Positions 1 to 64,000 are shown, numbered from the stretch's first letter. The stretch is DNA of 64,000 nucleotides from Candidatus Eiseniibacteriota bacterium (GCA_963783375.1 CAWANH010000029.1:1408001-1472000), one strand, 5' to 3'. Translations and numbers: made by a program. The notes: generated from the letters alone by a model not told the origin.

Positions 1-80
1 GAGGACGACCCGGGATCGCGCTGACAACCGAGCTGGCGGTCAGATGCCCACCGCAGCAGTGGGGTCATGAATAACCCGGG

Positions 81-1242
81 CTAGTGTCATGCGTCGGAAG
101 TACGTTTACAGAATCTAGCAATTGAGGCAAGGATCTCATCTGCAGATTTTGTCCACACGAGGGGCTTGGGGCTCTGGTTGGTAACCTCGATGTAGAGCTT
201 GATAGCCTGATTGAGCCGTTTGACGCTCCGATGAGTGGCTCGACGTAGCGCCTTGTCGGTCAGTGCGGCAAACCACCGCTCGACGAGGTTCATCCAGGAG
301 GAGTAGGTCGGCGTGAAGTGGAGGTGGAAGCGCGGGTTTCGAACGAGCCACCGCTTCACCGCGGGCACCTTGTGGGTCTGGTAGTTGTCGAGGATGAGGT
401 GAACGTCGAGGTCATCGGGGACCTCGGCGTCGATCGTTTTCAGGAAGCCGAGAAACTCTTTCGCTCGATGGTGTTTGTGAAGACTTCCAATGACTCGCCC
501 GGACTTCACGTCCAGCGCAGCGAACAGGGTCGTGGTGCCGTGGCGAACGTAGTCGTGCGTGTGCCGTTCGCACTGCCCTGGTCGTAACGGCAGGAGAGGC
601 TGTGTGCGGTCGAGAGCTTGGATCTGGGACTTCTCGTCCACGCACAGCACGAGCGCCCGCTCCGGTGGATCCATGTACAGCCCCACGACATCGCGTACCT
701 TGTCGATGAACAGGGGATCATTGGAAAGCTTGAAGGTATCGGCCCGGTGAGGCTGGAGCGCAAAGGTGTGCCAGATGCGTCGCACGGTGGTGGCGCTCAT
801 TCCCGAGACCTCCGCCATGGAGCGGGTACTCCAGTGGGTGGCTCCCCTGGGTGTCGAGTCGAGGGTTTTTGCGATGACGCGTTCAACCTCTGCATCGGAG
901 ACCTTGCGAGGAGCTCCGGGGCGAGGCTCATCGGTGAGCCCGTCGAGTCGGCGCTCAAGAAAGTTCGAGCGCCACTTGCCGACCGTGACCCGGGTGATGT
1001 GAAGGTGCTCGGCCACCGCGGAATTGGTCCACCCCTCGTCCGCGAGAAGCACGATGCGGGCACGGGTGGCAAGTCCTTGCGCCGTCTTGGGGCGGCGTGC
1101 CCAACCCTGGAGTACCTGACGTTCTTCGGTAGAAAGCCTGAGCGACTCGAGCGTGCGTCCACGTGACATGGCAACCCTCCTTTTGGAGGAGCATGCCGCA
1201 TGGGACTCCGGATGTATAGTTATTTCTGGCGCAAGACACTAG
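81..1242 (-). mobile_element. IS630-family insertion sequence
   Basis: Imperfect terminal inverted repeats CTAGTGTCATGCGTCGGAAGTA (81-102) and TATTTCTGGCGCAAGACACTAG (1221-1242), with CTAG at both ends, enclosing an IS630 transposase. Confidence 0.92.
87..1169 (-). CDS. IS630-family transposase (HTH + DDE)
   Basis: 360 aa; motifs VLCVDEKSQIQAL, HDYVRHGTTTLFAAL, LILDNY, HFTPTYSSWMNLVERWF. Confidence 0.96.
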   Translation of the reverse strand: MSRGRTLESLRLSTEERQVLQGWARRPKTAQGLATRARIVLLADEGWTNSAVAEHLHITRVTVGKWRSNFLERRLDGLTDEPRPGAPRKVSDAEVERVIAKTLDSTPRGATHWSTRSMAEVSGMSATTVRRIWHTFALQPHRADTFKLSNDPLFIDKVRDVVGLYMDPPERALVLCVDEKSQIQALDRTQPLLPLRPGQCERHTHDYVRHGTTTLFAALDVKSGRVIGSLHKHHRAKEFLGFLKTIDAEVPDDLDVHLILDNYQTHKVPAVKRWLVRNPRFHLHFTPTYSSWMNLVERWFAALTDKALRRATHRSVKRLNQAIKLYIEVTNQSPKPLVWTKSADEILASIARFCKRTSDA

Positions 1243-2793
1243 GAGCCCGTCCGAGTAACGATCAAGAGCGGGCTCCCTCTGGTCATGCGCCGCACGGGAT
1301 TTGTTAGCACCCGGGTGTTTTCGGGTTCGCCCGTTGATCGGGCCGCCTTGGATCGCGAGGGGAGCCGCCCCTCGGAGGCGGTTCCGCCCCCTTTTAGGCC
1401 GATCCGACCGCCTTGGCCCACTTCAGGAGGTTGTGGGCCGTGCAGATCAGGTCCCACTCCCCCCGAACCTTCGCGAAGCCCCGCAGCAGGAACTGGCGGA
1501 ACCCCCGGGCTTGCTTCATCTGTCCGAACACCGGCTCCACCGTTTGTTTCCTCAACCGGTACCGGCTCCGGTGTCCCCCCTTGCGTAGCCGCGTCCGCAT
1601 CGCCGCGGTCCGGGGCCCCGGGTTCTTCTCCTTCCCGTCGGTCGGCGACGCGCTCCCGTGCTTCTGTCGTCCCGTCGCCACGTACCCCCGGATGTGCCGC
1701 CGATCCAGTTCCTTCAGGTTCTCCTCCGAGCAGTACCCCGCGTCCGCCGACACCTCCTGCGCCTGCCGACCCGTATTCTCCTCGACTTGCGTCACCAGCG
1801 GAACCAGCTCGCCGGCATCCGACGCCGACTGCGTCACCCCCCGCGCCACGATCACCTGGCTCCCCGCATCCACCGCCGCCTGCGCGTTGTACCCCTGGAT
1901 GAACCCGTCCTTCGTCTTCAGGATCCGGCTCTCCGGATCCGTGAAGTTCCGCTGCGCCCGCGCCGGAGGTTCCCCCTTCGGCGTCTTCTGAGGGCGTCCC
2001 CGGCCCCGCTTCTCCGGCTTCTCGGCCGCCTCCACCCCCGCCTGCTCCCGCGCCTCCGCCTCCAACGCCGCCTTCGCCTCCCGGATCTTCGCCAGCCGCT
2101 TCTGCTTGTTGGCGACCCACTCCGGCAGCTCGTCACCCCGCCGGTCCGGCCCGTACTCCTCATCCTCCTCCGCGTCCACCCGCCCCGCCTCCTTCAGCCA
2201 CCGCTCGATCTCCCCCCGCAGCCGCCCCTCCTCCCCCTTCATCCGACCGTAGCTCATCGCCTTGTGCTTCGACGCGTTCGCCTTCACCTTCGTCCCGTCC
2301 AGCGACACGTGCCCCAGCTGCACCAACCCCGCTTCCCGGCACAACCGCAACACCTGCACGAACAGACCTCCCAGCCCCTCCAAATGCCGCTTCCGGAAGT
2401 CGCTGATCGTCCGAAAGTCCGGCTTCTGCAGCGCCGTCACCGCCATGAAGTCCACCCGCTCCTCGCACGCCCGCGCCAACCGCCGCGAGGAGTACACCCC
2501 CTGGCAGTACCCGTACAGCAGCAGCGCCGTCATCATCACCGGGTGGTACGGCGGATACCCCCGCGCCTCGGTGTACTCCTCCAGGATCGCGGACAGATCC
2601 AGGGTCTCCCGGACCGTATCCCGCACCAGATGCGCCAGATGGCCCGGCGGCACCAGTTCATGAACCGAGGGAGGCAGCAACCACACTTGATCGACGTCCC
2701 AGGGACGGAAGGTCTTGCTCATGACCTCCAAAAACCACACCCCCACCGCCCTGTCTAGATCAAATCCGGGGGATTACTCGGACGGGCTCCTAG
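1239..2793 (-). mobile_element. IS1182-family insertion sequence
   Basis: Perfect 20-bp inverted repeat including CTAG: CTAGGAGCCCGTCCGAGTAA (1239-1258) and TTACTCGGACGGGCTCCTAG (2774-2793). Confidence 0.92.
1394..2722 (-). CDS. IS1182-family transposase
   Basis: GYPPYHPVMM, SSRRLARACE, PDFRTISDFRKRH, LDGTKVKANASKHK, NFTDPESRIL, GYNAQAAVD, ADAGY, VEPVFGQMK. Start at MSKTFRPW. Confidence 0.95.
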   Translation of the reverse strand: MSKTFRPWDVDQVWLLPPSVHELVPPGHLAHLVRDTVRETLDLSAILEEYTEARGYPPYHPVMMTALLLYGYCQGVYSSRRLARACEERVDFMAVTALQKPDFRTISDFRKRHLEGLGGLFVQVLRLCREAGLVQLGHVSLDGTKVKANASKHKAMSYGRMKGEEGRLRGEIERWLKEAGRVDAEEDEEYGPDRRGDELPEWVANKQKRLAKIREAKAALEAEAREQAGVEAAEKPEKRGRGRPQKTPKGEPPARAQRNFTDPESRILKTKDGFIQGYNAQAAVDAGSQVIVARGVTQSASDAGELVPLVTQVEENTGRQAQEVSADAGYCSEENLKELDRRHIRGYVATGRQKHGSASPTDGKEKNPGPRTAAMRTRLRKGGHRSRYRLRKQTVEPVFGQMKQARGFRQFLLRGFAKVRGEWDLICTAHNLLKWAKAVGSA

Positions 2794-3149
2794 GAGGCTC
2801 CCAGTTCCTGGAGCCGCCGGCGGGCCGAGGCCTCGTCCGGGCGCTGATTCAGAATCGCCTCGACGTTCACCACCTGGAGAACGGCGCAGACCCGCTGGGA
2901 ACAGCCGTAGATGGCCAGCCCTCCCTTCTCCTGCTGCACCCGGGTCAGGAGGCGGATCAGGATCCCCACCCCCGCGCTGCTCAGAAACTCCACCTTGGAC
3001 ATGTCCAGGAGCATGGAGGTGGCCTTCTCCCCCAGCCTCTCCGAGATGAAATCCCAGAACTGGGTCGCCCCCAGGGCGTCGAGCCGGCCCACGGGGTGAC
3101 AGTGAAGAACGGTGCTCAGATCCTTGTCCGTCTCGCACGTGATGCGCAT
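2790..3149 (-). CDS. STAS-domain anti-sigma factor antagonist
   Basis: 119 aa; GRLDA...LLDMSKVEFLSSAGVGIL with the conserved phosphorylatable Ser region. Its stop codon is part of the IS target CTAG. Confidence 0.9.
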   Translation of the reverse strand: MRITCETDKDLSTVLHCHPVGRLDALGATQFWDFISERLGEKATSMLLDMSKVEFLSSAGVGILIRLLTRVQQEKGGLAIYGCSQRVCAVLQVVNVEAILNQRPDEASARRRLQELGAS

Positions 3150-3226
3150 GATTCCCCCTGTTGATCGTTTACCCGACCGATGCAGAAGCCCCGAGCCGAA
3201 GCGCCATCGGGAGCTTCCTCAGATTC

Positions 3227-3240
3227 TGTGGAAATCCACA
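3227..3240. promoter_or_regulatory. Candidate upstream activator sequence for a sigma54 activator
   Basis: Perfect palindrome TGTGGA-AA-TCCACA about 80 bp upstream of a -24/-12 element. Confidence 0.5.
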
Positions 3241-3316
3241 ACGGAGAGTCTTCCGGGATTTCCCCGCCGCTTCGCTAATCGTTTGTACCCAAGGTAGTAA
3301 TAAGATCATCCCAGAG

Positions 3317-3333
3317 TTGGAACGGACCGTGCA
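3317..3333 (+). promoter_or_regulatory. sigma54 (-24/-12) promoter of the octapeptide-repeat gene
   Basis: TTGGAACGGACCGTGCA gives GG-N10-GC, close to the consensus TGGCACG-N4-TTGCW. A sigma54 activator gene lies nearby. Confidence 0.7.
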
Positions 3334-3426
3334 AAGGTGAGGGGCCATGACGGGGCCCGGTGCGGAGCGAACCTTCTCCGGCCGGAGACGGAGGCGCAAA
3401 GACCACAATCCGAGGAGGTTCTTATC

Positions 3427-4047
3427 ATGGCTACCCGCTCGTTCAAGCGACCGCAGGCCCGACCGACCACCGCCACCACCGTGAAGATAGATGTCGCCGG
3501 CGACTTCATCGACGACATTAGCGGGTTGGCGCCCGCGGAGATCGCCAAGCTGAGTCCGAAGCAGATCGTGGCGCTCGCTCCGAAGCAGATCGCCGCCCTC
3601 GCCCCCAAGCAGGTGATGGCGCTCGCTCCGAAGCAGATCGCCGCCCTGGCGCCCAAGCAGGTGGTGGCGCTGGCCCCCAAGCAGATCGTGGCCCTGGCCC
3701 CGAAGCAGATCGCCGCCCTCGCCCCCAAGCAGGTGATGGCGCTGGCCCCGAAGCAGATCGTGGCCCTGGCTCCGAAGCAGATCGCCGCCCTCGCCCCCAA
3801 GCAGGTGCTGGCGCTGGCCCCGAAGCAGATCGTGGCCCTGGCTCCGAAGCAGATCGCCGCCCTCGCCCCCAAGCAGGTGCTGGCGCTGGCCCCGAAGCAG
3901 ATCGTGGCCATGGCCCCGAAGCAGATCGCCGCCCTGGCTCCGAAGCAGATCGCCGCCCTCGCCCCCAAGCAGGTGATGGCGCTCGCTCCGAAGCAGATCG
4001 CGGCCCTGGCGCCCAAGCAGATCGCCGCCCTCGCCCCGGTCGGCTAG
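3427..4047 (+). CDS. Octapeptide-repeat protein, 206 aa, (LAPKQ[IV][AVML]A)x20, function unknown
   Basis: Strong SD GAGGAGG before ATG 3427; in-frame 24-bp repeats with synonymous codon variation; terminator follows. Confidence 0.85.
   Translation: MATRSFKRPQARPTTATTVKIDVAGDFIDDISGLAPAEIAKLSPKQIVALAPKQIAALAPKQVMALAPKQIAALAPKQVVALAPKQIVALAPKQIAALAPKQVMALAPKQIVALAPKQIAALAPKQVLALAPKQIVALAPKQIAALAPKQVLALAPKQIVAMAPKQIAALAPKQIAALAPKQVMALAPKQIAALAPKQIAALAPVG
3550..4038 (+). repeat. 24-bp coding tandem repeat, 20 copies, with partial 72-bp higher-order period
   Basis: Unit consensus ct(c/g)gc(c/t)cc(c/g)aagcag(atc/gtg)nnngc(c/g). Confidence 0.95.
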
Positions 4048-4062
4048 AGCGCCCAAAGCCCA

Positions 4063-4105
4063 CGAAAGAGAGGGACCCCCTTCGGGAGGTCCCTCTCTTC
4101 GTTTC
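4063..4105. terminator. Intrinsic terminator between convergent genes
   Basis: GAGAGGGACCCCC-TTCG-GGAGGTCCCTCTC stem-loop followed by TTCGTTT. Confidence 0.8.
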
Positions 4106-4118
4106 GGGTTCATCCGTC

Positions 4119-5447
4119 TCAGTTCCATCGACCCCGTTCGAATGCTTCGGCCAGCCGGAGGAGATCCTCCTGGTAGGCTTGGGGCATCTTGGCGAACGCT
4201 TTCCGGAGAGCCAGGAACCGCTGGCCGGGGGTGCGGCCGCCCCCTCGCATGGCCCCGGTCGCCGCGGCCAGAAAACGCTCCAGCTTGGCCCGCACCCGAG
4301 GCTCCAACGCCCGCTCCCCCGCGACCTTCACCGCGGCGGCCTCCACGTTCCAGCGTTCCTGGGCCAGGGTACGGAACCCCTCCCCCTGGAAGTAATAGGT
4401 GAGCCCGCTCCGGGAGCAGACCGGGATCTGGCGCGGATCGTTCACCTCGCGCTGGCGGATCGTCAGCATGCGCTCGGCGAGGGCGATGTTGAAGTGGTAG
4501 CGGCGGAGCTGGGCCAGAACCCACCCCCCCACCTCGGCCGCCGGGGCCTCGGGGTCGCCGGCGGGGCTCTCCGGAGTCGGAGCGCCCGATCCGAGCATGG
4601 GTTCGGCGAGACGGTGCCGGGAGAAAACCGCCACCACGTGGCGATCCCGGATCTCCTCGCCCCCCCGGGCCTCGATGAGGAGCGCGCTCACGATGTTCTG
4701 AAGCTCCCGGACGTTGCCGGGAAAGGAATAGACCATGAGCCGCCGGAGCGCGTCGGCACGGACGACGGGCCGGGGACGTTTCCACTCCTGGGCGTGGCGA
4801 TCGAGGAAGTGGTCGATCAGGGGCGGAATGTCCTCGCGGTGCTCCCGAAGCGGGGGCAGGCGGATCGGAAAGACGTTCAGACGGTAGTAGAGGTCTTCGC
4901 GGAAGCGGCTCTGGCGCACTTCGCCCCGGAGGTCCCGGTTGGTGGCGGCCACCACCCGCGCTCCACTCCGGCGGGTTCCCTCGCCGCCCACCGGGGTGAA
5001 GGTGCCTTCCTGGAGGACGCGGAGCAGCTTCACCTGGGCGGAGAGCGTCATCTCGGCGATCTCGTCCAGGAACACCGTCCCTTCGCGGGCGCGCTCGAAG
5101 ACCCCGGCGTGGGCGCGGGAGGCGCCGGTGAAGGCGCCCGGCACGTGGCCGAAGAGTTCGCTCTCCAGGAGGGTCTCGGGGATGGCCCCGCAGTTCACCG
5201 CCTCGAACGGCGCGCGCCCGTCGCTTCCGTGCTCGTGGATGAGCCGGGCCACCAGTTCCTTGCCGGTTCCCGACTCCCCCTCGAGGAGGACCGGGGCCCG
5301 GGTCGTGGACACGCTCTCCAGATCGTCCAGCACGGCCATCATGGCCGCGCTCCGGCCCACGATGCGAACCCCTTTTCCCTTCCCGGCCCTTCGCCCGCCG
5401 CTCATCGGGTCCGCATCGGCGTGTTCGTATCCTCCCTCGGTGTGCAT
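4119..5447 (-). CDS. sigma54-dependent enhancer-binding protein lacking an N-terminal sensor domain
   Basis: Walker A GESGTGKEL, LESELFGH, GAFTGA, Walker B FLDEI, FREDLYYRLNV, FPGNVRELQN. Atypical C-terminus. Start may be ATG 5405. Confidence 0.92.
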   Translation of the reverse strand: MHTEGGYEHADADPMSGGRRAGKGKGVRIVGRSAAMMAVLDDLESVSTTRAPVLLEGESGTGKELVARLIHEHGSDGRAPFEAVNCGAIPETLLESELFGHVPGAFTGASRAHAGVFERAREGTVFLDEIAEMTLSAQVKLLRVLQEGTFTPVGGEGTRRSGARVVAATNRDLRGEVRQSRFREDLYYRLNVFPIRLPPLREHREDIPPLIDHFLDRHAQEWKRPRPVVRADALRRLMVYSFPGNVRELQNIVSALLIEARGGEEIRDRHVVAVFSRHRLAEPMLGSGAPTPESPAGDPEAPAAEVGGWVLAQLRRYHFNIALAERMLTIRQREVNDPRQIPVCSRSGLTYYFQGEGFRTLAQERWNVEAAAVKVAGERALEPRVRAKLERFLAAATGAMRGGGRTPGQRFLALRKAFAKMPQAYQEDLLRLAEAFERGRWN

Positions 5448-5474
5448 AGTCGCACTGTAGCACCACTGGAATGA

Positions 5475-5496
5475 GATTTGAATTACCTTTCAAATC
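5475..5496. promoter_or_regulatory. Palindromic operator candidate
   Basis: GATTTGAA-N6-TTCAAATC, AT-rich, just upstream of the activator gene in a divergent intergenic region. Confidence 0.55.
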
Positions 5497-5688
5497 ACCC
5501 CGACGGACCTGCCCAACCGGAGGGCGCAACGAAGCATCCCCCCCGCCGCTCTCGACTTACCCCGTAACCTCAGCCAGAATATGGGCCGCGGCGGCGGGGG
5601 GAAACGGGCTCCGCCGGCGGACCGGACGCGGTGCGGATCCCAGGACGGACCGGGGGTCGAACCCCGGCAATCAAAATGGAGGGGTGCG

Positions 5689-6717
5689 GTGCGGAAACCA
5701 GTGGTTCTCATCACCGGGGCGAACGGAGAGGTCGGGCACGGGCTCATCCAGGAGCTGGCCCACGACGGCCACGAGGACATCCTGGCCATGGACCTGGACC
5801 CGGTGGAGGAGTCGCTGGCCGGACTCTGCCGGGCCACCTTCGTGGGGAACATCCTCGACCGTCACCTGATGGAACGCATCGTGAGCGAGTACGAGGTGCG
5901 GGAGATCTACCATCTCGCCGCCCTCCTCTCCACCCGCGCGGAGTACACCCCCGAGACCGCCCACCAGGTGAACGTGGAGGGGACGATGGGGCTCCTCCAG
6001 CTCGCCATGGAGCAGTCGAGCTGGCGCGGCGAACCGGTGAAGTTCCTCTACCCCAGCTCCATCGCGGTCTACGGCCTCCCCGATCTCGCCACCAAGGAAC
6101 GGGCGGGGAAGGTCAAGGAATACGAGTGGACCAACCCCACCACCATGTACGGCTGCAACAAGCTCTACACCGAGAACCTGGGCCGCTACTTCGCCCAGCA
6201 CTACCGGCAGCTCGCGGCGGAGCTGGACAGCCGCCGGGTGGACTTCCGCTGCCTCCGGTATCCGGGGATCATCAGCGCGGTCACCATGCCCACCGGGGGC
6301 ACCAGCGACTTCGCCCCGGAGATGATCCACGCCGGGGCCAAGGGCGAGCCCTACGCCTGCTTCGTGCGCGAGGATTCCATCATCCCCTTCATGGCCATGC
6401 CGGACGCGATCAAGGCCATCCTGAGGCTGGCCGGGGCGGAGGTGGGACACCTGAAGCGCCGGATCTACAACGTCACCAGCTTCAGCCTGGCCGCCGGGGA
6501 GATCCGGGACCGGGTGGTGAAGGCCTTCCCCTCCGCCGACATCACCTTCGAACCGGATCTCAAGCGCCAGGCCATCGTGGACACCTGGCCCCTGGACGTG
6601 GACGACGGCCCCGCCCGCCGGGAGTGGGGCTGGCAGCCGGAGTACGACGCCGACCGCGCCTTCGACGAGTACCTGGTGCCGGAGATCCGGAAGCAGTATC
6701 ACGCGGCGAAGGGCTGA
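5689..6717 (+). CDS. NAD-dependent epimerase/dehydratase family, likely SDR-type L-threonine 3-dehydrogenase
   Basis: LITGANGEVG, YHLAALLS, PSSIAVYG, YGCNK, GGTSDFA. GTG start after GGAGG. Confidence 0.85.
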   Translation: MRKPVVLITGANGEVGHGLIQELAHDGHEDILAMDLDPVEESLAGLCRATFVGNILDRHLMERIVSEYEVREIYHLAALLSTRAEYTPETAHQVNVEGTMGLLQLAMEQSSWRGEPVKFLYPSSIAVYGLPDLATKERAGKVKEYEWTNPTTMYGCNKLYTENLGRYFAQHYRQLAAELDSRRVDFRCLRYPGIISAVTMPTGGTSDFAPEMIHAGAKGEPYACFVREDSIIPFMAMPDAIKAILRLAGAEVGHLKRRIYNVTSFSLAAGEIRDRVVKAFPSADITFEPDLKRQAIVDTWPLDVDDGPARREWGWQPEYDADRAFDEYLVPEIRKQYHAAKG

Positions 6718-6746
6718 GAGCCGGAGTCCGGACCGAGAACCGGATT

Positions 6747-6770
6747 CCCGACCCGAACGGTTGGGTTTTT
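6747..6770 (+). terminator. Intrinsic terminator
   Basis: CCCGACC-CGAAC-GGTTGGG then TTTTT, 30 bp after the stop codon. Confidence 0.65.
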
Positions 6771-6918
6771 CGTAATCCACCGGTTTTTCCGTATTCCAGG
6801 TAAGAAATTCCGCCGGTGGCCGGTCTCCTTTGGCGGATGCGCCGATTCTCGGTTAGATTGGTCATATACTGGGTGTAGCCTCCGCACCCTTCTCCCGAGC
6901 CTACGAGGAGACCCGGCC

Positions 6919-9900
6919 GTGACCAGAAAGTCCTTGCCCCTGCTCGTCCTGCCTGCCTGTTTGGCCCTCTGGTCGGCCCGGACCTTCGCCGCGCCCCCAC
7001 GCCTCCCCCCGGTCAAGGATCTCTCGACCACCGTGGCATCGCCGCCCGCCGTCCGACTGCCCGCGGGGGTGTTCTCCACCGCGGCGGTGGAGACGACCTG
7101 GTTCGGCGGCACGGTCTGGGACGCCGATTCCTCGCGCTGGGAGGCGATTCCCGGGGGAACCTGGACGTTCGACAGCGGGGTGGGTTCGAGTTACGAGCAC
7201 CCTGCCGGCTCCTGCAAGGACCCTTCGCTCCACAGTCGCATGGAGGGGTGGACGAGCGAGGACTGGAGCATCGGGGGGCCTGAAGCCCGCTTCCGTCGGC
7301 TCACCGTTGCGGACTTCGCACCCGGTATTGCCTGCGTCGGCTCGGACGCCGGTTTGGGGGGTAACGCCTCCGCCTGGGCCGGGCTCCTCCAGCCCGAGGC
7401 CGGCTCCCTCTGCTGGGTCTCCGGCCAGGGATACGGCAATTACTGGTACGTGTGCTTCGAGAAGACGTTCACCACCGATGGGAGCGGCAATGTCGCTCTG
7501 GTCTACGACTACACCAACGATACCGAACCCAACTACGACTTCAGCCGGGTCCTGGTCGATACCACGGGGGCCGGGTCGGCTCCCGATGTAGAACTCACGA
7601 CCTATACGGGGGCGGTGTCCGCGACCCACGACTCCCTGACGTTGGTCCCGGGGGCGACGCTTCCGGGTGGCCTGGGGCTCTATACCGTCAAGTTCTGCGC
7701 GACTTCCGACGGCGCCTATTCGGACGAGGACGGGTACACTCCTACGACCTGCGGCGCCTTCGCGGTGGACAACATCGCGGTCACCGGCGGCGGCGTCTCG
7801 GACGTCTCCGATTTCGAGACCGGGGACGACGGCTGGGTGGAAGTCCATCCCTGCCGGGGGCGTGGTGATTTCGCGGACATCCGGGACCTGTCCGACCTGC
7901 CGGTCATCCCGGGGTCGACCGGGTCCTGCGACCTCAGCGACTCGGTCCTGGTCTTCTTCGACCCCGCCACGGGGAGGCACCCCCTCATGCAGGACAACGT
8001 GGCGATCTCCCCCTGGATCGACCTCGCGGCGGCCGGTGTGGCCGGACAGGCCGGAAAGGTGGTCCAGACCGACTTCTACGCCGACCTTCCCCTGCAGGAC
8101 TACGTCTTCGTCGAGGTTCTGGTGCAGTGGTACCCCGACACCTGCGGCGTCACCGGCCTTCCGGAAGTCAGCCCGTTCGTCTCCGCCGGATCGGTGTACT
8201 ACTTCGGGAACACGCCCCGCTGCAGTGGACCGGGAGCCGGGCCCTTCCGGCTGGATTTCGCGCCGTTCGTCAACCCGCAGGCCATCCGGATGCGGATCGC
8301 GCTGGGAGTCTGGGAGTCCTCCTGCAACTTCATCGAATGCCGCTCCGGGGGGAACGCATCCCCCTGGTTCGACAACGTGCGGGTGGGGGTGTACGCGCCC
8401 CCGCCCGACATCCAGGACCTGATCGACGCCGCCGCTCCCGGGGACACCCTCCGGGTGCCGGCCTGGACCTACACCGGGCCGCGGAACCGCGACCTGGATT
8501 TCCGCGGCAAGAACCTGGTGCTCTTGGGCGCGGGCAAAGACGGCACGATCATCGACTGCGAGGGGCTGGGCCGGGGATTTCTGTTCCAGACCGGCGAGGA
8601 CTCCACCGCGGTTGTCCAGGGGTTCACGATCCGGAACGCCTGGGCCGGCCTGGATTCGACGGGAGCGGAGCGGAACGGGGGGGGCGCCGGGCTGTCCGGG
8701 GCATCTCCGACCTTCCGGGATTGCACGTTCGAGTCCTGCAACGCCTTCAACGGGGGCGGTATCTACGCAACGGGGGGCTCTTCCCTCAGGCTGGAATCCT
8801 GCCGTTTCGACACCCAGACCGCTTCCGAGAGAGGCGGAGGACTCTATCTCTCCGGCGCCGCCGCAACGCTACAGGAATGCTCCTTCGATTCCTGTCACGC
8901 GCAGGAAGGGGGAGGGCTCTACGGCGATATCGGTTCCTCGATCGACCTGAAGGAGTGCACCTTCAGCTCCAACACCGCCGTGCAAGATGGCGGCGGGCTC
9001 ACCGCCGGCGGCGATACGCTCCATGTCGGTGGTTGCCTGTTCCTGAACAACGTATCCGACCACGGAAGCGGTGGGGGCGGGTTTCTCTACTGCCCTTCAA
9101 CCGTCGACAGCTGCACCTTCTCGGGGAATGCGGGTATCGCTCTCTATTCCGGGTACTCCTACCAGTTGTGGAGCCCCCAGCCCGGATCCTCAATCCGGCT
9201 TCAAGGCCTTGCAGGCTCCTCGACGCTGTCCGGGGCGTACTATCCGATCGAGATAACCAGATGTGATTTCCAGGATAACTCGGGAAGCGCCGTAGCCGGG
9301 GGTGGAATCTCCATCGAGGGGTGCACCTTCGTGGGAAACACCGGTACGAACGGGGGAGCCGTAAACGCGAACTTCGTCTCGGTGATCGGATGCCTCTTCA
9401 CCGACAACACGGCCGAGAACCGGGGGGGAGCCCTCTTCGGTTTCGTGGTCGATTACGAGGACTGCACGATTAGCGGCAATCAGGCCGGTGAAGGGGGGGG
9501 GCTGTTCATCGGGAACGGGCTCGTCTCCTGGAGTCATGTGAGCGGGTGCGGCATCACCGGAAACCGGGCGACCCGGGGCGGCGGTGCGGCCTTCTGGCCG
9601 GGGGACGATCTCGTCCTATTCGATCACTGCACGATAGCCGGCAACTCCGCCCATCTGGGCGGCGGCATCTTCGTCAACGAGGCCGCGCAGCCTACGATTC
9701 AGCACTCCATCCTGGCGGTCAATTGCGCCGACAGCCTTGGACCCACGCTCTTCACAGAATCCGAGATATCCTCGGCTGACTTTGTCTGCTCCGCGGTGGA
9801 TTCCGCAGGCATCGCGGGCTCGGGCGCGGTCACCTACACCGGCCCCCAGGTGTTCACCAACCCCGTCTTCTGCGGTCCCGTGTCCTGTGAGAGCGCCCCC

Positions 9901-10302
9901 ACCACCGACGGCGATTACCGCCTCGCCGCCAACTCGCCGTGCCTGCCGGGGGCCAGCCCCTGTGACTCCCTGATCGGGGCGCTCGGCGAGGGCTGCGCCA
10001 TCGTCGGCGTGCCCGGCGGGAAACCACCGGTCGTCACCCGGCCGCTCCTGGCGGCGTTCCCCAATCCTTTCACGGGGTCGCTCCGGATCCAGTACGCGGT
10101 GCCGGGGATGGCGCCGCCGCGCCTCAGCATCTACACCATCGCGGGACGGCTGGTGCGGGAGCTTCGACCGGCGGCGACGTCAGGGATCGTCACCTGGGAC
10201 GGTCGTGATGCAGACGGCGCGGAACTCCCCGCGGGGGTCTACTTCGTGAAGATGGCGGGGCCGGCTGGCGGCAGCGTCCAGCGGGTGGTGCTCCTGCGAT
10301 AA
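6919..10302 (+). CDS. Large secreted protein: Cys-rich N-terminal domain, right-handed beta-helix (Pmp-like GGG/FxxN repeats), C-terminal FlgD-Ig-like domain
   Basis: Signal peptide; IQDLIDAAAPGDT...NRDLDFRGK; repeated NxAxxGGG motifs; FPNPF...WDGRDADGAELPAGVYF. Confidence 0.85.
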   Translation: MTRKSLPLLVLPACLALWSARTFAAPPRLPPVKDLSTTVASPPAVRLPAGVFSTAAVETTWFGGTVWDADSSRWEAIPGGTWTFDSGVGSSYEHPAGSCKDPSLHSRMEGWTSEDWSIGGPEARFRRLTVADFAPGIACVGSDAGLGGNASAWAGLLQPEAGSLCWVSGQGYGNYWYVCFEKTFTTDGSGNVALVYDYTNDTEPNYDFSRVLVDTTGAGSAPDVELTTYTGAVSATHDSLTLVPGATLPGGLGLYTVKFCATSDGAYSDEDGYTPTTCGAFAVDNIAVTGGGVSDVSDFETGDDGWVEVHPCRGRGDFADIRDLSDLPVIPGSTGSCDLSDSVLVFFDPATGRHPLMQDNVAISPWIDLAAAGVAGQAGKVVQTDFYADLPLQDYVFVEVLVQWYPDTCGVTGLPEVSPFVSAGSVYYFGNTPRCSGPGAGPFRLDFAPFVNPQAIRMRIALGVWESSCNFIECRSGGNASPWFDNVRVGVYAPPPDIQDLIDAAAPGDTLRVPAWTYTGPRNRDLDFRGKNLVLLGAGKDGTIIDCEGLGRGFLFQTGEDSTAVVQGFTIRNAWAGLDSTGAERNGGGAGLSGASPTFRDCTFESCNAFNGGGIYATGGSSLRLESCRFDTQTASERGGGLYLSGAAATLQECSFDSCHAQEGGGLYGDIGSSIDLKECTFSSNTAVQDGGGLTAGGDTLHVGGCLFLNNVSDHGSGGGGFLYCPSTVDSCTFSGNAGIALYSGYSYQLWSPQPGSSIRLQGLAGSSTLSGAYYPIEITRCDFQDNSGSAVAGGGISIEGCTFVGNTGTNGGAVNANFVSVIGCLFTDNTAENRGGALFGFVVDYEDCTISGNQAGEGGGLFIGNGLVSWSHVSGCGITGNRATRGGGAAFWPGDDLVLFDHCTIAGNSAHLGGGIFVNEAAQPTIQHSILAVNCADSLGPTLFTESEISSADFVCSAVDSAGIAGSGAVTYTGPQVFTNPVFCGPVSCESAPTTDGDYRLAANSPCLPGASPCDSLIGALGEGCAIVGVPGGKPPVVTRPLLAAFPNPFTGSLRIQYAVPGMAPPRLSIYTIAGRLVRELRPAATSGIVTWDGRDADGAELPAGVYFVKMAGPAGGSVQRVVLLR

Positions 10303-10307
10303 GGTCG

Positions 10308-10333
10308 TACAAGCCCACAGCTTGTATGTTTTT
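10308..10333 (+). terminator. Intrinsic terminator
   Basis: TACAAGC-CCACA-GCTTGTA then TGTTTTT, directly after the stop codon. Confidence 0.6.
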
Positions 10334-10447
10334 CCCCGGGTATCTCGATGTAGGATAATAACTTAAGTCCTGGCAAGCAATTGCCGGTCAACCTGGTCGA
10401 TGGTTCCCGCGCGCCTGACCTCGGAGACCACGCCCCCCCGCCAGGGT

Positions 10448-11404
10448 TCACTCGGTTTCCCCGGGTACACCCGGCTCCGCCCCCGGCTTCGCCGCCTCCC
10501 CCAGCCAATCCCGGGGGGTCAGGAACTCCTCCAGGAGCCGGGCCTCGGGCGAGCCCGGCTCGGGCTCCCAGTCGTAGCGCCAGCGCACCACCGGGGGCAT
10601 CGAGGACAGCACCGACTCGATCCGCCGACCCGACTGGAGCCCGTAGCGGGTGCCGCGGTCGTAGAGCAGGTTGAACTCCACGTAGCGGCCGCGGCGCATG
10701 AGCTGGAAGTCGCGCTCGCGCTCGCCGTAATCCATGCCCTTCCGCCGGGTCAGGATCGGGAGGTATCCGGGGAGGAACGCGTCGCCGACGCTGCGCAGGA
10801 ACTCGAAGGTGCGCTCGAACCCCCACGTGTCGAGATCGTCGAAGAAGAGCCCCCCCACGCCGCGCGCCTCCTCGCGATGGGGGAGGAAGAAGTACCGGTC
10901 GCACTCGGCCTTGAACCGGGGGTACACCTCGGCCCCGAAGGGCTCGCAGGCGGCCAGCGCGTTCCGGTGCCAGTGCACCGCGTCCTCGACGAAGCCGTAG
11001 CAGGGGGTGAGGTCGAAGCCCCCCCCGAACCACCACACGGGCTCCCGGCGCGCCATCTCGGCCACGAAGCAGCGCAGGTTCATGTGGGTGATGGGGGCGT
11101 AGGGATTTCTCGGATGGATGATCATCGAGAGCGAGACGGCCTGGAAGCCCCGCCCGGCCAGCTCGGGCCGGCGGGCGGTGGCCGCCTCGGGGAGCGCGTC
11201 GCCGACCGAGTGGGAGAAGTTGACCGCCGCCTTCTCGATCGCCCCCCCTTCGCTCAGGACCCGGGGACGGGCCAAGCCGCCGCCTGGATCCTCGTAGCGG
11301 TCCTCCCGGAAGCGTCCCCCGCCGTCCGCCCGCTCCAGCGCTCCGCAGATCGCGTCCTGGAGGGCGAGCAGGTAGTGGCGAACCCGTTCGGCGGGAGCGC
11401 TCAT
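10448..11404 (-). CDS. hemF: Oxygen-dependent coproporphyrinogen III oxidase
   Basis: [45 protein letters not shown]. Confidence 0.96.
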
Positions 11405-11528
11405 CGTCCCCCCCGCCTCGCCAACCGGCAATCGGACGCGTGCCGGCCCGCCTGTCGCGGATGCGACACGCCATGGTTCGCGTCCCTCGGGGCGGGCGCG
11501 CGACACTCCACCCTGATCCCGGACGCGT

Positions 11529-12464
11529 TCATCCTCCGCCCCACGTTTCCTGCTCGAGGGCGACCGCCGCGGGCTCACCGCCGGTGACCCCGGCCAGGAT
11601 GCGATGAACGGCGCGGACGCCGTCGGTAAGCGCCCCCGGTCCCGGCTGGAGGATGGCCGAGGCATCGATCTCGTACACCCGCCCCTCCTTCATGAAGGGG
11701 GCTTCGGGCCAGCCGGCGCGCTTCTCCAGATAATCGCGACGGAACTTCCGCCCGCACCAGGAGGCCATGTACACGTCGGGGTTTCGGCGCAGCACGAACT
11801 CGGGACCGTCCAGGGTCCGGTCCCGGGCCAGCCGGGCGTCCTTGAACTCGGGGAAGATGTCCACCCCGCCGGCGATCTCCACCAGCTCCATGACCCATCG
11901 GATCCCGGAGATGAGCGGGTCGTGCCATTCCTCGAAGTAGACCCGCGGGTGCCAGGGGAACCGTTCCGCCGCCGCGGCGATGGCCGCAAGCTCTTCGCGG
12001 AGGGTCTCGGCGAGGGCCGCCCCGCGCTCGGGCGCACCGATCAAGGCGCCCAGGTTCCGGATCATGCCGAGGATCTCGGCCACCGAGCGCTGGTTGAAGC
12101 AGTGGACCTCGAGGCCGTGCCGGATCAGCTCGGCGCAGATGTCGGCCTGGAGATCGGAGAACCCCAGCACCAGGTCCGGCCGGAGGTCCAGGATCTTCCC
12201 GGTCTCGGCCTTCAAGAACTGGGAAACCACCGGCTTCTCGCGCTTGGCCCGCGGCGGACGCACCGTGAAGGCCGAGATGCCGACGATCCGGTCCTCCGCC
12301 CCCAGCCGGTAGAGGACCTCGGTGGTTTCCTCGGTGAGGCAGACGATCCGGCTCGGCTCGTGGCTCCGGCGCCAGTCGCTCGAGGCTCCGCCGCCCGCGT
12401 CCCCCCCCGGACCGCCGCCGGCCGCAACTTTCGGGCCGCCGCTTCTGGATGAATCGGATTTCAC
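11529..12464 (-). CDS. Cobalamin/iron-complex binding protein (BtuF-like)
   Basis: [56 protein letters not shown]. Start uncertain. Confidence 0.85.
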
Positions 12465-12616
12465 TTTGCTATCGTGCTCCCCGGCTATTGCGTTCCCGCC
12501 GGCGGGAACCCGCCGTGCCCGGCGCGGGCGGGAAGGAAAGGGGCGGCGACGACCGCCCGGCGAAGCAGGCATCCTTTTCGGATGTCTCTATCCACAAGGG
12601 TACGAAGATCACATCC

Positions 12617-14638
12617 ATGCGTCGAGTCCCTCTCGCCGTCGCCGGCCTGGTCCTGACCCTGGCCGCCCTCTGGGGCGCGGCCGGACGGGCGCCCCTCGCC
12701 CTCTCCCCCCTGGTGTGGTTCGCCGCCCTCTGGCTCCCCGGGGCCCCCTTCGCCCTCACCGGACGCGGCCCCGCCCGCTTCGACTCCCTCTGGCTCCCCC
12801 TCGCCCTCGGCCCGGTGGTGTTCGGAGCCGGGGTGTGCGCGGGACGCTTCGCCGGGCTTCCCCTCCCGGCGGCCGCCTTCCTCACCGTGGCCGCGAGCTA
12901 CCTCGCGTGGCTCGCCGTGCTCGTGAGCCCGCGGAGCGAAGCCCCCGCCGCACCGGGATCCCCCGCCCCGGGAGGCCCATGGCTGGGGCCGCTCCTGGCC
13001 GGGGCGGCGATCTTCACCCTGGGGATCCTCCCACCGCTCCTCCACCCCCCGCTTCGGGTGCGGGACGACGCGCTCCTCCACCTTCCCATCATCCAGCGCA
13101 TCCTCGCCGGATCGTTTCCCCCGGAGAACCCGTTTCTGGCCGGAACGCCCCTCCCCTACTTCTGGTTCTACCACGCGGTGATGGCCGGGGTGGACCGTCT
13201 CTCCGGGATCCCGCTCCCCTTGAGCCTCACCCTTCTCAACGTCCAGGCGCTCGCGGTGCTGCTCCTGGCCCTGGACCGGCTGGCGCGCCGCCTCGGGCTC
13301 GGGCCCACCGCCCGCGCCGCCACCCTCCTCCTCTTCGGCCTGGGGCTCTCCCCCTGGGGATGGGGCCGGCTCCTGGTGATCCGCGCCACCCACCCCGAAC
13401 TCAACTGGGCGCTGGTGAAGACCTACGGCATCGCCGGGCTCCTCCCGCTCCTGAACCGGATCGATCCCCGGCTGGCGGGATCCCTCACCAAGATCGCGGT
13501 CTCCAACGCCTTCCCCATGAGCCTGGCCCTCTTCGCCCTGGCCGCCACCCCGCCGGCCCGGACCGGCTCCCCGGTCTGGATCCGCCGGGGGATCCTCGTC
13601 GCCGGCTGCGCCCTCTTCCACCTGGTGACCGGGTTCCTCCTCATCGCGGGGCTGGGGCTGGCATGGCTGGTCTCCCGCCTTGCGCCGGACGACGAGTCCG
13701 GCCCCTCGGCCCGCTTCGCCGCGCTCCTCGCCCTGGCCGCGGCCCTGATCGTCACCGTGCCCTACGCGATCGAGGTGATCGGGGCCCGCACCGGGGAGAG
13801 CGCCACCACCCTGGTCTACCAGCCCGACCGGGCCCTGAAACTCCACCTGGCCCTCATCGGAATCTGGCTCCTGGCCCTTCCCGCGCTCGTGACGTGGGCA
13901 CGCCGGGGCCTCGGACGGGCCTGGCTGGCGGTCGGGGCCCCCGCCCTGGTCCTCCCCTTCGCCGTCCACCTGATCGACGGTAACGAGTACAAGTCGATCT
14001 TCCTCCTGCTGGTCCTCCTCGCCCCCGCGGCGGGAGAGGGGCTTCGCCGGATCACCGGAGGCCGTCGGTGGGTCATGGGGCTGGTCGTGGCGGCGTTCGT
14101 CCCCACCGCCTGGCTCGCCGCCCAGGGGTACGTGTCCGATACCCCGCCGGGGGTTCTCTCTCCCGCGGAACGGGGGCGGCTCGAGGCCGCGGCGGCCGCT
14201 CTCCCTTCCGACGCGGTGCTCTGGCGGATCGATCCCGGCCGGGACTATTCCGCCTTCACCTTTCCCCTGGGCCACCCCATGTTCGTGAGCGACCCCTACG
14301 CGCTCCGGATCCTGGGGGTCTGGAACAGCGAGGAGGCGCGCTGGCGCCGGGGGGACCTGAAGGCCGCCGAGGAGGGAAAGCTCCCGGAGGCCCTGGCCGC
14401 GGCCCGGGACCGGCTGGACGGGCGCCCGCTGGCCGTCCTGGTGAGCGACGACGACGCCCGCCGCTACCCCTGGCTCCCGGCCGGGGTCCGGCGACTGGGG
14501 CTCCGCGAGGCGGCCCGGGCCCCCGGTCTCACCCTCTTCGTCCCCCCCGCGCGGGGCCGGGGGCGGGGCCTGCCCGGCTCCCCCGGCCGGACCGGCGCCG
14601 GATCGGGAGATCCTCCGGGAAGCGCGCCAAATCGCTAA
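12617..14638 (+). CDS. Polytopic membrane protein, possibly a GT-C fold glycosyltransferase
   Basis: Many TM segments; first loop D..LH...PPENPFLAGTPLPYFWFYH resembles GT-C-like proteins. Confidence 0.65.
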   Translation: MRRVPLAVAGLVLTLAALWGAAGRAPLALSPLVWFAALWLPGAPFALTGRGPARFDSLWLPLALGPVVFGAGVCAGRFAGLPLPAAAFLTVAASYLAWLAVLVSPRSEAPAAPGSPAPGGPWLGPLLAGAAIFTLGILPPLLHPPLRVRDDALLHLPIIQRILAGSFPPENPFLAGTPLPYFWFYHAVMAGVDRLSGIPLPLSLTLLNVQALAVLLLALDRLARRLGLGPTARAATLLLFGLGLSPWGWGRLLVIRATHPELNWALVKTYGIAGLLPLLNRIDPRLAGSLTKIAVSNAFPMSLALFALAATPPARTGSPVWIRRGILVAGCALFHLVTGFLLIAGLGLAWLVSRLAPDDESGPSARFAALLALAAALIVTVPYAIEVIGARTGESATTLVYQPDRALKLHLALIGIWLLALPALVTWARRGLGRAWLAVGAPALVLPFAVHLIDGNEYKSIFLLLVLLAPAAGEGLRRITGGRRWVMGLVVAAFVPTAWLAAQGYVSDTPPGVLSPAERGRLEAAAAALPSDAVLWRIDPGRDYSAFTFPLGHPMFVSDPYALRILGVWNSEEARWRRGDLKAAEEGKLPEALAAARDRLDGRPLAVLVSDDDARRYPWLPAGVRRLGLREAARAPGLTLFVPPARGRGRGLPGSPGRTGAGSGDPPGSAPNR

Positions 14639-14751
14639 ATAATTGAAACACAAAACCTTACACGGACTTTTTCGAGCTTCTTGCAATCCGACCGTCGATC
14701 CCCTATACAATCCACCCCTGCCTTTGGGTCGTGCACCGTGGAGAGCCTGTC

Positions 14752-17439
14752 ATGCCGAAGCGCCTTGTCATCGTGGAGTCCCCGGCCAAAGCCCGCACCA
14801 TATCGCGGTACCTGGGGAAGGACTTCATCGTCGATTCCAGCATCGGCCACATCCGGGACCTCCCGGGCAACGCGGCGCAGATCCCCGCCGGCCTCAAGAA
14901 GGAGCCCTGGGCCCGGCTCGGGGTCAACGTGGAGAACGACTTCGAGCCCCTCTACGTGGTCCCCTCCGAGAAGAAGAAGAAGGTGAGCGAGCTCAAGGCC
15001 GCGCTCAAGGGCGCCGACGAGCTGCTCCTGGCCACCGACGAGGACCGCGAGGGGGAGGCGATTTCCTGGCACCTGGTGGAGCTCTTGAAGCCCAAGGTGC
15101 CCTACCGGCGGCTCGTCTTCCACGAGATCACCCGCGAGGCCATCCAGGGCGCCCTCGACCACACCCGCCCCATCGACCAGCGGCTGGTCTCGGCCCAGGA
15201 AACCCGGCGAATCCTGGACCGGCTCTTCGGCTACGAGGTCTCGCCGCTCTTGTGGAAGAAGATCGGGCCGAGGCTCTCGGCCGGCCGGGTCCAGAGCGTG
15301 GCCATCCGGATGATCGTGATCCGGGAGCGCGCGCGGATGCGGTTCCGGGAGAGCGTGTACTGGGATCTCGATGGGACCTTCCGCACTGCCGCAGGGAAGG
15401 ATTTCGGGGCGCGCCTGGTGTCCCTGGGCGGGAGCCGGGTGGCCACCGGGAAGGACTTCGACCCGGAAACCGGCCGGCTGGCCAACGCCGACGCGGTCCT
15501 GGTGGACGAGGCGCGGGCCCGCAGCCTGGCGAAATCGCTCACCGAGGCCTCGTGGCGGGTTACCGAGACCGAGACCAAGGGATTCGTGCAGACCCCCCCC
15601 GCCCCCTTCACCACCAGCACCCTCCAGCAGGAGGGGGCGCGGAAGCTCCGCTACTCGGCCCGTCGCACCATGCAGGTGGCCCAGCGCCTCTACGAGAACG
15701 GCTACATCACCTACATGCGGACCGACTCCACCACCCTTTCGGAGCAGGCCATCGGCGCGGCCCGCCGGGCGGTCACCGCGCTCTACGACGAGAGCTACCT
15801 GTCCAAGTCCCCCCGCCAATTCAAGACCAAGGTCAAGAATGCCCAGGAGGCCCACGAGGCCATCCGCCCGGCCGGCGACCAGTTCCGGACCCCCGTCTCG
15901 ATCAAGGGGGAGCTCACCGCCGAGGAGTTCAAGCTCTACGAGCTCATCTGGATGCGCACCCTGGCCGGCCAGATGGCCGAGGCCCGGGGGCGGCGGATGA
16001 CCGTGCGCCTGGCCGCCGACGACGCGGTGTTCCAGGCCTCGGGGAAGGTCATCGACTTTCCCGGGTTCCTCCGGGTCTACGTCGAGGGCTCGGACGATCC
16101 CCAGGCGGACCTGGCCGAGCAGGAGTCGATCCTCCCCGACATGAAGGAAGGGGATCCCCTGACCTGTCGCGGGCTCGAACCGAAGGAGCACCGGACCCAG
16201 CCTCCGGCCCGCTTCACCGAGGCTTCGCTGGTGAAGGAGCTGGAGGCCAACGGGATCGGACGCCCCAGCACCTACGCCAGCATCATCGACACCATCCAGC
16301 GCCGCGAGTACACCTTCAAGAAGGGCTCGGCCCTGGTCCCCACCTGGCTCGCCTTCGCGGTGGTGAACCTCCTGGAGAACCACTTCCCCGAGCTGGTGGA
16401 CGCGGGGTTCACCGCGCGGATGGAGGACGACCTCGACGCCATCTCCCGGGGGGAGGCGGAGTCGCTCCCCTACCTGAAGAATTTTTATTTCGGAAACGGC
16501 CAAAAGGGATTGAAGCCCCAGCTCGAGCTGAAGGTGGAGAAGATCGACCCGCGCACGATCTGCACCATCGTCCTGGGGAAGGACGAGGAGGGCCGCGAGG
16601 TGGCGGTCCGGGTCGGCCGCTACGGCCCGTTCCTCCAGCGGGACGAGGACACCTCGCCGATCCCGGACGGGACGCCTCCGGACGAGCTGACCCTGGAGCG
16701 GGCGAAGGAGTTGCTCGCCACCGCCCAGCAGGGACCGCGGGTTCTGGGAAGCGATCCCGAGACCGGGGCCGAGGTCACGGTGCGGGACGGGCGCTTCGGG
16801 CCCTACGTCCAGCTTGGCGAGGCCGAGGGGAAGAAAAAGCCCAAGACCCAGTCCCTCCTCAAGACCATGACCACGGAATCGGTGGATCTGGCGACCGCGC
16901 TCAATCTCCTGAGCCTCCCCCGGGTAGTGGGGCAGGACGAGAACGGCGAGGACGTGATGGTGGCCTACGGTCGGTTCGGACCGTATCTGAAGCGGGGGAA
17001 GGACACCCGGAGCCTGGAACGGGAAGAGCAGGTCTTCACCGTGACCCTTGAGGAGGCGCTCCACATCCTGGCCCAGCCCAAGAAGGGCCGGAGGCGGGGA
17101 TCGGAACCGCTCAAGGTGCTGGGGGCCGCGCCCGACCTGGACGGGGCGGAGGTGAAGCTCATGGAGGGCCGGTTCGGGCCCTACGTCACCGACGGCGCCA
17201 CCAATGCCTCGATCCCGAGGGGAACCGACCCGGAGAGCGTGAACCTGGAACAGGCGGTCCACCTGATCCAGGAACGGAGGGCCCGCGGGCCGGCCCGGAA
17301 GAAGACGACGCGAAAGAAGACGGGGGGCACGGGCAAGACCGGCGGCCGGAAGAAGACCGCGGCCAAGAAAACCTCGCGGAAGAAGACGGCTCGCAAGAAG
17401 AGCGCGACCAAGAAAGCGAGCAAGAAGGCTTCGAAATGA
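14752..17439 (+). CDS. topA: DNA topoisomerase I with Topo_C repeats and Lys-rich tail
   Basis: LVIVESPAKA, LATDEDREGEAISWH, SAGRVQS, ITYMRTDS, AQEAHEAIRP, four GR[FY]GP repeats. Confidence 0.97.
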   Translation: MPKRLVIVESPAKARTISRYLGKDFIVDSSIGHIRDLPGNAAQIPAGLKKEPWARLGVNVENDFEPLYVVPSEKKKKVSELKAALKGADELLLATDEDREGEAISWHLVELLKPKVPYRRLVFHEITREAIQGALDHTRPIDQRLVSAQETRRILDRLFGYEVSPLLWKKIGPRLSAGRVQSVAIRMIVIRERARMRFRESVYWDLDGTFRTAAGKDFGARLVSLGGSRVATGKDFDPETGRLANADAVLVDEARARSLAKSLTEASWRVTETETKGFVQTPPAPFTTSTLQQEGARKLRYSARRTMQVAQRLYENGYITYMRTDSTTLSEQAIGAARRAVTALYDESYLSKSPRQFKTKVKNAQEAHEAIRPAGDQFRTPVSIKGELTAEEFKLYELIWMRTLAGQMAEARGRRMTVRLAADDAVFQASGKVIDFPGFLRVYVEGSDDPQADLAEQESILPDMKEGDPLTCRGLEPKEHRTQPPARFTEASLVKELEANGIGRPSTYASIIDTIQRREYTFKKGSALVPTWLAFAVVNLLENHFPELVDAGFTARMEDDLDAISRGEAESLPYLKNFYFGNGQKGLKPQLELKVEKIDPRTICTIVLGKDEEGREVAVRVGRYGPFLQRDEDTSPIPDGTPPDELTLERAKELLATAQQGPRVLGSDPETGAEVTVRDGRFGPYVQLGEAEGKKKPKTQSLLKTMTTESVDLATALNLLSLPRVVGQDENGEDVMVAYGRFGPYLKRGKDTRSLEREEQVFTVTLEEALHILAQPKKGRRRGSEPLKVLGAAPDLDGAEVKLMEGRFGPYVTDGATNASIPRGTDPESVNLEQAVHLIQERRARGPARKKTTRKKTGGTGKTGGRKKTAAKKTSRKKTARKKSATKKASKKASK

Positions 17440-18242
17440 CGAACCGGCCGGCGCGGCCGGGACCGGTCCTTCGACCGGCGGGCGGTCCCTGGCCGGCTAT
17501 CCTCCTCCTTCTCCTCCCGGCCTTCCTGGCCTCCGGCCTCGCCTGCGCCACCGCCCCCAAACCGGTCACCGCCTACGTCGCCGCGTCCCTGGTGGACGTG
17601 ATGGAGCGGGCGGCGCGGGAGTACGCCAAGACGGGAGGGGGGCCGGTGGACGTCCGCCCGGGCGGCTCCGGCGCCCTGGCCGTGCAGATAGAAAACGGCG
17701 CCCCCGCGGACCTCTACGCATCCGCCGATCCCCGCTGGATGGACGAGCTGGAGGAGAAGGGCCTGATCGGGAAGGGAACCGCCCGGACCCTGGCCTGGAA
17801 TTCCCTGGTCCTGGTGGTGCCCAAGGACTCCCGGGTGATGGACAGGGGGTTCTCGACGGTGACCGATTTCCGGAAGATCGCCATCGGCGACCCCGCATCC
17901 GTCCCCGCGGGACGCTACGCCGAGCAGGCCCTCAAGAATCTCTACCTGTGGAAGGACGCCCAGGACCGCCTGGTCGAGACCCCCGACGTCCGCGCCGCCC
18001 TGGCCCTGGTGGAGCGCGGCGAGGTGGACGCGGGGATCGTCTACGGGACCGACGCCCTGTTGAGCGAGAAGATCCGGATCCTGGCCCGGCTCGGCGCGGA
18101 CACCCACGATCCGATCGTGTACATGGCCGCGGTGCTGAAGGATTCCCGGCATTCGTCGGAGGCGACGGACTTCCTGGATTTTCTGACCGGCCCGAAGGGA
18201 AAAGAGATCTTCACCGGGTACGGGTTCCAGGGGGGCGAGTGA
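17436..18242 (+). CDS. modA: Molybdate ABC transporter substrate-binding protein
   Basis: AASL, SGALAVQIENGAPADLYASAD, IGDPASVPAGRYA, DAGIVYGTDA. Confidence 0.93.
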   Translation: MTNRPARPGPVLRPAGGPWPAILLLLLPAFLASGLACATAPKPVTAYVAASLVDVMERAAREYAKTGGGPVDVRPGGSGALAVQIENGAPADLYASADPRWMDELEEKGLIGKGTARTLAWNSLVLVVPKDSRVMDRGFSTVTDFRKIAIGDPASVPAGRYAEQALKNLYLWKDAQDRLVETPDVRAALALVERGEVDAGIVYGTDALLSEKIRILARLGADTHDPIVYMAAVLKDSRHSSEATDFLDFLTGPKGKEIFTGYGFQGGE

Positions 18243-18284
18243 TCCCCGCCGGCCGGTCCCGGCGCGGAACCGAGCGATCGTGAC

Positions 18285-18969
18285 GTGATCCTCACCCCCG
18301 CCGAATGGTCGGCGCTTCGCATGTCGCTGCTCGTGGCCGGGGCGTCCCTGGTGGTGGCGCTCCCCGCGGGGGTGGCCCTGGGCTGGATCTTCGCCCGGCG
18401 CCGGTTCTTCGGCAAAGCCGTGCTCGAGGCGGTGGTCTTCCTCCCCCTGGTGCTTCCGCCGGTGGTGACCGGGTACCTGTTGTTGATGGTCTTCGGCCGG
18501 AACGGCTGGGTGGGACGGCTGCTCTGGGACGTTCTCGGTCTCCAGGTGGTGTTCACCTGGGTGGGGATGGCCCTGGCCGCGGCGGTGGTGGGGCTCCCGC
18601 TCCTGGTTCGCGCGGTCCGCCTCACCTTCGAGGGGGTGGATCCCGGGCTGGAGTCCGCCGCCCGTACCCTGGGGGCGGGACCCTGGCGGACCTTCTGGCG
18701 GGTGACGTTGCCGCTGGCGCGGCCGGGGATCGTGGCCGGAGGGCCTCCTGGCTTTCGCCCGCGGGCTGGGCGAGTTCGGGGCCACGGTCATGGTGGCGCC
18801 CAACGTGGCCGGCACCCGGACCCTGGCCCTGGAGATCTATCGCCAGGCCGCGATCCCCGGGGGGGAGGCCGCGGTCGGCCGGCTGGCGCTCATCTCCATC
18901 GCCCTCTCACTGGCCGCGCTCCTCGGGACCGAGTGGTTCGGCCGGCGCGGGCGGAGGCGTGAGCGATGA
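18285..18969 (+). pseudogene. modB: Molybdate ABC permease with a 1-nt frameshift near 18741 (possibly a sequencing error)
   Basis: LPLVLPPVVTGYLLL and the EAA loop are in frame; the conserved LAFARGLGEFGAT continues in the shifted frame to TGA 18969. Confidence 0.85.
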
Positions 18970-19210
18970 TCCGGGCGGCGCGCACCCCCATGATCCTTGA
19001 CCTGGGTGGGTCCTCCACCGCCGATCGTTCCGAAAGGCGGGCGCGATGAGGCGGGCGGCGCGCACCCCCATGATCCTGGGTCCGGGCAGGTCCTCGACCG
19101 CCGAACGCTCCGAAAGGCGGGCGCGGTGAGGCGGGCGGCGCGCACCCCCATGATCCTTGGTCCTGGGCGGGTCCTCGACCGCCGAACGCTCCGAAAGGCG
19201 GGCGCGGTGA
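18966..19210 (+). repeat. Three tandem 80-81 bp repeats between modB and modC
   Basis: Unit ...CGGGCGGCGCGCACCCCCATGATCCT...CCGAAAGGCGGGCGCG(A/G)TGA starting at about 18966, 19046 and 19126. Confidence 0.9.
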
Positions 19211-20262
19211 TCCGCATCGATCTGGATCTACGTCGCGGATCCTTCCCGGTGACGATGGCCTTCGAGTCCGGGGCCCGGGTGAGCGGGCTGTTCGGCCCCT
19301 CGGGGAGCGGCAAGACCACCGTGCTCATGGCCCTGGCCGGGCTCCTGACCCCGCTCCGCGGCCACGTCGAGATCGGCGGGACCGTCCTCTTCGATTCGGC
19401 CCGGAACGTGAACCTGCCTCCGGAGAAACGCCGGGTGGGGATGGTCTTCCAGGAGGGCCGGCTCTTCCCCCACATGAGCGTGCGCGAGAACCTCGAGTTC
19501 GCCCGCCCCCTTCGCACCGTGACCGGGCCGGGGTTCGACGAGGTGGTGCACCTGTTCGATCTCGAGCCGCTCCTCCCGCGCGCGGTGGACGCGATCTCGG
19601 GAGGGCAGGCCCGGCTGGTGGCGGTGGCCCGGGCGCTCCTGGTGAAACCCCGGCTCTTGCTCCTGGACGAGCCCATGACCGGCCTCGACCCCGATCTCCG
19701 CCGCCGGGTGCTGGCGTATCTCCTGCGGCTCCGCGAGACCATGGACGTCCGGGTGCTCCTGGTGAGCCATGTCTTCTCGGATTTTCTGGCCCTGGTCGAG
19801 GAAATGGCCCTGGTGAGGGGCGGGGCCCTGGCCGCGTTCGGCCCGCCGGAAGAGCTCATGGGGTCGGCCCTGGACGGGGCCGAGGCCGGATCGGTGGAGA
19901 CCACCCTCTCGGGAAAGGTCGTCGAGACGGTGGAGGGGCGGGCGGTGGTCGCGTGCGGGGGGGCGCGGCTGGAGCTGTCGTTGCCTTCGGCGCGCGTGGG
20001 GTCCGAGGCCTACGTGACCGTGGGCGCCGAGGACGTGCTGGTCGCGGTGGGCGGCGCCCCGGTCACCAGCGCCCGGAACGCGATCCCCGGCCGGGTGCTC
20101 GAGCTTCGACCGGCGGGGGCCAATGTCCTGGTGGCGGTGAACGCGGGCCCGGTGATCTGGGCCGAGATCACCCGGCGCTCGATCGAGGACCTGGGGATTG
20201 CTACGGGGCGCGAGGTGCATCTGTTGGTCAAGTCGAGCGCGCTTCGGGGGGTGGTGATCTGA
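19207..20262 (+). CDS. modC: Molybdate ABC transporter ATPase with TOBE domains
   Basis: GPSGSGKTT, VFQEGRLFPHMSV, ISGGQ, LLLLDEP, SARNAIPG. Confidence 0.92.
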   Translation: MIRIDLDLRRGSFPVTMAFESGARVSGLFGPSGSGKTTVLMALAGLLTPLRGHVEIGGTVLFDSARNVNLPPEKRRVGMVFQEGRLFPHMSVRENLEFARPLRTVTGPGFDEVVHLFDLEPLLPRAVDAISGGQARLVAVARALLVKPRLLLLDEPMTGLDPDLRRRVLAYLLRLRETMDVRVLLVSHVFSDFLALVEEMALVRGGALAAFGPPEELMGSALDGAEAGSVETTLSGKVVETVEGRAVVACGGARLELSLPSARVGSEAYVTVGAEDVLVAVGGAPVTSARNAIPGRVLELRPAGANVLVAVNAGPVIWAEITRRSIEDLGIATGREVHLLVKSSALRGVVI

Positions 20263-20450
20263 GGAGCGCCCGGGAGCGCGTCTCACCCAGCTCATGCAGG
20301 ACGCCGCAATGACATCGCGCGTTTGCATTGCATGAGTTCGGCTGGGTTGGGAAGACGCCGTGGTGCCGGACCGCGCCCATCGCCACTCGGGCTCATCCGG
20401 AGTTCAGGAGCGCCCGGGAGCGCGTCTCACCCAGCTCATGCAGGACGCCG
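20262..20450. repeat. 45-bp exact direct repeat (20262-20306 and 20406-20450)
   Basis: AGGAGCGCCCGGGAGCGCGTCTCACCCAGCTCATGCAGGACGCCG occurs twice; the second copy is inside the 3' end of the HNH gene. Confidence 0.9.
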
Positions 20451-22081
20451 TGGCACCCGGAGCAGAGGGTTACGAGATTCTCCGCCCGGTTCGAGCCGCC
20501 CGCGGCCCGCGGGCGCACGTGGTGCACCTCCAGAAAGCGGCTCCGTCCGCAGCCGGGCATTCGGCAGCGATGGGCGTCCCGGACCAGAACCTCCCGCCGC
20601 ACCTTGGGGGGAATCGCGGCACGGTTCTTCTCCCCCGGTTGCCGGATTCGGGCATCGCAGAGGACGGCTTCCAGCTGGTGACGGCTCACCGCCCGCTCGC
20701 CGCGGCCGGTACCAACGAACCCGCGGCCGCAGTCCTCGCACCGGCGGACGAAGACCTGGTAGGGCGGGTGGGCCGGCGCCGTCTGCCGGGCTATCCCGGA
20801 CCCTTCCGCTTTCCCCGGGTATCTACTTGTGGCGCTTGTGATTGACTGAGGTTCAACCGGAGCCGCCGGCTGGGAACCACCGGCCGTTCCTGGCAACTGG
20901 GAATCACCGGCCGGGCCGGCTGGGTGGGAATCGCCGGCCGGGCCGGCTGGGTGGGAATCGCCGGCCATTGCGACCGAGTGGGAACCACGGGCCGGGGCGG
21001 GCGGTTGGGAACCACCGGCCCTCCCGGCCCGCGGTGCGCTTTCAATCCCCCGCCGCTCACTCAGGAGCGCCTCGAGCGCGGCGAGGAGGATCTCGTTCCG
21101 GCTGCCCTTCTCGCCGGTCTTCCTGAGGGCTTCGATCAGGGCCTCGTAGCGGGCGTACTCCAGGGGGCTCAACCGATAGCCCAGGTCCACCGGGACCTCC
21201 ACGGCGGGAAAATCCACATCGGCGTCGTCCACGGGGAAAGTCTCCAGGGCTTGGGTATGCGCCGCGAGGGTTCCCGCCGGGTGGGCCTCCGTGGCCGGGG
21301 AGTCGGTTTCCGAGACCGGATCGCCAGGGATCGCCACCGGCGCACCGTTAGACCGCACGTCGCTTGACGCCAGGGCATCCACCCGCACGCCATTCGACCG
21401 CACGTCGCTTGACGCCAGGGCATCCACCCGGACGCCATTCGACCGCACGTCGCTTGACGCCAGGGCATCCACCCGCACGCCATTCGACCGCACGTCGCTT
21501 GACGCCAGGGCATCCACCCGGACGCCGTTCGACCGCACGTCGCTTGATGCCAGGGCATCCACCCGCACGCCGTTTGAGGGTACGCCGCTCGACCTGGCGC
21601 CGTTCGACCGCACGCCATCCGCCCCCTGAACCAACGCGAGCCCGCCCTGGGCCGGATTCCGCCGGCGGGCGGCCCGGGCCCGCGACCGGGTGGCGCGGAT
21701 CTTCCGCTCCAGGGCGCGCCGACTCGAACCCCTGGCCTCCCGGAGCCAGGCCGCCTCGGTCTCGGGGGTGGCCACCCGGGCCACTTCGCGGGCCGTGGTC
21801 CAGGGGACGTCCCCCGACGCGACCGACTTCCTCAACCCCGGGAGGTGCTCCAGCGCCTCGGCAAGCTTCAGGAACTGGGCGGTCTTCCCGGATGAAAATC
21901 CCAACCGCTCCCCGGCGTACTGATGGACGGACGAGTATCCGAGTTCCCGGTAGAGCTTCCGGCGGACCATCTCTCCGAACCATAGGACGGAGCGCTCTTC
22001 GGCGGCCCGGTACTCCTGCAACGCGCCGCGGAGATGCGCATCCACCTCTTCTGCTGAGAGACCGGGGCGATATTCGGCCAT
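20393..22081 (-). CDS. HNH endonuclease with helical (DUF222-like) N-terminus and repeat-expanded linker
   Basis: C-terminal VRREVLVRDAHRCRMPGC...LEVHHV...GGSNRAENLVTLCSGCH; N-terminal LYRELGYSSVHQYA; SD GGAGG before ATG 22081. Confidence 0.88.
   Translation of the reverse strand: MAEYRPGLSAEEVDAHLRGALQEYRAAEERSVLWFGEMVRRKLYRELGYSSVHQYAGERLGFSSGKTAQFLKLAEALEHLPGLRKSVASGDVPWTTAREVARVATPETEAAWLREARGSSRRALERKIRATRSRARAARRRNPAQGGLALVQGADGVRSNGARSSGVPSNGVRVDALASSDVRSNGVRVDALASSDVRSNGVRVDALASSDVRSNGVRVDALASSDVRSNGVRVDALASSDVRSNGAPVAIPGDPVSETDSPATEAHPAGTLAAHTQALETFPVDDADVDFPAVEVPVDLGYRLSPLEYARYEALIEALRKTGEKGSRNEILLAALEALLSERRGIESAPRAGRAGGSQPPAPARGSHSVAMAGDSHPAGPAGDSHPAGPAGDSQLPGTAGGSQPAAPVEPQSITSATSRYPGKAEGSGIARQTAPAHPPYQVFVRRCEDCGRGFVGTGRGERAVSRHQLEAVLCDARIRQPGEKNRAAIPPKVRREVLVRDAHRCRMPGCGRSRFLEVHHVRPRAAGGSNRAENLVTLCSGCHGVLHELGETRSRALLNSG
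20865..21020 (-). repeat. Degenerate 27-bp coding repeats (GDSHPAGPA-like), about 6 copies
   Basis: TGGGAA recurs at 20871, 20898, 20925, 20952, 20979 and 21006. Confidence 0.8.
21351..21575 (-). repeat. 45-bp coding tandem repeat x5 (NGVRVDALASSDVRS)
   Basis: GACCGCACGTCGCTTGACGCCAGGGCATCCACCCG(C/G)ACGCC(A/G)TTC units; degenerate copies continue to about 21620. Confidence 0.92.
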
Positions 22082-22361
22082 GGGAACCTCCAGGAGCTTG
22101 TTTCTACGATTGCTATTCATTTGACTAGTATCGCGTGTGCGAGCACGAGGGTCAACTCTTTATTCTAGATTCGCTCATGAAATCGAAGCACTTGGCCGGC
22201 CCTGACCGCCGCGCCCATCACGAACCCCTTATTGCGAACATTGCTTCCCCGGGGAAGCACGGCCGGCGCGGCCGAGGGGACGGTGCCCCTTCGGATGAGG
22301 CGCGCCTCTGGAGGCGCGATGGGAGCGAAGCGGGACCCGTCGCGCCGAGAGAGCGAGCGCG

Positions 22362-22519
22362 GGAACGTCCAAGCGAACGTTCCGAGCGAGCACGGCGTGC
22401 CGAGCCGATGGGGCCCGGCCCGGACCGCCGCGTCGGAGGAGCGCGTGAAGGAACGTCCGGCGAACGTTCCGAGCGAGCGCGGCGTGCCGAGCCGATGGGA
22501 CCCGGCCCGGACCGCCGCG
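22362..22519. repeat. About 70-bp intergenic direct repeat, 2 copies
   Basis: GGAACGTCC..GCGAACGTTCCGAGCGAGC.CGGCGTGCCGAGCCGATGGG.CCCGGCCCGGACCGCCGCG at about 22362 and 22450. Confidence 0.85.
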
Positions 22520-22719
22520 CCAGAGTTCAGGGCCCGGGGCCCGGTCCGGTGGGCCGCGCCGGAGCCCAGCGCCCCTCCTGCGCATCCCTTGCCCGTGCGC
22601 TACAATCTCCCCTCGGAACGTGGAATCGCTCTCGGCCCGGGTGTTCCGTCCGCCGCCGCCACGAGTACCGCCGGTGCGGCGACAGATCATCCGGATCAGG
22701 CCCCAAAGGAGAACCGCCC

Positions 22720-22932
22720 GTGCCCATCAACAAGGAGTTGCTCGACATCCTGGTCTGCCCCGTATCCCACGCGCCCCTGGTCGTGGACGGCGAGACCCTG
22801 GTCTCGACCGACAAGGAGACCCGCCGCCGCTACAAGATCGATGACGGGATCCCCAACATGCTGATCGAGGAGTCCGAGGAACTGGACGAGGCGACCTGGT
22901 CCGCGATCATGAAGCAGCACGGGAAGGCATGA
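22720..22932 (+). CDS. Trm112/YcaR-family protein
   Basis: ELLDILVCP...L...RRYKIDDGIPNML; SD AAGGAG before GTG. Confidence 0.88.
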   Translation: MPINKELLDILVCPVSHAPLVVDGETLVSTDKETRRRYKIDDGIPNMLIEESEELDEATWSAIMKQHGKA

Positions 22933-23044
22933 TCCGCGGCCGCTCCCCCGCGAGGCCGCAGGTGGGGCCCGGCGTTACACCGCCCGTCCGCCGCCGCTCC
23001 CCCGCGGGGAGGCCGGCGGAGCCTCGCGCCCCTTTCCCCCGGCC

Positions 23045-24178
23045 ATGATCCGCGACGGGGCCCGCCACTTCCTGGACTTCGACGGCGAGACCTACCTGAA
23101 CTGCGCCAACCAGGGGCCGTTGCCTCGGGTGACGATCGCCGAGATCGAGGCGGCGATACCGGTCAAGGCGTACCCGAACCGCGTCGACGACGACATCTAC
23201 TTCCGGATCCCCAACCGCGTCCGCGCCGCCGTCGCTCCCCTGATCGGAGTCCGCCCCGAGGAGATCACCATCGGCACCGGGTCGTCCCACGGGATGAACG
23301 TGGCCGCCCTGGGGTTCCCCTGGCGCGAGGGCGACGAGGTGGTGATCGGATCCAACGAGTTCCCGAGCAACATCTACGTCTGGGCCAACGCGGCCCGCCG
23401 GGCCGGCGCGAAGCCGGTCTTCGTGGACTCCCCCACCCGCACGCTGCCCACGGCAAGGCTCATGGAAGCCATCACCGCCCGCACCCGCGCCGTGGTGGTG
23501 AGCCTGGTGGACTTCGGGAGCGGCGAGGTCCAGGACCTGGACCGCCTGGGGGCGGCCTGCGCCGAAGGCGGGATCTTCCTGGCCGTGGACGCCACCCAGG
23601 CCTGCGGGGTGGTGCCCCTCGATGCCCCCGCCCAGCACGTGAACCTCCTCACCGCGGCCGGCTACAAGTGGATGCTCGGCCCCTACGGGTGCGGGTTCGC
23701 CTGGCTGGATCCGGGGTGGTGGGACCGCATCGCCCCGACCTACGTCACCTGGACCGCGGCCGAGGGCGCGGAGAACTTCAACACCCTCCCCCGCGCGGAC
23801 TGGCAATGGGTGGGGACCGCCCGCCGCTACGATGCCCCCGAGGCGGCGTCGTTCCTGAACCTCTCGGGGTTGGCCCGGAGCGCGGAGTGGATCGGGGAGA
23901 TCGGCCTCGGCGCGATTCACGCGCACGTCACCGGACTGCTGGCGCACCTCGAACGGGATCTGCCGGCGCCGTTTCGCCGCCGGGCCACGCCGTCGGTGGT
24001 GGCCGGGCCGATCCTGGCCATCGAGGCCGACGATCCCGCCCCGGTTCACGCCGCGTATCAGCGCCTCCGCGATGCCCGGATCCGGGTGAGCCTTCGCGAG
24101 GACGCCATCCGGGTCTCGCCCCACGTCTATAACACCGAAGCGGACGTCGAGAGGCTATTGGCGCTTCTGGCCGGGTAG
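23045..24178 (+). CDS. Class V PLP-dependent enzyme (cysteine desulfurase/kynureninase-like)
   Basis: YLNCANQGP, EFPSN, VDATQ, AGYKWMLGPYGCG, IRVSPHVYN. Confidence 0.9.
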   Translation: MIRDGARHFLDFDGETYLNCANQGPLPRVTIAEIEAAIPVKAYPNRVDDDIYFRIPNRVRAAVAPLIGVRPEEITIGTGSSHGMNVAALGFPWREGDEVVIGSNEFPSNIYVWANAARRAGAKPVFVDSPTRTLPTARLMEAITARTRAVVVSLVDFGSGEVQDLDRLGAACAEGGIFLAVDATQACGVVPLDAPAQHVNLLTAAGYKWMLGPYGCGFAWLDPGWWDRIAPTYVTWTAAEGAENFNTLPRADWQWVGTARRYDAPEAASFLNLSGLARSAEWIGEIGLGAIHAHVTGLLAHLERDLPAPFRRRATPSVVAGPILAIEADDPAPVHAAYQRLRDARIRVSLREDAIRVSPHVYNTEADVERLLALLAG

Positions 24179-24224
24179 GGAGCCTCGAGACCGCGAATAC
24201 CGAACCTAGGAGGCCCGCACCGCC

Positions 24225-24863
24225 ATGCCGGATTCCGCCGCCGCCGATCGACGCGAGCAACTCTTCCGCCGCGGACTGCGCCTTGAATATTTCAGCGTCG
24301 CCTGGGATCTGATCGAGGGCGGCGTGGCCTTGGCCGCGGGCATCGTCTCCGGAAGCACCGCACTCATCGCGTTCGGCGCGGACAGCGCGATCGAGGTGAT
24401 CTCGGCCCTCGCCCTGGTCCGGCGATTCCGCGAAGCGGGCCCCGAGGCCACCGAGGAAGAGCACGACGCGGCCGAACGCCGGGCGCTGGGTATCGTGGGG
24501 GTGACGTTCTTCCTGCTCGCGGCCTACGTCGCCTTCGAGAGCGTTCGCGGGCTCGTCCATCACGAGGCCCCGGAGCGCTCCCCGGTGGGGCTGGCGCTGG
24601 CGCTGGTCTCGCTCGTGGTCATGCCGCTGCTGGCCCGCGCCAAGCAGACCACCGGACGGGCGCTGAGGAGCAAGGCGCTCCAGGCCGACGGCGCCGAGAC
24701 CTGGGTCTGCGCGTATCTCTCGCTGGCCCTGGTCCTGGGAACCGGGCTCCACATGCTGTTCGGCTGGTGGTGGGCCGACGACGCGGCGGCGCTGGCCATG
24801 CTACCGGTGTTGCTATGGCAGGGATGGGAGACGCTGGAGGAGGCGCGGGAGGGGGAGGATTGA
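24225..24863 (+). CDS. Cation efflux (CDF-like) membrane protein
   Basis: STALIAFGADSAIE, ALQADG, GWWWAD; about 6 TM segments. Confidence 0.82.
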   Translation: MPDSAAADRREQLFRRGLRLEYFSVAWDLIEGGVALAAGIVSGSTALIAFGADSAIEVISALALVRRFREAGPEATEEEHDAAERRALGIVGVTFFLLAAYVAFESVRGLVHHEAPERSPVGLALALVSLVVMPLLARAKQTTGRALRSKALQADGAETWVCAYLSLALVLGTGLHMLFGWWWADDAAALAMLPVLLWQGWETLEEAREGED

Positions 24864-24965
24864 CCGGGGCGGGTGTCGAGGGCGACCGAGCTGAGGTGCA
24901 CCGCCGGCTGGGGCTCGAAGCTGTGCTATAGTACCGGAGAACCCCCGGGCTTTGGGGAGAAACCC

Positions 24966-26438
24966 GTGAGCCGCCTCCATCTCGTCCTGGCCGCCGTTCT
25001 CCTAGGCATCGCCGTTTCCGCGTCCAGCCCACCGTCCACCTCCGCCTGCACCTGCCGCCCGACGGATCTCCTGAGCGCGCTCCTGGACTCCGACGTCATC
25101 TTCAGCGGCACCGCGGTCTGGTCGGCCGACCCCCGCGCGGGAGAGTCGACCATCAGCAGCGCGGATCCGATCCACTACCACTTCGCGGTGGACCGGGTCT
25201 ACAAGGGCGAAGCTGCGGATAGCCTCCTCGTGATCTCGGCCCGCTTCGGCGCGTCCTGCGGCTACTCGTTCAAGCCCGGCAAGCGCTACCTGGTGTATGC
25301 GTGGGCACACAACGACACCCTTACCACCGGCCTTTGCACCCGGAACGCGCCCCTCGAGCGGGCCGGGGAGGATCTCGCGTTCCTGGAGACCGTCCCCAAC
25401 GGCACCGCGGCGGAGGTGGACGCGGCCCTCACCGCCTCGGCCCGGGACAGTCTGGACGATCCCCGCCCCGAAGTCCGGAGCCGCGCCTTGAGCGTCTACG
25501 CGGCAACCGCGGACCCGGCGGCGGTCCGCCACGCGCTGCTCAAAGCGCTCCAAGACCCCGCGATCCGGGTCCGCGCGACGGCGCTCAATAGCTGGCAACT
25601 CCGGATCGGCCGCGACAACGCGCCCCTGGCCCCCGTCCTGCCCCTCCTCCAGGACCCCGAGCCCTACCTCCGCCAGCTAGCCGTCGGAGCGCTGGCCGGC
25701 GCCCGGCAGAATGCCGACTCCGCGGCGGCCGCGCTGATCCCGCTGACCCGCGACCCCGACCTCGAGGTGCGGCGGGCGGTGGCCAACACCTTGAAGAACC
25801 TGGACGACGCCGCGCCCGCCGCCCGGGAACTGCTGCTCGAGATGTGGCGGACCGATCCCTCGAGCCGGGTCCGGGTGGCGGCGCTTTGCGGCCTACCCGT
25901 GGAACGGCCGCCCTCGGAGGAAACCGTGGCGCGGTTGCAGGCGGCGGCACGGGACACGTCTCCCGAGGTGCGCGCCGCCGCCACCGTGATGCTGGGGTAT
26001 TCCAGCCTCGCCGAGGACCCCTGGTCCGCGGTGCTCCGGGTCGGCCTCCTCGCCGATCCCGACCCGCGGGTGCGCAATTCGGCGGGGACCTCCGTTCGCG
26101 CCCGGGGAACCGACGTCTGGCGCCGCGTCCCGCCCGGGGCCATCCTGCCGGTGCTCGCCGAGGCGGCAAAGGACACCGCGTACGGCGTGTACAGCAGCGC
26201 CCTCGCCGTTCTGGGCATGACCGGACGGCGGGAGGCGGCGCCGATCCTGGTGAGCGCCCTCGACGATCCCCGGGACGCGGTGCGGAACCTGGCGCTCTAC
26301 GCCCTCGGCGACCTGGGACCCGCCGCAGTCACCGCGGTTCCCCGCCTCCGGCAGCTCGAGGCACAGTCCTACGGGCGCACCAAGGCACTGGTGGGCAACA
26401 CCCTGCGGAGGATCGAGGCCTCGGGCGGCGGGCGGTAG
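24966..26438 (+). CDS. Exported TIMP/NTR-like domain fused to HEAT repeats
   Basis: Signal peptide, then A-CTC...DVIFSG...SCGYSF..GKRYLVYA...CTRN; multiple LxDPxPxVRxxA repeats follow. Confidence 0.75.
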   Translation: MSRLHLVLAAVLLGIAVSASSPPSTSACTCRPTDLLSALLDSDVIFSGTAVWSADPRAGESTISSADPIHYHFAVDRVYKGEAADSLLVISARFGASCGYSFKPGKRYLVYAWAHNDTLTTGLCTRNAPLERAGEDLAFLETVPNGTAAEVDAALTASARDSLDDPRPEVRSRALSVYAATADPAAVRHALLKALQDPAIRVRATALNSWQLRIGRDNAPLAPVLPLLQDPEPYLRQLAVGALAGARQNADSAAAALIPLTRDPDLEVRRAVANTLKNLDDAAPAARELLLEMWRTDPSSRVRVAALCGLPVERPPSEETVARLQAAARDTSPEVRAAATVMLGYSSLAEDPWSAVLRVGLLADPDPRVRNSAGTSVRARGTDVWRRVPPGAILPVLAEAAKDTAYGVYSSALAVLGMTGRREAAPILVSALDDPRDAVRNLALYALGDLGPAAVTAVPRLRQLEAQSYGRTKALVGNTLRRIEASGGGR

Positions 26439-26543
26439 ACTCCCGGGTCACGCGGCAAGCCCGAGAGGCCCGGCGTGGAGCCCCGGCCCACCCCCGTGCT
26501 ACCCTCCGCCCGCAATCAACCGACCCATAGGAGCACCCCGCCC

Positions 26544-27311
26544 ATGCGCATCACCACCTGGAACGTGAACTCGGTCCGGGCGCGGCTCGACCGGGTGATC
26601 GCCTGGCTCGAAGCCAACCGGCCCGACCTCCTCTGCATGCAGGAGATCAAGACCCTCGAGGAGACCTTTCCCCGCGAGGCGTTCGAAGCCATCGGCTACC
26701 GGCTGGCCATCCACGGACAGAAGACCTACAACGGGGTGGCGTTCGCCTCGCGCACCGAGCCGGCGGAGATCACCCGCGGCATGCCCGGCGACCCCGAGGA
26801 CGCCGAGGCCCGGATCATCGCCGCCACCGTGGACGGGGTGCGGGTGGTGAACGTCTACGTCGTCAACGGGAAGGCGGTCGGCGACCCCAAGTACGACCAC
26901 AAGCTCGGCTGGCTGGACCGCTTCCGGGACTACCTTCGGACCGAGCTGGAACGGCGCCCCGCGCTCCTCGTCTGCGGCGACTTCAACATCGCCCCCGAGG
27001 ACCGGGACGTCCACGACCCGGACCTCTGGCGCGGCAAGGTGCTTTTCAGCGATCCGGAGAAGGAAAAGTTCCGCGCGCTCCTGGATCTCGGGCTCGCCGA
27101 CGCTCTCCGCCTGCACAATTCCGACGACGGTGTTTATACTTGGTGGGACTATCGCATGGGGGGCTTCCGCCGGAACCTCGGGGTGCGGTTGGATCACTTC
27201 CTGGCCAGCGACGCCGCCGCGGCGCGCATCCGGGAGGTGACCGTCGACCGCGAGGAACGAGGCGGCGAGAAACCCTCCGACCATGCCCCGGTCACCGCGA
27301 TCCTCGACTGA
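26544..27311 (+). CDS. xth: Exodeoxyribonuclease III
   Basis: TWNVNS, QEIK, YNGVA, GDFNIAP, YTWWDYR, SDHAPV. Confidence 0.95.
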   Translation: MRITTWNVNSVRARLDRVIAWLEANRPDLLCMQEIKTLEETFPREAFEAIGYRLAIHGQKTYNGVAFASRTEPAEITRGMPGDPEDAEARIIAATVDGVRVVNVYVVNGKAVGDPKYDHKLGWLDRFRDYLRTELERRPALLVCGDFNIAPEDRDVHDPDLWRGKVLFSDPEKEKFRALLDLGLADALRLHNSDDGVYTWWDYRMGGFRRNLGVRLDHFLASDAAAARIREVTVDREERGGEKPSDHAPVTAILD

Positions 27312-27352
27312 CCGGAGCGGGTGGTCCCGAACCGGGAAACGTGACGCTGCTC

Positions 27353-28312
27353 ATGATCGAACATCCCGAATCCGAAGAACCCGTCGCCCCGACGGTGGAC
27401 GAGCCGGCCCTTCGCCGGGTCCATTACAACGCCGTCATCCTCGGGGAGCGGATGCTTCACGGCGCGGTGATGGTGATCCGGGTCAAGCCCGACGGCCCCC
27501 TCCCTCCGGCGCTCCCCGGACAGTGGATGGAGCTGGGCCTGGGGATCTGGGAACCGGTCATGCCGGGGGCCGAGGCCGGGAGCGCCCGGCGCTCCGCTTC
27601 GGACTCGGTGGTGCGGCGCGCCTACTCCATCAGCTCCCCGATCCTCACCCCCGATCACTCGAAATTGATCGACCCCGGGGACGAGGAAGCCTTCGAGTTC
27701 TTCCTGAGCCTGGTGTTCCCTCCCGCCCAGCGCGCGGCCCGGGTGCCGAACCTGACCGGCCGGCTCTTCTGCCTCCAGGAGGGGGACCGGCTCTTCATGT
27801 CTTCCCAACCGATGGGAAGCTACACCCTGGACGGGTTGACGCCGGGACAGGACGTTCTCTTCCTGGCCACCGGAACCGGTGAGGCCCCTCACAACCGGAT
27901 GATCTGGGAACTCCTGCGTAGCGGACACCCGGGGCGGATCGCCTCCGTGGTCTCGGTTCGCCACTGGGACGATCTCGCCTACAACGAGGTCCACCGCCGG
28001 CTGACCGTGATGTACCCCCACTATCGCTACGCCGCCTTCGCCACCCGGGAGCCGGAGAGCCGGGGACGGCATCTCCAGGATCTGCTCCTCGACGGCACCC
28101 TGGAGCGGATGGCCGGATTCCCCATCGATCCGGAGAGCACGCAGATCTTCCTGTGCGGAAACCCCGCGATGATCGGGCCGCCGAGGCTCCTGAGCGGGAA
28201 GCGTTCCTACCCGGACACCACCGGGATGGTGGAGCTTCTGGAGCGGGAGTACGGGATGACCGCCGATCTCCGAGGGGCCCCGGCCAACCTCCACTTCGAG
28301 CGGTACTGGTAG
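27353..28312 (+). CDS. Ferredoxin/flavodoxin-NADP+ reductase
   Basis: RRAYSISS, LATGTGEAPH, FLCGNPAMI, C-terminal ERYW. Confidence 0.88.
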   Translation: MIEHPESEEPVAPTVDEPALRRVHYNAVILGERMLHGAVMVIRVKPDGPLPPALPGQWMELGLGIWEPVMPGAEAGSARRSASDSVVRRAYSISSPILTPDHSKLIDPGDEEAFEFFLSLVFPPAQRAARVPNLTGRLFCLQEGDRLFMSSQPMGSYTLDGLTPGQDVLFLATGTGEAPHNRMIWELLRSGHPGRIASVVSVRHWDDLAYNEVHRRLTVMYPHYRYAAFATREPESRGRHLQDLLLDGTLERMAGFPIDPESTQIFLCGNPAMIGPPRLLSGKRSYPDTTGMVELLEREYGMTADLRGAPANLHFERYW

Positions 28313-28313
28313 C

Positions 28314-29396
28314 TCAGCCCACCTCGAGCATCCGGTCGAGCGCGATCCGCGCCCGCACCCGGATCTCCTCCGGCACCTCGATCACGTACTGCTCCCGCCG
28401 GAGCGATTCCAGGGTGTCCTCGAGGGTGATCTCGTTCATGTGGGGGCAGCGCACGCTGCAGAGGCGGATCATCTCGCGCTGGGGATTCTTGGCCGCGATG
28501 TTGTCCCCCATGCTGCACTCGGTGAGGAGCAGGTAACGCCCGCTCTGCATGTTCTCCACGTAGCGGATCATGGCGGTGGTGCTGCCGGAGAAATCCGAGG
28601 CCGCCACCACCGCCGGGCTGCATTCGGGATGGGCCAGGACCACCGCGTCGGGGAACTGCTTGCGGACGTTCTCGATGTCCTCGACGGTGAACTTGTCGTG
28701 GACCTCGCAGCGGCCGCCCCAGCCGATGATGGCGTTCTGGAGCCTGGCCGCGTCGGCGGCGCCGTCTCCGGACCCGCCGTTTCCGTCCGGGCCCGGGACG
28801 ATGAACTCCATCCCGGTCTCCCGGGCCACGTTCCCCCCCAGGTACTCGTCGGGTAGGAAGATGATCCGGTCGTGCCCTTTCGCCTTCAGCTTCCGCACCA
28901 TGTCCTCGGCATTCCCCGAGGTGACGCAGTAGTCCGACTCGGCCTTCACGTCCGCGTAGGTGTTGACGTAGGTCACCACCGGCACCCCGGGGTAGCGTGC
29001 CTTGAGCCGCCGGACGTCCCCGGCGGTGATGCTGGCGGCCAGGGAGCACCCCCCCTTGGCGCTGGGGAGGAGCACCTTCCGTCCCGGGTTCAGGATCTTG
29101 GCCGTCTCGGCCATGAAGCGCACGCCGCAAAAGATCACGATATCCGCCGCGGCCTCGGCGGCCACCCGGCTCAGGTAGAGGGAGTCCCCGGTGTAGTCGG
29201 GCACGGAGTGGTAGAGCACGGGCTCCATGTAGTTGTGCCCGAGGATGATCGCGTTCTTCTCGCGCTTGAGGCGGTTCACCTCGACGGCGAGCTCGGCCTT
29301 GGCCTGGAGCTCGAAGTCCGGGACGACATCGGCCAGCCGCTCGCGGAGGCGATCCAGCATGGAGGGAACGGTGTCGGGATAGATGATGGTGCTCAT
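28314..29396 (-). CDS. nadA: Quinolinate synthase A
   Basis: ILGHNY, FCGVRFMAETAKILNP, GCSLA, YVNTYADVKA, LAHPEC, CPHM. Confidence 0.96.
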   Translation of the reverse strand: MSTIIYPDTVPSMLDRLRERLADVVPDFELQAKAELAVEVNRLKREKNAIILGHNYMEPVLYHSVPDYTGDSLYLSRVAAEAAADIVIFCGVRFMAETAKILNPGRKVLLPSAKGGCSLAASITAGDVRRLKARYPGVPVVTYVNTYADVKAESDYCVTSGNAEDMVRKLKAKGHDRIIFLPDEYLGGNVARETGMEFIVPGPDGNGGSGDGAADAARLQNAIIGWGGRCEVHDKFTVEDIENVRKQFPDAVVLAHPECSPAVVAASDFSGSTTAMIRYVENMQSGRYLLLTECSMGDNIAAKNPQREMIRLCSVRCPHMNEITLEDTLESLRREQYVIEVPEEIRVRARIALDRMLEVG

Positions 29397-29454
29397 GGCC
29401 GATCCATTCTACTCTCCGCCCTCACGGTGAGCCAGGGTCCAGTTCGCGTCCGGA

Positions 29455-29901
29455 TCAGGCCGCCGGCTCCCGATCCGCCGCCGGGGCGCCGGACCGCCCC
29501 CGCCGGAAGAGCCCGACGCGATTGAGAAGCCGGTCCAGGGAGAAGAGCCCGCCCCCGTGGGCCATGAAGAAGAGCGCGATGACCGCATAGGTGAGCGCCA
29601 GCTCCTTTCTTCCCCACGGATCGCCGCCGTGAACCACCAGCGCCGCTCCCAGCATGGTTCCGAAGATGAAGAGCGCGGCCACCCGGGTGGCGAGGCCCAG
29701 GGCGAGAAGTATCCCGCCCAGGAACTCCGAGAGCAGGGCGATCGTCCCCATGACGAGCGGGGCGGGGAACTTCTGGAGGGAGTCCCCGGCCAGGAACGTT
29801 TCGTGGTTCACGAGCTTGCGGATGCCGTGGGCGAAGACGAAGTTGAGGCCGATCCAGACCCGGAGGGCGAAGATCCCGAACTCGGTGATTCTCGACTGCA
29901 T
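29455..29901 (-). CDS. DoxX-family membrane protein
   Basis: LRVWIG..F..HGIRKL, EFLGGILLALGLATR, GGGLFSLD. Confidence 0.88.
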   Translation of the reverse strand: MQSRITEFGIFALRVWIGLNFVFAHGIRKLVNHETFLAGDSLQKFPAPLVMGTIALLSEFLGGILLALGLATRVAALFIFGTMLGAALVVHGGDPWGRKELALTYAVIALFFMAHGGGLFSLDRLLNRVGLFRRGRSGAPAADREPAA

Positions 29902-30247
29902 GCACGCTCCTTGTGGATTCGGGAAAGGCGACGACGCGCCGGGGACGGGTGCGGTGTCGGTGCTACCCCGGCGAACCGCCGGTATTCCTCGAATCAGATA
30001 GGATAACTCATCGGTACGACTTGCCCGGATTCGAGCATGCGCCATGGATCGCCGCGACCCCGCACCCCCCCTTCCGAGGAAGATCCCCTTGTACCGTCAA
30101 CTTCTTGGCGCGCTTCTCCTTGTCGGCTTGGCGGGCCTCGCCGCCCCCATCGAACTCGCCGTCTCCGCCGCCCGATTTGCCCCCCCGGCGCCGAACGCGT
30201 AAGCTCCGCCTTCGAGACGCGGGAAGGGGATCCGAGGGAGGAACGGC

Positions 30248-30466
30248 ATGAGCGATGATCTGGTGATGGTGAGGCGGTTCGACAACGAGGTGGAGGCGGA
30301 GATCGCGCGCGGCGAGCTCGAGGCCTCGGGAATTCCCGCCGTGGTCCTGAAGGACGATGCCGGAGGGATGTACCCCTTCCTTCAGGGAGCGAGCGGGGTC
30401 CGGCTCATGGTCGCACCGGACGACGCCGAGCGGGCCGCGGACATCCTGGAGTTGGGCTCGGACTGA
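30248..30466 (+). CDS. DUF2007-like small protein
   Basis: EAEIARGELEASGIP...VRLMVAPDDAERAADIL; SD GGAGG. Confidence 0.8.
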   Translation: MSDDLVMVRRFDNEVEAEIARGELEASGIPAVVLKDDAGGMYPFLQGASGVRLMVAPDDAERAADILELGSD

Positions 30467-30520
30467 CCGGGCGGCGATGATCGCCCACCGAGGCCACGAC
30501 TTGCGCGCACCCGACTCCCC

Positions 30521-31852
30521 ATGACCCGAACCCTTCCGGACGGTCCCGCCCCCGGCGGCCGCGCCGCCGAAGTCTTGATCGCCTTCGCGCTTCTCTCGCT
30601 GGGAGGGGCGTTCGCCTGGGCGGTCGCGGCGCCGTCGCTCCTCCACGGTTCCTTCTACCTCCCTCACGTCTTGGCGTTGACCCACGCCATGACCCTGGGT
30701 TGGGTGACCTCGGCGGCCATCGGCGTCTTCCTCCGCCTCTCCCCCCCCATCCTCGGAACCCGGCCCAAGGGGCCTCGGGAAAGCGCGGTTCTCTTCGTCC
30801 TCTGGTTCCTGGGCGCGACGGGAACCGCCTTCCACATGGGCGAGGGGGACTGGTTCGGAGTGTGGACGGGGGGAGCGCTGTTGACCGCCGCGGTGGTCCT
30901 CTTCGCGGCGCTCCATCACGACGTCTTTCGCCGGGCGTTCCGCGGAGACTGGATGGCCGCCTATGCCGCGGGCGCCATGGTGAACCTGCTCCTGGCCGCG
31001 GCGGCGGGCACCGCCCTCGGCTGGGCGCGCGGCCTCGGGTGGTTTCCCCCGACGCCATGGGCCGGGGTGGGGGCTCACTTTCTCCTGGCCGAGGCCGGGT
31101 GGGTCACGGTGCTGATCCTGGGGTTCGGGCGCAAGCTCCTCCCCACCCTGGCTCCGGCGAGGGAACGGGACCGGTGGGAGTCCCCGCTCCGCTTCGGGAC
31201 GCTCATGATCGGAACCTGGGGCTCGGCGGCGTGCGTGCTGCTCGCGCCCCGCTGGCTTCCGATCCCCGCGCTCGTCCTGGCCGGCTCGATCTTCCTCCAC
31301 CTTGCGCGCCCCCTGGCCAAGTGGCTGGGCGGGCGGGTGCGGGACCGGGCGAGTTCCTGGGGGACGGCGGCCCTGGCCTGCCTCGCGCTGGCCACGCTTC
31401 TGGGGCTTGCCCTCGCCCTCGGACTCTTCCCGGCCACCGCCCGTCCCCGGGCGCTCTTCGCCTACGGATTCCTGGCCCTGATCGGGTGGAACACGCTGGC
31501 CATCGCATCGTTCGCGCTCAAGCTCTTTCCGATGTGGGTGTGGCAGGTACGGTTCCAGAAGGACCTGGGGAAACGACCGGTCCCGGCCATGATGGACCTC
31601 TACAGCCACCGGCTCCAGCACGCCACCGGGGCCGCGCTCTTCGCCGGCTCGCTCGCCGGAGCCGCGGGGCTGTTGCTGGGCGTCGCGCCGCTCACCGACT
31701 GGGGGGTGCGCCTGGCCGCCGCCGGCGTGCTCTGCTTCCTGGTCAACTTCGCCCTGATCCTTCGCTGGCGGATCCCGTCGGTGGCCTACCGCCCCGACGA
31801 GGAGGACCGGCGGAAGTTCGAGGAGACGTGGGGGGGACACGCGGCGGATTGA
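30521..31852 (+). CDS. 12-TM membrane protein with conserved His (NnrS/heme-copper-associated-like)
   Basis: LTHAMTLGW, AHFLLAEAGW, LKLFPMWVW; hydrophobic throughout. Confidence 0.6.
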   Translation: MTRTLPDGPAPGGRAAEVLIAFALLSLGGAFAWAVAAPSLLHGSFYLPHVLALTHAMTLGWVTSAAIGVFLRLSPPILGTRPKGPRESAVLFVLWFLGATGTAFHMGEGDWFGVWTGGALLTAAVVLFAALHHDVFRRAFRGDWMAAYAAGAMVNLLLAAAAGTALGWARGLGWFPPTPWAGVGAHFLLAEAGWVTVLILGFGRKLLPTLAPARERDRWESPLRFGTLMIGTWGSAACVLLAPRWLPIPALVLAGSIFLHLARPLAKWLGGRVRDRASSWGTAALACLALATLLGLALALGLFPATARPRALFAYGFLALIGWNTLAIASFALKLFPMWVWQVRFQKDLGKRPVPAMMDLYSHRLQHATGAALFAGSLAGAAGLLLGVAPLTDWGVRLAAAGVLCFLVNFALILRWRIPSVAYRPDEEDRRKFEETWGGHAAD

Positions 31853-31936
31853 CGCGGCCTCCGCGCCCGGGAACGCGATGGCATCCCCGGGGTTCCGCGT
31901 TCCCCCGGTGAGCCCCGCGCCACCGGCCCGGCCCGG

Positions 31937-32605
31937 CTACGACGCGGCGTGGGCGGCGGGCATGACGTAGAGCGCGATGGCCATGAAGTGGCAGACGCTT
32001 CCCGTCACCACGCACAGGTGCCACATGGTGTGGCTGAACGGCAGGCGGCGGCTGTGGTAGAAGTAGGTGCCGCCGATGTAGGCCGCCCCGCCGGCCAGGA
32101 GCCACACGAACGCCCCCAGCGGGAGCGAATGGAGGAGCGGCCGGATCGCGACCACCCCCAGACAACCCATCGCCACGTAGATCACCGTGGAGAGAAGCGG
32201 GAAGCGTCCGGTGAAGAACGCCTTGTACACGATCCCCGCGGCGGCGATCCCCCACACCAGGCCGAACAGGGTCCATCCCCACCCGCCGCGCAGGGCGACC
32301 AGGGCGATCGGCGTGTAGGTGCCGGCGATGAGCAGGTAGATCGCGGCGTGGTCGAGCACCTCGAAGACGTGTTTCAGCCGGGGCCGGCGGAAACCGTGGT
32401 ACAGCATGCTGGTGGTGTAGAGGGTGATGAGGCTCAGGCCGTACACCGAGGCGGCGACAATTCCCCGGGCGTCCCCGTGGATCGCGGTGTGGACGATCAG
32501 GATCGGCACCCCCACCAGGCAGGCCGCCAGGCCCAGGCCGTGGGTGATGCTGTTGGCGATCTCTTCCCGAGCCCCCGGAACGGGAGTTTGGGTCCGTGGC
32601 TTCAT
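31937..32605 (-). CDS. Hemolysin III/PAQR-family membrane protein
   Basis: EEIANSITHG, SMLYH, LDHAAIYLLIAGTYTP, HTMWHLCV. Confidence 0.93.
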   Translation of the reverse strand: MKPRTQTPVPGAREEIANSITHGLGLAACLVGVPILIVHTAIHGDARGIVAASVYGLSLITLYTTSMLYHGFRRPRLKHVFEVLDHAAIYLLIAGTYTPIALVALRGGWGWTLFGLVWGIAAAGIVYKAFFTGRFPLLSTVIYVAMGCLGVVAIRPLLHSLPLGAFVWLLAGGAAYIGGTYFYHSRRLPFSHTMWHLCVVTGSVCHFMAIALYVMPAAHAAS

Positions 32606-32748
32606 CTCGATTCAGGATAGCACGCGCGATGGGGCGGTCGACCCGGACCGTGCCGGGATTCGGTGGAACGCGGACGTCGGCGCGCGGCGCCGGCCGGCCC
32701 GGGTTTTCCGGGCGCGCCGGCGGGACCCACAGACGTTGCGGCTTGGGG

Positions 32749-33705
32749 TCAGAGACCGACCGCCGCCGGTTCGGGCGTCCCCGGGACCTTGGTGCGCGCC
32801 GGCCGAGGCCCCGGCGTGAGCGACGCCGGCCCCAGGCAGCTCAGTACCCGGGAGGGCGTCCCCAGGTCGGTCCACCCACAGGCCGGGACGGGAAGGAGGC
32901 GCAGGGCCGCCTCCGACCCCTGGAGAAGATCTCCCGAGAAATCGCGGGCGGGCAGGCGATCGTAGAGCGCCGAGACCTCGGACCAGCGGCGAACCCCGGA
33001 ACTCCGGTTCGCGAACGCGCCGGTCAACCCCCGCACCAACCCGGGAAGCCGCCGCTCGTAGAGACGGAGGAGGGTGCGGCCCCGGGTCACGAAGATGAAG
33101 CTGTTCCACACCCCGCCCCGGCGGCGGAGCCGGCTCGCGACTACCTCTTCCGGTTTCTCCACGAAAGACGCGACCTCGAAGAGCCCTTCCCCCGCGATCG
33201 GACCCGGGGAGATCCAGCCGTATTCGGTGTCGCCGGTGTCGGGGGCGATCCCCAGGAGCACCACCTTTTCCGGATGCCGGTCGATCTCCGCGAACGCCCG
33301 GTGGGCCGACTCGGCCAGCACGTCCTCCTCGTCCACGTAGTGGTCGGAGGGAAGGACCAGGAGCCGGGCCTCGGGGTCCCGGCGAAGGACTTCGAGGAGC
33401 GGGAGCAGGATCCCCACCGCCGTTCCCCGGTTTCGCGGCTGCACGACAAGATTCTCGGCGGCCAGGGCGCCGAGTTCGTGCCGCCACCACCGACGATGAT
33501 GAGCGGCCACCACCGCCAGCGTACGCTCGCGGGGAACCACGCGTTCGGCCCGGTGGAGGGCGGTCTGAAGGAGCGAGGCCTTGCCGTGAACGTGGCAGTA
33601 TTGCTTGGGCACCGCCACGCCGTCGGCCCCGGTGGTGAGGGAGCGAAGCCGGGTCCCTTCTCCCGCGGCAAGGACGAGGGCCCAATCATGTCGATCGGAA
33701 CTCAT
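32749..33705 (-). CDS. Mannose-1-phosphate guanylyltransferase-like nucleotidyltransferase
   Basis: VLAAGEGTRL, PKQY, QPRNRGTA, PSDH, EYGWI, FVEKP, GWTDLGTP. Confidence 0.88.
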   Translation of the reverse strand: MSSDRHDWALVLAAGEGTRLRSLTTGADGVAVPKQYCHVHGKASLLQTALHRAERVVPRERTLAVVAAHHRRWWRHELGALAAENLVVQPRNRGTAVGILLPLLEVLRRDPEARLLVLPSDHYVDEEDVLAESAHRAFAEIDRHPEKVVLLGIAPDTGDTEYGWISPGPIAGEGLFEVASFVEKPEEVVASRLRRRGGVWNSFIFVTRGRTLLRLYERRLPGLVRGLTGAFANRSSGVRRWSEVSALYDRLPARDFSGDLLQGSEAALRLLPVPACGWTDLGTPSRVLSCLGPASLTPGPRPARTKVPGTPEPAAVGL

Positions 33706-33895
33706 TGAAACGCACCATCCCCTGATTGAATTGCCGGTCCCCTGGAATCGAACTTCCCCCCGGTTGTCGGCGGAAACGGGCACGGGGATAGAAAAAAAGA
33801 GGGAGAGGCTAAATAGGCCGGATGAAATCGGACCACCGATTGAAGGGATCATTCAGACCCGGCGGAAAAGCGATTCAATCCGTCGGGAACCGGGA

Positions 33896-34759
33896 TCACT
33901 CGATGGCCACGACCTCGCGGATCTCGGGGATCGCGTCCTTGAGGAGGGTCTCCACGCCCATCTTGAGGGTGGCCCGGGAGGACGGGCAGCCGGTGCAGCT
34001 CCCCAGCATGTAGAGCTGGACCACCCCGTCGTCGTAGCCGGCGAAGGCGATGTCCCCGCCGTCCCGCTGGACCGCCGGACGCACCACGTCTTCCAGGATC
34101 TCCACGATCCGGCGCTCCACGTCGCCCAGCTCGGCGGGGTCGCGCGGGGAGGGCTCCATCGCGGTCCCGCCGTGGGCGAAATAGGCCTGGAGGCGCTTTC
34201 CAATTTCGGCCTGAAGGTCGGGCCAGTCCGCGCCCGGCATCCGGGTCACCGTACAGAAGCGCTGGATGAAGAAGAGCCCCTTCACCTCGGGGATCTCCAG
34301 GAGGAACCGCACCAGGGTGGGATCGGTGTCGCGGACCGGACGTGCGTGGGTGGCGCTTCCCTCGGTCATGAGGTTCCGGTTCAAGCTGAACTTCCGGGAT
34401 TCGGGGTTCGGGGTCTCGGCCACCTGGACCGAGACATTGGTGAAGGTGACGAACTTCCCCGCCCGGACGTCGATGGTGTAGCCGCGGAGCCGCTCGTAGT
34501 CCTCGTCGGTGACCTGGAAGGGGACGGGGAACTCGGGGCGAAGGGGCCGGTCGGAGGTCTTGGGCTCGAAGCCCACTCCCACGCTGAAGCCGATCTGGGT
34601 GGGCTGGGTGAGTATGAAGAAGGCCAGGCCCTCTCCCCCCTCGTAGCCGGCCAGACGGGTCCGGACCTCTTCGGCCGCCGCCTCGGTGAGGGTCAGGGGG
34701 GGCTCGTGGGAAGGGTCGTAACGATCCCGCTCCGAATTGACGATATTGCGAATGCCCAT
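33896..34759 (-). CDS. NfuA-like Fe-S carrier (degenerate A-type domain + Nfu_N + NifU-C)
   Basis: LTLTEAAAE, ETPNPES.KF, VRPAVQRDGGDI, GSCTGCPSS.ATLKMGVE. Confidence 0.88.
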   Translation of the reverse strand: MGIRNIVNSERDRYDPSHEPPLTLTEAAAEEVRTRLAGYEGGEGLAFFILTQPTQIGFSVGVGFEPKTSDRPLRPEFPVPFQVTDEDYERLRGYTIDVRAGKFVTFTNVSVQVAETPNPESRKFSLNRNLMTEGSATHARPVRDTDPTLVRFLLEIPEVKGLFFIQRFCTVTRMPGADWPDLQAEIGKRLQAYFAHGGTAMEPSPRDPAELGDVERRIVEILEDVVRPAVQRDGGDIAFAGYDDGVVQLYMLGSCTGCPSSRATLKMGVETLLKDAIPEIREVVAIE

Positions 34760-35026
34760 GAGGACCCTCGAGGTTGGACCGGCCGGGAGAGATCCCACCG
34801 GATCCCGGGAAACCGATCGAATTGGTCGGAATCAAGTGTACCGGATCGGGACCCGCCCGTGGCAAGCCTGTCGGGACGGCCGCCGGAGCCCGGTCGAGGC
34901 AGGCGCCCAGGCGCCCGCCGGGCGAATCCCCGGGACCTCTGCTAAGGTGCTTGCAGGACTCGGGGAGGAGGTTCCGACCGTCCACGGGGTTAACGGGCCG
35001 GGACCGGCGATACGTGGGAGGCGGCT

Positions 35027-37471
35027 ATGTGGCTCATCGTCCTGATCGTGATGGCGGCGACGGGGTCCTTCTTTCTCTACCGAGGCCGGGCGTTTCCCGC
35101 CTGGGCGGTTCCGGTGGGAATCTGGCTCGTGGTCTGGCGGGTGAGCGGCCACCTCCCCTTCCTCTTCTGGCTGACGGCGATGGTGTTCGTGGCCGCGGCG
35201 GTCCTCTTCGGCATCCCCAGCTTGCGTCAGCGCCTCGTGACCCCGCCCCTGATGCGTTTCATGGCCGGCTACCTTCCCCGGATCAGCGACACCGAAAAGC
35301 TCGCCCTGGAGGCGGGCACGGTGTGGTGGGACGGCGATCTCTTCTCGGGACGCCCTAGCTGGTCCAAGCTCCTCGACTTCGAGCCGCGCGCCCTCAACCG
35401 GGAGGAGCGGGCCTTTCTCGACGGGCCGGTGGTTGAACTCTGCCGGATGATCGACGACTGGGAGGCCCATCGGAGAGGCGACCTCCCTCCCGCGGTCTGG
35501 GACTTCATGAAGTCCCACGGCTTCTTCGGCATGATCGTTCCCAAGGAATTCGGCGGGCTCGGATTTTCGGCCGCGGCCCACAGCGCGGTGATCACCCGGA
35601 TCGCGAGCCGGAGCGTGGCCGGGGCGGTGACGGTCATGGTTCCCAACTCCCTCGGCCCGGCTGAACTCCTGCTTCACTACGGCACCGACGCCCAGAAACG
35701 CCGATTTCTCCCCCGGCTGGCCCGAGGGGAGGAGATCCCCTGCTTCGCCCTCACCGAACCGGAAGCGGGGAGCGACGCCGCCTCGGGGAAGAGCCGCGGC
35801 ACGATTTGCCGCGGGGTTTTCGACGGCGAGGACGTGTTGGGAATGCGCCTGGATTGGGAGAAGCGCTACGCCACCCTCTCCCCGGTGGCCACGATGATCG
35901 GCCTCGCCTTCACCCTCCACGACCCCGAGCATCTCCTCGGCGAGAAGGAAGACCTGGGGATCACCTGCGCCCTCATTCCCAGCCACCTCCCCGGGGTGGA
36001 GATCGGCCGACGGCACGATCCCCTCGGGGTGCCGTTCCTGAACGGCCCCACCACCGGCGTCGGCGTCTTCGTACCCCTGGAGTTCATCATCGGCGGCCCC
36101 CGGATGGCCGGGCAGGGCTGGCGGATGCTCATGGAGAGCCTGGCCGCCGGCCGCTCCATCTCCCTTCCCGCCCTCGCCGCCGGCGCAGCCGAGGTCACGG
36201 CGCGGGTGACCGGGGCCTACGCGTCGGTGCGCGAGCAGTTCGGGGTTCCCATCTCCGCTTTCGAGGGGATCGAGGAGCGACTGGCCCGGATCGGCGGGCT
36301 GGCCTACCTGATGAACGCGACCCGGGGGCTTACCGCGGCCGCGGTGGACGCCGGAGAGAAACCCTCGGTGCTCTCCGCGCTGGTGAAGGCCTACATGACC
36401 GAGTTCATGCGAATTTCCGTGAACGACGGCATGGACGTTCTGGGAGGAGCGGGGATCAGCCGTGGTCCCAGGAACATGCTGGCCGCGTCCTACATGGCGC
36501 TTCCCATCGGCATCACGGTGGAGGGGGCCAACATCCTCTCCCGCTCCCTGATCATCTTCGGGCAGGGCGCGATCCGCTGTCATCCCTACGTCCTTGAGGA
36601 GATCCACGCGGTGGAGACCCGGGACCTCGGCCGGTTCGACCGCGCCTTCTTCGGCCACATGGGGTTCGTCCTGTCCAACTGCTTCCGGGCCTGGGTGCTG
36701 GGCCTCACCGGCGGCCGGCCGGCCCGCCCCGGTCGCGGGGGCCCGATGGAAACCTACGTCGGCGAGCTATCCCGCATGAGCGCCGCATTCACCTTCATGG
36801 CCGACATGACCATGGCGCTCCTGGGCGGAACCCTGAAACGGAAGGAGATGCTCTCCGCCCGAATGGCCGATGCCCTGGCCTGGATGTACTTCGGCTCCGC
36901 GATCCTCAAGCGGTTCGAGGACGAGGGACGGCCGGGGGTCGATCTCCCCTTCGCGCGGTGGGGGCTCGAAAAGGCGCTTTTCGAGATCCAGTCCGCTCTC
37001 TCCGACTTCCTGCGCAACTTCCCCTCGCCGTGGGCGCGCCGCGCGATGCGGATGTCGGTCTTTCCCCTCGGGGCCCGCCGGCGCCCCCCCGACGACCGGA
37101 TCCTCGTCGAGGTGGCCGCCTCCCTGGTGTTCGGGGCGGAGGGCCGCCTGCGCCTCACCCCCGACATGTACATCCCGCCCCCCGAGGAGCCGGGACTGGG
37201 ATTCCTGGAAGCGGCTCTGGCCAAGGCGGTTCGGGCGAGGCCGGTGGAACGAAAGCTCCACGAGCAGGTCCGGCGCGGGAAGCTCGTCCGAGCCGACCGC
37301 CTGGAGCTGGTGAAGGCCGGCCTGGCCGCCGGGGTCATCACCGAGGACGAAGCGCGCCTGGTGCTCGAAGCGGAAGTCGCGCGGAACGAGGTGATCCAGG
37401 TGGACGATTTCGGCCCCGAACACTTCGACACCGCCCCGCCGGAGGGACGGAAAGCCCCGGCGGAGGCCTGA
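35027..37471 (+). CDS. fadE: Acyl-CoA dehydrogenase, FadE type
   Basis: 814 aa; ISDTEKLALEAGTVWW, VMVPNSLGPAELL, CFALTEPEAGSDA, ITVEGANIL. Confidence 0.93.
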   Translation: MWLIVLIVMAATGSFFLYRGRAFPAWAVPVGIWLVVWRVSGHLPFLFWLTAMVFVAAAVLFGIPSLRQRLVTPPLMRFMAGYLPRISDTEKLALEAGTVWWDGDLFSGRPSWSKLLDFEPRALNREERAFLDGPVVELCRMIDDWEAHRRGDLPPAVWDFMKSHGFFGMIVPKEFGGLGFSAAAHSAVITRIASRSVAGAVTVMVPNSLGPAELLLHYGTDAQKRRFLPRLARGEEIPCFALTEPEAGSDAASGKSRGTICRGVFDGEDVLGMRLDWEKRYATLSPVATMIGLAFTLHDPEHLLGEKEDLGITCALIPSHLPGVEIGRRHDPLGVPFLNGPTTGVGVFVPLEFIIGGPRMAGQGWRMLMESLAAGRSISLPALAAGAAEVTARVTGAYASVREQFGVPISAFEGIEERLARIGGLAYLMNATRGLTAAAVDAGEKPSVLSALVKAYMTEFMRISVNDGMDVLGGAGISRGPRNMLAASYMALPIGITVEGANILSRSLIIFGQGAIRCHPYVLEEIHAVETRDLGRFDRAFFGHMGFVLSNCFRAWVLGLTGGRPARPGRGGPMETYVGELSRMSAAFTFMADMTMALLGGTLKRKEMLSARMADALAWMYFGSAILKRFEDEGRPGVDLPFARWGLEKALFEIQSALSDFLRNFPSPWARRAMRMSVFPLGARRRPPDDRILVEVAASLVFGAEGRLRLTPDMYIPPPEEPGLGFLEAALAKAVRARPVERKLHEQVRRGKLVRADRLELVKAGLAAGVITEDEARLVLEAEVARNEVIQVDDFGPEHFDTAPPEGRKAPAEA

Positions 37472-37540
37472 CGCCGTAAATCGGGCGATCCCCGACGGTC
37501 GGGGCTTTCGCCGCCGCCCTTCCGCCGGTACGCTTGTGTC

Positions 37541-38743
37541 ATGACCATCACCACCCTGCCCGATTTGGCCGCCCTCGCCCGCCGTCTCCACGATCACGGG
37601 GCCTTCGCCCTGGACATGGAGTTCGAACGGGAGCGGAGCTACTGGCCCAAGCTCCAGCTCATCCAGGTGGCGATCCCCGGCGAGGCGGCCGCGGTGGATC
37701 CCCTGACGGTTCCGGATCTCTCGCCGCTCCTCGACCTCATCGCCGATCCCTCGGTGGAGAAGGTCACCCACGCCGGCCGCCAGGACGCCGAGATCTTCTA
37801 CCTGAAGTCCGGGAAGGCGCCGCGAAACCTGTACGACACCCAGATCGCCGCCGCGCTCCTCGGCCTGGGCGAGCAGATCGGCTACGCCGCTCTCGTCCAC
37901 CGGATGCTCGGGGTGAAGCTCGAGAAGAAGGAGCGCATCACCGATTGGGGGCGGCGCCCGCTCAGCCCCGCACAGCTGGAGTACGCCCTCGACGACGTGC
38001 GCTATCTCCTCCCCATCCGCGACAAGCTGAACGAGGATCTGGAGCAACTGGGCCGTCTCGAGTGGCTCCGTCAGGAGCTCACGTTCTACGAGGATCCGGG
38101 GCTCTACGAACCGGACCCCGACCGGCTCTACATGAAGGTCTCGCGATGGCGGAGCCTCAACCGGCGGGGGCTCGGGGTTCTCCGTGAGCTGGTGGCGTGG
38201 CGCGAGTCCGAGGCGGGAACGCGGGACGTGCCGCGCCAGCGGGTGGTGCCGGACGACGTGATGGTGGACCTGTCGCTCCGAAAACCCCAGCGCGTGGCCG
38301 ACCTCCGCCCGCTCCGGCGACTTCACCCGCGGGAGATCGAGCGGAGTGGCGAGGCGATCGTGGCCGCCGTTCGCCGCGGGATGGACCTCGGCGACGCCGA
38401 TCTCCCCAACCCGCCCCTGGTCCCGCGGGAGGATCCGGAGGCGACGCACGCCGTAGACCTCCTGGGAGTGCTTCTGAAACTCCGGGCCCGGGAAGTCCGG
38501 ATCGCCCCGTCGTACCTGGGCACGAGCAAGGACCTGGCTATCCTCGTGAGCTGGCTTTCCGGCCCCCGGACCGGCAAGGCCCCGGCGCTTCTCCACGGCT
38601 GGCGCCGGGACGCGGTGGGCGAGGATCTGGCCGCGCTCTACGACGGGAAGATGATTCTCCGGATGGACCCCGAGAGCCGCGCGGTGGTGATCGAACCCAC
38701 CCGGGACGCGACCGGAGATCAGGGACCGGCGCAATCGAGCTGA
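37541..38743 (+). CDS. rnd: Ribonuclease D
   Basis: ALDMEFERERSYWPKLQLIQ, DTQIAA, TDWGRRPLSPAQLEYALDDV, HRDC domain, GWRR. Confidence 0.93.
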   Translation: MTITTLPDLAALARRLHDHGAFALDMEFERERSYWPKLQLIQVAIPGEAAAVDPLTVPDLSPLLDLIADPSVEKVTHAGRQDAEIFYLKSGKAPRNLYDTQIAAALLGLGEQIGYAALVHRMLGVKLEKKERITDWGRRPLSPAQLEYALDDVRYLLPIRDKLNEDLEQLGRLEWLRQELTFYEDPGLYEPDPDRLYMKVSRWRSLNRRGLGVLRELVAWRESEAGTRDVPRQRVVPDDVMVDLSLRKPQRVADLRPLRRLHPREIERSGEAIVAAVRRGMDLGDADLPNPPLVPREDPEATHAVDLLGVLLKLRAREVRIAPSYLGTSKDLAILVSWLSGPRTGKAPALLHGWRRDAVGEDLAALYDGKMILRMDPESRAVVIEPTRDATGDQGPAQSS

Positions 38744-38744
38744 T

Positions 38745-39752
38745 TCAGGGCCTGACGAGTTCCAGGCTCTCGAACGCCGCGGCCAGCGTCTCGATTTCCC
38801 CGGGGCCGAGTTCCAGCCGGGCGGCCGCCGCGTTTTCGTCGACCTGGGCCACGTCCCGCGCTCCCACGATGGCCGCGGTCACCCCCGGCCGGTGGAAGGT
38901 CCAGGCGGCGGCGACCTGGGCCGCCGTCGCCTCGTGTCGCTCCGCGATCGGCGCCACCGTATCCCGGATGACCGCGTTCACCCGGCGCCGGTTCTCGGGA
39001 CTCAGGGTCCAGCGCTTCGCCCGCTCGTCCCCCTTCGGGAAGGTACGATCCGCGGTCATCTTCCCGGTGAGCAGGCCCTGGTCGAGGGGCGAGTACACGA
39101 TGATCCCGATGTCGTGCTCCCGGGCGTAGGGGAGCACCTCCCGCTCGATGGCCCGGTCACGAAGGTTGTAGCGAGGCTGATCGCTGGCCAGAGGAAGGTC
39201 GCCGAGGGCGAAGCGAACCTCCTCCATCTGCTCCGGGCTGAAGTTGGAGACCCCCACCGCCCGGATCTTTCCCTCCCGGTGGAGCTTCACCATCTCCCCC
39301 ATGGTCTCGGCGATCGGGGTGGTCGGGTCGGGCCAGTGGCACTGGTACAGGTCGATGACGTCGGTGCGGAGACGCTTCAGGCTCCGCTCGCACTCCAGGC
39401 GCACGGAATCCGGACGGAGGTTCCGGTAGAGCGCGTGTTTGTCCCCGTTCGGCATCACCATGTTGAAGTCGAATTCACCCCGATCGTCGTCCCAGCGGAG
39501 ACCGCACTTGGTCATGATGATCGCGCGCTCGCGGCGGTCGGCCAAGGCCGCCCCCACCACCTCCTCGGAGTGCCCCATGCCGTAGGCGGGAGCGGTGTCG
39601 ATGGCGGTCATTCCCACGTCCAGAGCCCGGTGAATCGCCGCCAGCGACTTTTCATCATCGGCCCCGCCCCAGTACCACCCCCCCATGGCCCAGGCCCCTA
39701 GAACGACCACCGGGGTCTCGATACCGCTCGCGCCGAGTTTTCGGGTTCTCAT
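38745..39752 (-). CDS. Aldo/keto reductase
   Basis: IDTAPAYGMGHSE, SLKRLRTDVIDLYQCHWPD, GVSNF, YSPLDQGLLTGK. Confidence 0.93.
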   Translation of the reverse strand: MRTRKLGASGIETPVVVLGAWAMGGWYWGGADDEKSLAAIHRALDVGMTAIDTAPAYGMGHSEEVVGAALADRRERAIIMTKCGLRWDDDRGEFDFNMVMPNGDKHALYRNLRPDSVRLECERSLKRLRTDVIDLYQCHWPDPTTPIAETMGEMVKLHREGKIRAVGVSNFSPEQMEEVRFALGDLPLASDQPRYNLRDRAIEREVLPYAREHDIGIIVYSPLDQGLLTGKMTADRTFPKGDERAKRWTLSPENRRRVNAVIRDTVAPIAERHEATAAQVAAAWTFHRPGVTAAIVGARDVAQVDENAAAARLELGPGEIETLAAAFESLELVRP

Positions 39753-39988
39753 GGTGCGCTCCTTCCGACGGTGTCGGGGTAGGCCGGTACGCGAACAATG
39801 CACGACAAGGGGCCGGGCGGGACCATTCGAACGGCTCCGCCCGTTTCCATGTTGCCCGATGCCCGCGTCCGGCGCAAGCGCCTCGCTGCCTCTCGCGCCC
39901 CGTCGCCGTCCCGCGCGTGGACCGCCGACGGCATTTCGGTATACTCAACTCCTGACGCTCACGCTCCATCAAGGACGGCAATCACGAC

Positions 39989-40963
39989 ATGACGAAATCG
40001 CTCCAGACCCTGTTGCGGGAAATCGTGGACTACGCTGGGCTCTTCCCTCCCGCCGGCCTCGCCTTGGAGCCGGCGGCGAAGAACTACGCAGGCTACCGGA
40101 CCGACGCGCGGAGCTGGATGCTGGGCCGGTTCATCTGTCCCGCGGCGCGTCTGGAGGAATTGGGGCCGCTGATCGGGCCGCGCACCCGGGAGGATCCCGC
40201 CCCCTGGAGGCTTTCCGTCCTCGGATCGCCTCCGGAGGACGCCGGGGACTTCCTGCCGAGCCTCCGGAAAGACCTGGCGCATGTCGCGGCGTTCACCCAT
40301 CGGTCTCCGGGGTATGCCATCCCCGAGGTCTTCGAGGTGCGCCTCCCCCCCTCGGTGGTGAGCGAGGGCCGGCCGGAGACCGTGCGCCGGGTGCTGGAGG
40401 GCGCGGCGGAAGCCTTGTCCGCGGCCCCGGTGCCTCCCCGCGCCGTCTATTACGAGGCGGGGTTCCCCGCCGCCTGGGAACGGGCCCTCGACGTGGTGGC
40501 CGGGGAGATCGGAGCGCTGAACCGGGGAGGCGCGCCGATCGCCGCCGGCCTCAAGATCCGTACGGGGGGGGTCGTCGCCTCGGCCTTTCCCCCCCCGGAG
40601 CAGGTGGCCCGGTTCCTCGTCGCCGCCCGCGAGGCCGGCGTACGCGTGAAGGCCACCGCCGGGCTCCACCATCCCCTCCGGCGTTTCTCCCCCGACGTGG
40701 ACGCCGTCATGCACGGCTTCCTGAACGTGTTCGTGGGGGCGGTCCTGGCCCGGACCGCCGGCCTGGACGCGACCGCCCTCGAGGCGATCCTGGCCGACGA
40801 GGACCCGGTCTCGTTCCGATTCGACGAGGAAGGCCTGGGTTGGCGGGAACACGGCGCCTCACTCGCCCGGATCGCCGCGGCGCGACGGGAGTTCGCGGTG
40901 TCCTTCGGGAGCTGCAGCTTCACCGAGCCGGTAGAGGATCTGGAGGATTTGGGGCTTCTCTGA
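39989..40963 (+). CDS. Conserved hypothetical protein upstream of fahA
   Basis: VDYAGLFPPA, KIRTGG, KATAGLHHP, MHGFLN, SFGSCSFTEP. Confidence 0.75.
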   Translation: MTKSLQTLLREIVDYAGLFPPAGLALEPAAKNYAGYRTDARSWMLGRFICPAARLEELGPLIGPRTREDPAPWRLSVLGSPPEDAGDFLPSLRKDLAHVAAFTHRSPGYAIPEVFEVRLPPSVVSEGRPETVRRVLEGAAEALSAAPVPPRAVYYEAGFPAAWERALDVVAGEIGALNRGGAPIAAGLKIRTGGVVASAFPPPEQVARFLVAAREAGVRVKATAGLHHPLRRFSPDVDAVMHGFLNVFVGAVLARTAGLDATALEAILADEDPVSFRFDEEGLGWREHGASLARIAAARREFAVSFGSCSFTEPVEDLEDLGLL

Positions 40964-41093
40964 CCCCGGTCGCCCCGCCGGGCGAGCAGGAGATGCTCCC
41001 GGAGCGACAAACCGCCGCCGTCCCGACCGCGGGATGGGAATCACGGACGACACCACCGACACCAGCCGCGGCCCCGATCGCGGAGAAGGAATC

Positions 41094-42371
41094 ATGGACG
41101 ATACCCTCGACACGAACCGCCGCTCCTGGGTCCCGGTCCCCGAAGGCTCGGACTTCCCCATCCAGAACCTCCCCTACGGGGTGTTCCGCCCCCGCAGCGG
41201 GGATCCGCGGGTGGGGGTGGCCATCGGAGAGCACGTGCTGGACCTCGCCATGCTCCAGGAAACCGGGCACCTGGCCGGAACGGACGTCCCGGACGGGGTC
41301 TTCGCCCGGGACGCTCTGAACGACTTCATGACCCTGGGGAGACCGGCCTGGACCGCCGTGCGCCGGCGGATCACCGGACTCCTGGACGCCAGGAGCGGCG
41401 AGCTTCGGGACGACGCCTCGCTCCGGGAGCGGGCGCTCCATTCCCTTGCCGAAGTCGACATGCTCCTCCCCGCCCGGATCGGGGACTACACCGACTTCTA
41501 TAGCTCCATCGAGCACGCCACCAACATGGGCCGGATGTTCCGCGATCCGGAGAAGGCCCTCCTTCCCAACTGGCGCCACATCCCGGTGGGCTACAACGGA
41601 CGGGCCGGGTCGGTGGTGGTGTCGGGCACCGGGGTCCGCCGCCCCCGGGGGCAGACCATGCCCGAAGGAGCCGAGAGCCCGGTCTTCGGCCCGTCCAAGG
41701 TGCTGGATTTCGAGCTGGAGATGGGATTCTTCACCGGGCCGGGGACTCCGCTGGGGGAACCCGTCCCCATCGAGCGGGCCCGCGAGCAGATCTTCGGCAT
41801 GGTGCTGGTCAACGACTGGAGCGCCCGGGACATCCAGCGGTGGGAATACGTGCCCCTGGGGCCGTTCCTCTCCAAGTCCTTCGGGACCAGCGTCTCTCCC
41901 TGGGTGGTGACCCTGGACGCGCTCGAACCCTTCCGAGGGCCGGGGCCGAAGCAGGAGCCCGCGGTCCTCCCCTATCTCCGGCCGGCGGAGGACGGGGCGT
42001 ACGACATCCGCCTCGAGACCTGGCTCGTGCCCGCGGGAGGGAGCGAGGCGGTCCGCCTCACCGCCACCGGCTTCCGCGGCATGTACTGGAGCATCTTCCA
42101 GCAGCTCGCCCACCAGACCGTGAACGGCACCAACATCCGACCGGGGGACCTCTACGCCTCGGGGACGGTCTCCGGCTCCGACCCCGGTTCCTACGGGAGC
42201 CTGCTCGAGCTGACCTGGCGGGGAACGAGACCCATTTCCCTCCCCGGCGGCAAGGAGCGGAAGTTCCTCGCCGACGGCGACACGGTGGTGATGAAGGGGT
42301 GGTGCGAACGGGAGGGGGTTCGGATCGGGTTCGGCGAGGTGCGCGGCGAGATCCTTCCGGCGCGCGGCTGA
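41094..42371 (+). CDS. fahA: Fumarylacetoacetase
   Basis: FPIQNLPYG, GDYTDFYSS, LDFELEM, NDWSARDIQRWEYVPLGPF, GSLLELTW. Confidence 0.95.
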   Translation: MDDTLDTNRRSWVPVPEGSDFPIQNLPYGVFRPRSGDPRVGVAIGEHVLDLAMLQETGHLAGTDVPDGVFARDALNDFMTLGRPAWTAVRRRITGLLDARSGELRDDASLRERALHSLAEVDMLLPARIGDYTDFYSSIEHATNMGRMFRDPEKALLPNWRHIPVGYNGRAGSVVVSGTGVRRPRGQTMPEGAESPVFGPSKVLDFELEMGFFTGPGTPLGEPVPIERAREQIFGMVLVNDWSARDIQRWEYVPLGPFLSKSFGTSVSPWVVTLDALEPFRGPGPKQEPAVLPYLRPAEDGAYDIRLETWLVPAGGSEAVRLTATGFRGMYWSIFQQLAHQTVNGTNIRPGDLYASGTVSGSDPGSYGSLLELTWRGTRPISLPGGKERKFLADGDTVVMKGWCEREGVRIGFGEVRGEILPARG

Positions 42372-42552
42372 CCGGCCTCAGCGCCCCTGCGGCGGGGGGG
42401 GAATGAATGGCGGTGGACGCGCCGCGGGATGGAGCCGCCCTTCCAAATCCGGAACGGCGGCCCGGGTTGGAGGAGGTGGGGGAACACCCCCCCGCAACCC
42501 CGATCGGCGCGAGCCTGGACGCATCCACCGCACGTGGATCATGCTACACTTG

Positions 42553-42582
42553 GCATTGAAATTCGTCCACTTATTTCAATGC
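42553..42582. promoter_or_regulatory. Palindromic operator upstream of HTH regulator
   Basis: GCATTGAAAT-N10-ATTTCAATGC, a perfect 10-bp inverted repeat. Confidence 0.65.
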
Positions 42583-42639
42583 GGTCCGAGCCCATTCGCG
42601 GCGGCGCGGCCCGGCATTTCGCGGAGCAGAGGAACCCGG

Positions 42640-43239
42640 ATGGCCCGGAAACGCGGTCCCCATATCGAGATCGTGCAGCGTCTGGATCAGATCCAGACCC
42701 TTGCCTCGGGGGTACGCCAGGAGATCATGGACGCGCTCCAGGCCTCCGGCCCCCTCACCGTGCGCCAGCTCGCCCGCCTGCTCGACCGTCCGGCCGATTC
42801 CCTCTATTACCACCTCAGGAGGCTCATCGCCGTGGACCTCGTGAGGGAGGAAAAGTCACGAGGCTCGAAGGACGGGGGCGAGGCTCGCTTCGAACTCCCC
42901 TTCAGTCTCTGGCAATTACGCTATGATGTAAGAGATCCGGAATCAATGAGCGCGATGGCCCGGGTCGTCTCGACCCTCCTCCGGGTCACGGATCGCGATT
43001 ACCGCCGCGCCCTGGCCTTCGAGGAGATCGTGCCCCACGGTCCCAATCGGAACGTGTGGGGGGGCCGGAGCATCGGCTGGGTGACCGAGGACGACCTGGT
43101 GGCCATCAACGGCAAGATCATGGAGATCCTGGAGATCCTCAAGCAGAACAGGCAACCCAAGGACGGCCGGCTGATCGGCTTCACCCACGCCATCACGCTT
43201 CTCCACCCCGGCCCGGACGGCGGCCGCGAAACCGACTAG
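42640..43239 (+). CDS. ArsR-like winged-HTH transcriptional regulator
   Basis: LASGVRQEIMDAL...TVRQLARLLDRPADSLYYHLRRLIAVDLV. Confidence 0.82.
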   Translation: MARKRGPHIEIVQRLDQIQTLASGVRQEIMDALQASGPLTVRQLARLLDRPADSLYYHLRRLIAVDLVREEKSRGSKDGGEARFELPFSLWQLRYDVRDPESMSAMARVVSTLLRVTDRDYRRALAFEEIVPHGPNRNVWGGRSIGWVTEDDLVAINGKIMEILEILKQNRQPKDGRLIGFTHAITLLHPGPDGGRETD

Positions 43240-43283
43240 CCTCAGCCGCGCTCTGGACCCAAGCGGTCGCCCGGACCCGCCTC

Positions 43284-44420
43284 CTACTTCATCACCGACA
43301 GCAGGAAGCCCGCCACCACCGCGGTTCCGATCACCCCGGCCACATTGGGTCCCATGGCGTGCATGAGCAGGTGGTTCTGGGGATCCTCCTCGAGGCCCAC
43401 CTTCTGAACCACCCGCGAAGACATGGGGACCGCGGAAACTCCCGCCGCGCCGATGAGGGGATTGATGCGGCCTCGGGAGAGCAGGCAGAAGAGACGGCCG
43501 AGGAGTACGCCCCCCGCGGTCGCCACCGCGAAGGCGACCGCCCCCATGACCAGGATCTCGATCGAGCTCCAGCGAAGGAAGCTGTCCGCGGTCATGGTCA
43601 CCCCCACCGAGGAGCCGAGAAGGATGGTGACGATGTTGATGAGCTCGTTCTGGGCGGTCGCGGCCAGGCGGGAGGTCACCCCACTTTCCCGGAGCAGGTT
43701 CCCGAACATGAGCATGCCGAGGAGGGGAGCCGCGGGAGGCACGATGAGGGTGCCCACCACCAGAACCGCGATCGGGAAGATGATCTTCTCCCGGCGGGAG
43801 ACGATGCGCATGGTCCCCATGTTGATCCGCCGTTCGCGACGGGGAACCAGGAGCCGCATGATCGGGGGCTGGATCACCGGCACCAGCGCCATGTAGGAAT
43901 AGCTGGCCACCGCGATGGGGCCCAGGAGCTGGGGCGCGAGCTTGGTGGCCAGGAAGATCGAGGTCGGGCCGTCGGCCCCGCCGATGATTCCGATCGACGC
44001 CGCCTCGCCCGGGGTGAACCCGAGGGCCATGGCGCCGAGAAGTGCGGTGAAAACCCCGATCTGGGCGGCGGCTCCCAGGAGGAAGGTGGTGGGCCGGGCC
44101 AGCAGAGGGCCGAAGTCGGTCATCGCACCCACCCCGAGGAAGATCAGCGGCGGGAAGATCTCGAGGTGAATGCCCTGTCCGAGGTAGTGATAGAGGCCGC
44201 CGATGGAGTCGGAGGTCGGCGGGGCCAGGATGCCGCCCAGGGGGAGGTTGGTCAGGATGGCCCCGAAACCGATGGGGACCAGGAGCAGGGGTTCGAAGTC
44301 CTTGGCCACCGCCAGGTAGATCAGGAGAGCCCCCACCGCGATCATCAGCACCGCTCCCGGGGTGAGCCCCTGGAAGCCGGTTTCCAACGCGAATCGGGAG
44401 AGTATCTGGAATAGGTCCAC
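43284..44420 (-). CDS. Na+-translocating decarboxylase beta subunit (OadB/MmdB)
   Basis: FEPLLLVPIGFG, IGIIGGADGPT, AVASYSYMALVP, HAMGPNVAGVIG. Confidence 0.95.
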   Translation of the reverse strand: MDLFQILSRFALETGFQGLTPGAVLMIAVGALLIYLAVAKDFEPLLLVPIGFGAILTNLPLGGILAPPTSDSIGGLYHYLGQGIHLEIFPPLIFLGVGAMTDFGPLLARPTTFLLGAAAQIGVFTALLGAMALGFTPGEAASIGIIGGADGPTSIFLATKLAPQLLGPIAVASYSYMALVPVIQPPIMRLLVPRRERRINMGTMRIVSRREKIIFPIAVLVVGTLIVPPAAPLLGMLMFGNLLRESGVTSRLAATAQNELINIVTILLGSSVGVTMTADSFLRWSSIEILVMGAVAFAVATAGGVLLGRLFCLLSRGRINPLIGAAGVSAVPMSSRVVQKVGLEEDPQNHLLMHAMGPNVAGVIGTAVVAGFLLSVMK

Positions 44421-44443
44421 CGCCCCGCTCTTCCCTCCGATGG

Positions 44444-44839
44444 CTAATCGAAAGTGACCAGCACCTGACCCTGCTGGACCGTGGCTCCCACCTCGATCCG
44501 CACCGAACGGACTCTCCCTCCGGAGGGGGAGGCGATGTCGCTGTTCATCTTCATCGCCTCCAGCACCAGAAGGACGTCGTTGGCCTTCACCGTGTCCCCG
44601 GGTTTGACGTTCACTTTCTTGACCGTCCCCGCCATCGGACTCACCACCGTCTTCCGATCCACCCGCTCCCCCGGTCCGGGGGCCGGGGGGGGAGTCCGGG
44701 GGAGGACGCTCTGGGCGGAGCTGACCAGTTCCCGCCGTTCCAGGCGATTGGCCGGAGACGGGTTGGCCTCGTCATCCTCCAGAAGCTCCACCTCCACCTC
44801 GTAGCCCACTCCATTCACCGTCACCCTGAACCGCTTCAT
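44444..44839 (-). CDS. Biotin carboxyl carrier subunit (MmdC-like)
   Basis: FRVTVNG.GYEVEV, Pro-rich linker, EAMKM. Confidence 0.92.
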   Translation of the reverse strand: MKRFRVTVNGVGYEVEVELLEDDEANPSPANRLERRELVSSAQSVLPRTPPPAPGPGERVDRKTVVSPMAGTVKKVNVKPGDTVKANDVLLVLEAMKMNSDIASPSGGRVRSVRIEVGATVQQGQVLVTFD

Positions 44840-45177
44840 GGTTCCCTCCGCACCACCGCGTGTGACGCCATGACCTGGAGCCTCCCCATTCGGCTCCAGG
44901 ATCCCTCCCGGCCCCGCAGGTACCGCACGGTGCGGACCCGGGCCGGGGAGCCCGCGGCGACTTCCACCGCCGCGGCGATCACCGCCACGGTCTCCGGGGA
45001 GATTCCGTCGGGCTCGTCCCCCGCGCGGCGGTCGGCCTCGGCCTGGAATCGTCGCTGGGTGAGGGTCCGCCGCCATCGCTCGGCCCGCCCGATGGCCCCC
45101 ATGACCAGGGCGAGGAGGCTCAGGGAGGCGAAGGTCACCACCAACCCGAGCAGCGCGATGAGAAGTCCCTGTCTCAA
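44836..45177 (-). CDS. OadG/MmdD-family subunit
   Basis: N-terminal TM helix, ETVAVIAAAV, W.RMGR. Confidence 0.85.
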   Translation of the reverse strand: MRQGLLIALLGLVVTFASLSLLALVMGAIGRAERWRRTLTQRRFQAEADRRAGDEPDGISPETVAVIAAAVEVAAGSPARVRTVRYLRGREGSWSRMGRLQVMASHAVVRREP

Positions 45178-45194
45178 TCATTCCCCCTCAGGGT

Positions 45195-46745
45195 TCAGAG
45201 CGGCATGGTCCCGTGCTTCTTCGGCGGCCGGAGTTCCCGCTTGTTGCGGAGCGTCTCCAGAGCGAAGGACACGTACTCCCGAGTATCCCGTGGCTCGATC
45301 ACGTTGTCTATGTGCATCCGGGCCGCGGCAAGGTAGGGCGACGCAAAGCGCTCCCGGTATTCCTCGATCCGGTCCGCCTTCAGAGCGGCGGGGTCCGCGG
45401 AGGCCGCGATCTCCCGTCCGTAGATGATCTGCACCGCGCCTTCGGCTCCCATCACCCCGATCTCCGCGGTCGGCCAGGCGAAGACGCGGTCCGCCCCCAT
45501 GCTCTTCGCGCACATGGCCAGGAACGACCCGCCGTAGGCCTTCCGGGTCACCAGGGTGATCTTGGGGACGGTGGCCGCGGCATAGGCGAAGAGCATCTTG
45601 GCCCCGTGCCGGATGATGCCGCCGTACTCCTGCTTCACGCCGGGCATGAAACCGGGCACGTCCACGAAATTCAGAAGCGGAATGTTGAAGGCGTTGCAGA
45701 AGCGGATGAACCGGGCCGCCTTGACGCTGGCGTTGATGTCGAGGGCCCCGCTCATGATCATGGGTTGGTTGGCCACCACCCCCACCGTCCTTCCCTGAAT
45801 CCGGGCGAAACCCACCACGATGTTGGGGGCGAAGTGTTCGTGCACTTCCAGGAAGTCCCCGTCATCCACCACGCGTAGAATGATCGAGCGCACGTCGTAG
45901 GGCTGGCGCGGGTCATCGGGGATGAGGGAGTCCAGGGCGGGATCGCTCTCGTACACCAGCGTCCCTTCCGGCGGACCGGGGGGATCGAGGGTGTTGTTTC
46001 CGGGAAGGAAGGAGAGGAGCCGGCGCACCAGCCGGACCGCGTCCTCCTCGTCCTCGGCCAGGAAGTGGGCCACCCCGCTGAGCGAGGTCTGCACTTCGGC
46101 CCCTCCCAGGTCCTCGGCGGTCACCTCCTCGCCCGTCACCTCCTTGATCACATCGGGGCCGGTGATGAAGAGTCGGGAGATCCCCTTGACCATGATGATG
46201 AAGTCGGTGATGGCCGGAGAGTATGCCGCTCCCCCGGCGCAGGGTCCCACGATCACCGAGATCTGGGGGACCACGCCCGAGAGCAGGGTATTCCGGTAGA
46301 AGATCCCCCCGTAGCCGGCGAGGGCATCCACCCCCTCCTGGATCCGCGCCCCTCCCGAATCGTTGAACAGCACCACCGGCGCCCCACAGAGAAGCGCCTG
46401 GTCCAGGACACGGCAGATCTTCTCGGCGTGGATCTCGCCGGCGGTGCCGCCGGCCACGGTGAAGTCCTGGCTGGATACGAAGATCAGCTGGCCGTCCACC
46501 GCACCCGCGCCGCCGACCACCCCGTCGGCGGGCATTTCCCTGCCGGCCATGCCGAGATCGACCGCCCGATGGCGGGCGAAGGCGTAGAGTTCCTGGAAGG
46601 TGTCGCGATCGAGGAGAGCCCGGATCCGCTCCCGGGCGGTCCATTTCCCCGCCTGACGTTGCTTGGCCACGCGGTCGGGGCCGCCCATGGCCTCGACCCG
46701 GGCACGCTCATGACCGAGTCTTTCGATCTTCTCCCGTGTCTTCAT
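45195..46745 (-). CDS. Acyl-CoA carboxyltransferase (methylmalonyl-CoA decarboxylase alpha, MmdA-like)
   Basis: TARERI, QDFTV.GG, DSGGARIQEG, DVPGF.PG..QEYGGIIRHGAK, PPKKHG..PL. Confidence 0.92.
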   Translation of the reverse strand: MKTREKIERLGHERARVEAMGGPDRVAKQRQAGKWTARERIRALLDRDTFQELYAFARHRAVDLGMAGREMPADGVVGGAGAVDGQLIFVSSQDFTVAGGTAGEIHAEKICRVLDQALLCGAPVVLFNDSGGARIQEGVDALAGYGGIFYRNTLLSGVVPQISVIVGPCAGGAAYSPAITDFIIMVKGISRLFITGPDVIKEVTGEEVTAEDLGGAEVQTSLSGVAHFLAEDEEDAVRLVRRLLSFLPGNNTLDPPGPPEGTLVYESDPALDSLIPDDPRQPYDVRSIILRVVDDGDFLEVHEHFAPNIVVGFARIQGRTVGVVANQPMIMSGALDINASVKAARFIRFCNAFNIPLLNFVDVPGFMPGVKQEYGGIIRHGAKMLFAYAAATVPKITLVTRKAYGGSFLAMCAKSMGADRVFAWPTAEIGVMGAEGAVQIIYGREIAASADPAALKADRIEEYRERFASPYLAAARMHIDNVIEPRDTREYVSFALETLRNKRELRPPKKHGTMPL

Positions 46746-46908
46746 CCGTCGCCCTCCTCGGGGCCGGGATAAATCCGCGCCCCAGTTCCAGCCCACCATC
46801 TTAGGCCGGGGATGGTAGCGGGGGGAACACCCAGGAATCCTGACCATTTTTGTATTCTATGATTTCCGGTGAGGCCGCGGGATTCTTATTGCGATTGATT
46901 TCGTCCGC

Positions 46909-46937
46909 TTGTTGTCGACCCATCGCTTCGGTATAGT
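46909..46937 (+). promoter_or_regulatory. Candidate sigma70 promoter of the Rieske/cytochrome b operon
   Basis: TTGTTG-N17-TATAGT in an AT-rich divergent intergenic region. Confidence 0.5.
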
Positions 46938-46977
46938 GCCGGTTGCGAGTTTGCGAACTCTTTCTCTCCGGAGAACC

Positions 46978-47454
46978 ATGGAAGATCGATCCGTCTCGCT
47001 CCCCCCATCGGGTCGCCGCCGTTTCCTGGGATGGCTCCTGGGCACGTCCGGCGCGGCGTTGCTCTTCTCCGCGCTCTATCCCGTCCTCCGGTTCATCAGT
47101 CCTCCCCGCGTTCCCGAAGCGAGCACCAACCAGGTGGAGGCGGGTCCGGTCAACGACCCCGAGCTCATCCAGAAGGGGTACAAGATCATCCACTTCGGGA
47201 ACGACCCGGTCATCCTCATACGCGCCGCCGAGAATCACTTCGTGGCCCTCTCGGCCACCTGCACGCACCTGGATTGCATCGTGGAGTTTCAGAAGAACCG
47301 GGACCGGATCTACTGCAATTGCCACGGCGGGGTCTACGATCTCTCGGGACGCAACGTGGCCGGCCCTCCCCCCCGACCTCTCACTCCGTTCAAGGTCGAT
47401 GTCGTGGCCGCCCAGAGCGGCCAGCCCGCGACCATCATCGTTTCCCGGGCATAA
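46978..47454 (+). CDS. Rieske 2Fe-2S subunit
   Basis: Tat-like RRRFL plus TM helix; CTHLDC and CNCHGG. Confidence 0.95.
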   Translation: MEDRSVSLPPSGRRRFLGWLLGTSGAALLFSALYPVLRFISPPRVPEASTNQVEAGPVNDPELIQKGYKIIHFGNDPVILIRAAENHFVALSATCTHLDCIVEFQKNRDRIYCNCHGGVYDLSGRNVAGPPPRPLTPFKVDVVAAQSGQPATIIVSRA

Positions 47455-47457
47455 AAC

Positions 47458-48615
47458 ATGGCGCGCGAATCCCTCTTCCGATGGCTTGACCGCCGCCTCC
47501 ACGTCTCCTTCCTCGTCGACGCGGGCTCCCACAAGACCGTCCCCCTCCATCGCTACACCGTCTTCTACTACCTGGGTGGCATGACGCTGTTCTTCTTCAT
47601 CGTCCAGGCGGTGACCGGCGTGCTCCTCATGCTCTACTATCGCCCTTCGGCCGGGGAGGCGTTCGAGTCGGTCGAGTTCATCATGACCACCGTTCCCTTC
47701 GGCTGGCTCCTGCGGTCCATCCATTCCTGGTCGGCCAATCTTCTCGTCTTCTTCGCCTTCCTGCACATGGCCACCGTCTTCATCATGAAGGGCTACCGCC
47801 CGCCGCGGGAACTCACCTGGATCACCGGTTGCGTGGTCTTCTTCCTGGTCATGGCCTTCGGGTTCTCCGGCTATCTCCTTCCCTGGAACCAACTTGCATT
47901 CTTCGCGACCAAGGTGGGCACCGACATCGCGGGATCGGTTCCGGTGGTCGGGGAGTGGCTGCTGCGGTTCCTCCGCGGCGGCGATCGCGTGACCGGAGGA
48001 ACCCTCTCGCGGTTCTACGGCTGGCACGTGGCCATCCTGCCGTCGATCACCCTGCTCCTCCTGGGGCTCCATCTTCTCCTCGTCCAGATCCACGGCATGA
48101 GCGAGCCCGAGGCGGTCCGGCGGCGCGAGGTGAAGTCTCCCGGCATGAAGTTCTTTCCCCATTTCGCCCTCCGCGATCTCTTCGGGTGGACGGTGGCCCT
48201 GGGCGTGCTGGCCGCCCTGGCCGCGTTGTTCCCGTGGGAGCTCGGCGAGAAGGCCAACCCCTTCGCCCCGGCCTACCCGAACATCCGGCCCGAGTGGTAC
48301 TTCATGTTCATGTTCCAGACCCTGAAGCTCGTCCCGGGGGGCGAGATCGCGGGGATCGAGTACGAGGCGTTTCCCATTCTCCTGTTCGGGCTGGGGGGGG
48401 TGGTCCTGCTCCTTCTCCCCCTCTTCGACACCGGCGCCAAGCGGGTACGAACCCTCTTCACGAACGCTCTCGGCGGAGCGGCCCTGGCCTACGCGGTGGG
48501 GATGACGGTGTGGGGCTATCGATCCGCGGTGCCTCTGCTCCTGGTGGCCGCGGTCGCGGCGCTCCTCGTTTTGACGGCGTGGCTCACGCGCGGCACGCGG
48601 AGGTCACCATCGTGA
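47458..48615 (+). CDS. Cytochrome b (unsplit; b6-like and subunit IV-like parts fused)
   Basis: YLGG, RSIHSW, GYLLPWNQ, RFYGWH, PEWY. Confidence 0.95.
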   Translation: MARESLFRWLDRRLHVSFLVDAGSHKTVPLHRYTVFYYLGGMTLFFFIVQAVTGVLLMLYYRPSAGEAFESVEFIMTTVPFGWLLRSIHSWSANLLVFFAFLHMATVFIMKGYRPPRELTWITGCVVFFLVMAFGFSGYLLPWNQLAFFATKVGTDIAGSVPVVGEWLLRFLRGGDRVTGGTLSRFYGWHVAILPSITLLLLGLHLLLVQIHGMSEPEAVRRREVKSPGMKFFPHFALRDLFGWTVALGVLAALAALFPWELGEKANPFAPAYPNIRPEWYFMFMFQTLKLVPGGEIAGIEYEAFPILLFGLGGVVLLLLPLFDTGAKRVRTLFTNALGGAALAYAVGMTVWGYRSAVPLLLVAAVAALLVLTAWLTRGTRRSPS

Positions 48616-50348
48616 TCGGGCTCTTGAACCTCATGCTCCCGCTTCTTCTCGCCGCGGATCCGGCGGCGATCGCGCCTTCGCAATCGCCACAGGCTCCGCA
48701 GACCCCGCAGACCTCCTGCACCACGTGCCACATGAGCCCCGACCTGTTCGACGCCGAGAGCCTGAAGGAGTGGGAGGGGATCGACCGGGACGTGCACCAT
48801 CAGGCCGGGCTCTCCTGCCAGGACTGCCACGGCGGCAACCCGGATCCCGCGTTGAGCGAGGATGCCGAAGCGGCCATGGACCCGAACTTCACCGCCAACC
48901 CCTTCCGGGGGGCCCCGCTCCGGACGGCGATCCCCGCGTTTTGCGGCCGGTGCCATTCCGATCCCGTCTACATGAAGCGTTTCCGTCCCGACCCGCGGAT
49001 CGACCAGGAGCAGGAGTACTGGACGAGCCGCCACGGCAAGGCCTTGCGCACCGGGGATATCAACGTGGCCACCTGCATCGACTGCCACGGCACCCACCGG
49101 ATCCTCCCCCCGGACAACCCCGAGGCCCCGGTGTACCCGACCCACGTGGCCGAAACCTGCGGCCGGTGCCACTCGGATCCCGAGCACATGAAGGGGTATC
49201 GGCTGGACGACGGGCGGCCCCTCCCGGTGGACCAGTACGCCCGTTGGTCACGGAGCGTTCACGCCAACGCCCTCCTGGTGAAGGGGGATCTCACCGCCCC
49301 CACCTGCAACGACTGCCACGGCAACCACGGCGCGACTCCTCCGGGGGTCAAGGAGGTAGCGTTGGTCTGCGGCCAGTGCCACGGCCGCGAAGCGAACCTC
49401 TTCCGGGCGAGCCCCAAGCAGGTGGGATTCCAGAACCACAACGATTTCCTGGCCGAGGCCGGGGACGAGGGTTGCGCCTCGTGTCACGACGCCGACCAAC
49501 CGCCGGGCACGATGACGGGGATTCAGCGCTTCTACGGGTGCGTGGTTTGCCACGAGAACCACGGCGTCGTCCGCCCGACCATCGCCCTCCTGAGCCCGCT
49601 CCCCGACACTCCCTGCGCGCTCTGCCACGAGGGTCCCGAGCCGGCGGGCACTACGGGGGAGCCGGAGAAGGTCAAGCAGCACTTCCGCGAGGTGCGGGAT
49701 GCCCTGCTGGCCAAGACGGTGGGGATGGCCCCCGAAGACCGGTTCGATTGGCTGGTCGACCAGGCGCTGGTCCTCGATACCCACACGCTCCCCGGCGGGG
49801 AAGGCGAGGCTCCCGCCCTCCGGCCCGAGTTTGCGCGCCTCTTCGAGCGGTTCCGTATCGGCAAGACCCACTACACCTTCGTGGATCCGGAAACCGGGAC
49901 CGAGGTCAAAGCCCGCGTTCGCCGGTGCGGCGATTGCCATGCCGCGCCCCCGGATTCGGAGCCTCCGGAAGGCGGCTTCGCCGTCTCCCAGGAGTATCTG
50001 GACGACATGCATGCGCTTACCTTGCAGATCGCCCGGGCCGAGCGGAGCTTCCTCGCCGCCCAGCGCGGCGGCGTCGAGGTCCGGGAGGCGCTTACCTCGC
50101 TCGATAGCGCGGTGGACAGCCAAATCCAGCTCGAGGTGCTCGTCCACGGATTCTCCACCAGCCAGGATGGAGCCTTCGTCGCCAAGCAGAAGGAGGGCAT
50201 GGCCCACGCCCAGGCGGCCGCGGTCACCGCTCAGCGCGCGCTCGAGGAGCTGACGAACCGCCGTCGCGGTCTCAGCATCTCCCTCATCTTCATCCTCATC
50301 TTCCTCACCGCCCTCGGCCTCAAGATCCGAGATCTCTCCCGACCCTGA
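48612..50348 (+). CDS. Membrane-anchored 11-heme cytochrome c
   Basis: 11 CxxCH motifs counted; signal peptide; C-terminal helical stalk and TM helix. GTG start overlaps the cytochrome b stop. Confidence 0.9.
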   Translation: MIGLLNLMLPLLLAADPAAIAPSQSPQAPQTPQTSCTTCHMSPDLFDAESLKEWEGIDRDVHHQAGLSCQDCHGGNPDPALSEDAEAAMDPNFTANPFRGAPLRTAIPAFCGRCHSDPVYMKRFRPDPRIDQEQEYWTSRHGKALRTGDINVATCIDCHGTHRILPPDNPEAPVYPTHVAETCGRCHSDPEHMKGYRLDDGRPLPVDQYARWSRSVHANALLVKGDLTAPTCNDCHGNHGATPPGVKEVALVCGQCHGREANLFRASPKQVGFQNHNDFLAEAGDEGCASCHDADQPPGTMTGIQRFYGCVVCHENHGVVRPTIALLSPLPDTPCALCHEGPEPAGTTGEPEKVKQHFREVRDALLAKTVGMAPEDRFDWLVDQALVLDTHTLPGGEGEAPALRPEFARLFERFRIGKTHYTFVDPETGTEVKARVRRCGDCHAAPPDSEPPEGGFAVSQEYLDDMHALTLQIARAERSFLAAQRGGVEVREALTSLDSAVDSQIQLEVLVHGFSTSQDGAFVAKQKEGMAHAQAAAVTAQRALEELTNRRRGLSISLIFILIFLTALGLKIRDLSRP

Positions 50349-51096
50349 TCCAACCGGCGGGCGGGAGGATCGTCGGAGACGGACGGCGGCCATCATGGGC
50401 ACCGACCGTCCGCCAGGGACCCACCCCTGCGCTTTCCTATCCCCGCTTCGACCTGCGGGGGGGTGGACTTCCATCTCCAGGTCCCCGCCCATACCGGGCG
50501 CGACGCGGTCCGGCGGGACACGGGACGGGATTCCCGGGAAGGGACACGAGCCCGGCCCGTTCCTGAAGTCGTGTCGTGAGGGGAGCCGATGACCGTCGGA
50601 CCGGGCACCGGAGCGTCCGACGACGCAGGCGTACCCGGTGCGGTACGTCGAGGAGGCGGACCGCGAGGACGCCCGAGCCGCCGATCAGATGCCCGCCGGA
50701 CCAGCCGGTTGGTGAATGGGCCGGACCGGAAGTGAACCCCGGGAGATTCCTGCGCCTACCCGGGCACCGCCGGTGGATCCGGATTGCCGGCTTCACCTTG
50801 AGACACCCCACTGTGCCGACAACGATGGACTCAGGTGGAAGCTTCAGACCCATGTGGACACGGGTCGGCGAGGCGCGCCCCTTCAAGTCTCGCCGCCGGA
50901 GACGGCAGTCTCTCGATGGAATAAACGGGCGGGCGCCCATCCGGACGCCCGCCCGACTTCCAGAGACCTATCGTCGCAATGGAACCCTACCGGCTCGGCT
51001 CGGTCCGGTCGACCGTGGACCGAGCCTCCCTCCCTCCGGCGACCGCCGGGCCCCGTTCAGGAACGGCCGCCCGGGCCCCGAGGGGAGGTTGGGAGC

Positions 51097-52074
51097 CTAG
51101 TGCACCGCGGCGGCGCTTGCCCCCATCCTCGAGAGACCCTCCTCGAGCAACGCCTTCGCGTAGTCGGGGTTGTGAACGCCCATGCTCTTGTCCTCGTGCA
51201 TGACGTAGAGCCAGTTGTAGAGCGCAATCCCCTGATCCTCGGGGGCCTCCGAGACGGTCGGATGCCCGTCCTCCGAGTTCTCGTTGATGAGGCCGGCGTT
51301 CACCAGCAACGCTCCGAGCTGGCTCCCCAGGTCCTCGATCTCGGTCTGCACGCCCTTGTAGTCGAAGCTCGTGGCCTCGGGGTGACAGCGCTGGCAGGTG
51401 GCCAGGGCGGGCTCGAAGTGGTGGTCATTGGTATCACCCATGTGACAATCGACGCAGGTGTTCGTCACCGCTCCGTAGTGCGGGCTCACGGTCCCCGTTA
51501 CACCGGCGCCGGCGACGCCGAGCAGCATGGCGCTCTGCGGACCGTGGTGCGGGCCCCAGTGGGAGCTGATACCGGTGATCACGCCGTTTTCCGCCACCGG
51601 GAAATCGCGACGCGGCTGGTGACAGTTGGCGCACAGGTTCCCCTCCCCGCCGTCGAAGGTCGCACCTTCGATGGAGGCGAGGTGAACCGGTTGCGCGGTT
51701 CTCAGCGAGAAGTCCGCCATCGAGTAGGTCTCGTGGATCATGTGACAGGCGCGGCAGTCCTGGCGCGTCGGGTCCGGCTGGCCCATCTCCACCTCGGTCG
51801 GGTTCTCCCCCGCCGCCACCATCTCCTGGAAGCCGTTCCCGGAGTGGCACCCGGCGCAACTTGCGCTGCTCGACCGCACGTAGGCCGTTCCGGTGCCGTG
51901 CACGGACTCCGCCCACTCGGTTTGCTTCCCGGTGATGATGCTGCTGGCGTTGTGGCAATCCGCGCAGGACAGCGGCTTGGTCGACTCGACGCGGGTGATG
52001 GTGCGATCACACGACTGGGCGCCGATCAGCACCGCGACTGCCCCGAGTGCTAGGATGGTTTTTGCGACGGACAT
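51097..52074 (-). CDS. Hexaheme cytochrome c lipoprotein
   Basis: Lipobox-like GAQSC; 6 CxxCH; C-terminal helices with GVHNPDYA. Confidence 0.88.
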   Translation of the reverse strand: MSVAKTILALGAVAVLIGAQSCDRTITRVESTKPLSCADCHNASSIITGKQTEWAESVHGTGTAYVRSSSASCAGCHSGNGFQEMVAAGENPTEVEMGQPDPTRQDCRACHMIHETYSMADFSLRTAQPVHLASIEGATFDGGEGNLCANCHQPRRDFPVAENGVITGISSHWGPHHGPQSAMLLGVAGAGVTGTVSPHYGAVTNTCVDCHMGDTNDHHFEPALATCQRCHPEATSFDYKGVQTEIEDLGSQLGALLVNAGLINENSEDGHPTVSEAPEDQGIALYNWLYVMHEDKSMGVHNPDYAKALLEEGLSRMGASAAAVH

Positions 52075-52107
52075 CTAGGCCTCCTTCTTTTCCTTTTCTG
52101 CTTGCGC

Positions 52108-53676
52108 TTACTTCCCGTGCAGGTCGTAAGCGACGTTGAACCAGACCACATTGGCGGTGTAGTAGCGATCCAGGAGAATGTAATCGTCGTAGTTGTACAC
52201 GTTGTACTTGGCCTCGAGGTGAATGTCGTCCTTGACGGCGTATGCCCCCTCGAAGAAGAGAATCGACTTCTCGATATCCAGGTCGCCGCCCACGTTCAGG
52301 AAGGTGAGACCGCTGGAAAGACGCAGATCCTTGATCCTCTCCAGGTCCACCCGGCCGGTGACGCTGTTGTTCCAGGCCCGGAACCTCCCGGTGCGATCCT
52401 GGAACTCGTCGTTGGAATACTCGTAAGTCCCCGACAACCCGCCCCATCCGGCATAGGCGTACCGGGCGTATGCGGAGGCGACCTGTCCCGTGGCGCTGAC
52501 GTCGATATCGGGATAGTCCCGGTCACGAATACGGAATCCCGAACCGATCGAAAGACCCTTGACCGGGTTCACCTCCAGGTCGCCACGGAAATGGGCGGTC
52601 TCGATGTCCTTGAGAAGGGTCAGCTCCTCCTGGTCCTTCTTCAGCCTGCCCGCGTACCGGAACCTGGCGGTGAGGAGCTTGTTGTACCGGAAGGTCGTCG
52701 CCGCCCGCCAGCTGCTGTAGTACGTGAGGGAGACCTCGTCGTCGTTGGTCTCGTATCCGTAGCCGAGGGAGACGTCGCCGTACCGGTAGAAAACGGTGGC
52801 GTCGATGTCGTTGGTGAAGCGATCCGTCTTGAGATCGGTGGTCTGGTCGTCGATCCGCTGGGCTTCGAATCGGTACTCGAGGCGCAGGGGATCGACCGGA
52901 TCGATCAGGCCGGTGTACTGGAAATTGGCCAGGGTGTAGTCCAGGTCCCCGGTGGAGAGGTTGCTGACCCCGTAGGCCGCCCGCAAGAGGTGTGTCCACC
53001 TGTCGTAGAACATGCAGGGAGTCGCGATCCGGGCCGAGACGACCTGGCCGGTGCGGTCGGCGTCCGAGTTCCGCTGGTCGCTGAAGTCGGAGACGCGATA
53101 GTCGACGGCCAGAACCCTTCGGTTCTTCCGGGCCTCCGCCGACACACGGCCGGAGAGGAGGCCGCTGTCGTACCGGAGCCCCAGGGCGTCGGCGGTTCCG
53201 GGTGGATAGGATAGACGGTTCCCGGTCTGGGTGATGTAGCCCAGGGATCCCTCGAGTTTGATCCAGCGCTCCGGAGTGAATCGCGCGTTCAGGTTCCAGT
53301 TCCGCCGGTCGGACGTCGTGTTGCGGCCGGGGTCGAACACCTGGCGGTTTTGGGTGAGCGAAGCCGACAGCTTGAATCTGCCCGGTCGCCGGTAGAGCAA
53401 CTTCCCTTGACGACTGTCGAAGTTGATCTCCTTGAGGTCGATCATCAGGTAGTTGTCGGGATTCGGCGTTCCGGTCAGGCGGAGCTGGGTGATGGAGAAC
53501 CCGTCGTGGATGTTGTAGGTCTCCTGGACCGCGGACCGGTCCCCCACCTCATCGAGGATGACCCCGCCCAGTTTCACGGTCCCGGTCCACGCCCCCGCCC
53601 GAAGCGGAGCCGCCCCCAGGACGAAGATGAGCATGGCCATGAGTGTCGCTCGGGTCTTCATTCGCATTCGCACCAT
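52108..53676 (-). CDS. Outer-membrane beta-barrel (MtrB/PioB-like position)
   Basis: Signal peptide, alternating beta-strand pattern, aromatic C-terminal strand; lies between two multiheme genes. Confidence 0.8.
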   Translation of the reverse strand: MVRMRMKTRATLMAMLIFVLGAAPLRAGAWTGTVKLGGVILDEVGDRSAVQETYNIHDGFSITQLRLTGTPNPDNYLMIDLKEINFDSRQGKLLYRRPGRFKLSASLTQNRQVFDPGRNTTSDRRNWNLNARFTPERWIKLEGSLGYITQTGNRLSYPPGTADALGLRYDSGLLSGRVSAEARKNRRVLAVDYRVSDFSDQRNSDADRTGQVVSARIATPCMFYDRWTHLLRAAYGVSNLSTGDLDYTLANFQYTGLIDPVDPLRLEYRFEAQRIDDQTTDLKTDRFTNDIDATVFYRYGDVSLGYGYETNDDEVSLTYYSSWRAATTFRYNKLLTARFRYAGRLKKDQEELTLLKDIETAHFRGDLEVNPVKGLSIGSGFRIRDRDYPDIDVSATGQVASAYARYAYAGWGGLSGTYEYSNDEFQDRTGRFRAWNNSVTGRVDLERIKDLRLSSGLTFLNVGGDLDIEKSILFFEGAYAVKDDIHLEAKYNVYNYDDYILLDRYYTANVVWFNVAYDLHGK

Positions 53677-53680
53677 CCTA

Positions 53681-54640
53681 CTACTGGTGACAGCCTGATT
53701 TGAGACAGCCTTGGTCCCTGAGCGACTCGCTCAGGAAGTTCCGGCTGGTGTAGGAACCGTGAATGTCCACGTGGCAGTCGTTGCACGGAATGTCGGCCCA
53801 TCTGGTTCCGTGATGGGAGTTCATCTGGTGTAGCGGGACGGTGTGGCACTGCTTGCACAGCTGGAAGTTCGGAGCCTCGTAGGGCTGCTTGAGCATCCGC
53901 GGCAGGTAGGACCCGTGGGGGTCGTGACAGTTCATGCAGCCCCCCTCCTCCGTGGAGTAATCCACCGTCGCCTGGTGCTCGTAGGGGAACGGTCCCTGGA
54001 ACTCGCCGTGGCAGCTCGTGCACATCTCGCTGCCGTTCCTGGACATGTCCCGGGAGCCGGCGTCCAGGGTCTTGTGACAATCGGCGCAGTTCATGACTCC
54101 GTCATCGACCGGATGCCGGAAGGGCTTGGCGAACTGATTTCCCACCGCGGTGTGGCACCCCAGGCACAGATCGGGCTGCGCTTTCCTGAGGAGCGGAGGC
54201 TGGGTGGAAGCGTGGACGCTGTGACAGCCGCTGCAGTTCACGTCGCTCCGGGCGTGGACGTTCTTTTCCATCATGTTTTGCTGGTGGCTGTTCAGGTGGC
54301 AGGTGGAGCAGATCTTGCCTTCGACCGCCGCGCTCAGGGCGGCGGGAACCGGCATCGGATACTGCTCCGGGTCCTCCTCGTAGTGACGAGAGTCCCCGCG
54401 GTGGCAATCGGTGCAGGCTACCCGGACATCGGCTCCCTGATCGGATTCCCGGGCCACCCGATGGGGGGTCAGTGCGAGTGAATCGGCCATTCCCTCATGG
54501 CACGTCAGGCATGTTTCGGTTTCACGGGGGTAGTCCCCGGCGGAGGGATCCGGCTGCGATCCGGCGAGAAGAACGATGACAAAAGGAACAAGGAATAACA
54601 CCGGCACGTAGCGACGCAGTTCCTTGGCTTGCTCTTTCAA
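53681..54640 (-). CDS. MtrA/DmsE-family decaheme cytochrome
   Basis: 10 CxxCH plus terminal CLKSGCH; GPFPYEH..., CHDPHGS, CHVDIHGS are typical of the family. TTG start after GGAGG. Confidence 0.88.
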   Translation of the reverse strand: MKEQAKELRRYVPVLFLVPFVIVLLAGSQPDPSAGDYPRETETCLTCHEGMADSLALTPHRVARESDQGADVRVACTDCHRGDSRHYEEDPEQYPMPVPAALSAAVEGKICSTCHLNSHQQNMMEKNVHARSDVNCSGCHSVHASTQPPLLRKAQPDLCLGCHTAVGNQFAKPFRHPVDDGVMNCADCHKTLDAGSRDMSRNGSEMCTSCHGEFQGPFPYEHQATVDYSTEEGGCMNCHDPHGSYLPRMLKQPYEAPNFQLCKQCHTVPLHQMNSHHGTRWADIPCNDCHVDIHGSYTSRNFLSESLRDQGCLKSGCHQ

Positions 54641-54911
54641 TGGGCCCCCTCCGAAGAAAGACCGCCTATGTAGCTCTTTCAGGGCGAAACGTACCAACAC
54701 CTTAACGGAGCCGTCAAAGTGCTTTTTCCGATTTGACTTATTCTTTTATCGTGTTCCGGAGGGAGATCTCCCCATTCAAACCTGGAATATGAGGTATCAA
54801 GAGAAAACAGATAATTCTTGTCATAAAATCTTTCCTCCGGAACCCGCCCGGGCGCGTTCCCCCGGGGGAAGGCCGCCCTGGAAAGCGGCCTCCCCCCGAG
54901 CCGTCGTACGC

Positions 54912-57900
54912 CTACGGCCCCGAGGGGGAACGCACCTGCATGTTCTCCCCCAGGTGGCACTGCATGCACAGGTCCCGGGTCTTGTCGTGGGTCAGGAGCG
55001 CCTCGAAGGGACTCGAGTGCGGGTCATGACAGGACGTGCAGGTGATGGCCAACCCGGTCCGGGGGTCCTTGGTCGGACCCTGGTAGGGGTGGAAGTGGCT
55101 CTTGGTCACATCGTCATGGCACTGGAGGCAGAGCTTTTCCTGAGGCTCGTTCAGGATGCCCCGGGTCGCGCTCCCGTGAGGGTCGTGGCAGGTGTCGCAG
55201 CCGCCCACGTCCGGGTGCTTGTACTCTCCGGCGAACATGGCCCGGTCATGGCAGGTGAAGCAGGTCGAGGCCTCGTCCTCACGCCTGAGAAGCGACGCCG
55301 TCCGCCCGGCATGGGGGGAGTGGCAGTTGAGGCAGGCCAGCTTCTCGGTCACCGCGGGGTGGACCACCGGCTTCTCGGCGTCCTTGGCATGGCCGCCGTG
55401 ACAGGTGACGCAGAGCGCCGCTCCCTCCGCCTTCAGCCCGTTCTGCCCGGCGTGGCACGCCATGCAGTCCTTCTGGGCGTAGGGGGCGTGGTTGAAGGCC
55501 AGGACGAGGCCCGGCTCGGTCGAGCCGTGGGGATCGTGGCAGCTCGTGCAGTCCCCCTTCCCCGCCTCGAACCCACGGTGCCTGGCTTTGAAGGCGGAGG
55601 CGGTCTCGTCGTGGCACTGCCCGCACAGGGCCTTGGCCGGCTCGGCCAGGAGCCCCTTCACCGTCCCCACGTGGGGGTCGTGACAGGTCTGGCAATCCCC
55701 TTCCTTGGCCGGGGGATGGGCGTTGGCCAGCCGGCTCCGCTCGGCGACCGCCGGGTGGCAGTCGGCGCAGAGGCCCGGAGCCGCCTCCTTGAGGAGTCCG
55801 GGCATGACCCCCTCGTGCCCGCCGTGGCAGACCCGGCAGTTCCCATCCCGGACCGGGCTGTGGACCAGGTCGGGGTCGGCCTTCTTGATCCGCCCGCCCG
55901 GGTCGTCATGGCACCGGGCGCAGAGTCCGGGCCCCGAGTCCACGAGCAGGGTCGAGTCGGCGGCGGCATGGGGATTGTGGCAGCTCGCGCACTCCCCCGC
56001 CTCCACCGGGGCGTGAAGTCCCTTGGGGGGCGCCGGGGCCTCGATCGCCCCGTGGCAGGACCCGCAGAGCTCGACCTGGGAGTCCACCAGCTCCACCTTC
56101 CCCCCCGGGGACTGGGGCTTGTGGCAGGTGGAGCAGGACCCCGGGCCGAAGGGCTCGTGGCGGACCGCTCGCAGGAGCCCCTTTTCCCGGCTCCGATGCG
56201 GATCGTGGCAGGATAGGCAGCTTCCCCCCTCCGGGGCGAAGTTGTCGTGGAGCTTCCTGAAATCCCGGTCCCCCACGTCGTGGCAGGAGCTGCAGGGGTT
56301 CTTCAGCGCCACCAGCCCGTCGGCGCCCTTGGTCTGGTGGGGATCGTGGCAGACCTCGCAGTTCCCCTCCTTCACCGGGGGATGGACGGTCCCGCTGTCC
56401 AGGGAGTCCTTCATCGCGGTGTGGCAGGTGAAGCAGATCTCGCCCTTGGCCGCCCTCAGGAAGGGCGGTCCGTCGGCGGTCCCGTGGGGATTGTGGCAGT
56501 CGGCGCACTTTCCCTCCGCCGCCGGCTCGTGGAGGGTCGCGGGGGGAAGATCGGCGGTCACCTCGCTGTGGCAGCCCCCGCAGAGCTCGGCGGCCGGGCT
56601 CACCAGGAGTCCGCGATTGGTCCCGCCGTGCGGCCGGTGACAGTCGGTGCACTCACCCTCGGCGAAGGGCGGGTGGGGGCTCGCCACCCTGAGCTCGTCG
56701 ACCTGCCTCGCGTGGCAGGGCAGACAGACCAGGGGCTGCTTCTGGACCAGGATGGCCGGGTTGTCGCTCCCGTGAGCCTGGTGGCAGTCGGCGCACCCGT
56801 TCCCGGCGAAGGGGAAGTGCACCACCGGGAGCTTCCGCTCCCCGGCGGTGTCCTCATGGCAGGAAAGACAGGTCACGTCCTCGGCCTGGGTCAGGAGATG
56901 CGGCTGGGTGCTGACGTGCGCGGTGTGGCAGGCGCGGCAATCGTCCTGGAGCGGGGCGTGGGGCACCTTGACCGAATCGGCGGCGGCGATCACGTCCTGG
57001 TGGCAGGACGCGCAGAGGTCCGGCGAGGCCTTTCGCAGCATGGCCTTCCCGCCGCCCCCGTGGGGGGCGTGACAGGCGTCACAGGCCAGGGCCTCGAACG
57101 GGGCGTGCCGCGACACCAGGTCCTTCTGGTCGCGCGGGTCCTCATGGCAGACGAAGCAGAGATCCTCGGCGTTTCCCTTGAGCAGGAACCTACGGTCCGC
57201 GCTGTGGGGATCGTGGCAGAACAGGCAGTCGCCTTCCGCCGCGGGAGGATGGCCGCCCGGCCCCGCGGCGGTTTCCCCCACGTCGGAGTGGCAGGTCACG
57301 CAGAGATCTTCCTTCGACGCGGTGAGCTCCCCGGGCTTGTCCGGCAGGCCGGCGTGGCAGGCCTGGCAGTCCGCCTCGGCGTAGGGAGCGTGCACGTATC
57401 CCCGGTTCTGGTCCGTGCTGGTTGAACCGTGGGGATCGTGGCACGATGAACAGGACGCGCCCGCTACCTCCGGTCGAGCATGGAGTTCCGGCAGCTCCGA
57501 TACGGGACCGTGGCAGCGGGCGCAAAGCTCTTTCTCGGGCGCGACCAGAAGGTTCGCGTTGGCCGAGTTGTGGGGAAGGTGGCACTCGGAGCACTTCCCC
57601 TCCTCGAAGGGTTTGTGTTTCCGGGTGGAGGCGATGGCCGCCTTGAGCTTGGGATGGCAGGAGGCGCAGGTCTCGGCTTCGGGACCGCGGAGCAGCCCCT
57701 TCTGGTCCGAGGCATGGGGATCATGGCAGCCGTCACAGGTGACCCCTTCCACCGCCAGATGATCCGAGCCCGAATCCGGGGCCACCTTCACGTCCTGGTG
57801 GCAATCCGTGCAGAGCTGGGGGAAGTCCTTCTGAAGGATCAGCGACTGGGCGAAGCCGTGCCGCTTGTGACAGGACTCGCAGTCCTCCTGCGCCGTCGGG

Positions 57901-58076
57901 ATGTGAACGACCTTCTTCCCCTTGAACTCGTCCCGGGCCTTCTGGTGGCAGTCGTAGCAGGGGCGTCGCTGGAGCGCCTCGCTTCGGCCGGCGAATTCCG
58001 GCAGGAAGAGCCCGGCCGCCACGGCCAGGACCACGAACCCGAGGCCGACGACGGCGGTGCGAACGCGGGGAACCAT
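54912..58076 (-). CDS. Giant 42-heme cytochrome c (paired CxxCH repeats)
   Basis: 42 CxxCH counted by hand in about 1050 aa; repeating HxP...CxxCHxPH...LL...LCxxCH units; N-terminal signal or anchor. Confidence 0.92.
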   Translation of the reverse strand: MVPRVRTAVVGLGFVVLAVAAGLFLPEFAGRSEALQRRPCYDCHQKARDEFKGKKVVHIPTAQEDCESCHKRHGFAQSLILQKDFPQLCTDCHQDVKVAPDSGSDHLAVEGVTCDGCHDPHASDQKGLLRGPEAETCASCHPKLKAAIASTRKHKPFEEGKCSECHLPHNSANANLLVAPEKELCARCHGPVSELPELHARPEVAGASCSSCHDPHGSTSTDQNRGYVHAPYAEADCQACHAGLPDKPGELTASKEDLCVTCHSDVGETAAGPGGHPPAAEGDCLFCHDPHSADRRFLLKGNAEDLCFVCHEDPRDQKDLVSRHAPFEALACDACHAPHGGGGKAMLRKASPDLCASCHQDVIAAADSVKVPHAPLQDDCRACHTAHVSTQPHLLTQAEDVTCLSCHEDTAGERKLPVVHFPFAGNGCADCHQAHGSDNPAILVQKQPLVCLPCHARQVDELRVASPHPPFAEGECTDCHRPHGGTNRGLLVSPAAELCGGCHSEVTADLPPATLHEPAAEGKCADCHNPHGTADGPPFLRAAKGEICFTCHTAMKDSLDSGTVHPPVKEGNCEVCHDPHQTKGADGLVALKNPCSSCHDVGDRDFRKLHDNFAPEGGSCLSCHDPHRSREKGLLRAVRHEPFGPGSCSTCHKPQSPGGKVELVDSQVELCGSCHGAIEAPAPPKGLHAPVEAGECASCHNPHAAADSTLLVDSGPGLCARCHDDPGGRIKKADPDLVHSPVRDGNCRVCHGGHEGVMPGLLKEAAPGLCADCHPAVAERSRLANAHPPAKEGDCQTCHDPHVGTVKGLLAEPAKALCGQCHDETASAFKARHRGFEAGKGDCTSCHDPHGSTEPGLVLAFNHAPYAQKDCMACHAGQNGLKAEGAALCVTCHGGHAKDAEKPVVHPAVTEKLACLNCHSPHAGRTASLLRREDEASTCFTCHDRAMFAGEYKHPDVGGCDTCHDPHGSATRGILNEPQEKLCLQCHDDVTKSHFHPYQGPTKDPRTGLAITCTSCHDPHSSPFEALLTHDKTRDLCMQCHLGENMQVRSPSGP

Positions 58077-58077
58077 G

Positions 58078-58629
58078 TTACTTCTCCTCGGCGCTGGGAG
58101 GTTCGTAGCCATGAACTTCCTTGAGCTGGAACGTGAAGAACGATTTCGGCGAGAAGTGAGGCGGGAAGTTCAGGAACGCCCACGAGCTGTCGACCGCCGC
58201 CCCCTCCTTGAACACCAGCACGTGGACGGCCGGGTTCTTCATTTCCATGGAGAAGTTCACCGGCTTGCCGCCGGCGATCTTGAAGTCGGGCATGAAGCCG
58301 CTCACCCGGGCGGTGTAGGGAGTGTCCCCCAGGTACATCGTCTCGCCGAGCTTCACGGTGTGGGACTCGCTCCAGCTCGGGTACATCCGGTTTCCCACCT
58401 CGAGGCCGAAGCTCAAGGTGGTGTCGGCCGCGATGGCCGCGGTGTCGGCTCCGGTTTCGGGCCCCGTGGTCCTGGGAAGCGAGCGAAGGATGGCGGCGGC
58501 GCCCGAGTCCGGCGACGCCTCCTCGGGGTGGACGGCCGCCGAATCCGCCGGCGCGTCCTGGGATCGGGCCCCGTCCGCCCAGGCCCAGACCAGGAGTCCC
58601 AACCCCACCGCGATCAAGATCCGTCTCAT
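58078..58629 (-). CDS. Exported hypothetical protein (possibly ResB-like beta domain)
   Basis: Signal peptide; FMPDFKI...S.EMKNPAV...WAFLNFP. Confidence 0.65.
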   Translation of the reverse strand: MRRILIAVGLGLLVWAWADGARSQDAPADSAAVHPEEASPDSGAAAILRSLPRTTGPETGADTAAIAADTTLSFGLEVGNRMYPSWSESHTVKLGETMYLGDTPYTARVSGFMPDFKIAGGKPVNFSMEMKNPAVHVLVFKEGAAVDSSWAFLNFPPHFSPKSFFTFQLKEVHGYEPPSAEEK

Positions 58630-59282
58630 CCGATCCCTCCCTTTCCCGGCGCCACACCCACGTCCGTCCGGTCCGACTCTCCCGTGTCCTTCGGGGGCGG
58701 CGAGCTCGACGCTCCGGCGCCGCCCCGGACCGGAGGCAGGGTGGAGAGAATCCCCTCCACGGTTTCCGAAGCCAATCGCTCCAGGCTGGACACCCGCCCG
58801 ATACCGAACACGCTTTCCTTGTCCCCGCCGTCCCGGCTGTACACCGCACTCCAGAGCACCTTCCCCCCGGGCACCTCCAGGAGCCGGAGAGACACCGAAA
58901 CCTGGGGCACCTGGCTTCCGTCCGCATCCCGATAGCCGTAGGCGAGGACCGACCCCACCAGGAGCGCGTTGGCCCCCATCTCCACCCCCAGTGAATCCAC
59001 CAGGTCCGGGGGCAGGCGGTCGGTCATGATCCACGGCTGCTTGGAGAGCGCAGCCTCCATACGTCCCACATCCACCACCGCGATCCCGCGGTGCTCGGCC
59101 AGGGCCACCGCGAGCATCGGGGCAAGCCGGTCGGGAGCGTCCCGGGTCGGCGTGTAGTTGGCCAGGGGAAGGATCCCCACCCGCCAGCTTCCGCTCAAGG
59201 GCTCCGCAACGTACGCCCGAGGCCCCGGCGCGCAGCCGGCCAGGACCAGGATGATGGCCGCGAGAACCGTCTTCCGGGTCAT
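58626..59282 (-). CDS. Lipoprotein, CsgG/LpoB/GNA1162-like fold
   Basis: Lipobox LAGC; VGILPLAN, GANALLVGSV, VSLRLLEV..GKVLWSA. Confidence 0.75.
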   Translation of the reverse strand: MTRKTVLAAIILVLAGCAPGPRAYVAEPLSGSWRVGILPLANYTPTRDAPDRLAPMLAVALAEHRGIAVVDVGRMEAALSKQPWIMTDRLPPDLVDSLGVEMGANALLVGSVLAYGYRDADGSQVPQVSVSLRLLEVPGGKVLWSAVYSRDGGDKESVFGIGRVSSLERLASETVEGILSTLPPVRGGAGASSSPPPKDTGESDRTDVGVAPGKGGIG

Positions 59283-59869
59283 CAGCGCCTCGCTCGCGGA
59301 AGTGAGGACAGAAGTCCCCGGCAGACGTCGGCGGTGAGGGTTTCCATCAGCCGCACCCCTCCCCAGCCGAGGATGGGGAAACCGGCCCCGCCCTTCCGGG
59401 TCTCGCTCGCGCTCCAGACCAGGCGGCCGGTGGCCGCGTCCACCAGGCGCACCTCGATGGAAAACAGTGGATAGGAATCGCGCCCGGAGCTCACCATCTC
59501 GTACTGCCGCACCGTGCCCATGAAGATCCCCTGCACGCCCGCCTTTTCTCCCAGTTGGGCCAGTTGTTCGGTCGACCAGGGAGTCTCGGCGGGGATCCCC
59601 CCGCGGATCTGGGTCATGTCCGCGGCGAACTGTCCGGGTTCCACCACCTCGGCGAACCCCCGTTCCAGGAGCTCGGTGAAGAACACGTTGGTGACCCGGT
59701 ATCCCGCGGCCCGATCCTGGGCGAGGCTGGTGAAGGGGATGATGCCCACCCTCTCGTAGAAAGGCAGGTCGGCCTCGGGGTTCAGGAACCGGGTCGGACC
59801 CCCGCAACCGGAGACGGCGATGAGCGTCGTCGCCACCAGGAGCGCTCGGAGCCTCGAAACGTTGTTCAT
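59282..59869 (-). CDS. Lipoprotein, CsgG/LpoB/GNA1162-like fold (paralog)
   Basis: Lipobox VSGC; VGIIPF, GVQGIFMGTV, VRLVDAATGRLVWSA. Confidence 0.78.
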   Translation of the reverse strand: MNNVSRLRALLVATTLIAVSGCGGPTRFLNPEADLPFYERVGIIPFTSLAQDRAAGYRVTNVFFTELLERGFAEVVEPGQFAADMTQIRGGIPAETPWSTEQLAQLGEKAGVQGIFMGTVRQYEMVSSGRDSYPLFSIEVRLVDAATGRLVWSASETRKGGAGFPILGWGGVRLMETLTADVCRGLLSSLPRARR

Positions 59870-59887
59870 GAAGTTCTCGCTTCCCGT

Positions 59888-61464
59888 CTAGAAATTCCGG
59901 TCCACCGAGAGACCGTAGGTGTCCAACGTGGCCCGCCCCCGGACCGCGACCTGTCGCCAGGAAAGCTGAACCCGGGTGCGACGGGCAGGCCAGAAAGTGA
60001 AGTCGGTTCCCTTGATGATCTCGGAGGAGCGCGAGGTGAGGACCAGGGCCTCCCGCCGGGACCAGTCGAGGGAGAGGGAGGTGCGCTGGCCGAGCCGCAG
60101 GTTCCCGGTCAGGCTCCCGTAGCGTTCTTCGCGGTCGATCCGGCCCCGTCCGTTCTGGCGCCGGTAGGTCGCCACCAGGTCCGCCCCCGTGGCCGGCTGG
60201 TACCCGACCTGGTACTCCCACTGGCGATCGGTCTGGGCCCTCCCGTCGATTTCGGGGAGGGTGTCCCTCCGCCAGGTGACCTCGAACCGGGTATCCCGGC
60301 TGGGAAGGGTGCGGAGCTGGATCAGGCGATGCCACTGGGTTCCGGTGGAGACCGAGCCCCCCGCGCGCGACGCCCGGAGCTCGGCGCGGGCGTTGATTCC
60401 CTTGCGGAGGAGGCCGTCCACCAGGGTGAAGACGGTGTTCTGGGGGATCGAGCCGTCTTCGGAGCGGATGTTGAAGGAGCGGAGGTAGCCGGACTGGAAG
60501 GTCATCCCCCGAACGATCTCCCGCCGGAAAATGGCCTGGAGACGAGCGTAGTCCGCTTCGATGTCTCCGTCCACGGCCTGGCGCCGTCGATACTCCCGGA
60601 GCCCTTCGAGGCTCAGCCCCTTCACCGGCTGGTAGGCCAGGCGCCCGCTCAGGTAGCGTTCGTTGATGGTCTGATCGGCGGTCAGGGCATTGTCCTGACT
60701 CCGCCCCCAGTACACCAGCGCCGAGGTACCGACGGTGAACCGCCGGGAAGGCGCCCAGCTCGAGTTCAGGTTCATTCGCTGGGTGTAGAAGGTCCGGTCC
60801 CGGTCCCGGGAACCGAAGGTGGAGTAAAGGGCGTCGTAGGTGGCCTGGGCGTTGGCCCGGCCGAGATTGACCCCGGTCCGGAGCCCCCCCGCCACTCCTC
60901 GGTCCGGGTGTCGGGGTTCAGCCCTCCCATGGGGCGGGCGTCCAGTCTCCGCCAGGAAAGGTTGCTTCCGAAAACCCCGCCGGCGGCGTAGGAAACCTCG
61001 GCCCGGCGATCGTCGGTGGTGGAGCGGCCCTGAAGGGTCTCCCGATCCTGGCGTTCGTACTTCAGCGCCATCCTCGGGGCGCCGCGCGGGCTCACGTCGA
61101 GACCGAAAAGCAGGTTCCGGTCCCGGGACGTGCTAACGCCCACCGACGTCTGCTGCCAGGGGGTGAACTGGGTGGTGAGACGCCAGGCAGGCTTTCTGAG
61201 GTCGGCGAAGAAACGGGAGCTCAGGAGGTCCGAGTTCTCTTGTCCCGGGTTCGCCCGGTAGGAGAGGGACATGCGGAGCCTGAGGTCGGCGCTTCCGGGG
61301 AGCACGGCGCGCGTGCTCAGGTCGTAGTAGTGGCGCATGACGTCCGCGTCCGCTATTCCCGAGGTGTGGTGGTACGAACCCACGTAGCGACCCTCGTAGG
61401 CCCCGGCCCCCGCCGGAACGGCCAGAGTCGCCCCGGCCAGGATGAGCGCCGCCCACCGGTGCAT
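59888..61464 (-). pseudogene. Outer-membrane beta-barrel split by a 1-nt frameshift in a G7 run (60884-60890)
   Basis: 5' ORF with signal peptide and 3' ORF ending in ...SVDRNF join in frame if the run is G8. Confidence 0.78.
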
Positions 61465-62621
61465 CAGGGTCCTCCCCGTCCCCACGGGCTCGGGCTTCCC
61501 GGTGCGCCGTTACCGGGCTCGCCCGGATTGTGAACGTTGTGGGAGGTGGGACCGGAGTAGTCGCGGCCGTGGCAGTCGTAGCAACTCTGGAAGCCGGTGG
61601 AGCGATGGGGGCCCCGGTCGGAGAGGGTGTTCATGACGATTCCCTCCACCGTCTGCGCCCCGGGAATCCCGTCCGAGGCGATGTGGCAGCCGAGGCAGAA
61701 CCGGCGGCACTGGGTCGCGTCGTTCACGGTGTCGGTGAGCCCGCTCCAGTCAACCCGCTCGTCGCTGATCAGGTATCCGTTCGGCTGCACCCGGTTGTGC
61801 CCCTCGGAACCGTGGGGATTGTGGCAGTCGTAGCAGGGGAGCATGTCCCCGACCTGGATGTGCGCGGGCCAGGAGAGGGCGACCCGGGATTCCTTCCGGA
61901 TCTGGTGGCCGGCGTGCTCGCCGTTCAACCCCGCGTCGTAGTAGTCCGCGATGTTCCGGTTCGCGGGGTCCATGCCTCCCGGCGCGTCCTGGTCGTGGCA
62001 GGAGAAGCAAAGCGCGTATTCCTCGGGAGATCCCACCGCGGCGTGGCCGCCGATCCCCCCGTAGGGCTTCAGCAGGAGGTCGCGACGATTCGGGGTGCCG
62101 TGAGGATCGTGGCAGTTCTCGCAACGCCCCTCTCCCGAGGCGTCTCGCCGGGGCATGTCGGGGTCCTGGGCGTGAGGCGAAAAGAAGTGACCCCCGGGCG
62201 TGATTCCCGGATCGGTGTAGGCGGTCTCCCCCGGCCAGCGGCCGCGATAGTTCACGCCGACCAGGCGCTCCCCGCCGGTGTTGGCCTCGAAGTAACCGGC
62301 GTCGGGTTCGGACTCGGGCATGCGGTCGGATTCGCCGAGGGGGTAATTGCCGGGACGGCGGCGGTGGCACGGTTCTGCCCCCTGGTCCCAGAAGGCGAGC
62401 TGGTTGGTGTTCTCGGTGAAGAGGAGGAGCGGATAGGGGGAGGGCTCCCACGCGTCGCCGTGGGGAGGATGGCACTGCTGGCACTGCCCCCGGGCCTGAT
62501 CGGCGTCACGGAGCACCCCGGTCTGCGGGTCCCCATGGGGATCGAAGGGCGTGTCCGCGGATATGTTCCAAGCAGCCAGAAGCAGGGCCGCCGTGAGAAC
62601 CATGCCGGAAACGGGTCTCAC
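61464..62621 (-). CDS. Exported multiheme cytochrome c (6 CxxCH plus one degenerate site)
   Basis: CQQCH, CENCH, CFSCH, CYDCH, CLGCH, CYDCH; extra AEPCH; signal peptide. Confidence 0.88.
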   Translation of the reverse strand: MRPVSGMVLTAALLLAAWNISADTPFDPHGDPQTGVLRDADQARGQCQQCHPPHGDAWEPSPYPLLLFTENTNQLAFWDQGAEPCHRRRPGNYPLGESDRMPESEPDAGYFEANTGGERLVGVNYRGRWPGETAYTDPGITPGGHFFSPHAQDPDMPRRDASGEGRCENCHDPHGTPNRRDLLLKPYGGIGGHAAVGSPEEYALCFSCHDQDAPGGMDPANRNIADYYDAGLNGEHAGHQIRKESRVALSWPAHIQVGDMLPCYDCHNPHGSEGHNRVQPNGYLISDERVDWSGLTDTVNDATQCRRFCLGCHIASDGIPGAQTVEGIVMNTLSDRGPHRSTGFQSCYDCHGRDYSGPTSHNVHNPGEPGNGAPGSPSPWGRGGP

Positions 62622-62670
62622 ACCAAGCTCCCCCGGCCGCAATGTCGAAACGGGAAGGCAATGATGGACC

Positions 62671-62714
62671 GGATTCGGGCACCGGCAGTGGCCGGATTGT
62701 CGGTGCCCGAATCC
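62671..62714. terminator. Strong intergenic hairpin after the omcS-like gene
   Basis: GGATTCGGGCACCG...CGGTGCCCGAATCC, a 14-bp perfect stem with no clear U-tract. Confidence 0.6.
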
Positions 62715-62774
62715 CGTCGAAACGGGGAGGCCGGGCGCGCTAGCGCTTCGGCCGCCCTAATCCACCACCAGGCT

Positions 62775-63845
62775 TTACTGGGCCTGGGTGTGGCACTGAC
62801 CGCAGAGGGCGCGGGCCGAAGTCCCGTCGTCGCCCTGCTCGGTCACCGTGCCGGTGCCGATCATGTAGATCAGGCCGAACGCGTTCTGGTTGCCGTGGCC
62901 CTTGTGGCACGACATGCAGGACTGCGTGAGGCCGGTGTCGGTCCCGTCGTATGCGCCGGCCTTCTGGCCGGTGGGCGACATGACCTGGACCTGGTTGGTC
63001 TTCCCGGTCAGGAAGGCCAGACCGGAGTGACCGCCGCCCAGGGCGCCGATGTCGACACCCGCCGCCGGGTGACGCACGAAGTCCGCGGGAGGAGCTCCCG
63101 TGCCGCCGATCTCCGCCCCGCCGATGTCACCGTGGAAGTTGGTGTGGCAGGCCTTGCAGAAGGAGGCATAGGCGGACGCGGTCGTCACCGGCTCGTTGAA
63201 GGTGATCGCCCCGACCCCGTAGTGGTTGGCGCTGGTGCCGCTGGAGGCATTCTCGTACACCCACTTGGTGAGATCGTTGGCACCCTCGACGTCGCCGCGG
63301 GAGTAGGTCAGGAGGGTCGAGATCCCGCTCAGCGGAGGACCATAACCGCCCAGGTTCCGATAGGTATTGACGTGAGCCGAGTTGCCGCCGTGGGGCGAAT
63401 GGCAGTCGGTGCACTTCAGACCATCGGGATCGCTGAACGTGCCGCCCGGAGCCACGGCCAGCGAGTTCAGGGTGTGCCCGGTGGTCGGCGGATAGAGACC
63501 GTTGCCGCCCAACTCGTTCAGGGCACCCGCCTGACGGACATAGCCGTTGGTGTGGGTTTCGAACACGTCCGGCGCGAGCGCCTGCCCATCGTGGCAGGCC
63601 AGGCACAGGTTGTTGATATCGTCACGGAGCAGGAACTCGAACGGGCCGCCCGGTCCGAGCGGCGTGTAGAAGCCCGATCCGTTGGGGTTGTATCCATGGC
63701 TCTGGCTGTAGTGCATGACGTGGCAGTCGGAGCAGATCAAGGCCGAGCCGGTGTGATAATCACCGGCGAATCCGACGGACACGAGCACGGTCAGAGCGAG
63801 GAGAATCCCCGGACCAAGGAGGAGTTTCTTCCTCATAGCCACCAT
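62775..63845 (-). CDS. OmcS-like hexaheme cytochrome c
   Basis: Signal peptide, then YH...CSDCHVMH, CLACH, GH...APGGT...CTDCHSPHG, YRNLGG, CKACHTNFH, RHPA, CMSCHKGH, RALCGQCH. Start may be ATG 63836. Confidence 0.85.
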   Translation of the reverse strand: MVAMRKKLLLGPGILLALTVLVSVGFAGDYHTGSALICSDCHVMHYSQSHGYNPNGSGFYTPLGPGGPFEFLLRDDINNLCLACHDGQALAPDVFETHTNGYVRQAGALNELGGNGLYPPTTGHTLNSLAVAPGGTFSDPDGLKCTDCHSPHGGNSAHVNTYRNLGGYGPPLSGISTLLTYSRGDVEGANDLTKWVYENASSGTSANHYGVGAITFNEPVTTASAYASFCKACHTNFHGDIGGAEIGGTGAPPADFVRHPAAGVDIGALGGGHSGLAFLTGKTNQVQVMSPTGQKAGAYDGTDTGLTQSCMSCHKGHGNQNAFGLIYMIGTGTVTEQGDDGTSARALCGQCHTQAQ

Positions 63846-64000
63846 TACCTCCCTTGCACGGTTGCGAGACCGATTCCGGAGACTCCGGAACCGCTTTGCT
63901 CCACATGATCGCGGGCCCCCGTCACGGGAGGCACGGCCACCTGGAGCACCTGGCAGCGGGCGCCCGCCCGCTCCAAGACTGCGAGCCGGTCCGCGGCCAG

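Follow-up and report, generated by a model that had tools for sequence, protein, structure and literature searches.

An OmcS-family cytochrome cluster with PelC-like lipoproteins and a 42-heme cytochrome in a probable Candidatus Eisenbacteria genome

Described systems and layout of the locus

The secretion, termination and anchoring of cytochrome nanowires are stated in the literature as unanswered questions. In the OmcS filament, a single inter-subunit ligand is located on heme 5 (PMC6584659), and in G. sulfurreducens a wire is known for only one of the four OmcS paralogues (excerpt of PMC12977616; citations given as excerpts draw on a part of the paper). The roles proposed for the osc operon are folding of OmcS for OscH, secretion for OscE, OscF and OscG, and morphology for OscD (excerpts of PMC13194489 and PMC12977616). 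The supplementary rows for G. sulfurreducens include GSU2499 (725 aa), the lipoproteins GSU2498 (199 aa) and GSU2497 (392 aa), GSU2496 (572 aa), GSU2495 (26 hemes), GSU2494 (16 hemes), GSU2493 (NHL) and GSU3586 (YVTN propeller) (excerpt of PMC3495685). Two readings of such a barrel are in print, as a secretion pore for osc (excerpts of PMC13194489 and PMC13712944) and as an electron conduit for OetABI (excerpt of PMC10553843). In the Pel exporter, the 16-strand barrel PelB is a separate protein, beneath which PelC forms a twelve-member ring; the pore measures 3.2 nm (excerpt of PMC12141448).

The window is the whole stretch of 64,000 nucleotides that was analyzed. All cluster genes in it lie on the minus strand and, by ORF reading, are ordered from the right end leftwards:

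63845..64000, minus strand: 3' end of the NHL-repeat beta-propeller gene (355 aa, signal peptide), which extends past the window to 64912
63845..64912, minus strand: the NHL gene as assigned to its family (Pfam NHL, E 1.5e-15)
62775..63845, minus strand: OmcS-family hexaheme cytochrome, predicted filament subunit (signal peptide, mature protein ~329 aa)
62671..62714, minus strand: 14-bp hairpin in the gap 3' of the omcS-like gene (folding z -2.1 for the 177-nt gap)
61464..62603, minus strand: hex2, the second multiheme cytochrome (six CxxCH, OmcS-like N-terminal CxxCHxxH)
59888..61464, minus strand: OscE-like outer-membrane beta-barrel (~525 aa; one base absent from the assembly near 60883)
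59282..59869, minus strand: PelC-like lipoprotein 1 (195 aa, lipobox, PelC profile match)
58626..59282, minus strand: PelC-like lipoprotein 2 (218 aa, single domain, paralogue of lipoprotein 1)
58078..58629, minus strand: exported protein from an unnamed family, standing where the OscH chaperone gene would be
54912..58076, minus strand: 42-heme cytochrome (42 CxxCH), likely a fusion of a 26-heme (GSU2495/OscI type) and a 16-heme (GSU2494/OscJ type) protein

This gene inventory is established, and the order given by an earlier sequence-only reading, in which the omcS-like gene is followed by a six-CxxCH gene, a barrel, two lipoproteins, an exported protein and a 42-CxxCH gene, was confirmed throughout. 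The tight junctions it described were also found. Four overlap (NHL/omcS-like, where the NHL stop codon and the first ATG of the hexaheme gene overlap; hex2/barrel; lipoprotein 1/lipoprotein 2; lipoprotein 2/exported protein), and the others are separated by 1 nt (exported protein/42-heme), 18 nt (barrel/lipoprotein 1) and about 170–177 nt (omcS-like/hex2). Extension rightwards past the window, which had been suggested as a check, showed that the operon starts with the NHL propeller gene, which runs on to 64912. This gene, with a terminator-like site on its 5' side, is likely the counterpart of GSU2493 (OscK). Farther upstream, beyond the window, are a c554-like tetraheme gene and a NapC/NirT-like gene; a Rieske/cytochrome b module adjoins the cluster downstream, and a separate decaheme and barrel gene pair also adjoins it.

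A scan of species-representative genomes gave 212 pattern matches and 167 confirmed relatives, and 79 loci were examined, many of which end at contig edges. Since the same set of genes recurs around the relatives in these loci, the grouping is not due to chance. An NHL-like gene was present in 74 of the 79 and at least one lipoprotein in 65; 38 have the exported protein, and in 32 there is a complete 41–42-heme gene. The order OmcS-family gene, hex2, barrel, lipoprotein, lipoprotein is conserved; hex2 is immediately after, or fused to, the OmcS-family gene in 46/50 loci and precedes the barrel gene in 49/50. In NCBIfam, no family above its cut-off named the accessory genes. The best explanation of the locus, with a probability of about 0.55, is that the barrel, together with a PelC-type ring, exports and holds an OmcS-type filament that hex2 ends and the 42-heme wire feeds.

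The kinship to an omcS-companion cluster of Geobacter, named in the sequence-only reading, is supported by size, domain and gene order through loci bearing a PPIase, which we take to be the OscH folding chaperone. A PPIase was found in 9 of the 79 loci (Acidobacteriota and Planctomycetota; 570–608 aa in the three loci used as queries), none of which has hex2, the exported protein or a fused 42-heme gene. Loci of this type contain a ~710-aa barrel, one- and two-domain lipoproteins, 26- and 16-heme genes, an NHL gene and a YVTN-like propeller. Because they match the gene sizes and order of G. sulfurreducens, the cluster type of the window can be tied to the osc block. The window lipoproteins are homologous to those of the PPIase-bearing loci, and the two stand in the OscF/OscG position after the barrel. 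We infer orthology to the named Osc proteins from size, domain and order.

The osc cluster (GSU2504–GSU2493) shares with the window an OmcS-fold hexaheme, a large barrel, two lipoproteins, 26 + 16 periplasmic hemes and an NHL propeller, as well as the order barrel, lipoprotein, lipoprotein, chaperone slot, 26-heme, 16-heme. In contrast, the barrel has 725 aa in osc and ~525 aa here, where the inserted domain of the 700-aa barrels is missing, and the second lipoprotein has two domains in osc (GSU2497/OscG, 392 aa) and one (218 aa) here, lipoprotein 1 being similar in length (199 aa for GSU2498/OscF and 195 aa here). The 26- and 16-heme genes are separate in osc and fused here, the NHL gene stands at the front here, and one OmcS-family gene is present compared with three. 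The cluster contains hex2 and the orphan exported protein instead of a PPIase and a YVTN propeller: the OscH-type PPIase is absent from it, with only partial-domain matches to three queries in the host genome, and the OscD-type propeller is absent upstream of the barrel, where hex2 holds its place. Two propeller queries match 7 loci; in the host they gave nothing beyond a partial match that is unlinked to the cluster. As described in the excerpt of PMC10553843, OetABI with its omcS-like and omcX genes is also one Geobacter-related cassette of periplasmic multiheme, barrel and OmcS-like genes, to which the locus is likened by description; it is described there only in Desulfobacterota and read as a conduit, whereas the host here belongs to the FCB group.

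The OmcS-like subunit and the second cytochrome

The 62775–63845 ORF contains six CxxCH and all of the OmcS-type motifs that had been named from the sequence. As a single query against PDB sequences it did not match OmcS; a single sequence is insufficient here, and the homology was borne out by the family profile and by the fold. As in the OmcS family, it is a secreted protein with six CxxCH in sequence order and the OmcS fold. The mature protein has 329 aa compared with 407 aa for OmcS (PDB 6EF8/6NEF), and the identity is 18–23%. Conservation and alignment of the OmcS-like family revealed six conserved non-motif His, fitting twelve His ligands, and the inter-subunit His, proposed earlier as a check, was found: H18 aligns with the heme-5 ligand of OmcS, which we take to be His16, and the donor His is invariant in 81/81 sequences. 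The fold and, by conservation and alignment, the ligand set are established. The protein is a predicted filament subunit that likely stacks head-to-tail into a conductive wire.

A folding z below -2 was found in the gap 3' of the omcS-like gene in 23 of 30 related loci, compared with 0 to 3 at the other junctions. The hairpin in this gap is likely an mRNA stabiliser or partial terminator, which would favour an excess of subunit. The codon adaptation of the omcS-like gene was 0.74, which does not set it apart from the 0.68–0.76 found elsewhere, and six RNA runs contain only 0.05–0.10 of the sequence words.

The N-terminal half of hex2 matches the OmcS-like family (profile, 96%), and its first motif is CxxCHxxH in 47/49 sequences. 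The hex2 family has six CxxCH and a CX8CH site; the first Cys of this site is present in 39/49 and is Ala in 10, the window copy among them. Eight conserved non-motif His were counted, one above the need of seven hemes, although this tally is soft. In four loci (L030, L032, L040 and L054), hex2 is fused behind a complete OmcS-family domain by a linker of about ten residues, a geometry that would let the N-terminal His of hex2 complete heme 5 of the OmcS domain. These loci still keep a separate main OmcS-like gene, and the fused OmcS domain is a divergent paralogue in a quick, midpoint-drawn tree with no Geobacter rows.

According to one proposal, the filament anchor should be a cytochrome that resembles the subunit and has a single His to spare, none such being reported for omcE operons (excerpt of PMC13712944). 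Because hex2 is subunit-like with one His to spare, it matches this proposal and is a candidate filament-end adaptor, anchor or cap that would join the wire end to the outer-membrane pore; the same sequence features fit the base or the tip of a filament alike. A complex prediction of the OmcS-like protein and hex2 with four hemes scored 0.30 and 0.01, where the mark was 0.32, and the controls did not fold; it is counted neither for nor against binding.

The natural fusions are self-contained two-unit chains, as would be expected if the OmcS-like protein forms no long wires and instead makes, with hex2, a short surface-anchored cap that gives a porin-cytochrome conduit its terminal reductase. 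Its compactness and distance from OmcS suit such a cap, as do the three G. sulfurreducens paralogues without a known wire (excerpt of PMC12977616). However, the conserved hairpin follows this gene only, as expected if the subunit is made in abundance; the donor His does not vary, and the fusion loci retain the main gene beside the divergent fused copy. We consider the short cap improbable and retain the OmcS-like protein as a likely filament subunit.

The barrel, the lipoproteins and the 42-heme cytochrome

As assembled, the barrel gene is split over two frames, while in relatives it is one ORF of about 520–600 aa. Since all 4/4 sequencing runs compared carry one more C at 60883, the gene is intact (~525 aa); the runs come from at most four samples and three studies, and the best-matching one may be the source sample. 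A pseudogene or programmed frameshift is excluded by these runs. When modelled, the L002 orthologue is all-beta and, by count, has 28 strands and no plug (pLDDT 94.3); its C-alpha diameter was estimated at 50–56 A. According to this model, a 4-nm subunit could go through the pore or be held in it, or the pore could sheathe a heme chain.

The barrel profile found no match among PDB sequences. It matches the 700-aa barrels of osc-like loci over the full length, apart from their insert (profile, 95%, E 2.4e-8). This 700-aa family comprises 1204 clusters at 50% identity, and its profile (136 sequences) detected 45/56 test sequences at E < 1e-3 compared with 0/30 reversed ones; the two halves in the window matched it weakly (E 2e-4 and 2e-3). 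By way of the 700-aa barrels of osc-like loci, the sequence comparison points to a large barrel of the OscE type.

The two lipoproteins, with lipoboxes VSGC and LAGC, had been read as CsgG-type channel lipoproteins; they proved to be PelC-like instead. Their profiles match PelC at E 1e-13 to 3e-14 (9H80 at E 1.5e-10 and 2.9e-14; also the 12-chain 5T11, which we take to be a PelC), while CsgG gave E 0.32 for lipoprotein 2 and no match for lipoprotein 1. Their domains have ~180 aa compared with ~260 aa for the self-forming CsgG channel lipoprotein. Because Pfam CsgG matches some family members (22/64 and 20/53), a wider fold family is common to these lipoproteins and CsgG. Plasmids gave no match for lipoprotein 1. 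The kinship to PelC is established and, by analogy, both lipoproteins are likely PelC-like ring subunits, the channel being the separate barrel. As in the PelBC exporter (9H80; excerpt of PMC12141448), PelC homologues lie beside a monomeric barrel, which has 16 strands there and a predicted 28 here; the TPR stalk is absent here. Also differing from PelBC, the two lipoproteins are not the same and the presumed cargo is a cytochrome.

The 42-heme cytochrome maps onto two shorter types: 26-heme-type proteins align with residues 2–657, the first 26 motifs (8/8), and 16-heme proteins with residues 628–1045, the last 16 motifs (7/8). The 26 + 16 mapping to 42 is established; with the motifs masked it was weaker (7/8, and 5/8 with one tie, respectively). 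From these alignments, OscI (26-heme) and OscJ (16-heme) are likely both represented in one fused 42-heme protein. The exported protein had no meaningful Pfam or PDB match, and its Atlas lead, DUF2155 (score 0.90, the family being on 32% of members), is a lead only. The possibility that it is the missing insert of the 700-aa barrels was ruled out (0.2%).

In another explanation, the barrel is an electron conduit threaded by the 42-heme protein, as MtrA is in MtrB, in agreement with the OetABI reading; the OmcS-like filament would leave elsewhere, e.g. via a type IV pilus or type II secretion, and be charged at the surface. The closest solved structure to the barrel model is indeed MtrB, at an rmsd of 8.6 and 9% identity, although many unrelated barrels are nearly as close and there was no MtrB family match. 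MtrAB (6R2Q) shares a large plug-less barrel beside multiheme genes, while nothing in Mtr corresponds to the lipoprotein ring genes or to OmcS. An unplugged 28-strand pore requires a filler, a 26 + 16 fusion suits one continuous wire, the host has a PilB above the family cut-off, and OmcS in Shewanella required MtrAB for current. The same cluster was also read as OetA/OetI/OetB in syntrophic sulfate reducers (excerpt of PMC10553843). In contrast, Geobacter genetics places OscEFG in secretion (excerpt of PMC13194489, summarising Shen 2025), the PelC-like lipoproteins are members of an export family, and another decaheme and barrel pair already adjoins the cluster. A conduit is rather unlikely in our estimate.

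In the preferred reading, that of an exported filament, subunits would leave via Sec and be loaded with heme in the periplasm, and His18 of each subunit would complete heme 5 of the next; the hairpin would keep subunit mRNA in excess of the machinery mRNA. At the last subunit, whose heme-5 end is open, hex2 would supply its N-terminal His and, with one His spare, would terminate the chain at the barrel. The predicted 28-strand pore and the likely PelC-like ring would export and hold the filament. Electrons would pass from quinol, through the upstream NapC-like and c554-like proteins or the downstream Rieske/cytochrome b module, to the 42-heme protein, which would carry them over the periplasm to the filament and on to an outside acceptor.

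A more specific proposal is that FCB-group bacteria have a distinct, chaperone-free OmcS-nanowire machine, in which hex2 as anchor or terminator seats the filament in the 28-strand barrel and a mixed PelC-type ring, and the 42-heme polypeptide wires quinol oxidation to its base. We put this forward tentatively, as a possibility on the doubtful side. If true, it would give the first parts list for the ending and electrical rooting of a nanowire, and would place wires in at least eight uncultured or little-studied phyla.

Direction of electron flow, host and distribution

Electrons may also flow inward: Fe(II), humics or partner cells would then be their source, and oxygen or a different soluble acceptor their destination. 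Such inward flow agrees with the best explanation, altering the direction only, and is possible under any reading. The host has heme-copper oxidase subunits and the Rieske/cytochrome b module lies beside the cluster, and uptake was proposed for a homologous cluster in syntrophic sulfate reducers (excerpt of PMC10553843). However, dsrA was not found in the host genome (97% complete), so the sulfate-reducer model is not transferable. The upstream gene of NapC/NirT type also argues against inward flow; this family is best known as quinol dehydrogenases. Inward flow seems unlikely.

The host had been placed in the FCB group, and the RpoB comparison agrees: it is likely Ca. Eisenbacteria, not Desulfobacterota. 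The N-terminal 600 aa of its RpoB are 88% identical to one genome titled Ca. Eisenbacteria and 69% to another, and 45–62% to those genomes of Zixibacteria, Latescibacterota, Ignavibacteria, Gemmatimonadota, Acidobacteriota and Planctomycetota that were compared; the match in a further Eisenbacteria-titled genome was frameshifted (54%), and one titled genome gave no match. The 4.73-Mb genome also encodes cytochrome c assembly genes.

The claim of a dedicated cluster outside Geobacter stands in that it is present in an FCB-group host; its novelty is reduced by publication of the cluster as widespread, and surprise is limited because systems of this kind are on record. Many FCB-group genomes depart from the Geobacter pattern in the 42-heme fusion, the predicted 28-strand plug-less pore and the swapped accessory genes. 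Among the matches listed in a literature search, no paper linked OmcS to Eisenbacteria or to PelC; Shen 2025 may cover FCB phyla and may note the PelC likeness. The cluster type supplies an in-operon anchor candidate in hex2, with natural fusions pointing to the docking site, and a compact set of eight genes that could be used in reconstitution. Both the kinship to PelC and the 26 + 16 fusion bear on the question of whether the osc/Oet barrel is a secretion pore or an electron conduit.

The titles of the loci include Eisenbacteria, Krumholzibacteriota, Zixibacteria, Ignavibacteria and Gemmatimonadota, as well as Latescibacterota, Glassbacteria, Fibrobacterota, Acidobacteriota and Planctomycetota, which suggests long-range electron transfer in the first five and others. 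The system is patchy within the host's phylum: three genomes of the same genus gave no full-length OmcS-like match, and a search of 201 genomes of the phylum, with up to ten candidates scored per genome, found hex2 in 11. The matching sequencing runs were from soil and salt marsh.

Variation in hex2 and in the outer-membrane barrel

The second multiheme cytochrome of the OmcS-like operon, hex2 (window 61467-62555), carries a non-canonical CX8CH site. All 49 members retain the His and second Cys of this site, whereas its first Cys is replaced by Ala in 10 of them, including the window copy. An additional C-terminal six-heme domain is present in the hex2 of several loci from Zixibacteria and Ignavibacteria. 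A third cluster subtype, found in the related loci L056, L057, L059, L062, L068, L069, L070, and L078, has a nine-heme cytochrome where hex2 would be, and this protein resembles hex2 in its N-terminal motifs only.

The 700-aa barrels of the osc-like (PPIase-bearing) loci contain an insert, which gave a weak galactose-binding (F5/8 type C) match in one member (L060:3663-5789). This insert, which the shorter FCB barrels do not have, may act as a plug or form a domain at the surface.

Genes surrounding the operon

The operon is part of a larger electron-transfer island (window 46909-54700 and, in the host genome beyond the window, L001:2411-4600), which includes the following:

Downstream of the operon: decaheme, second barrel, and hexaheme
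Strand opposite to the operon: Rieske/cytochrome b/11-heme module
Upstream of the operon: NapC-like and c554-like genes

Separately, the ORFs at window 43284-46847 resemble a sodium-pumping biotin decarboxylase set; judging by their translations, they would encode a carboxyltransferase, a biotin carrier, and a membrane subunit.

OmcS-like sequence tree and other cytochrome loci of the host

In a quick, midpoint-drawn tree of OmcS-like sequences without Geobacter rows, Zixibacteria and Ignavibacteria sequences were interleaved, as were those of Eisenbacteria and Krumholzibacteriota, which may point to transfer or mislabelled bins.

The host also encodes a stand-alone OmcS-family paralogue with seven CxxCH motifs (L103:7449-8594), which shares 31% identity with the OmcS-like copy of the operon and clusters with seven-heme paralogues that adjoin the OmcS-like cluster in other phyla. 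Another giant cytochrome cluster of the host is located at L102:5881-16821 (G000:C28, ~1117900-1128800), where a 23-heme gene is followed by overlapping frames with 51, 9, and 14 CxxCH motifs, possibly one frameshifted protein of ~70 hemes, and then by a 553-aa ORF.
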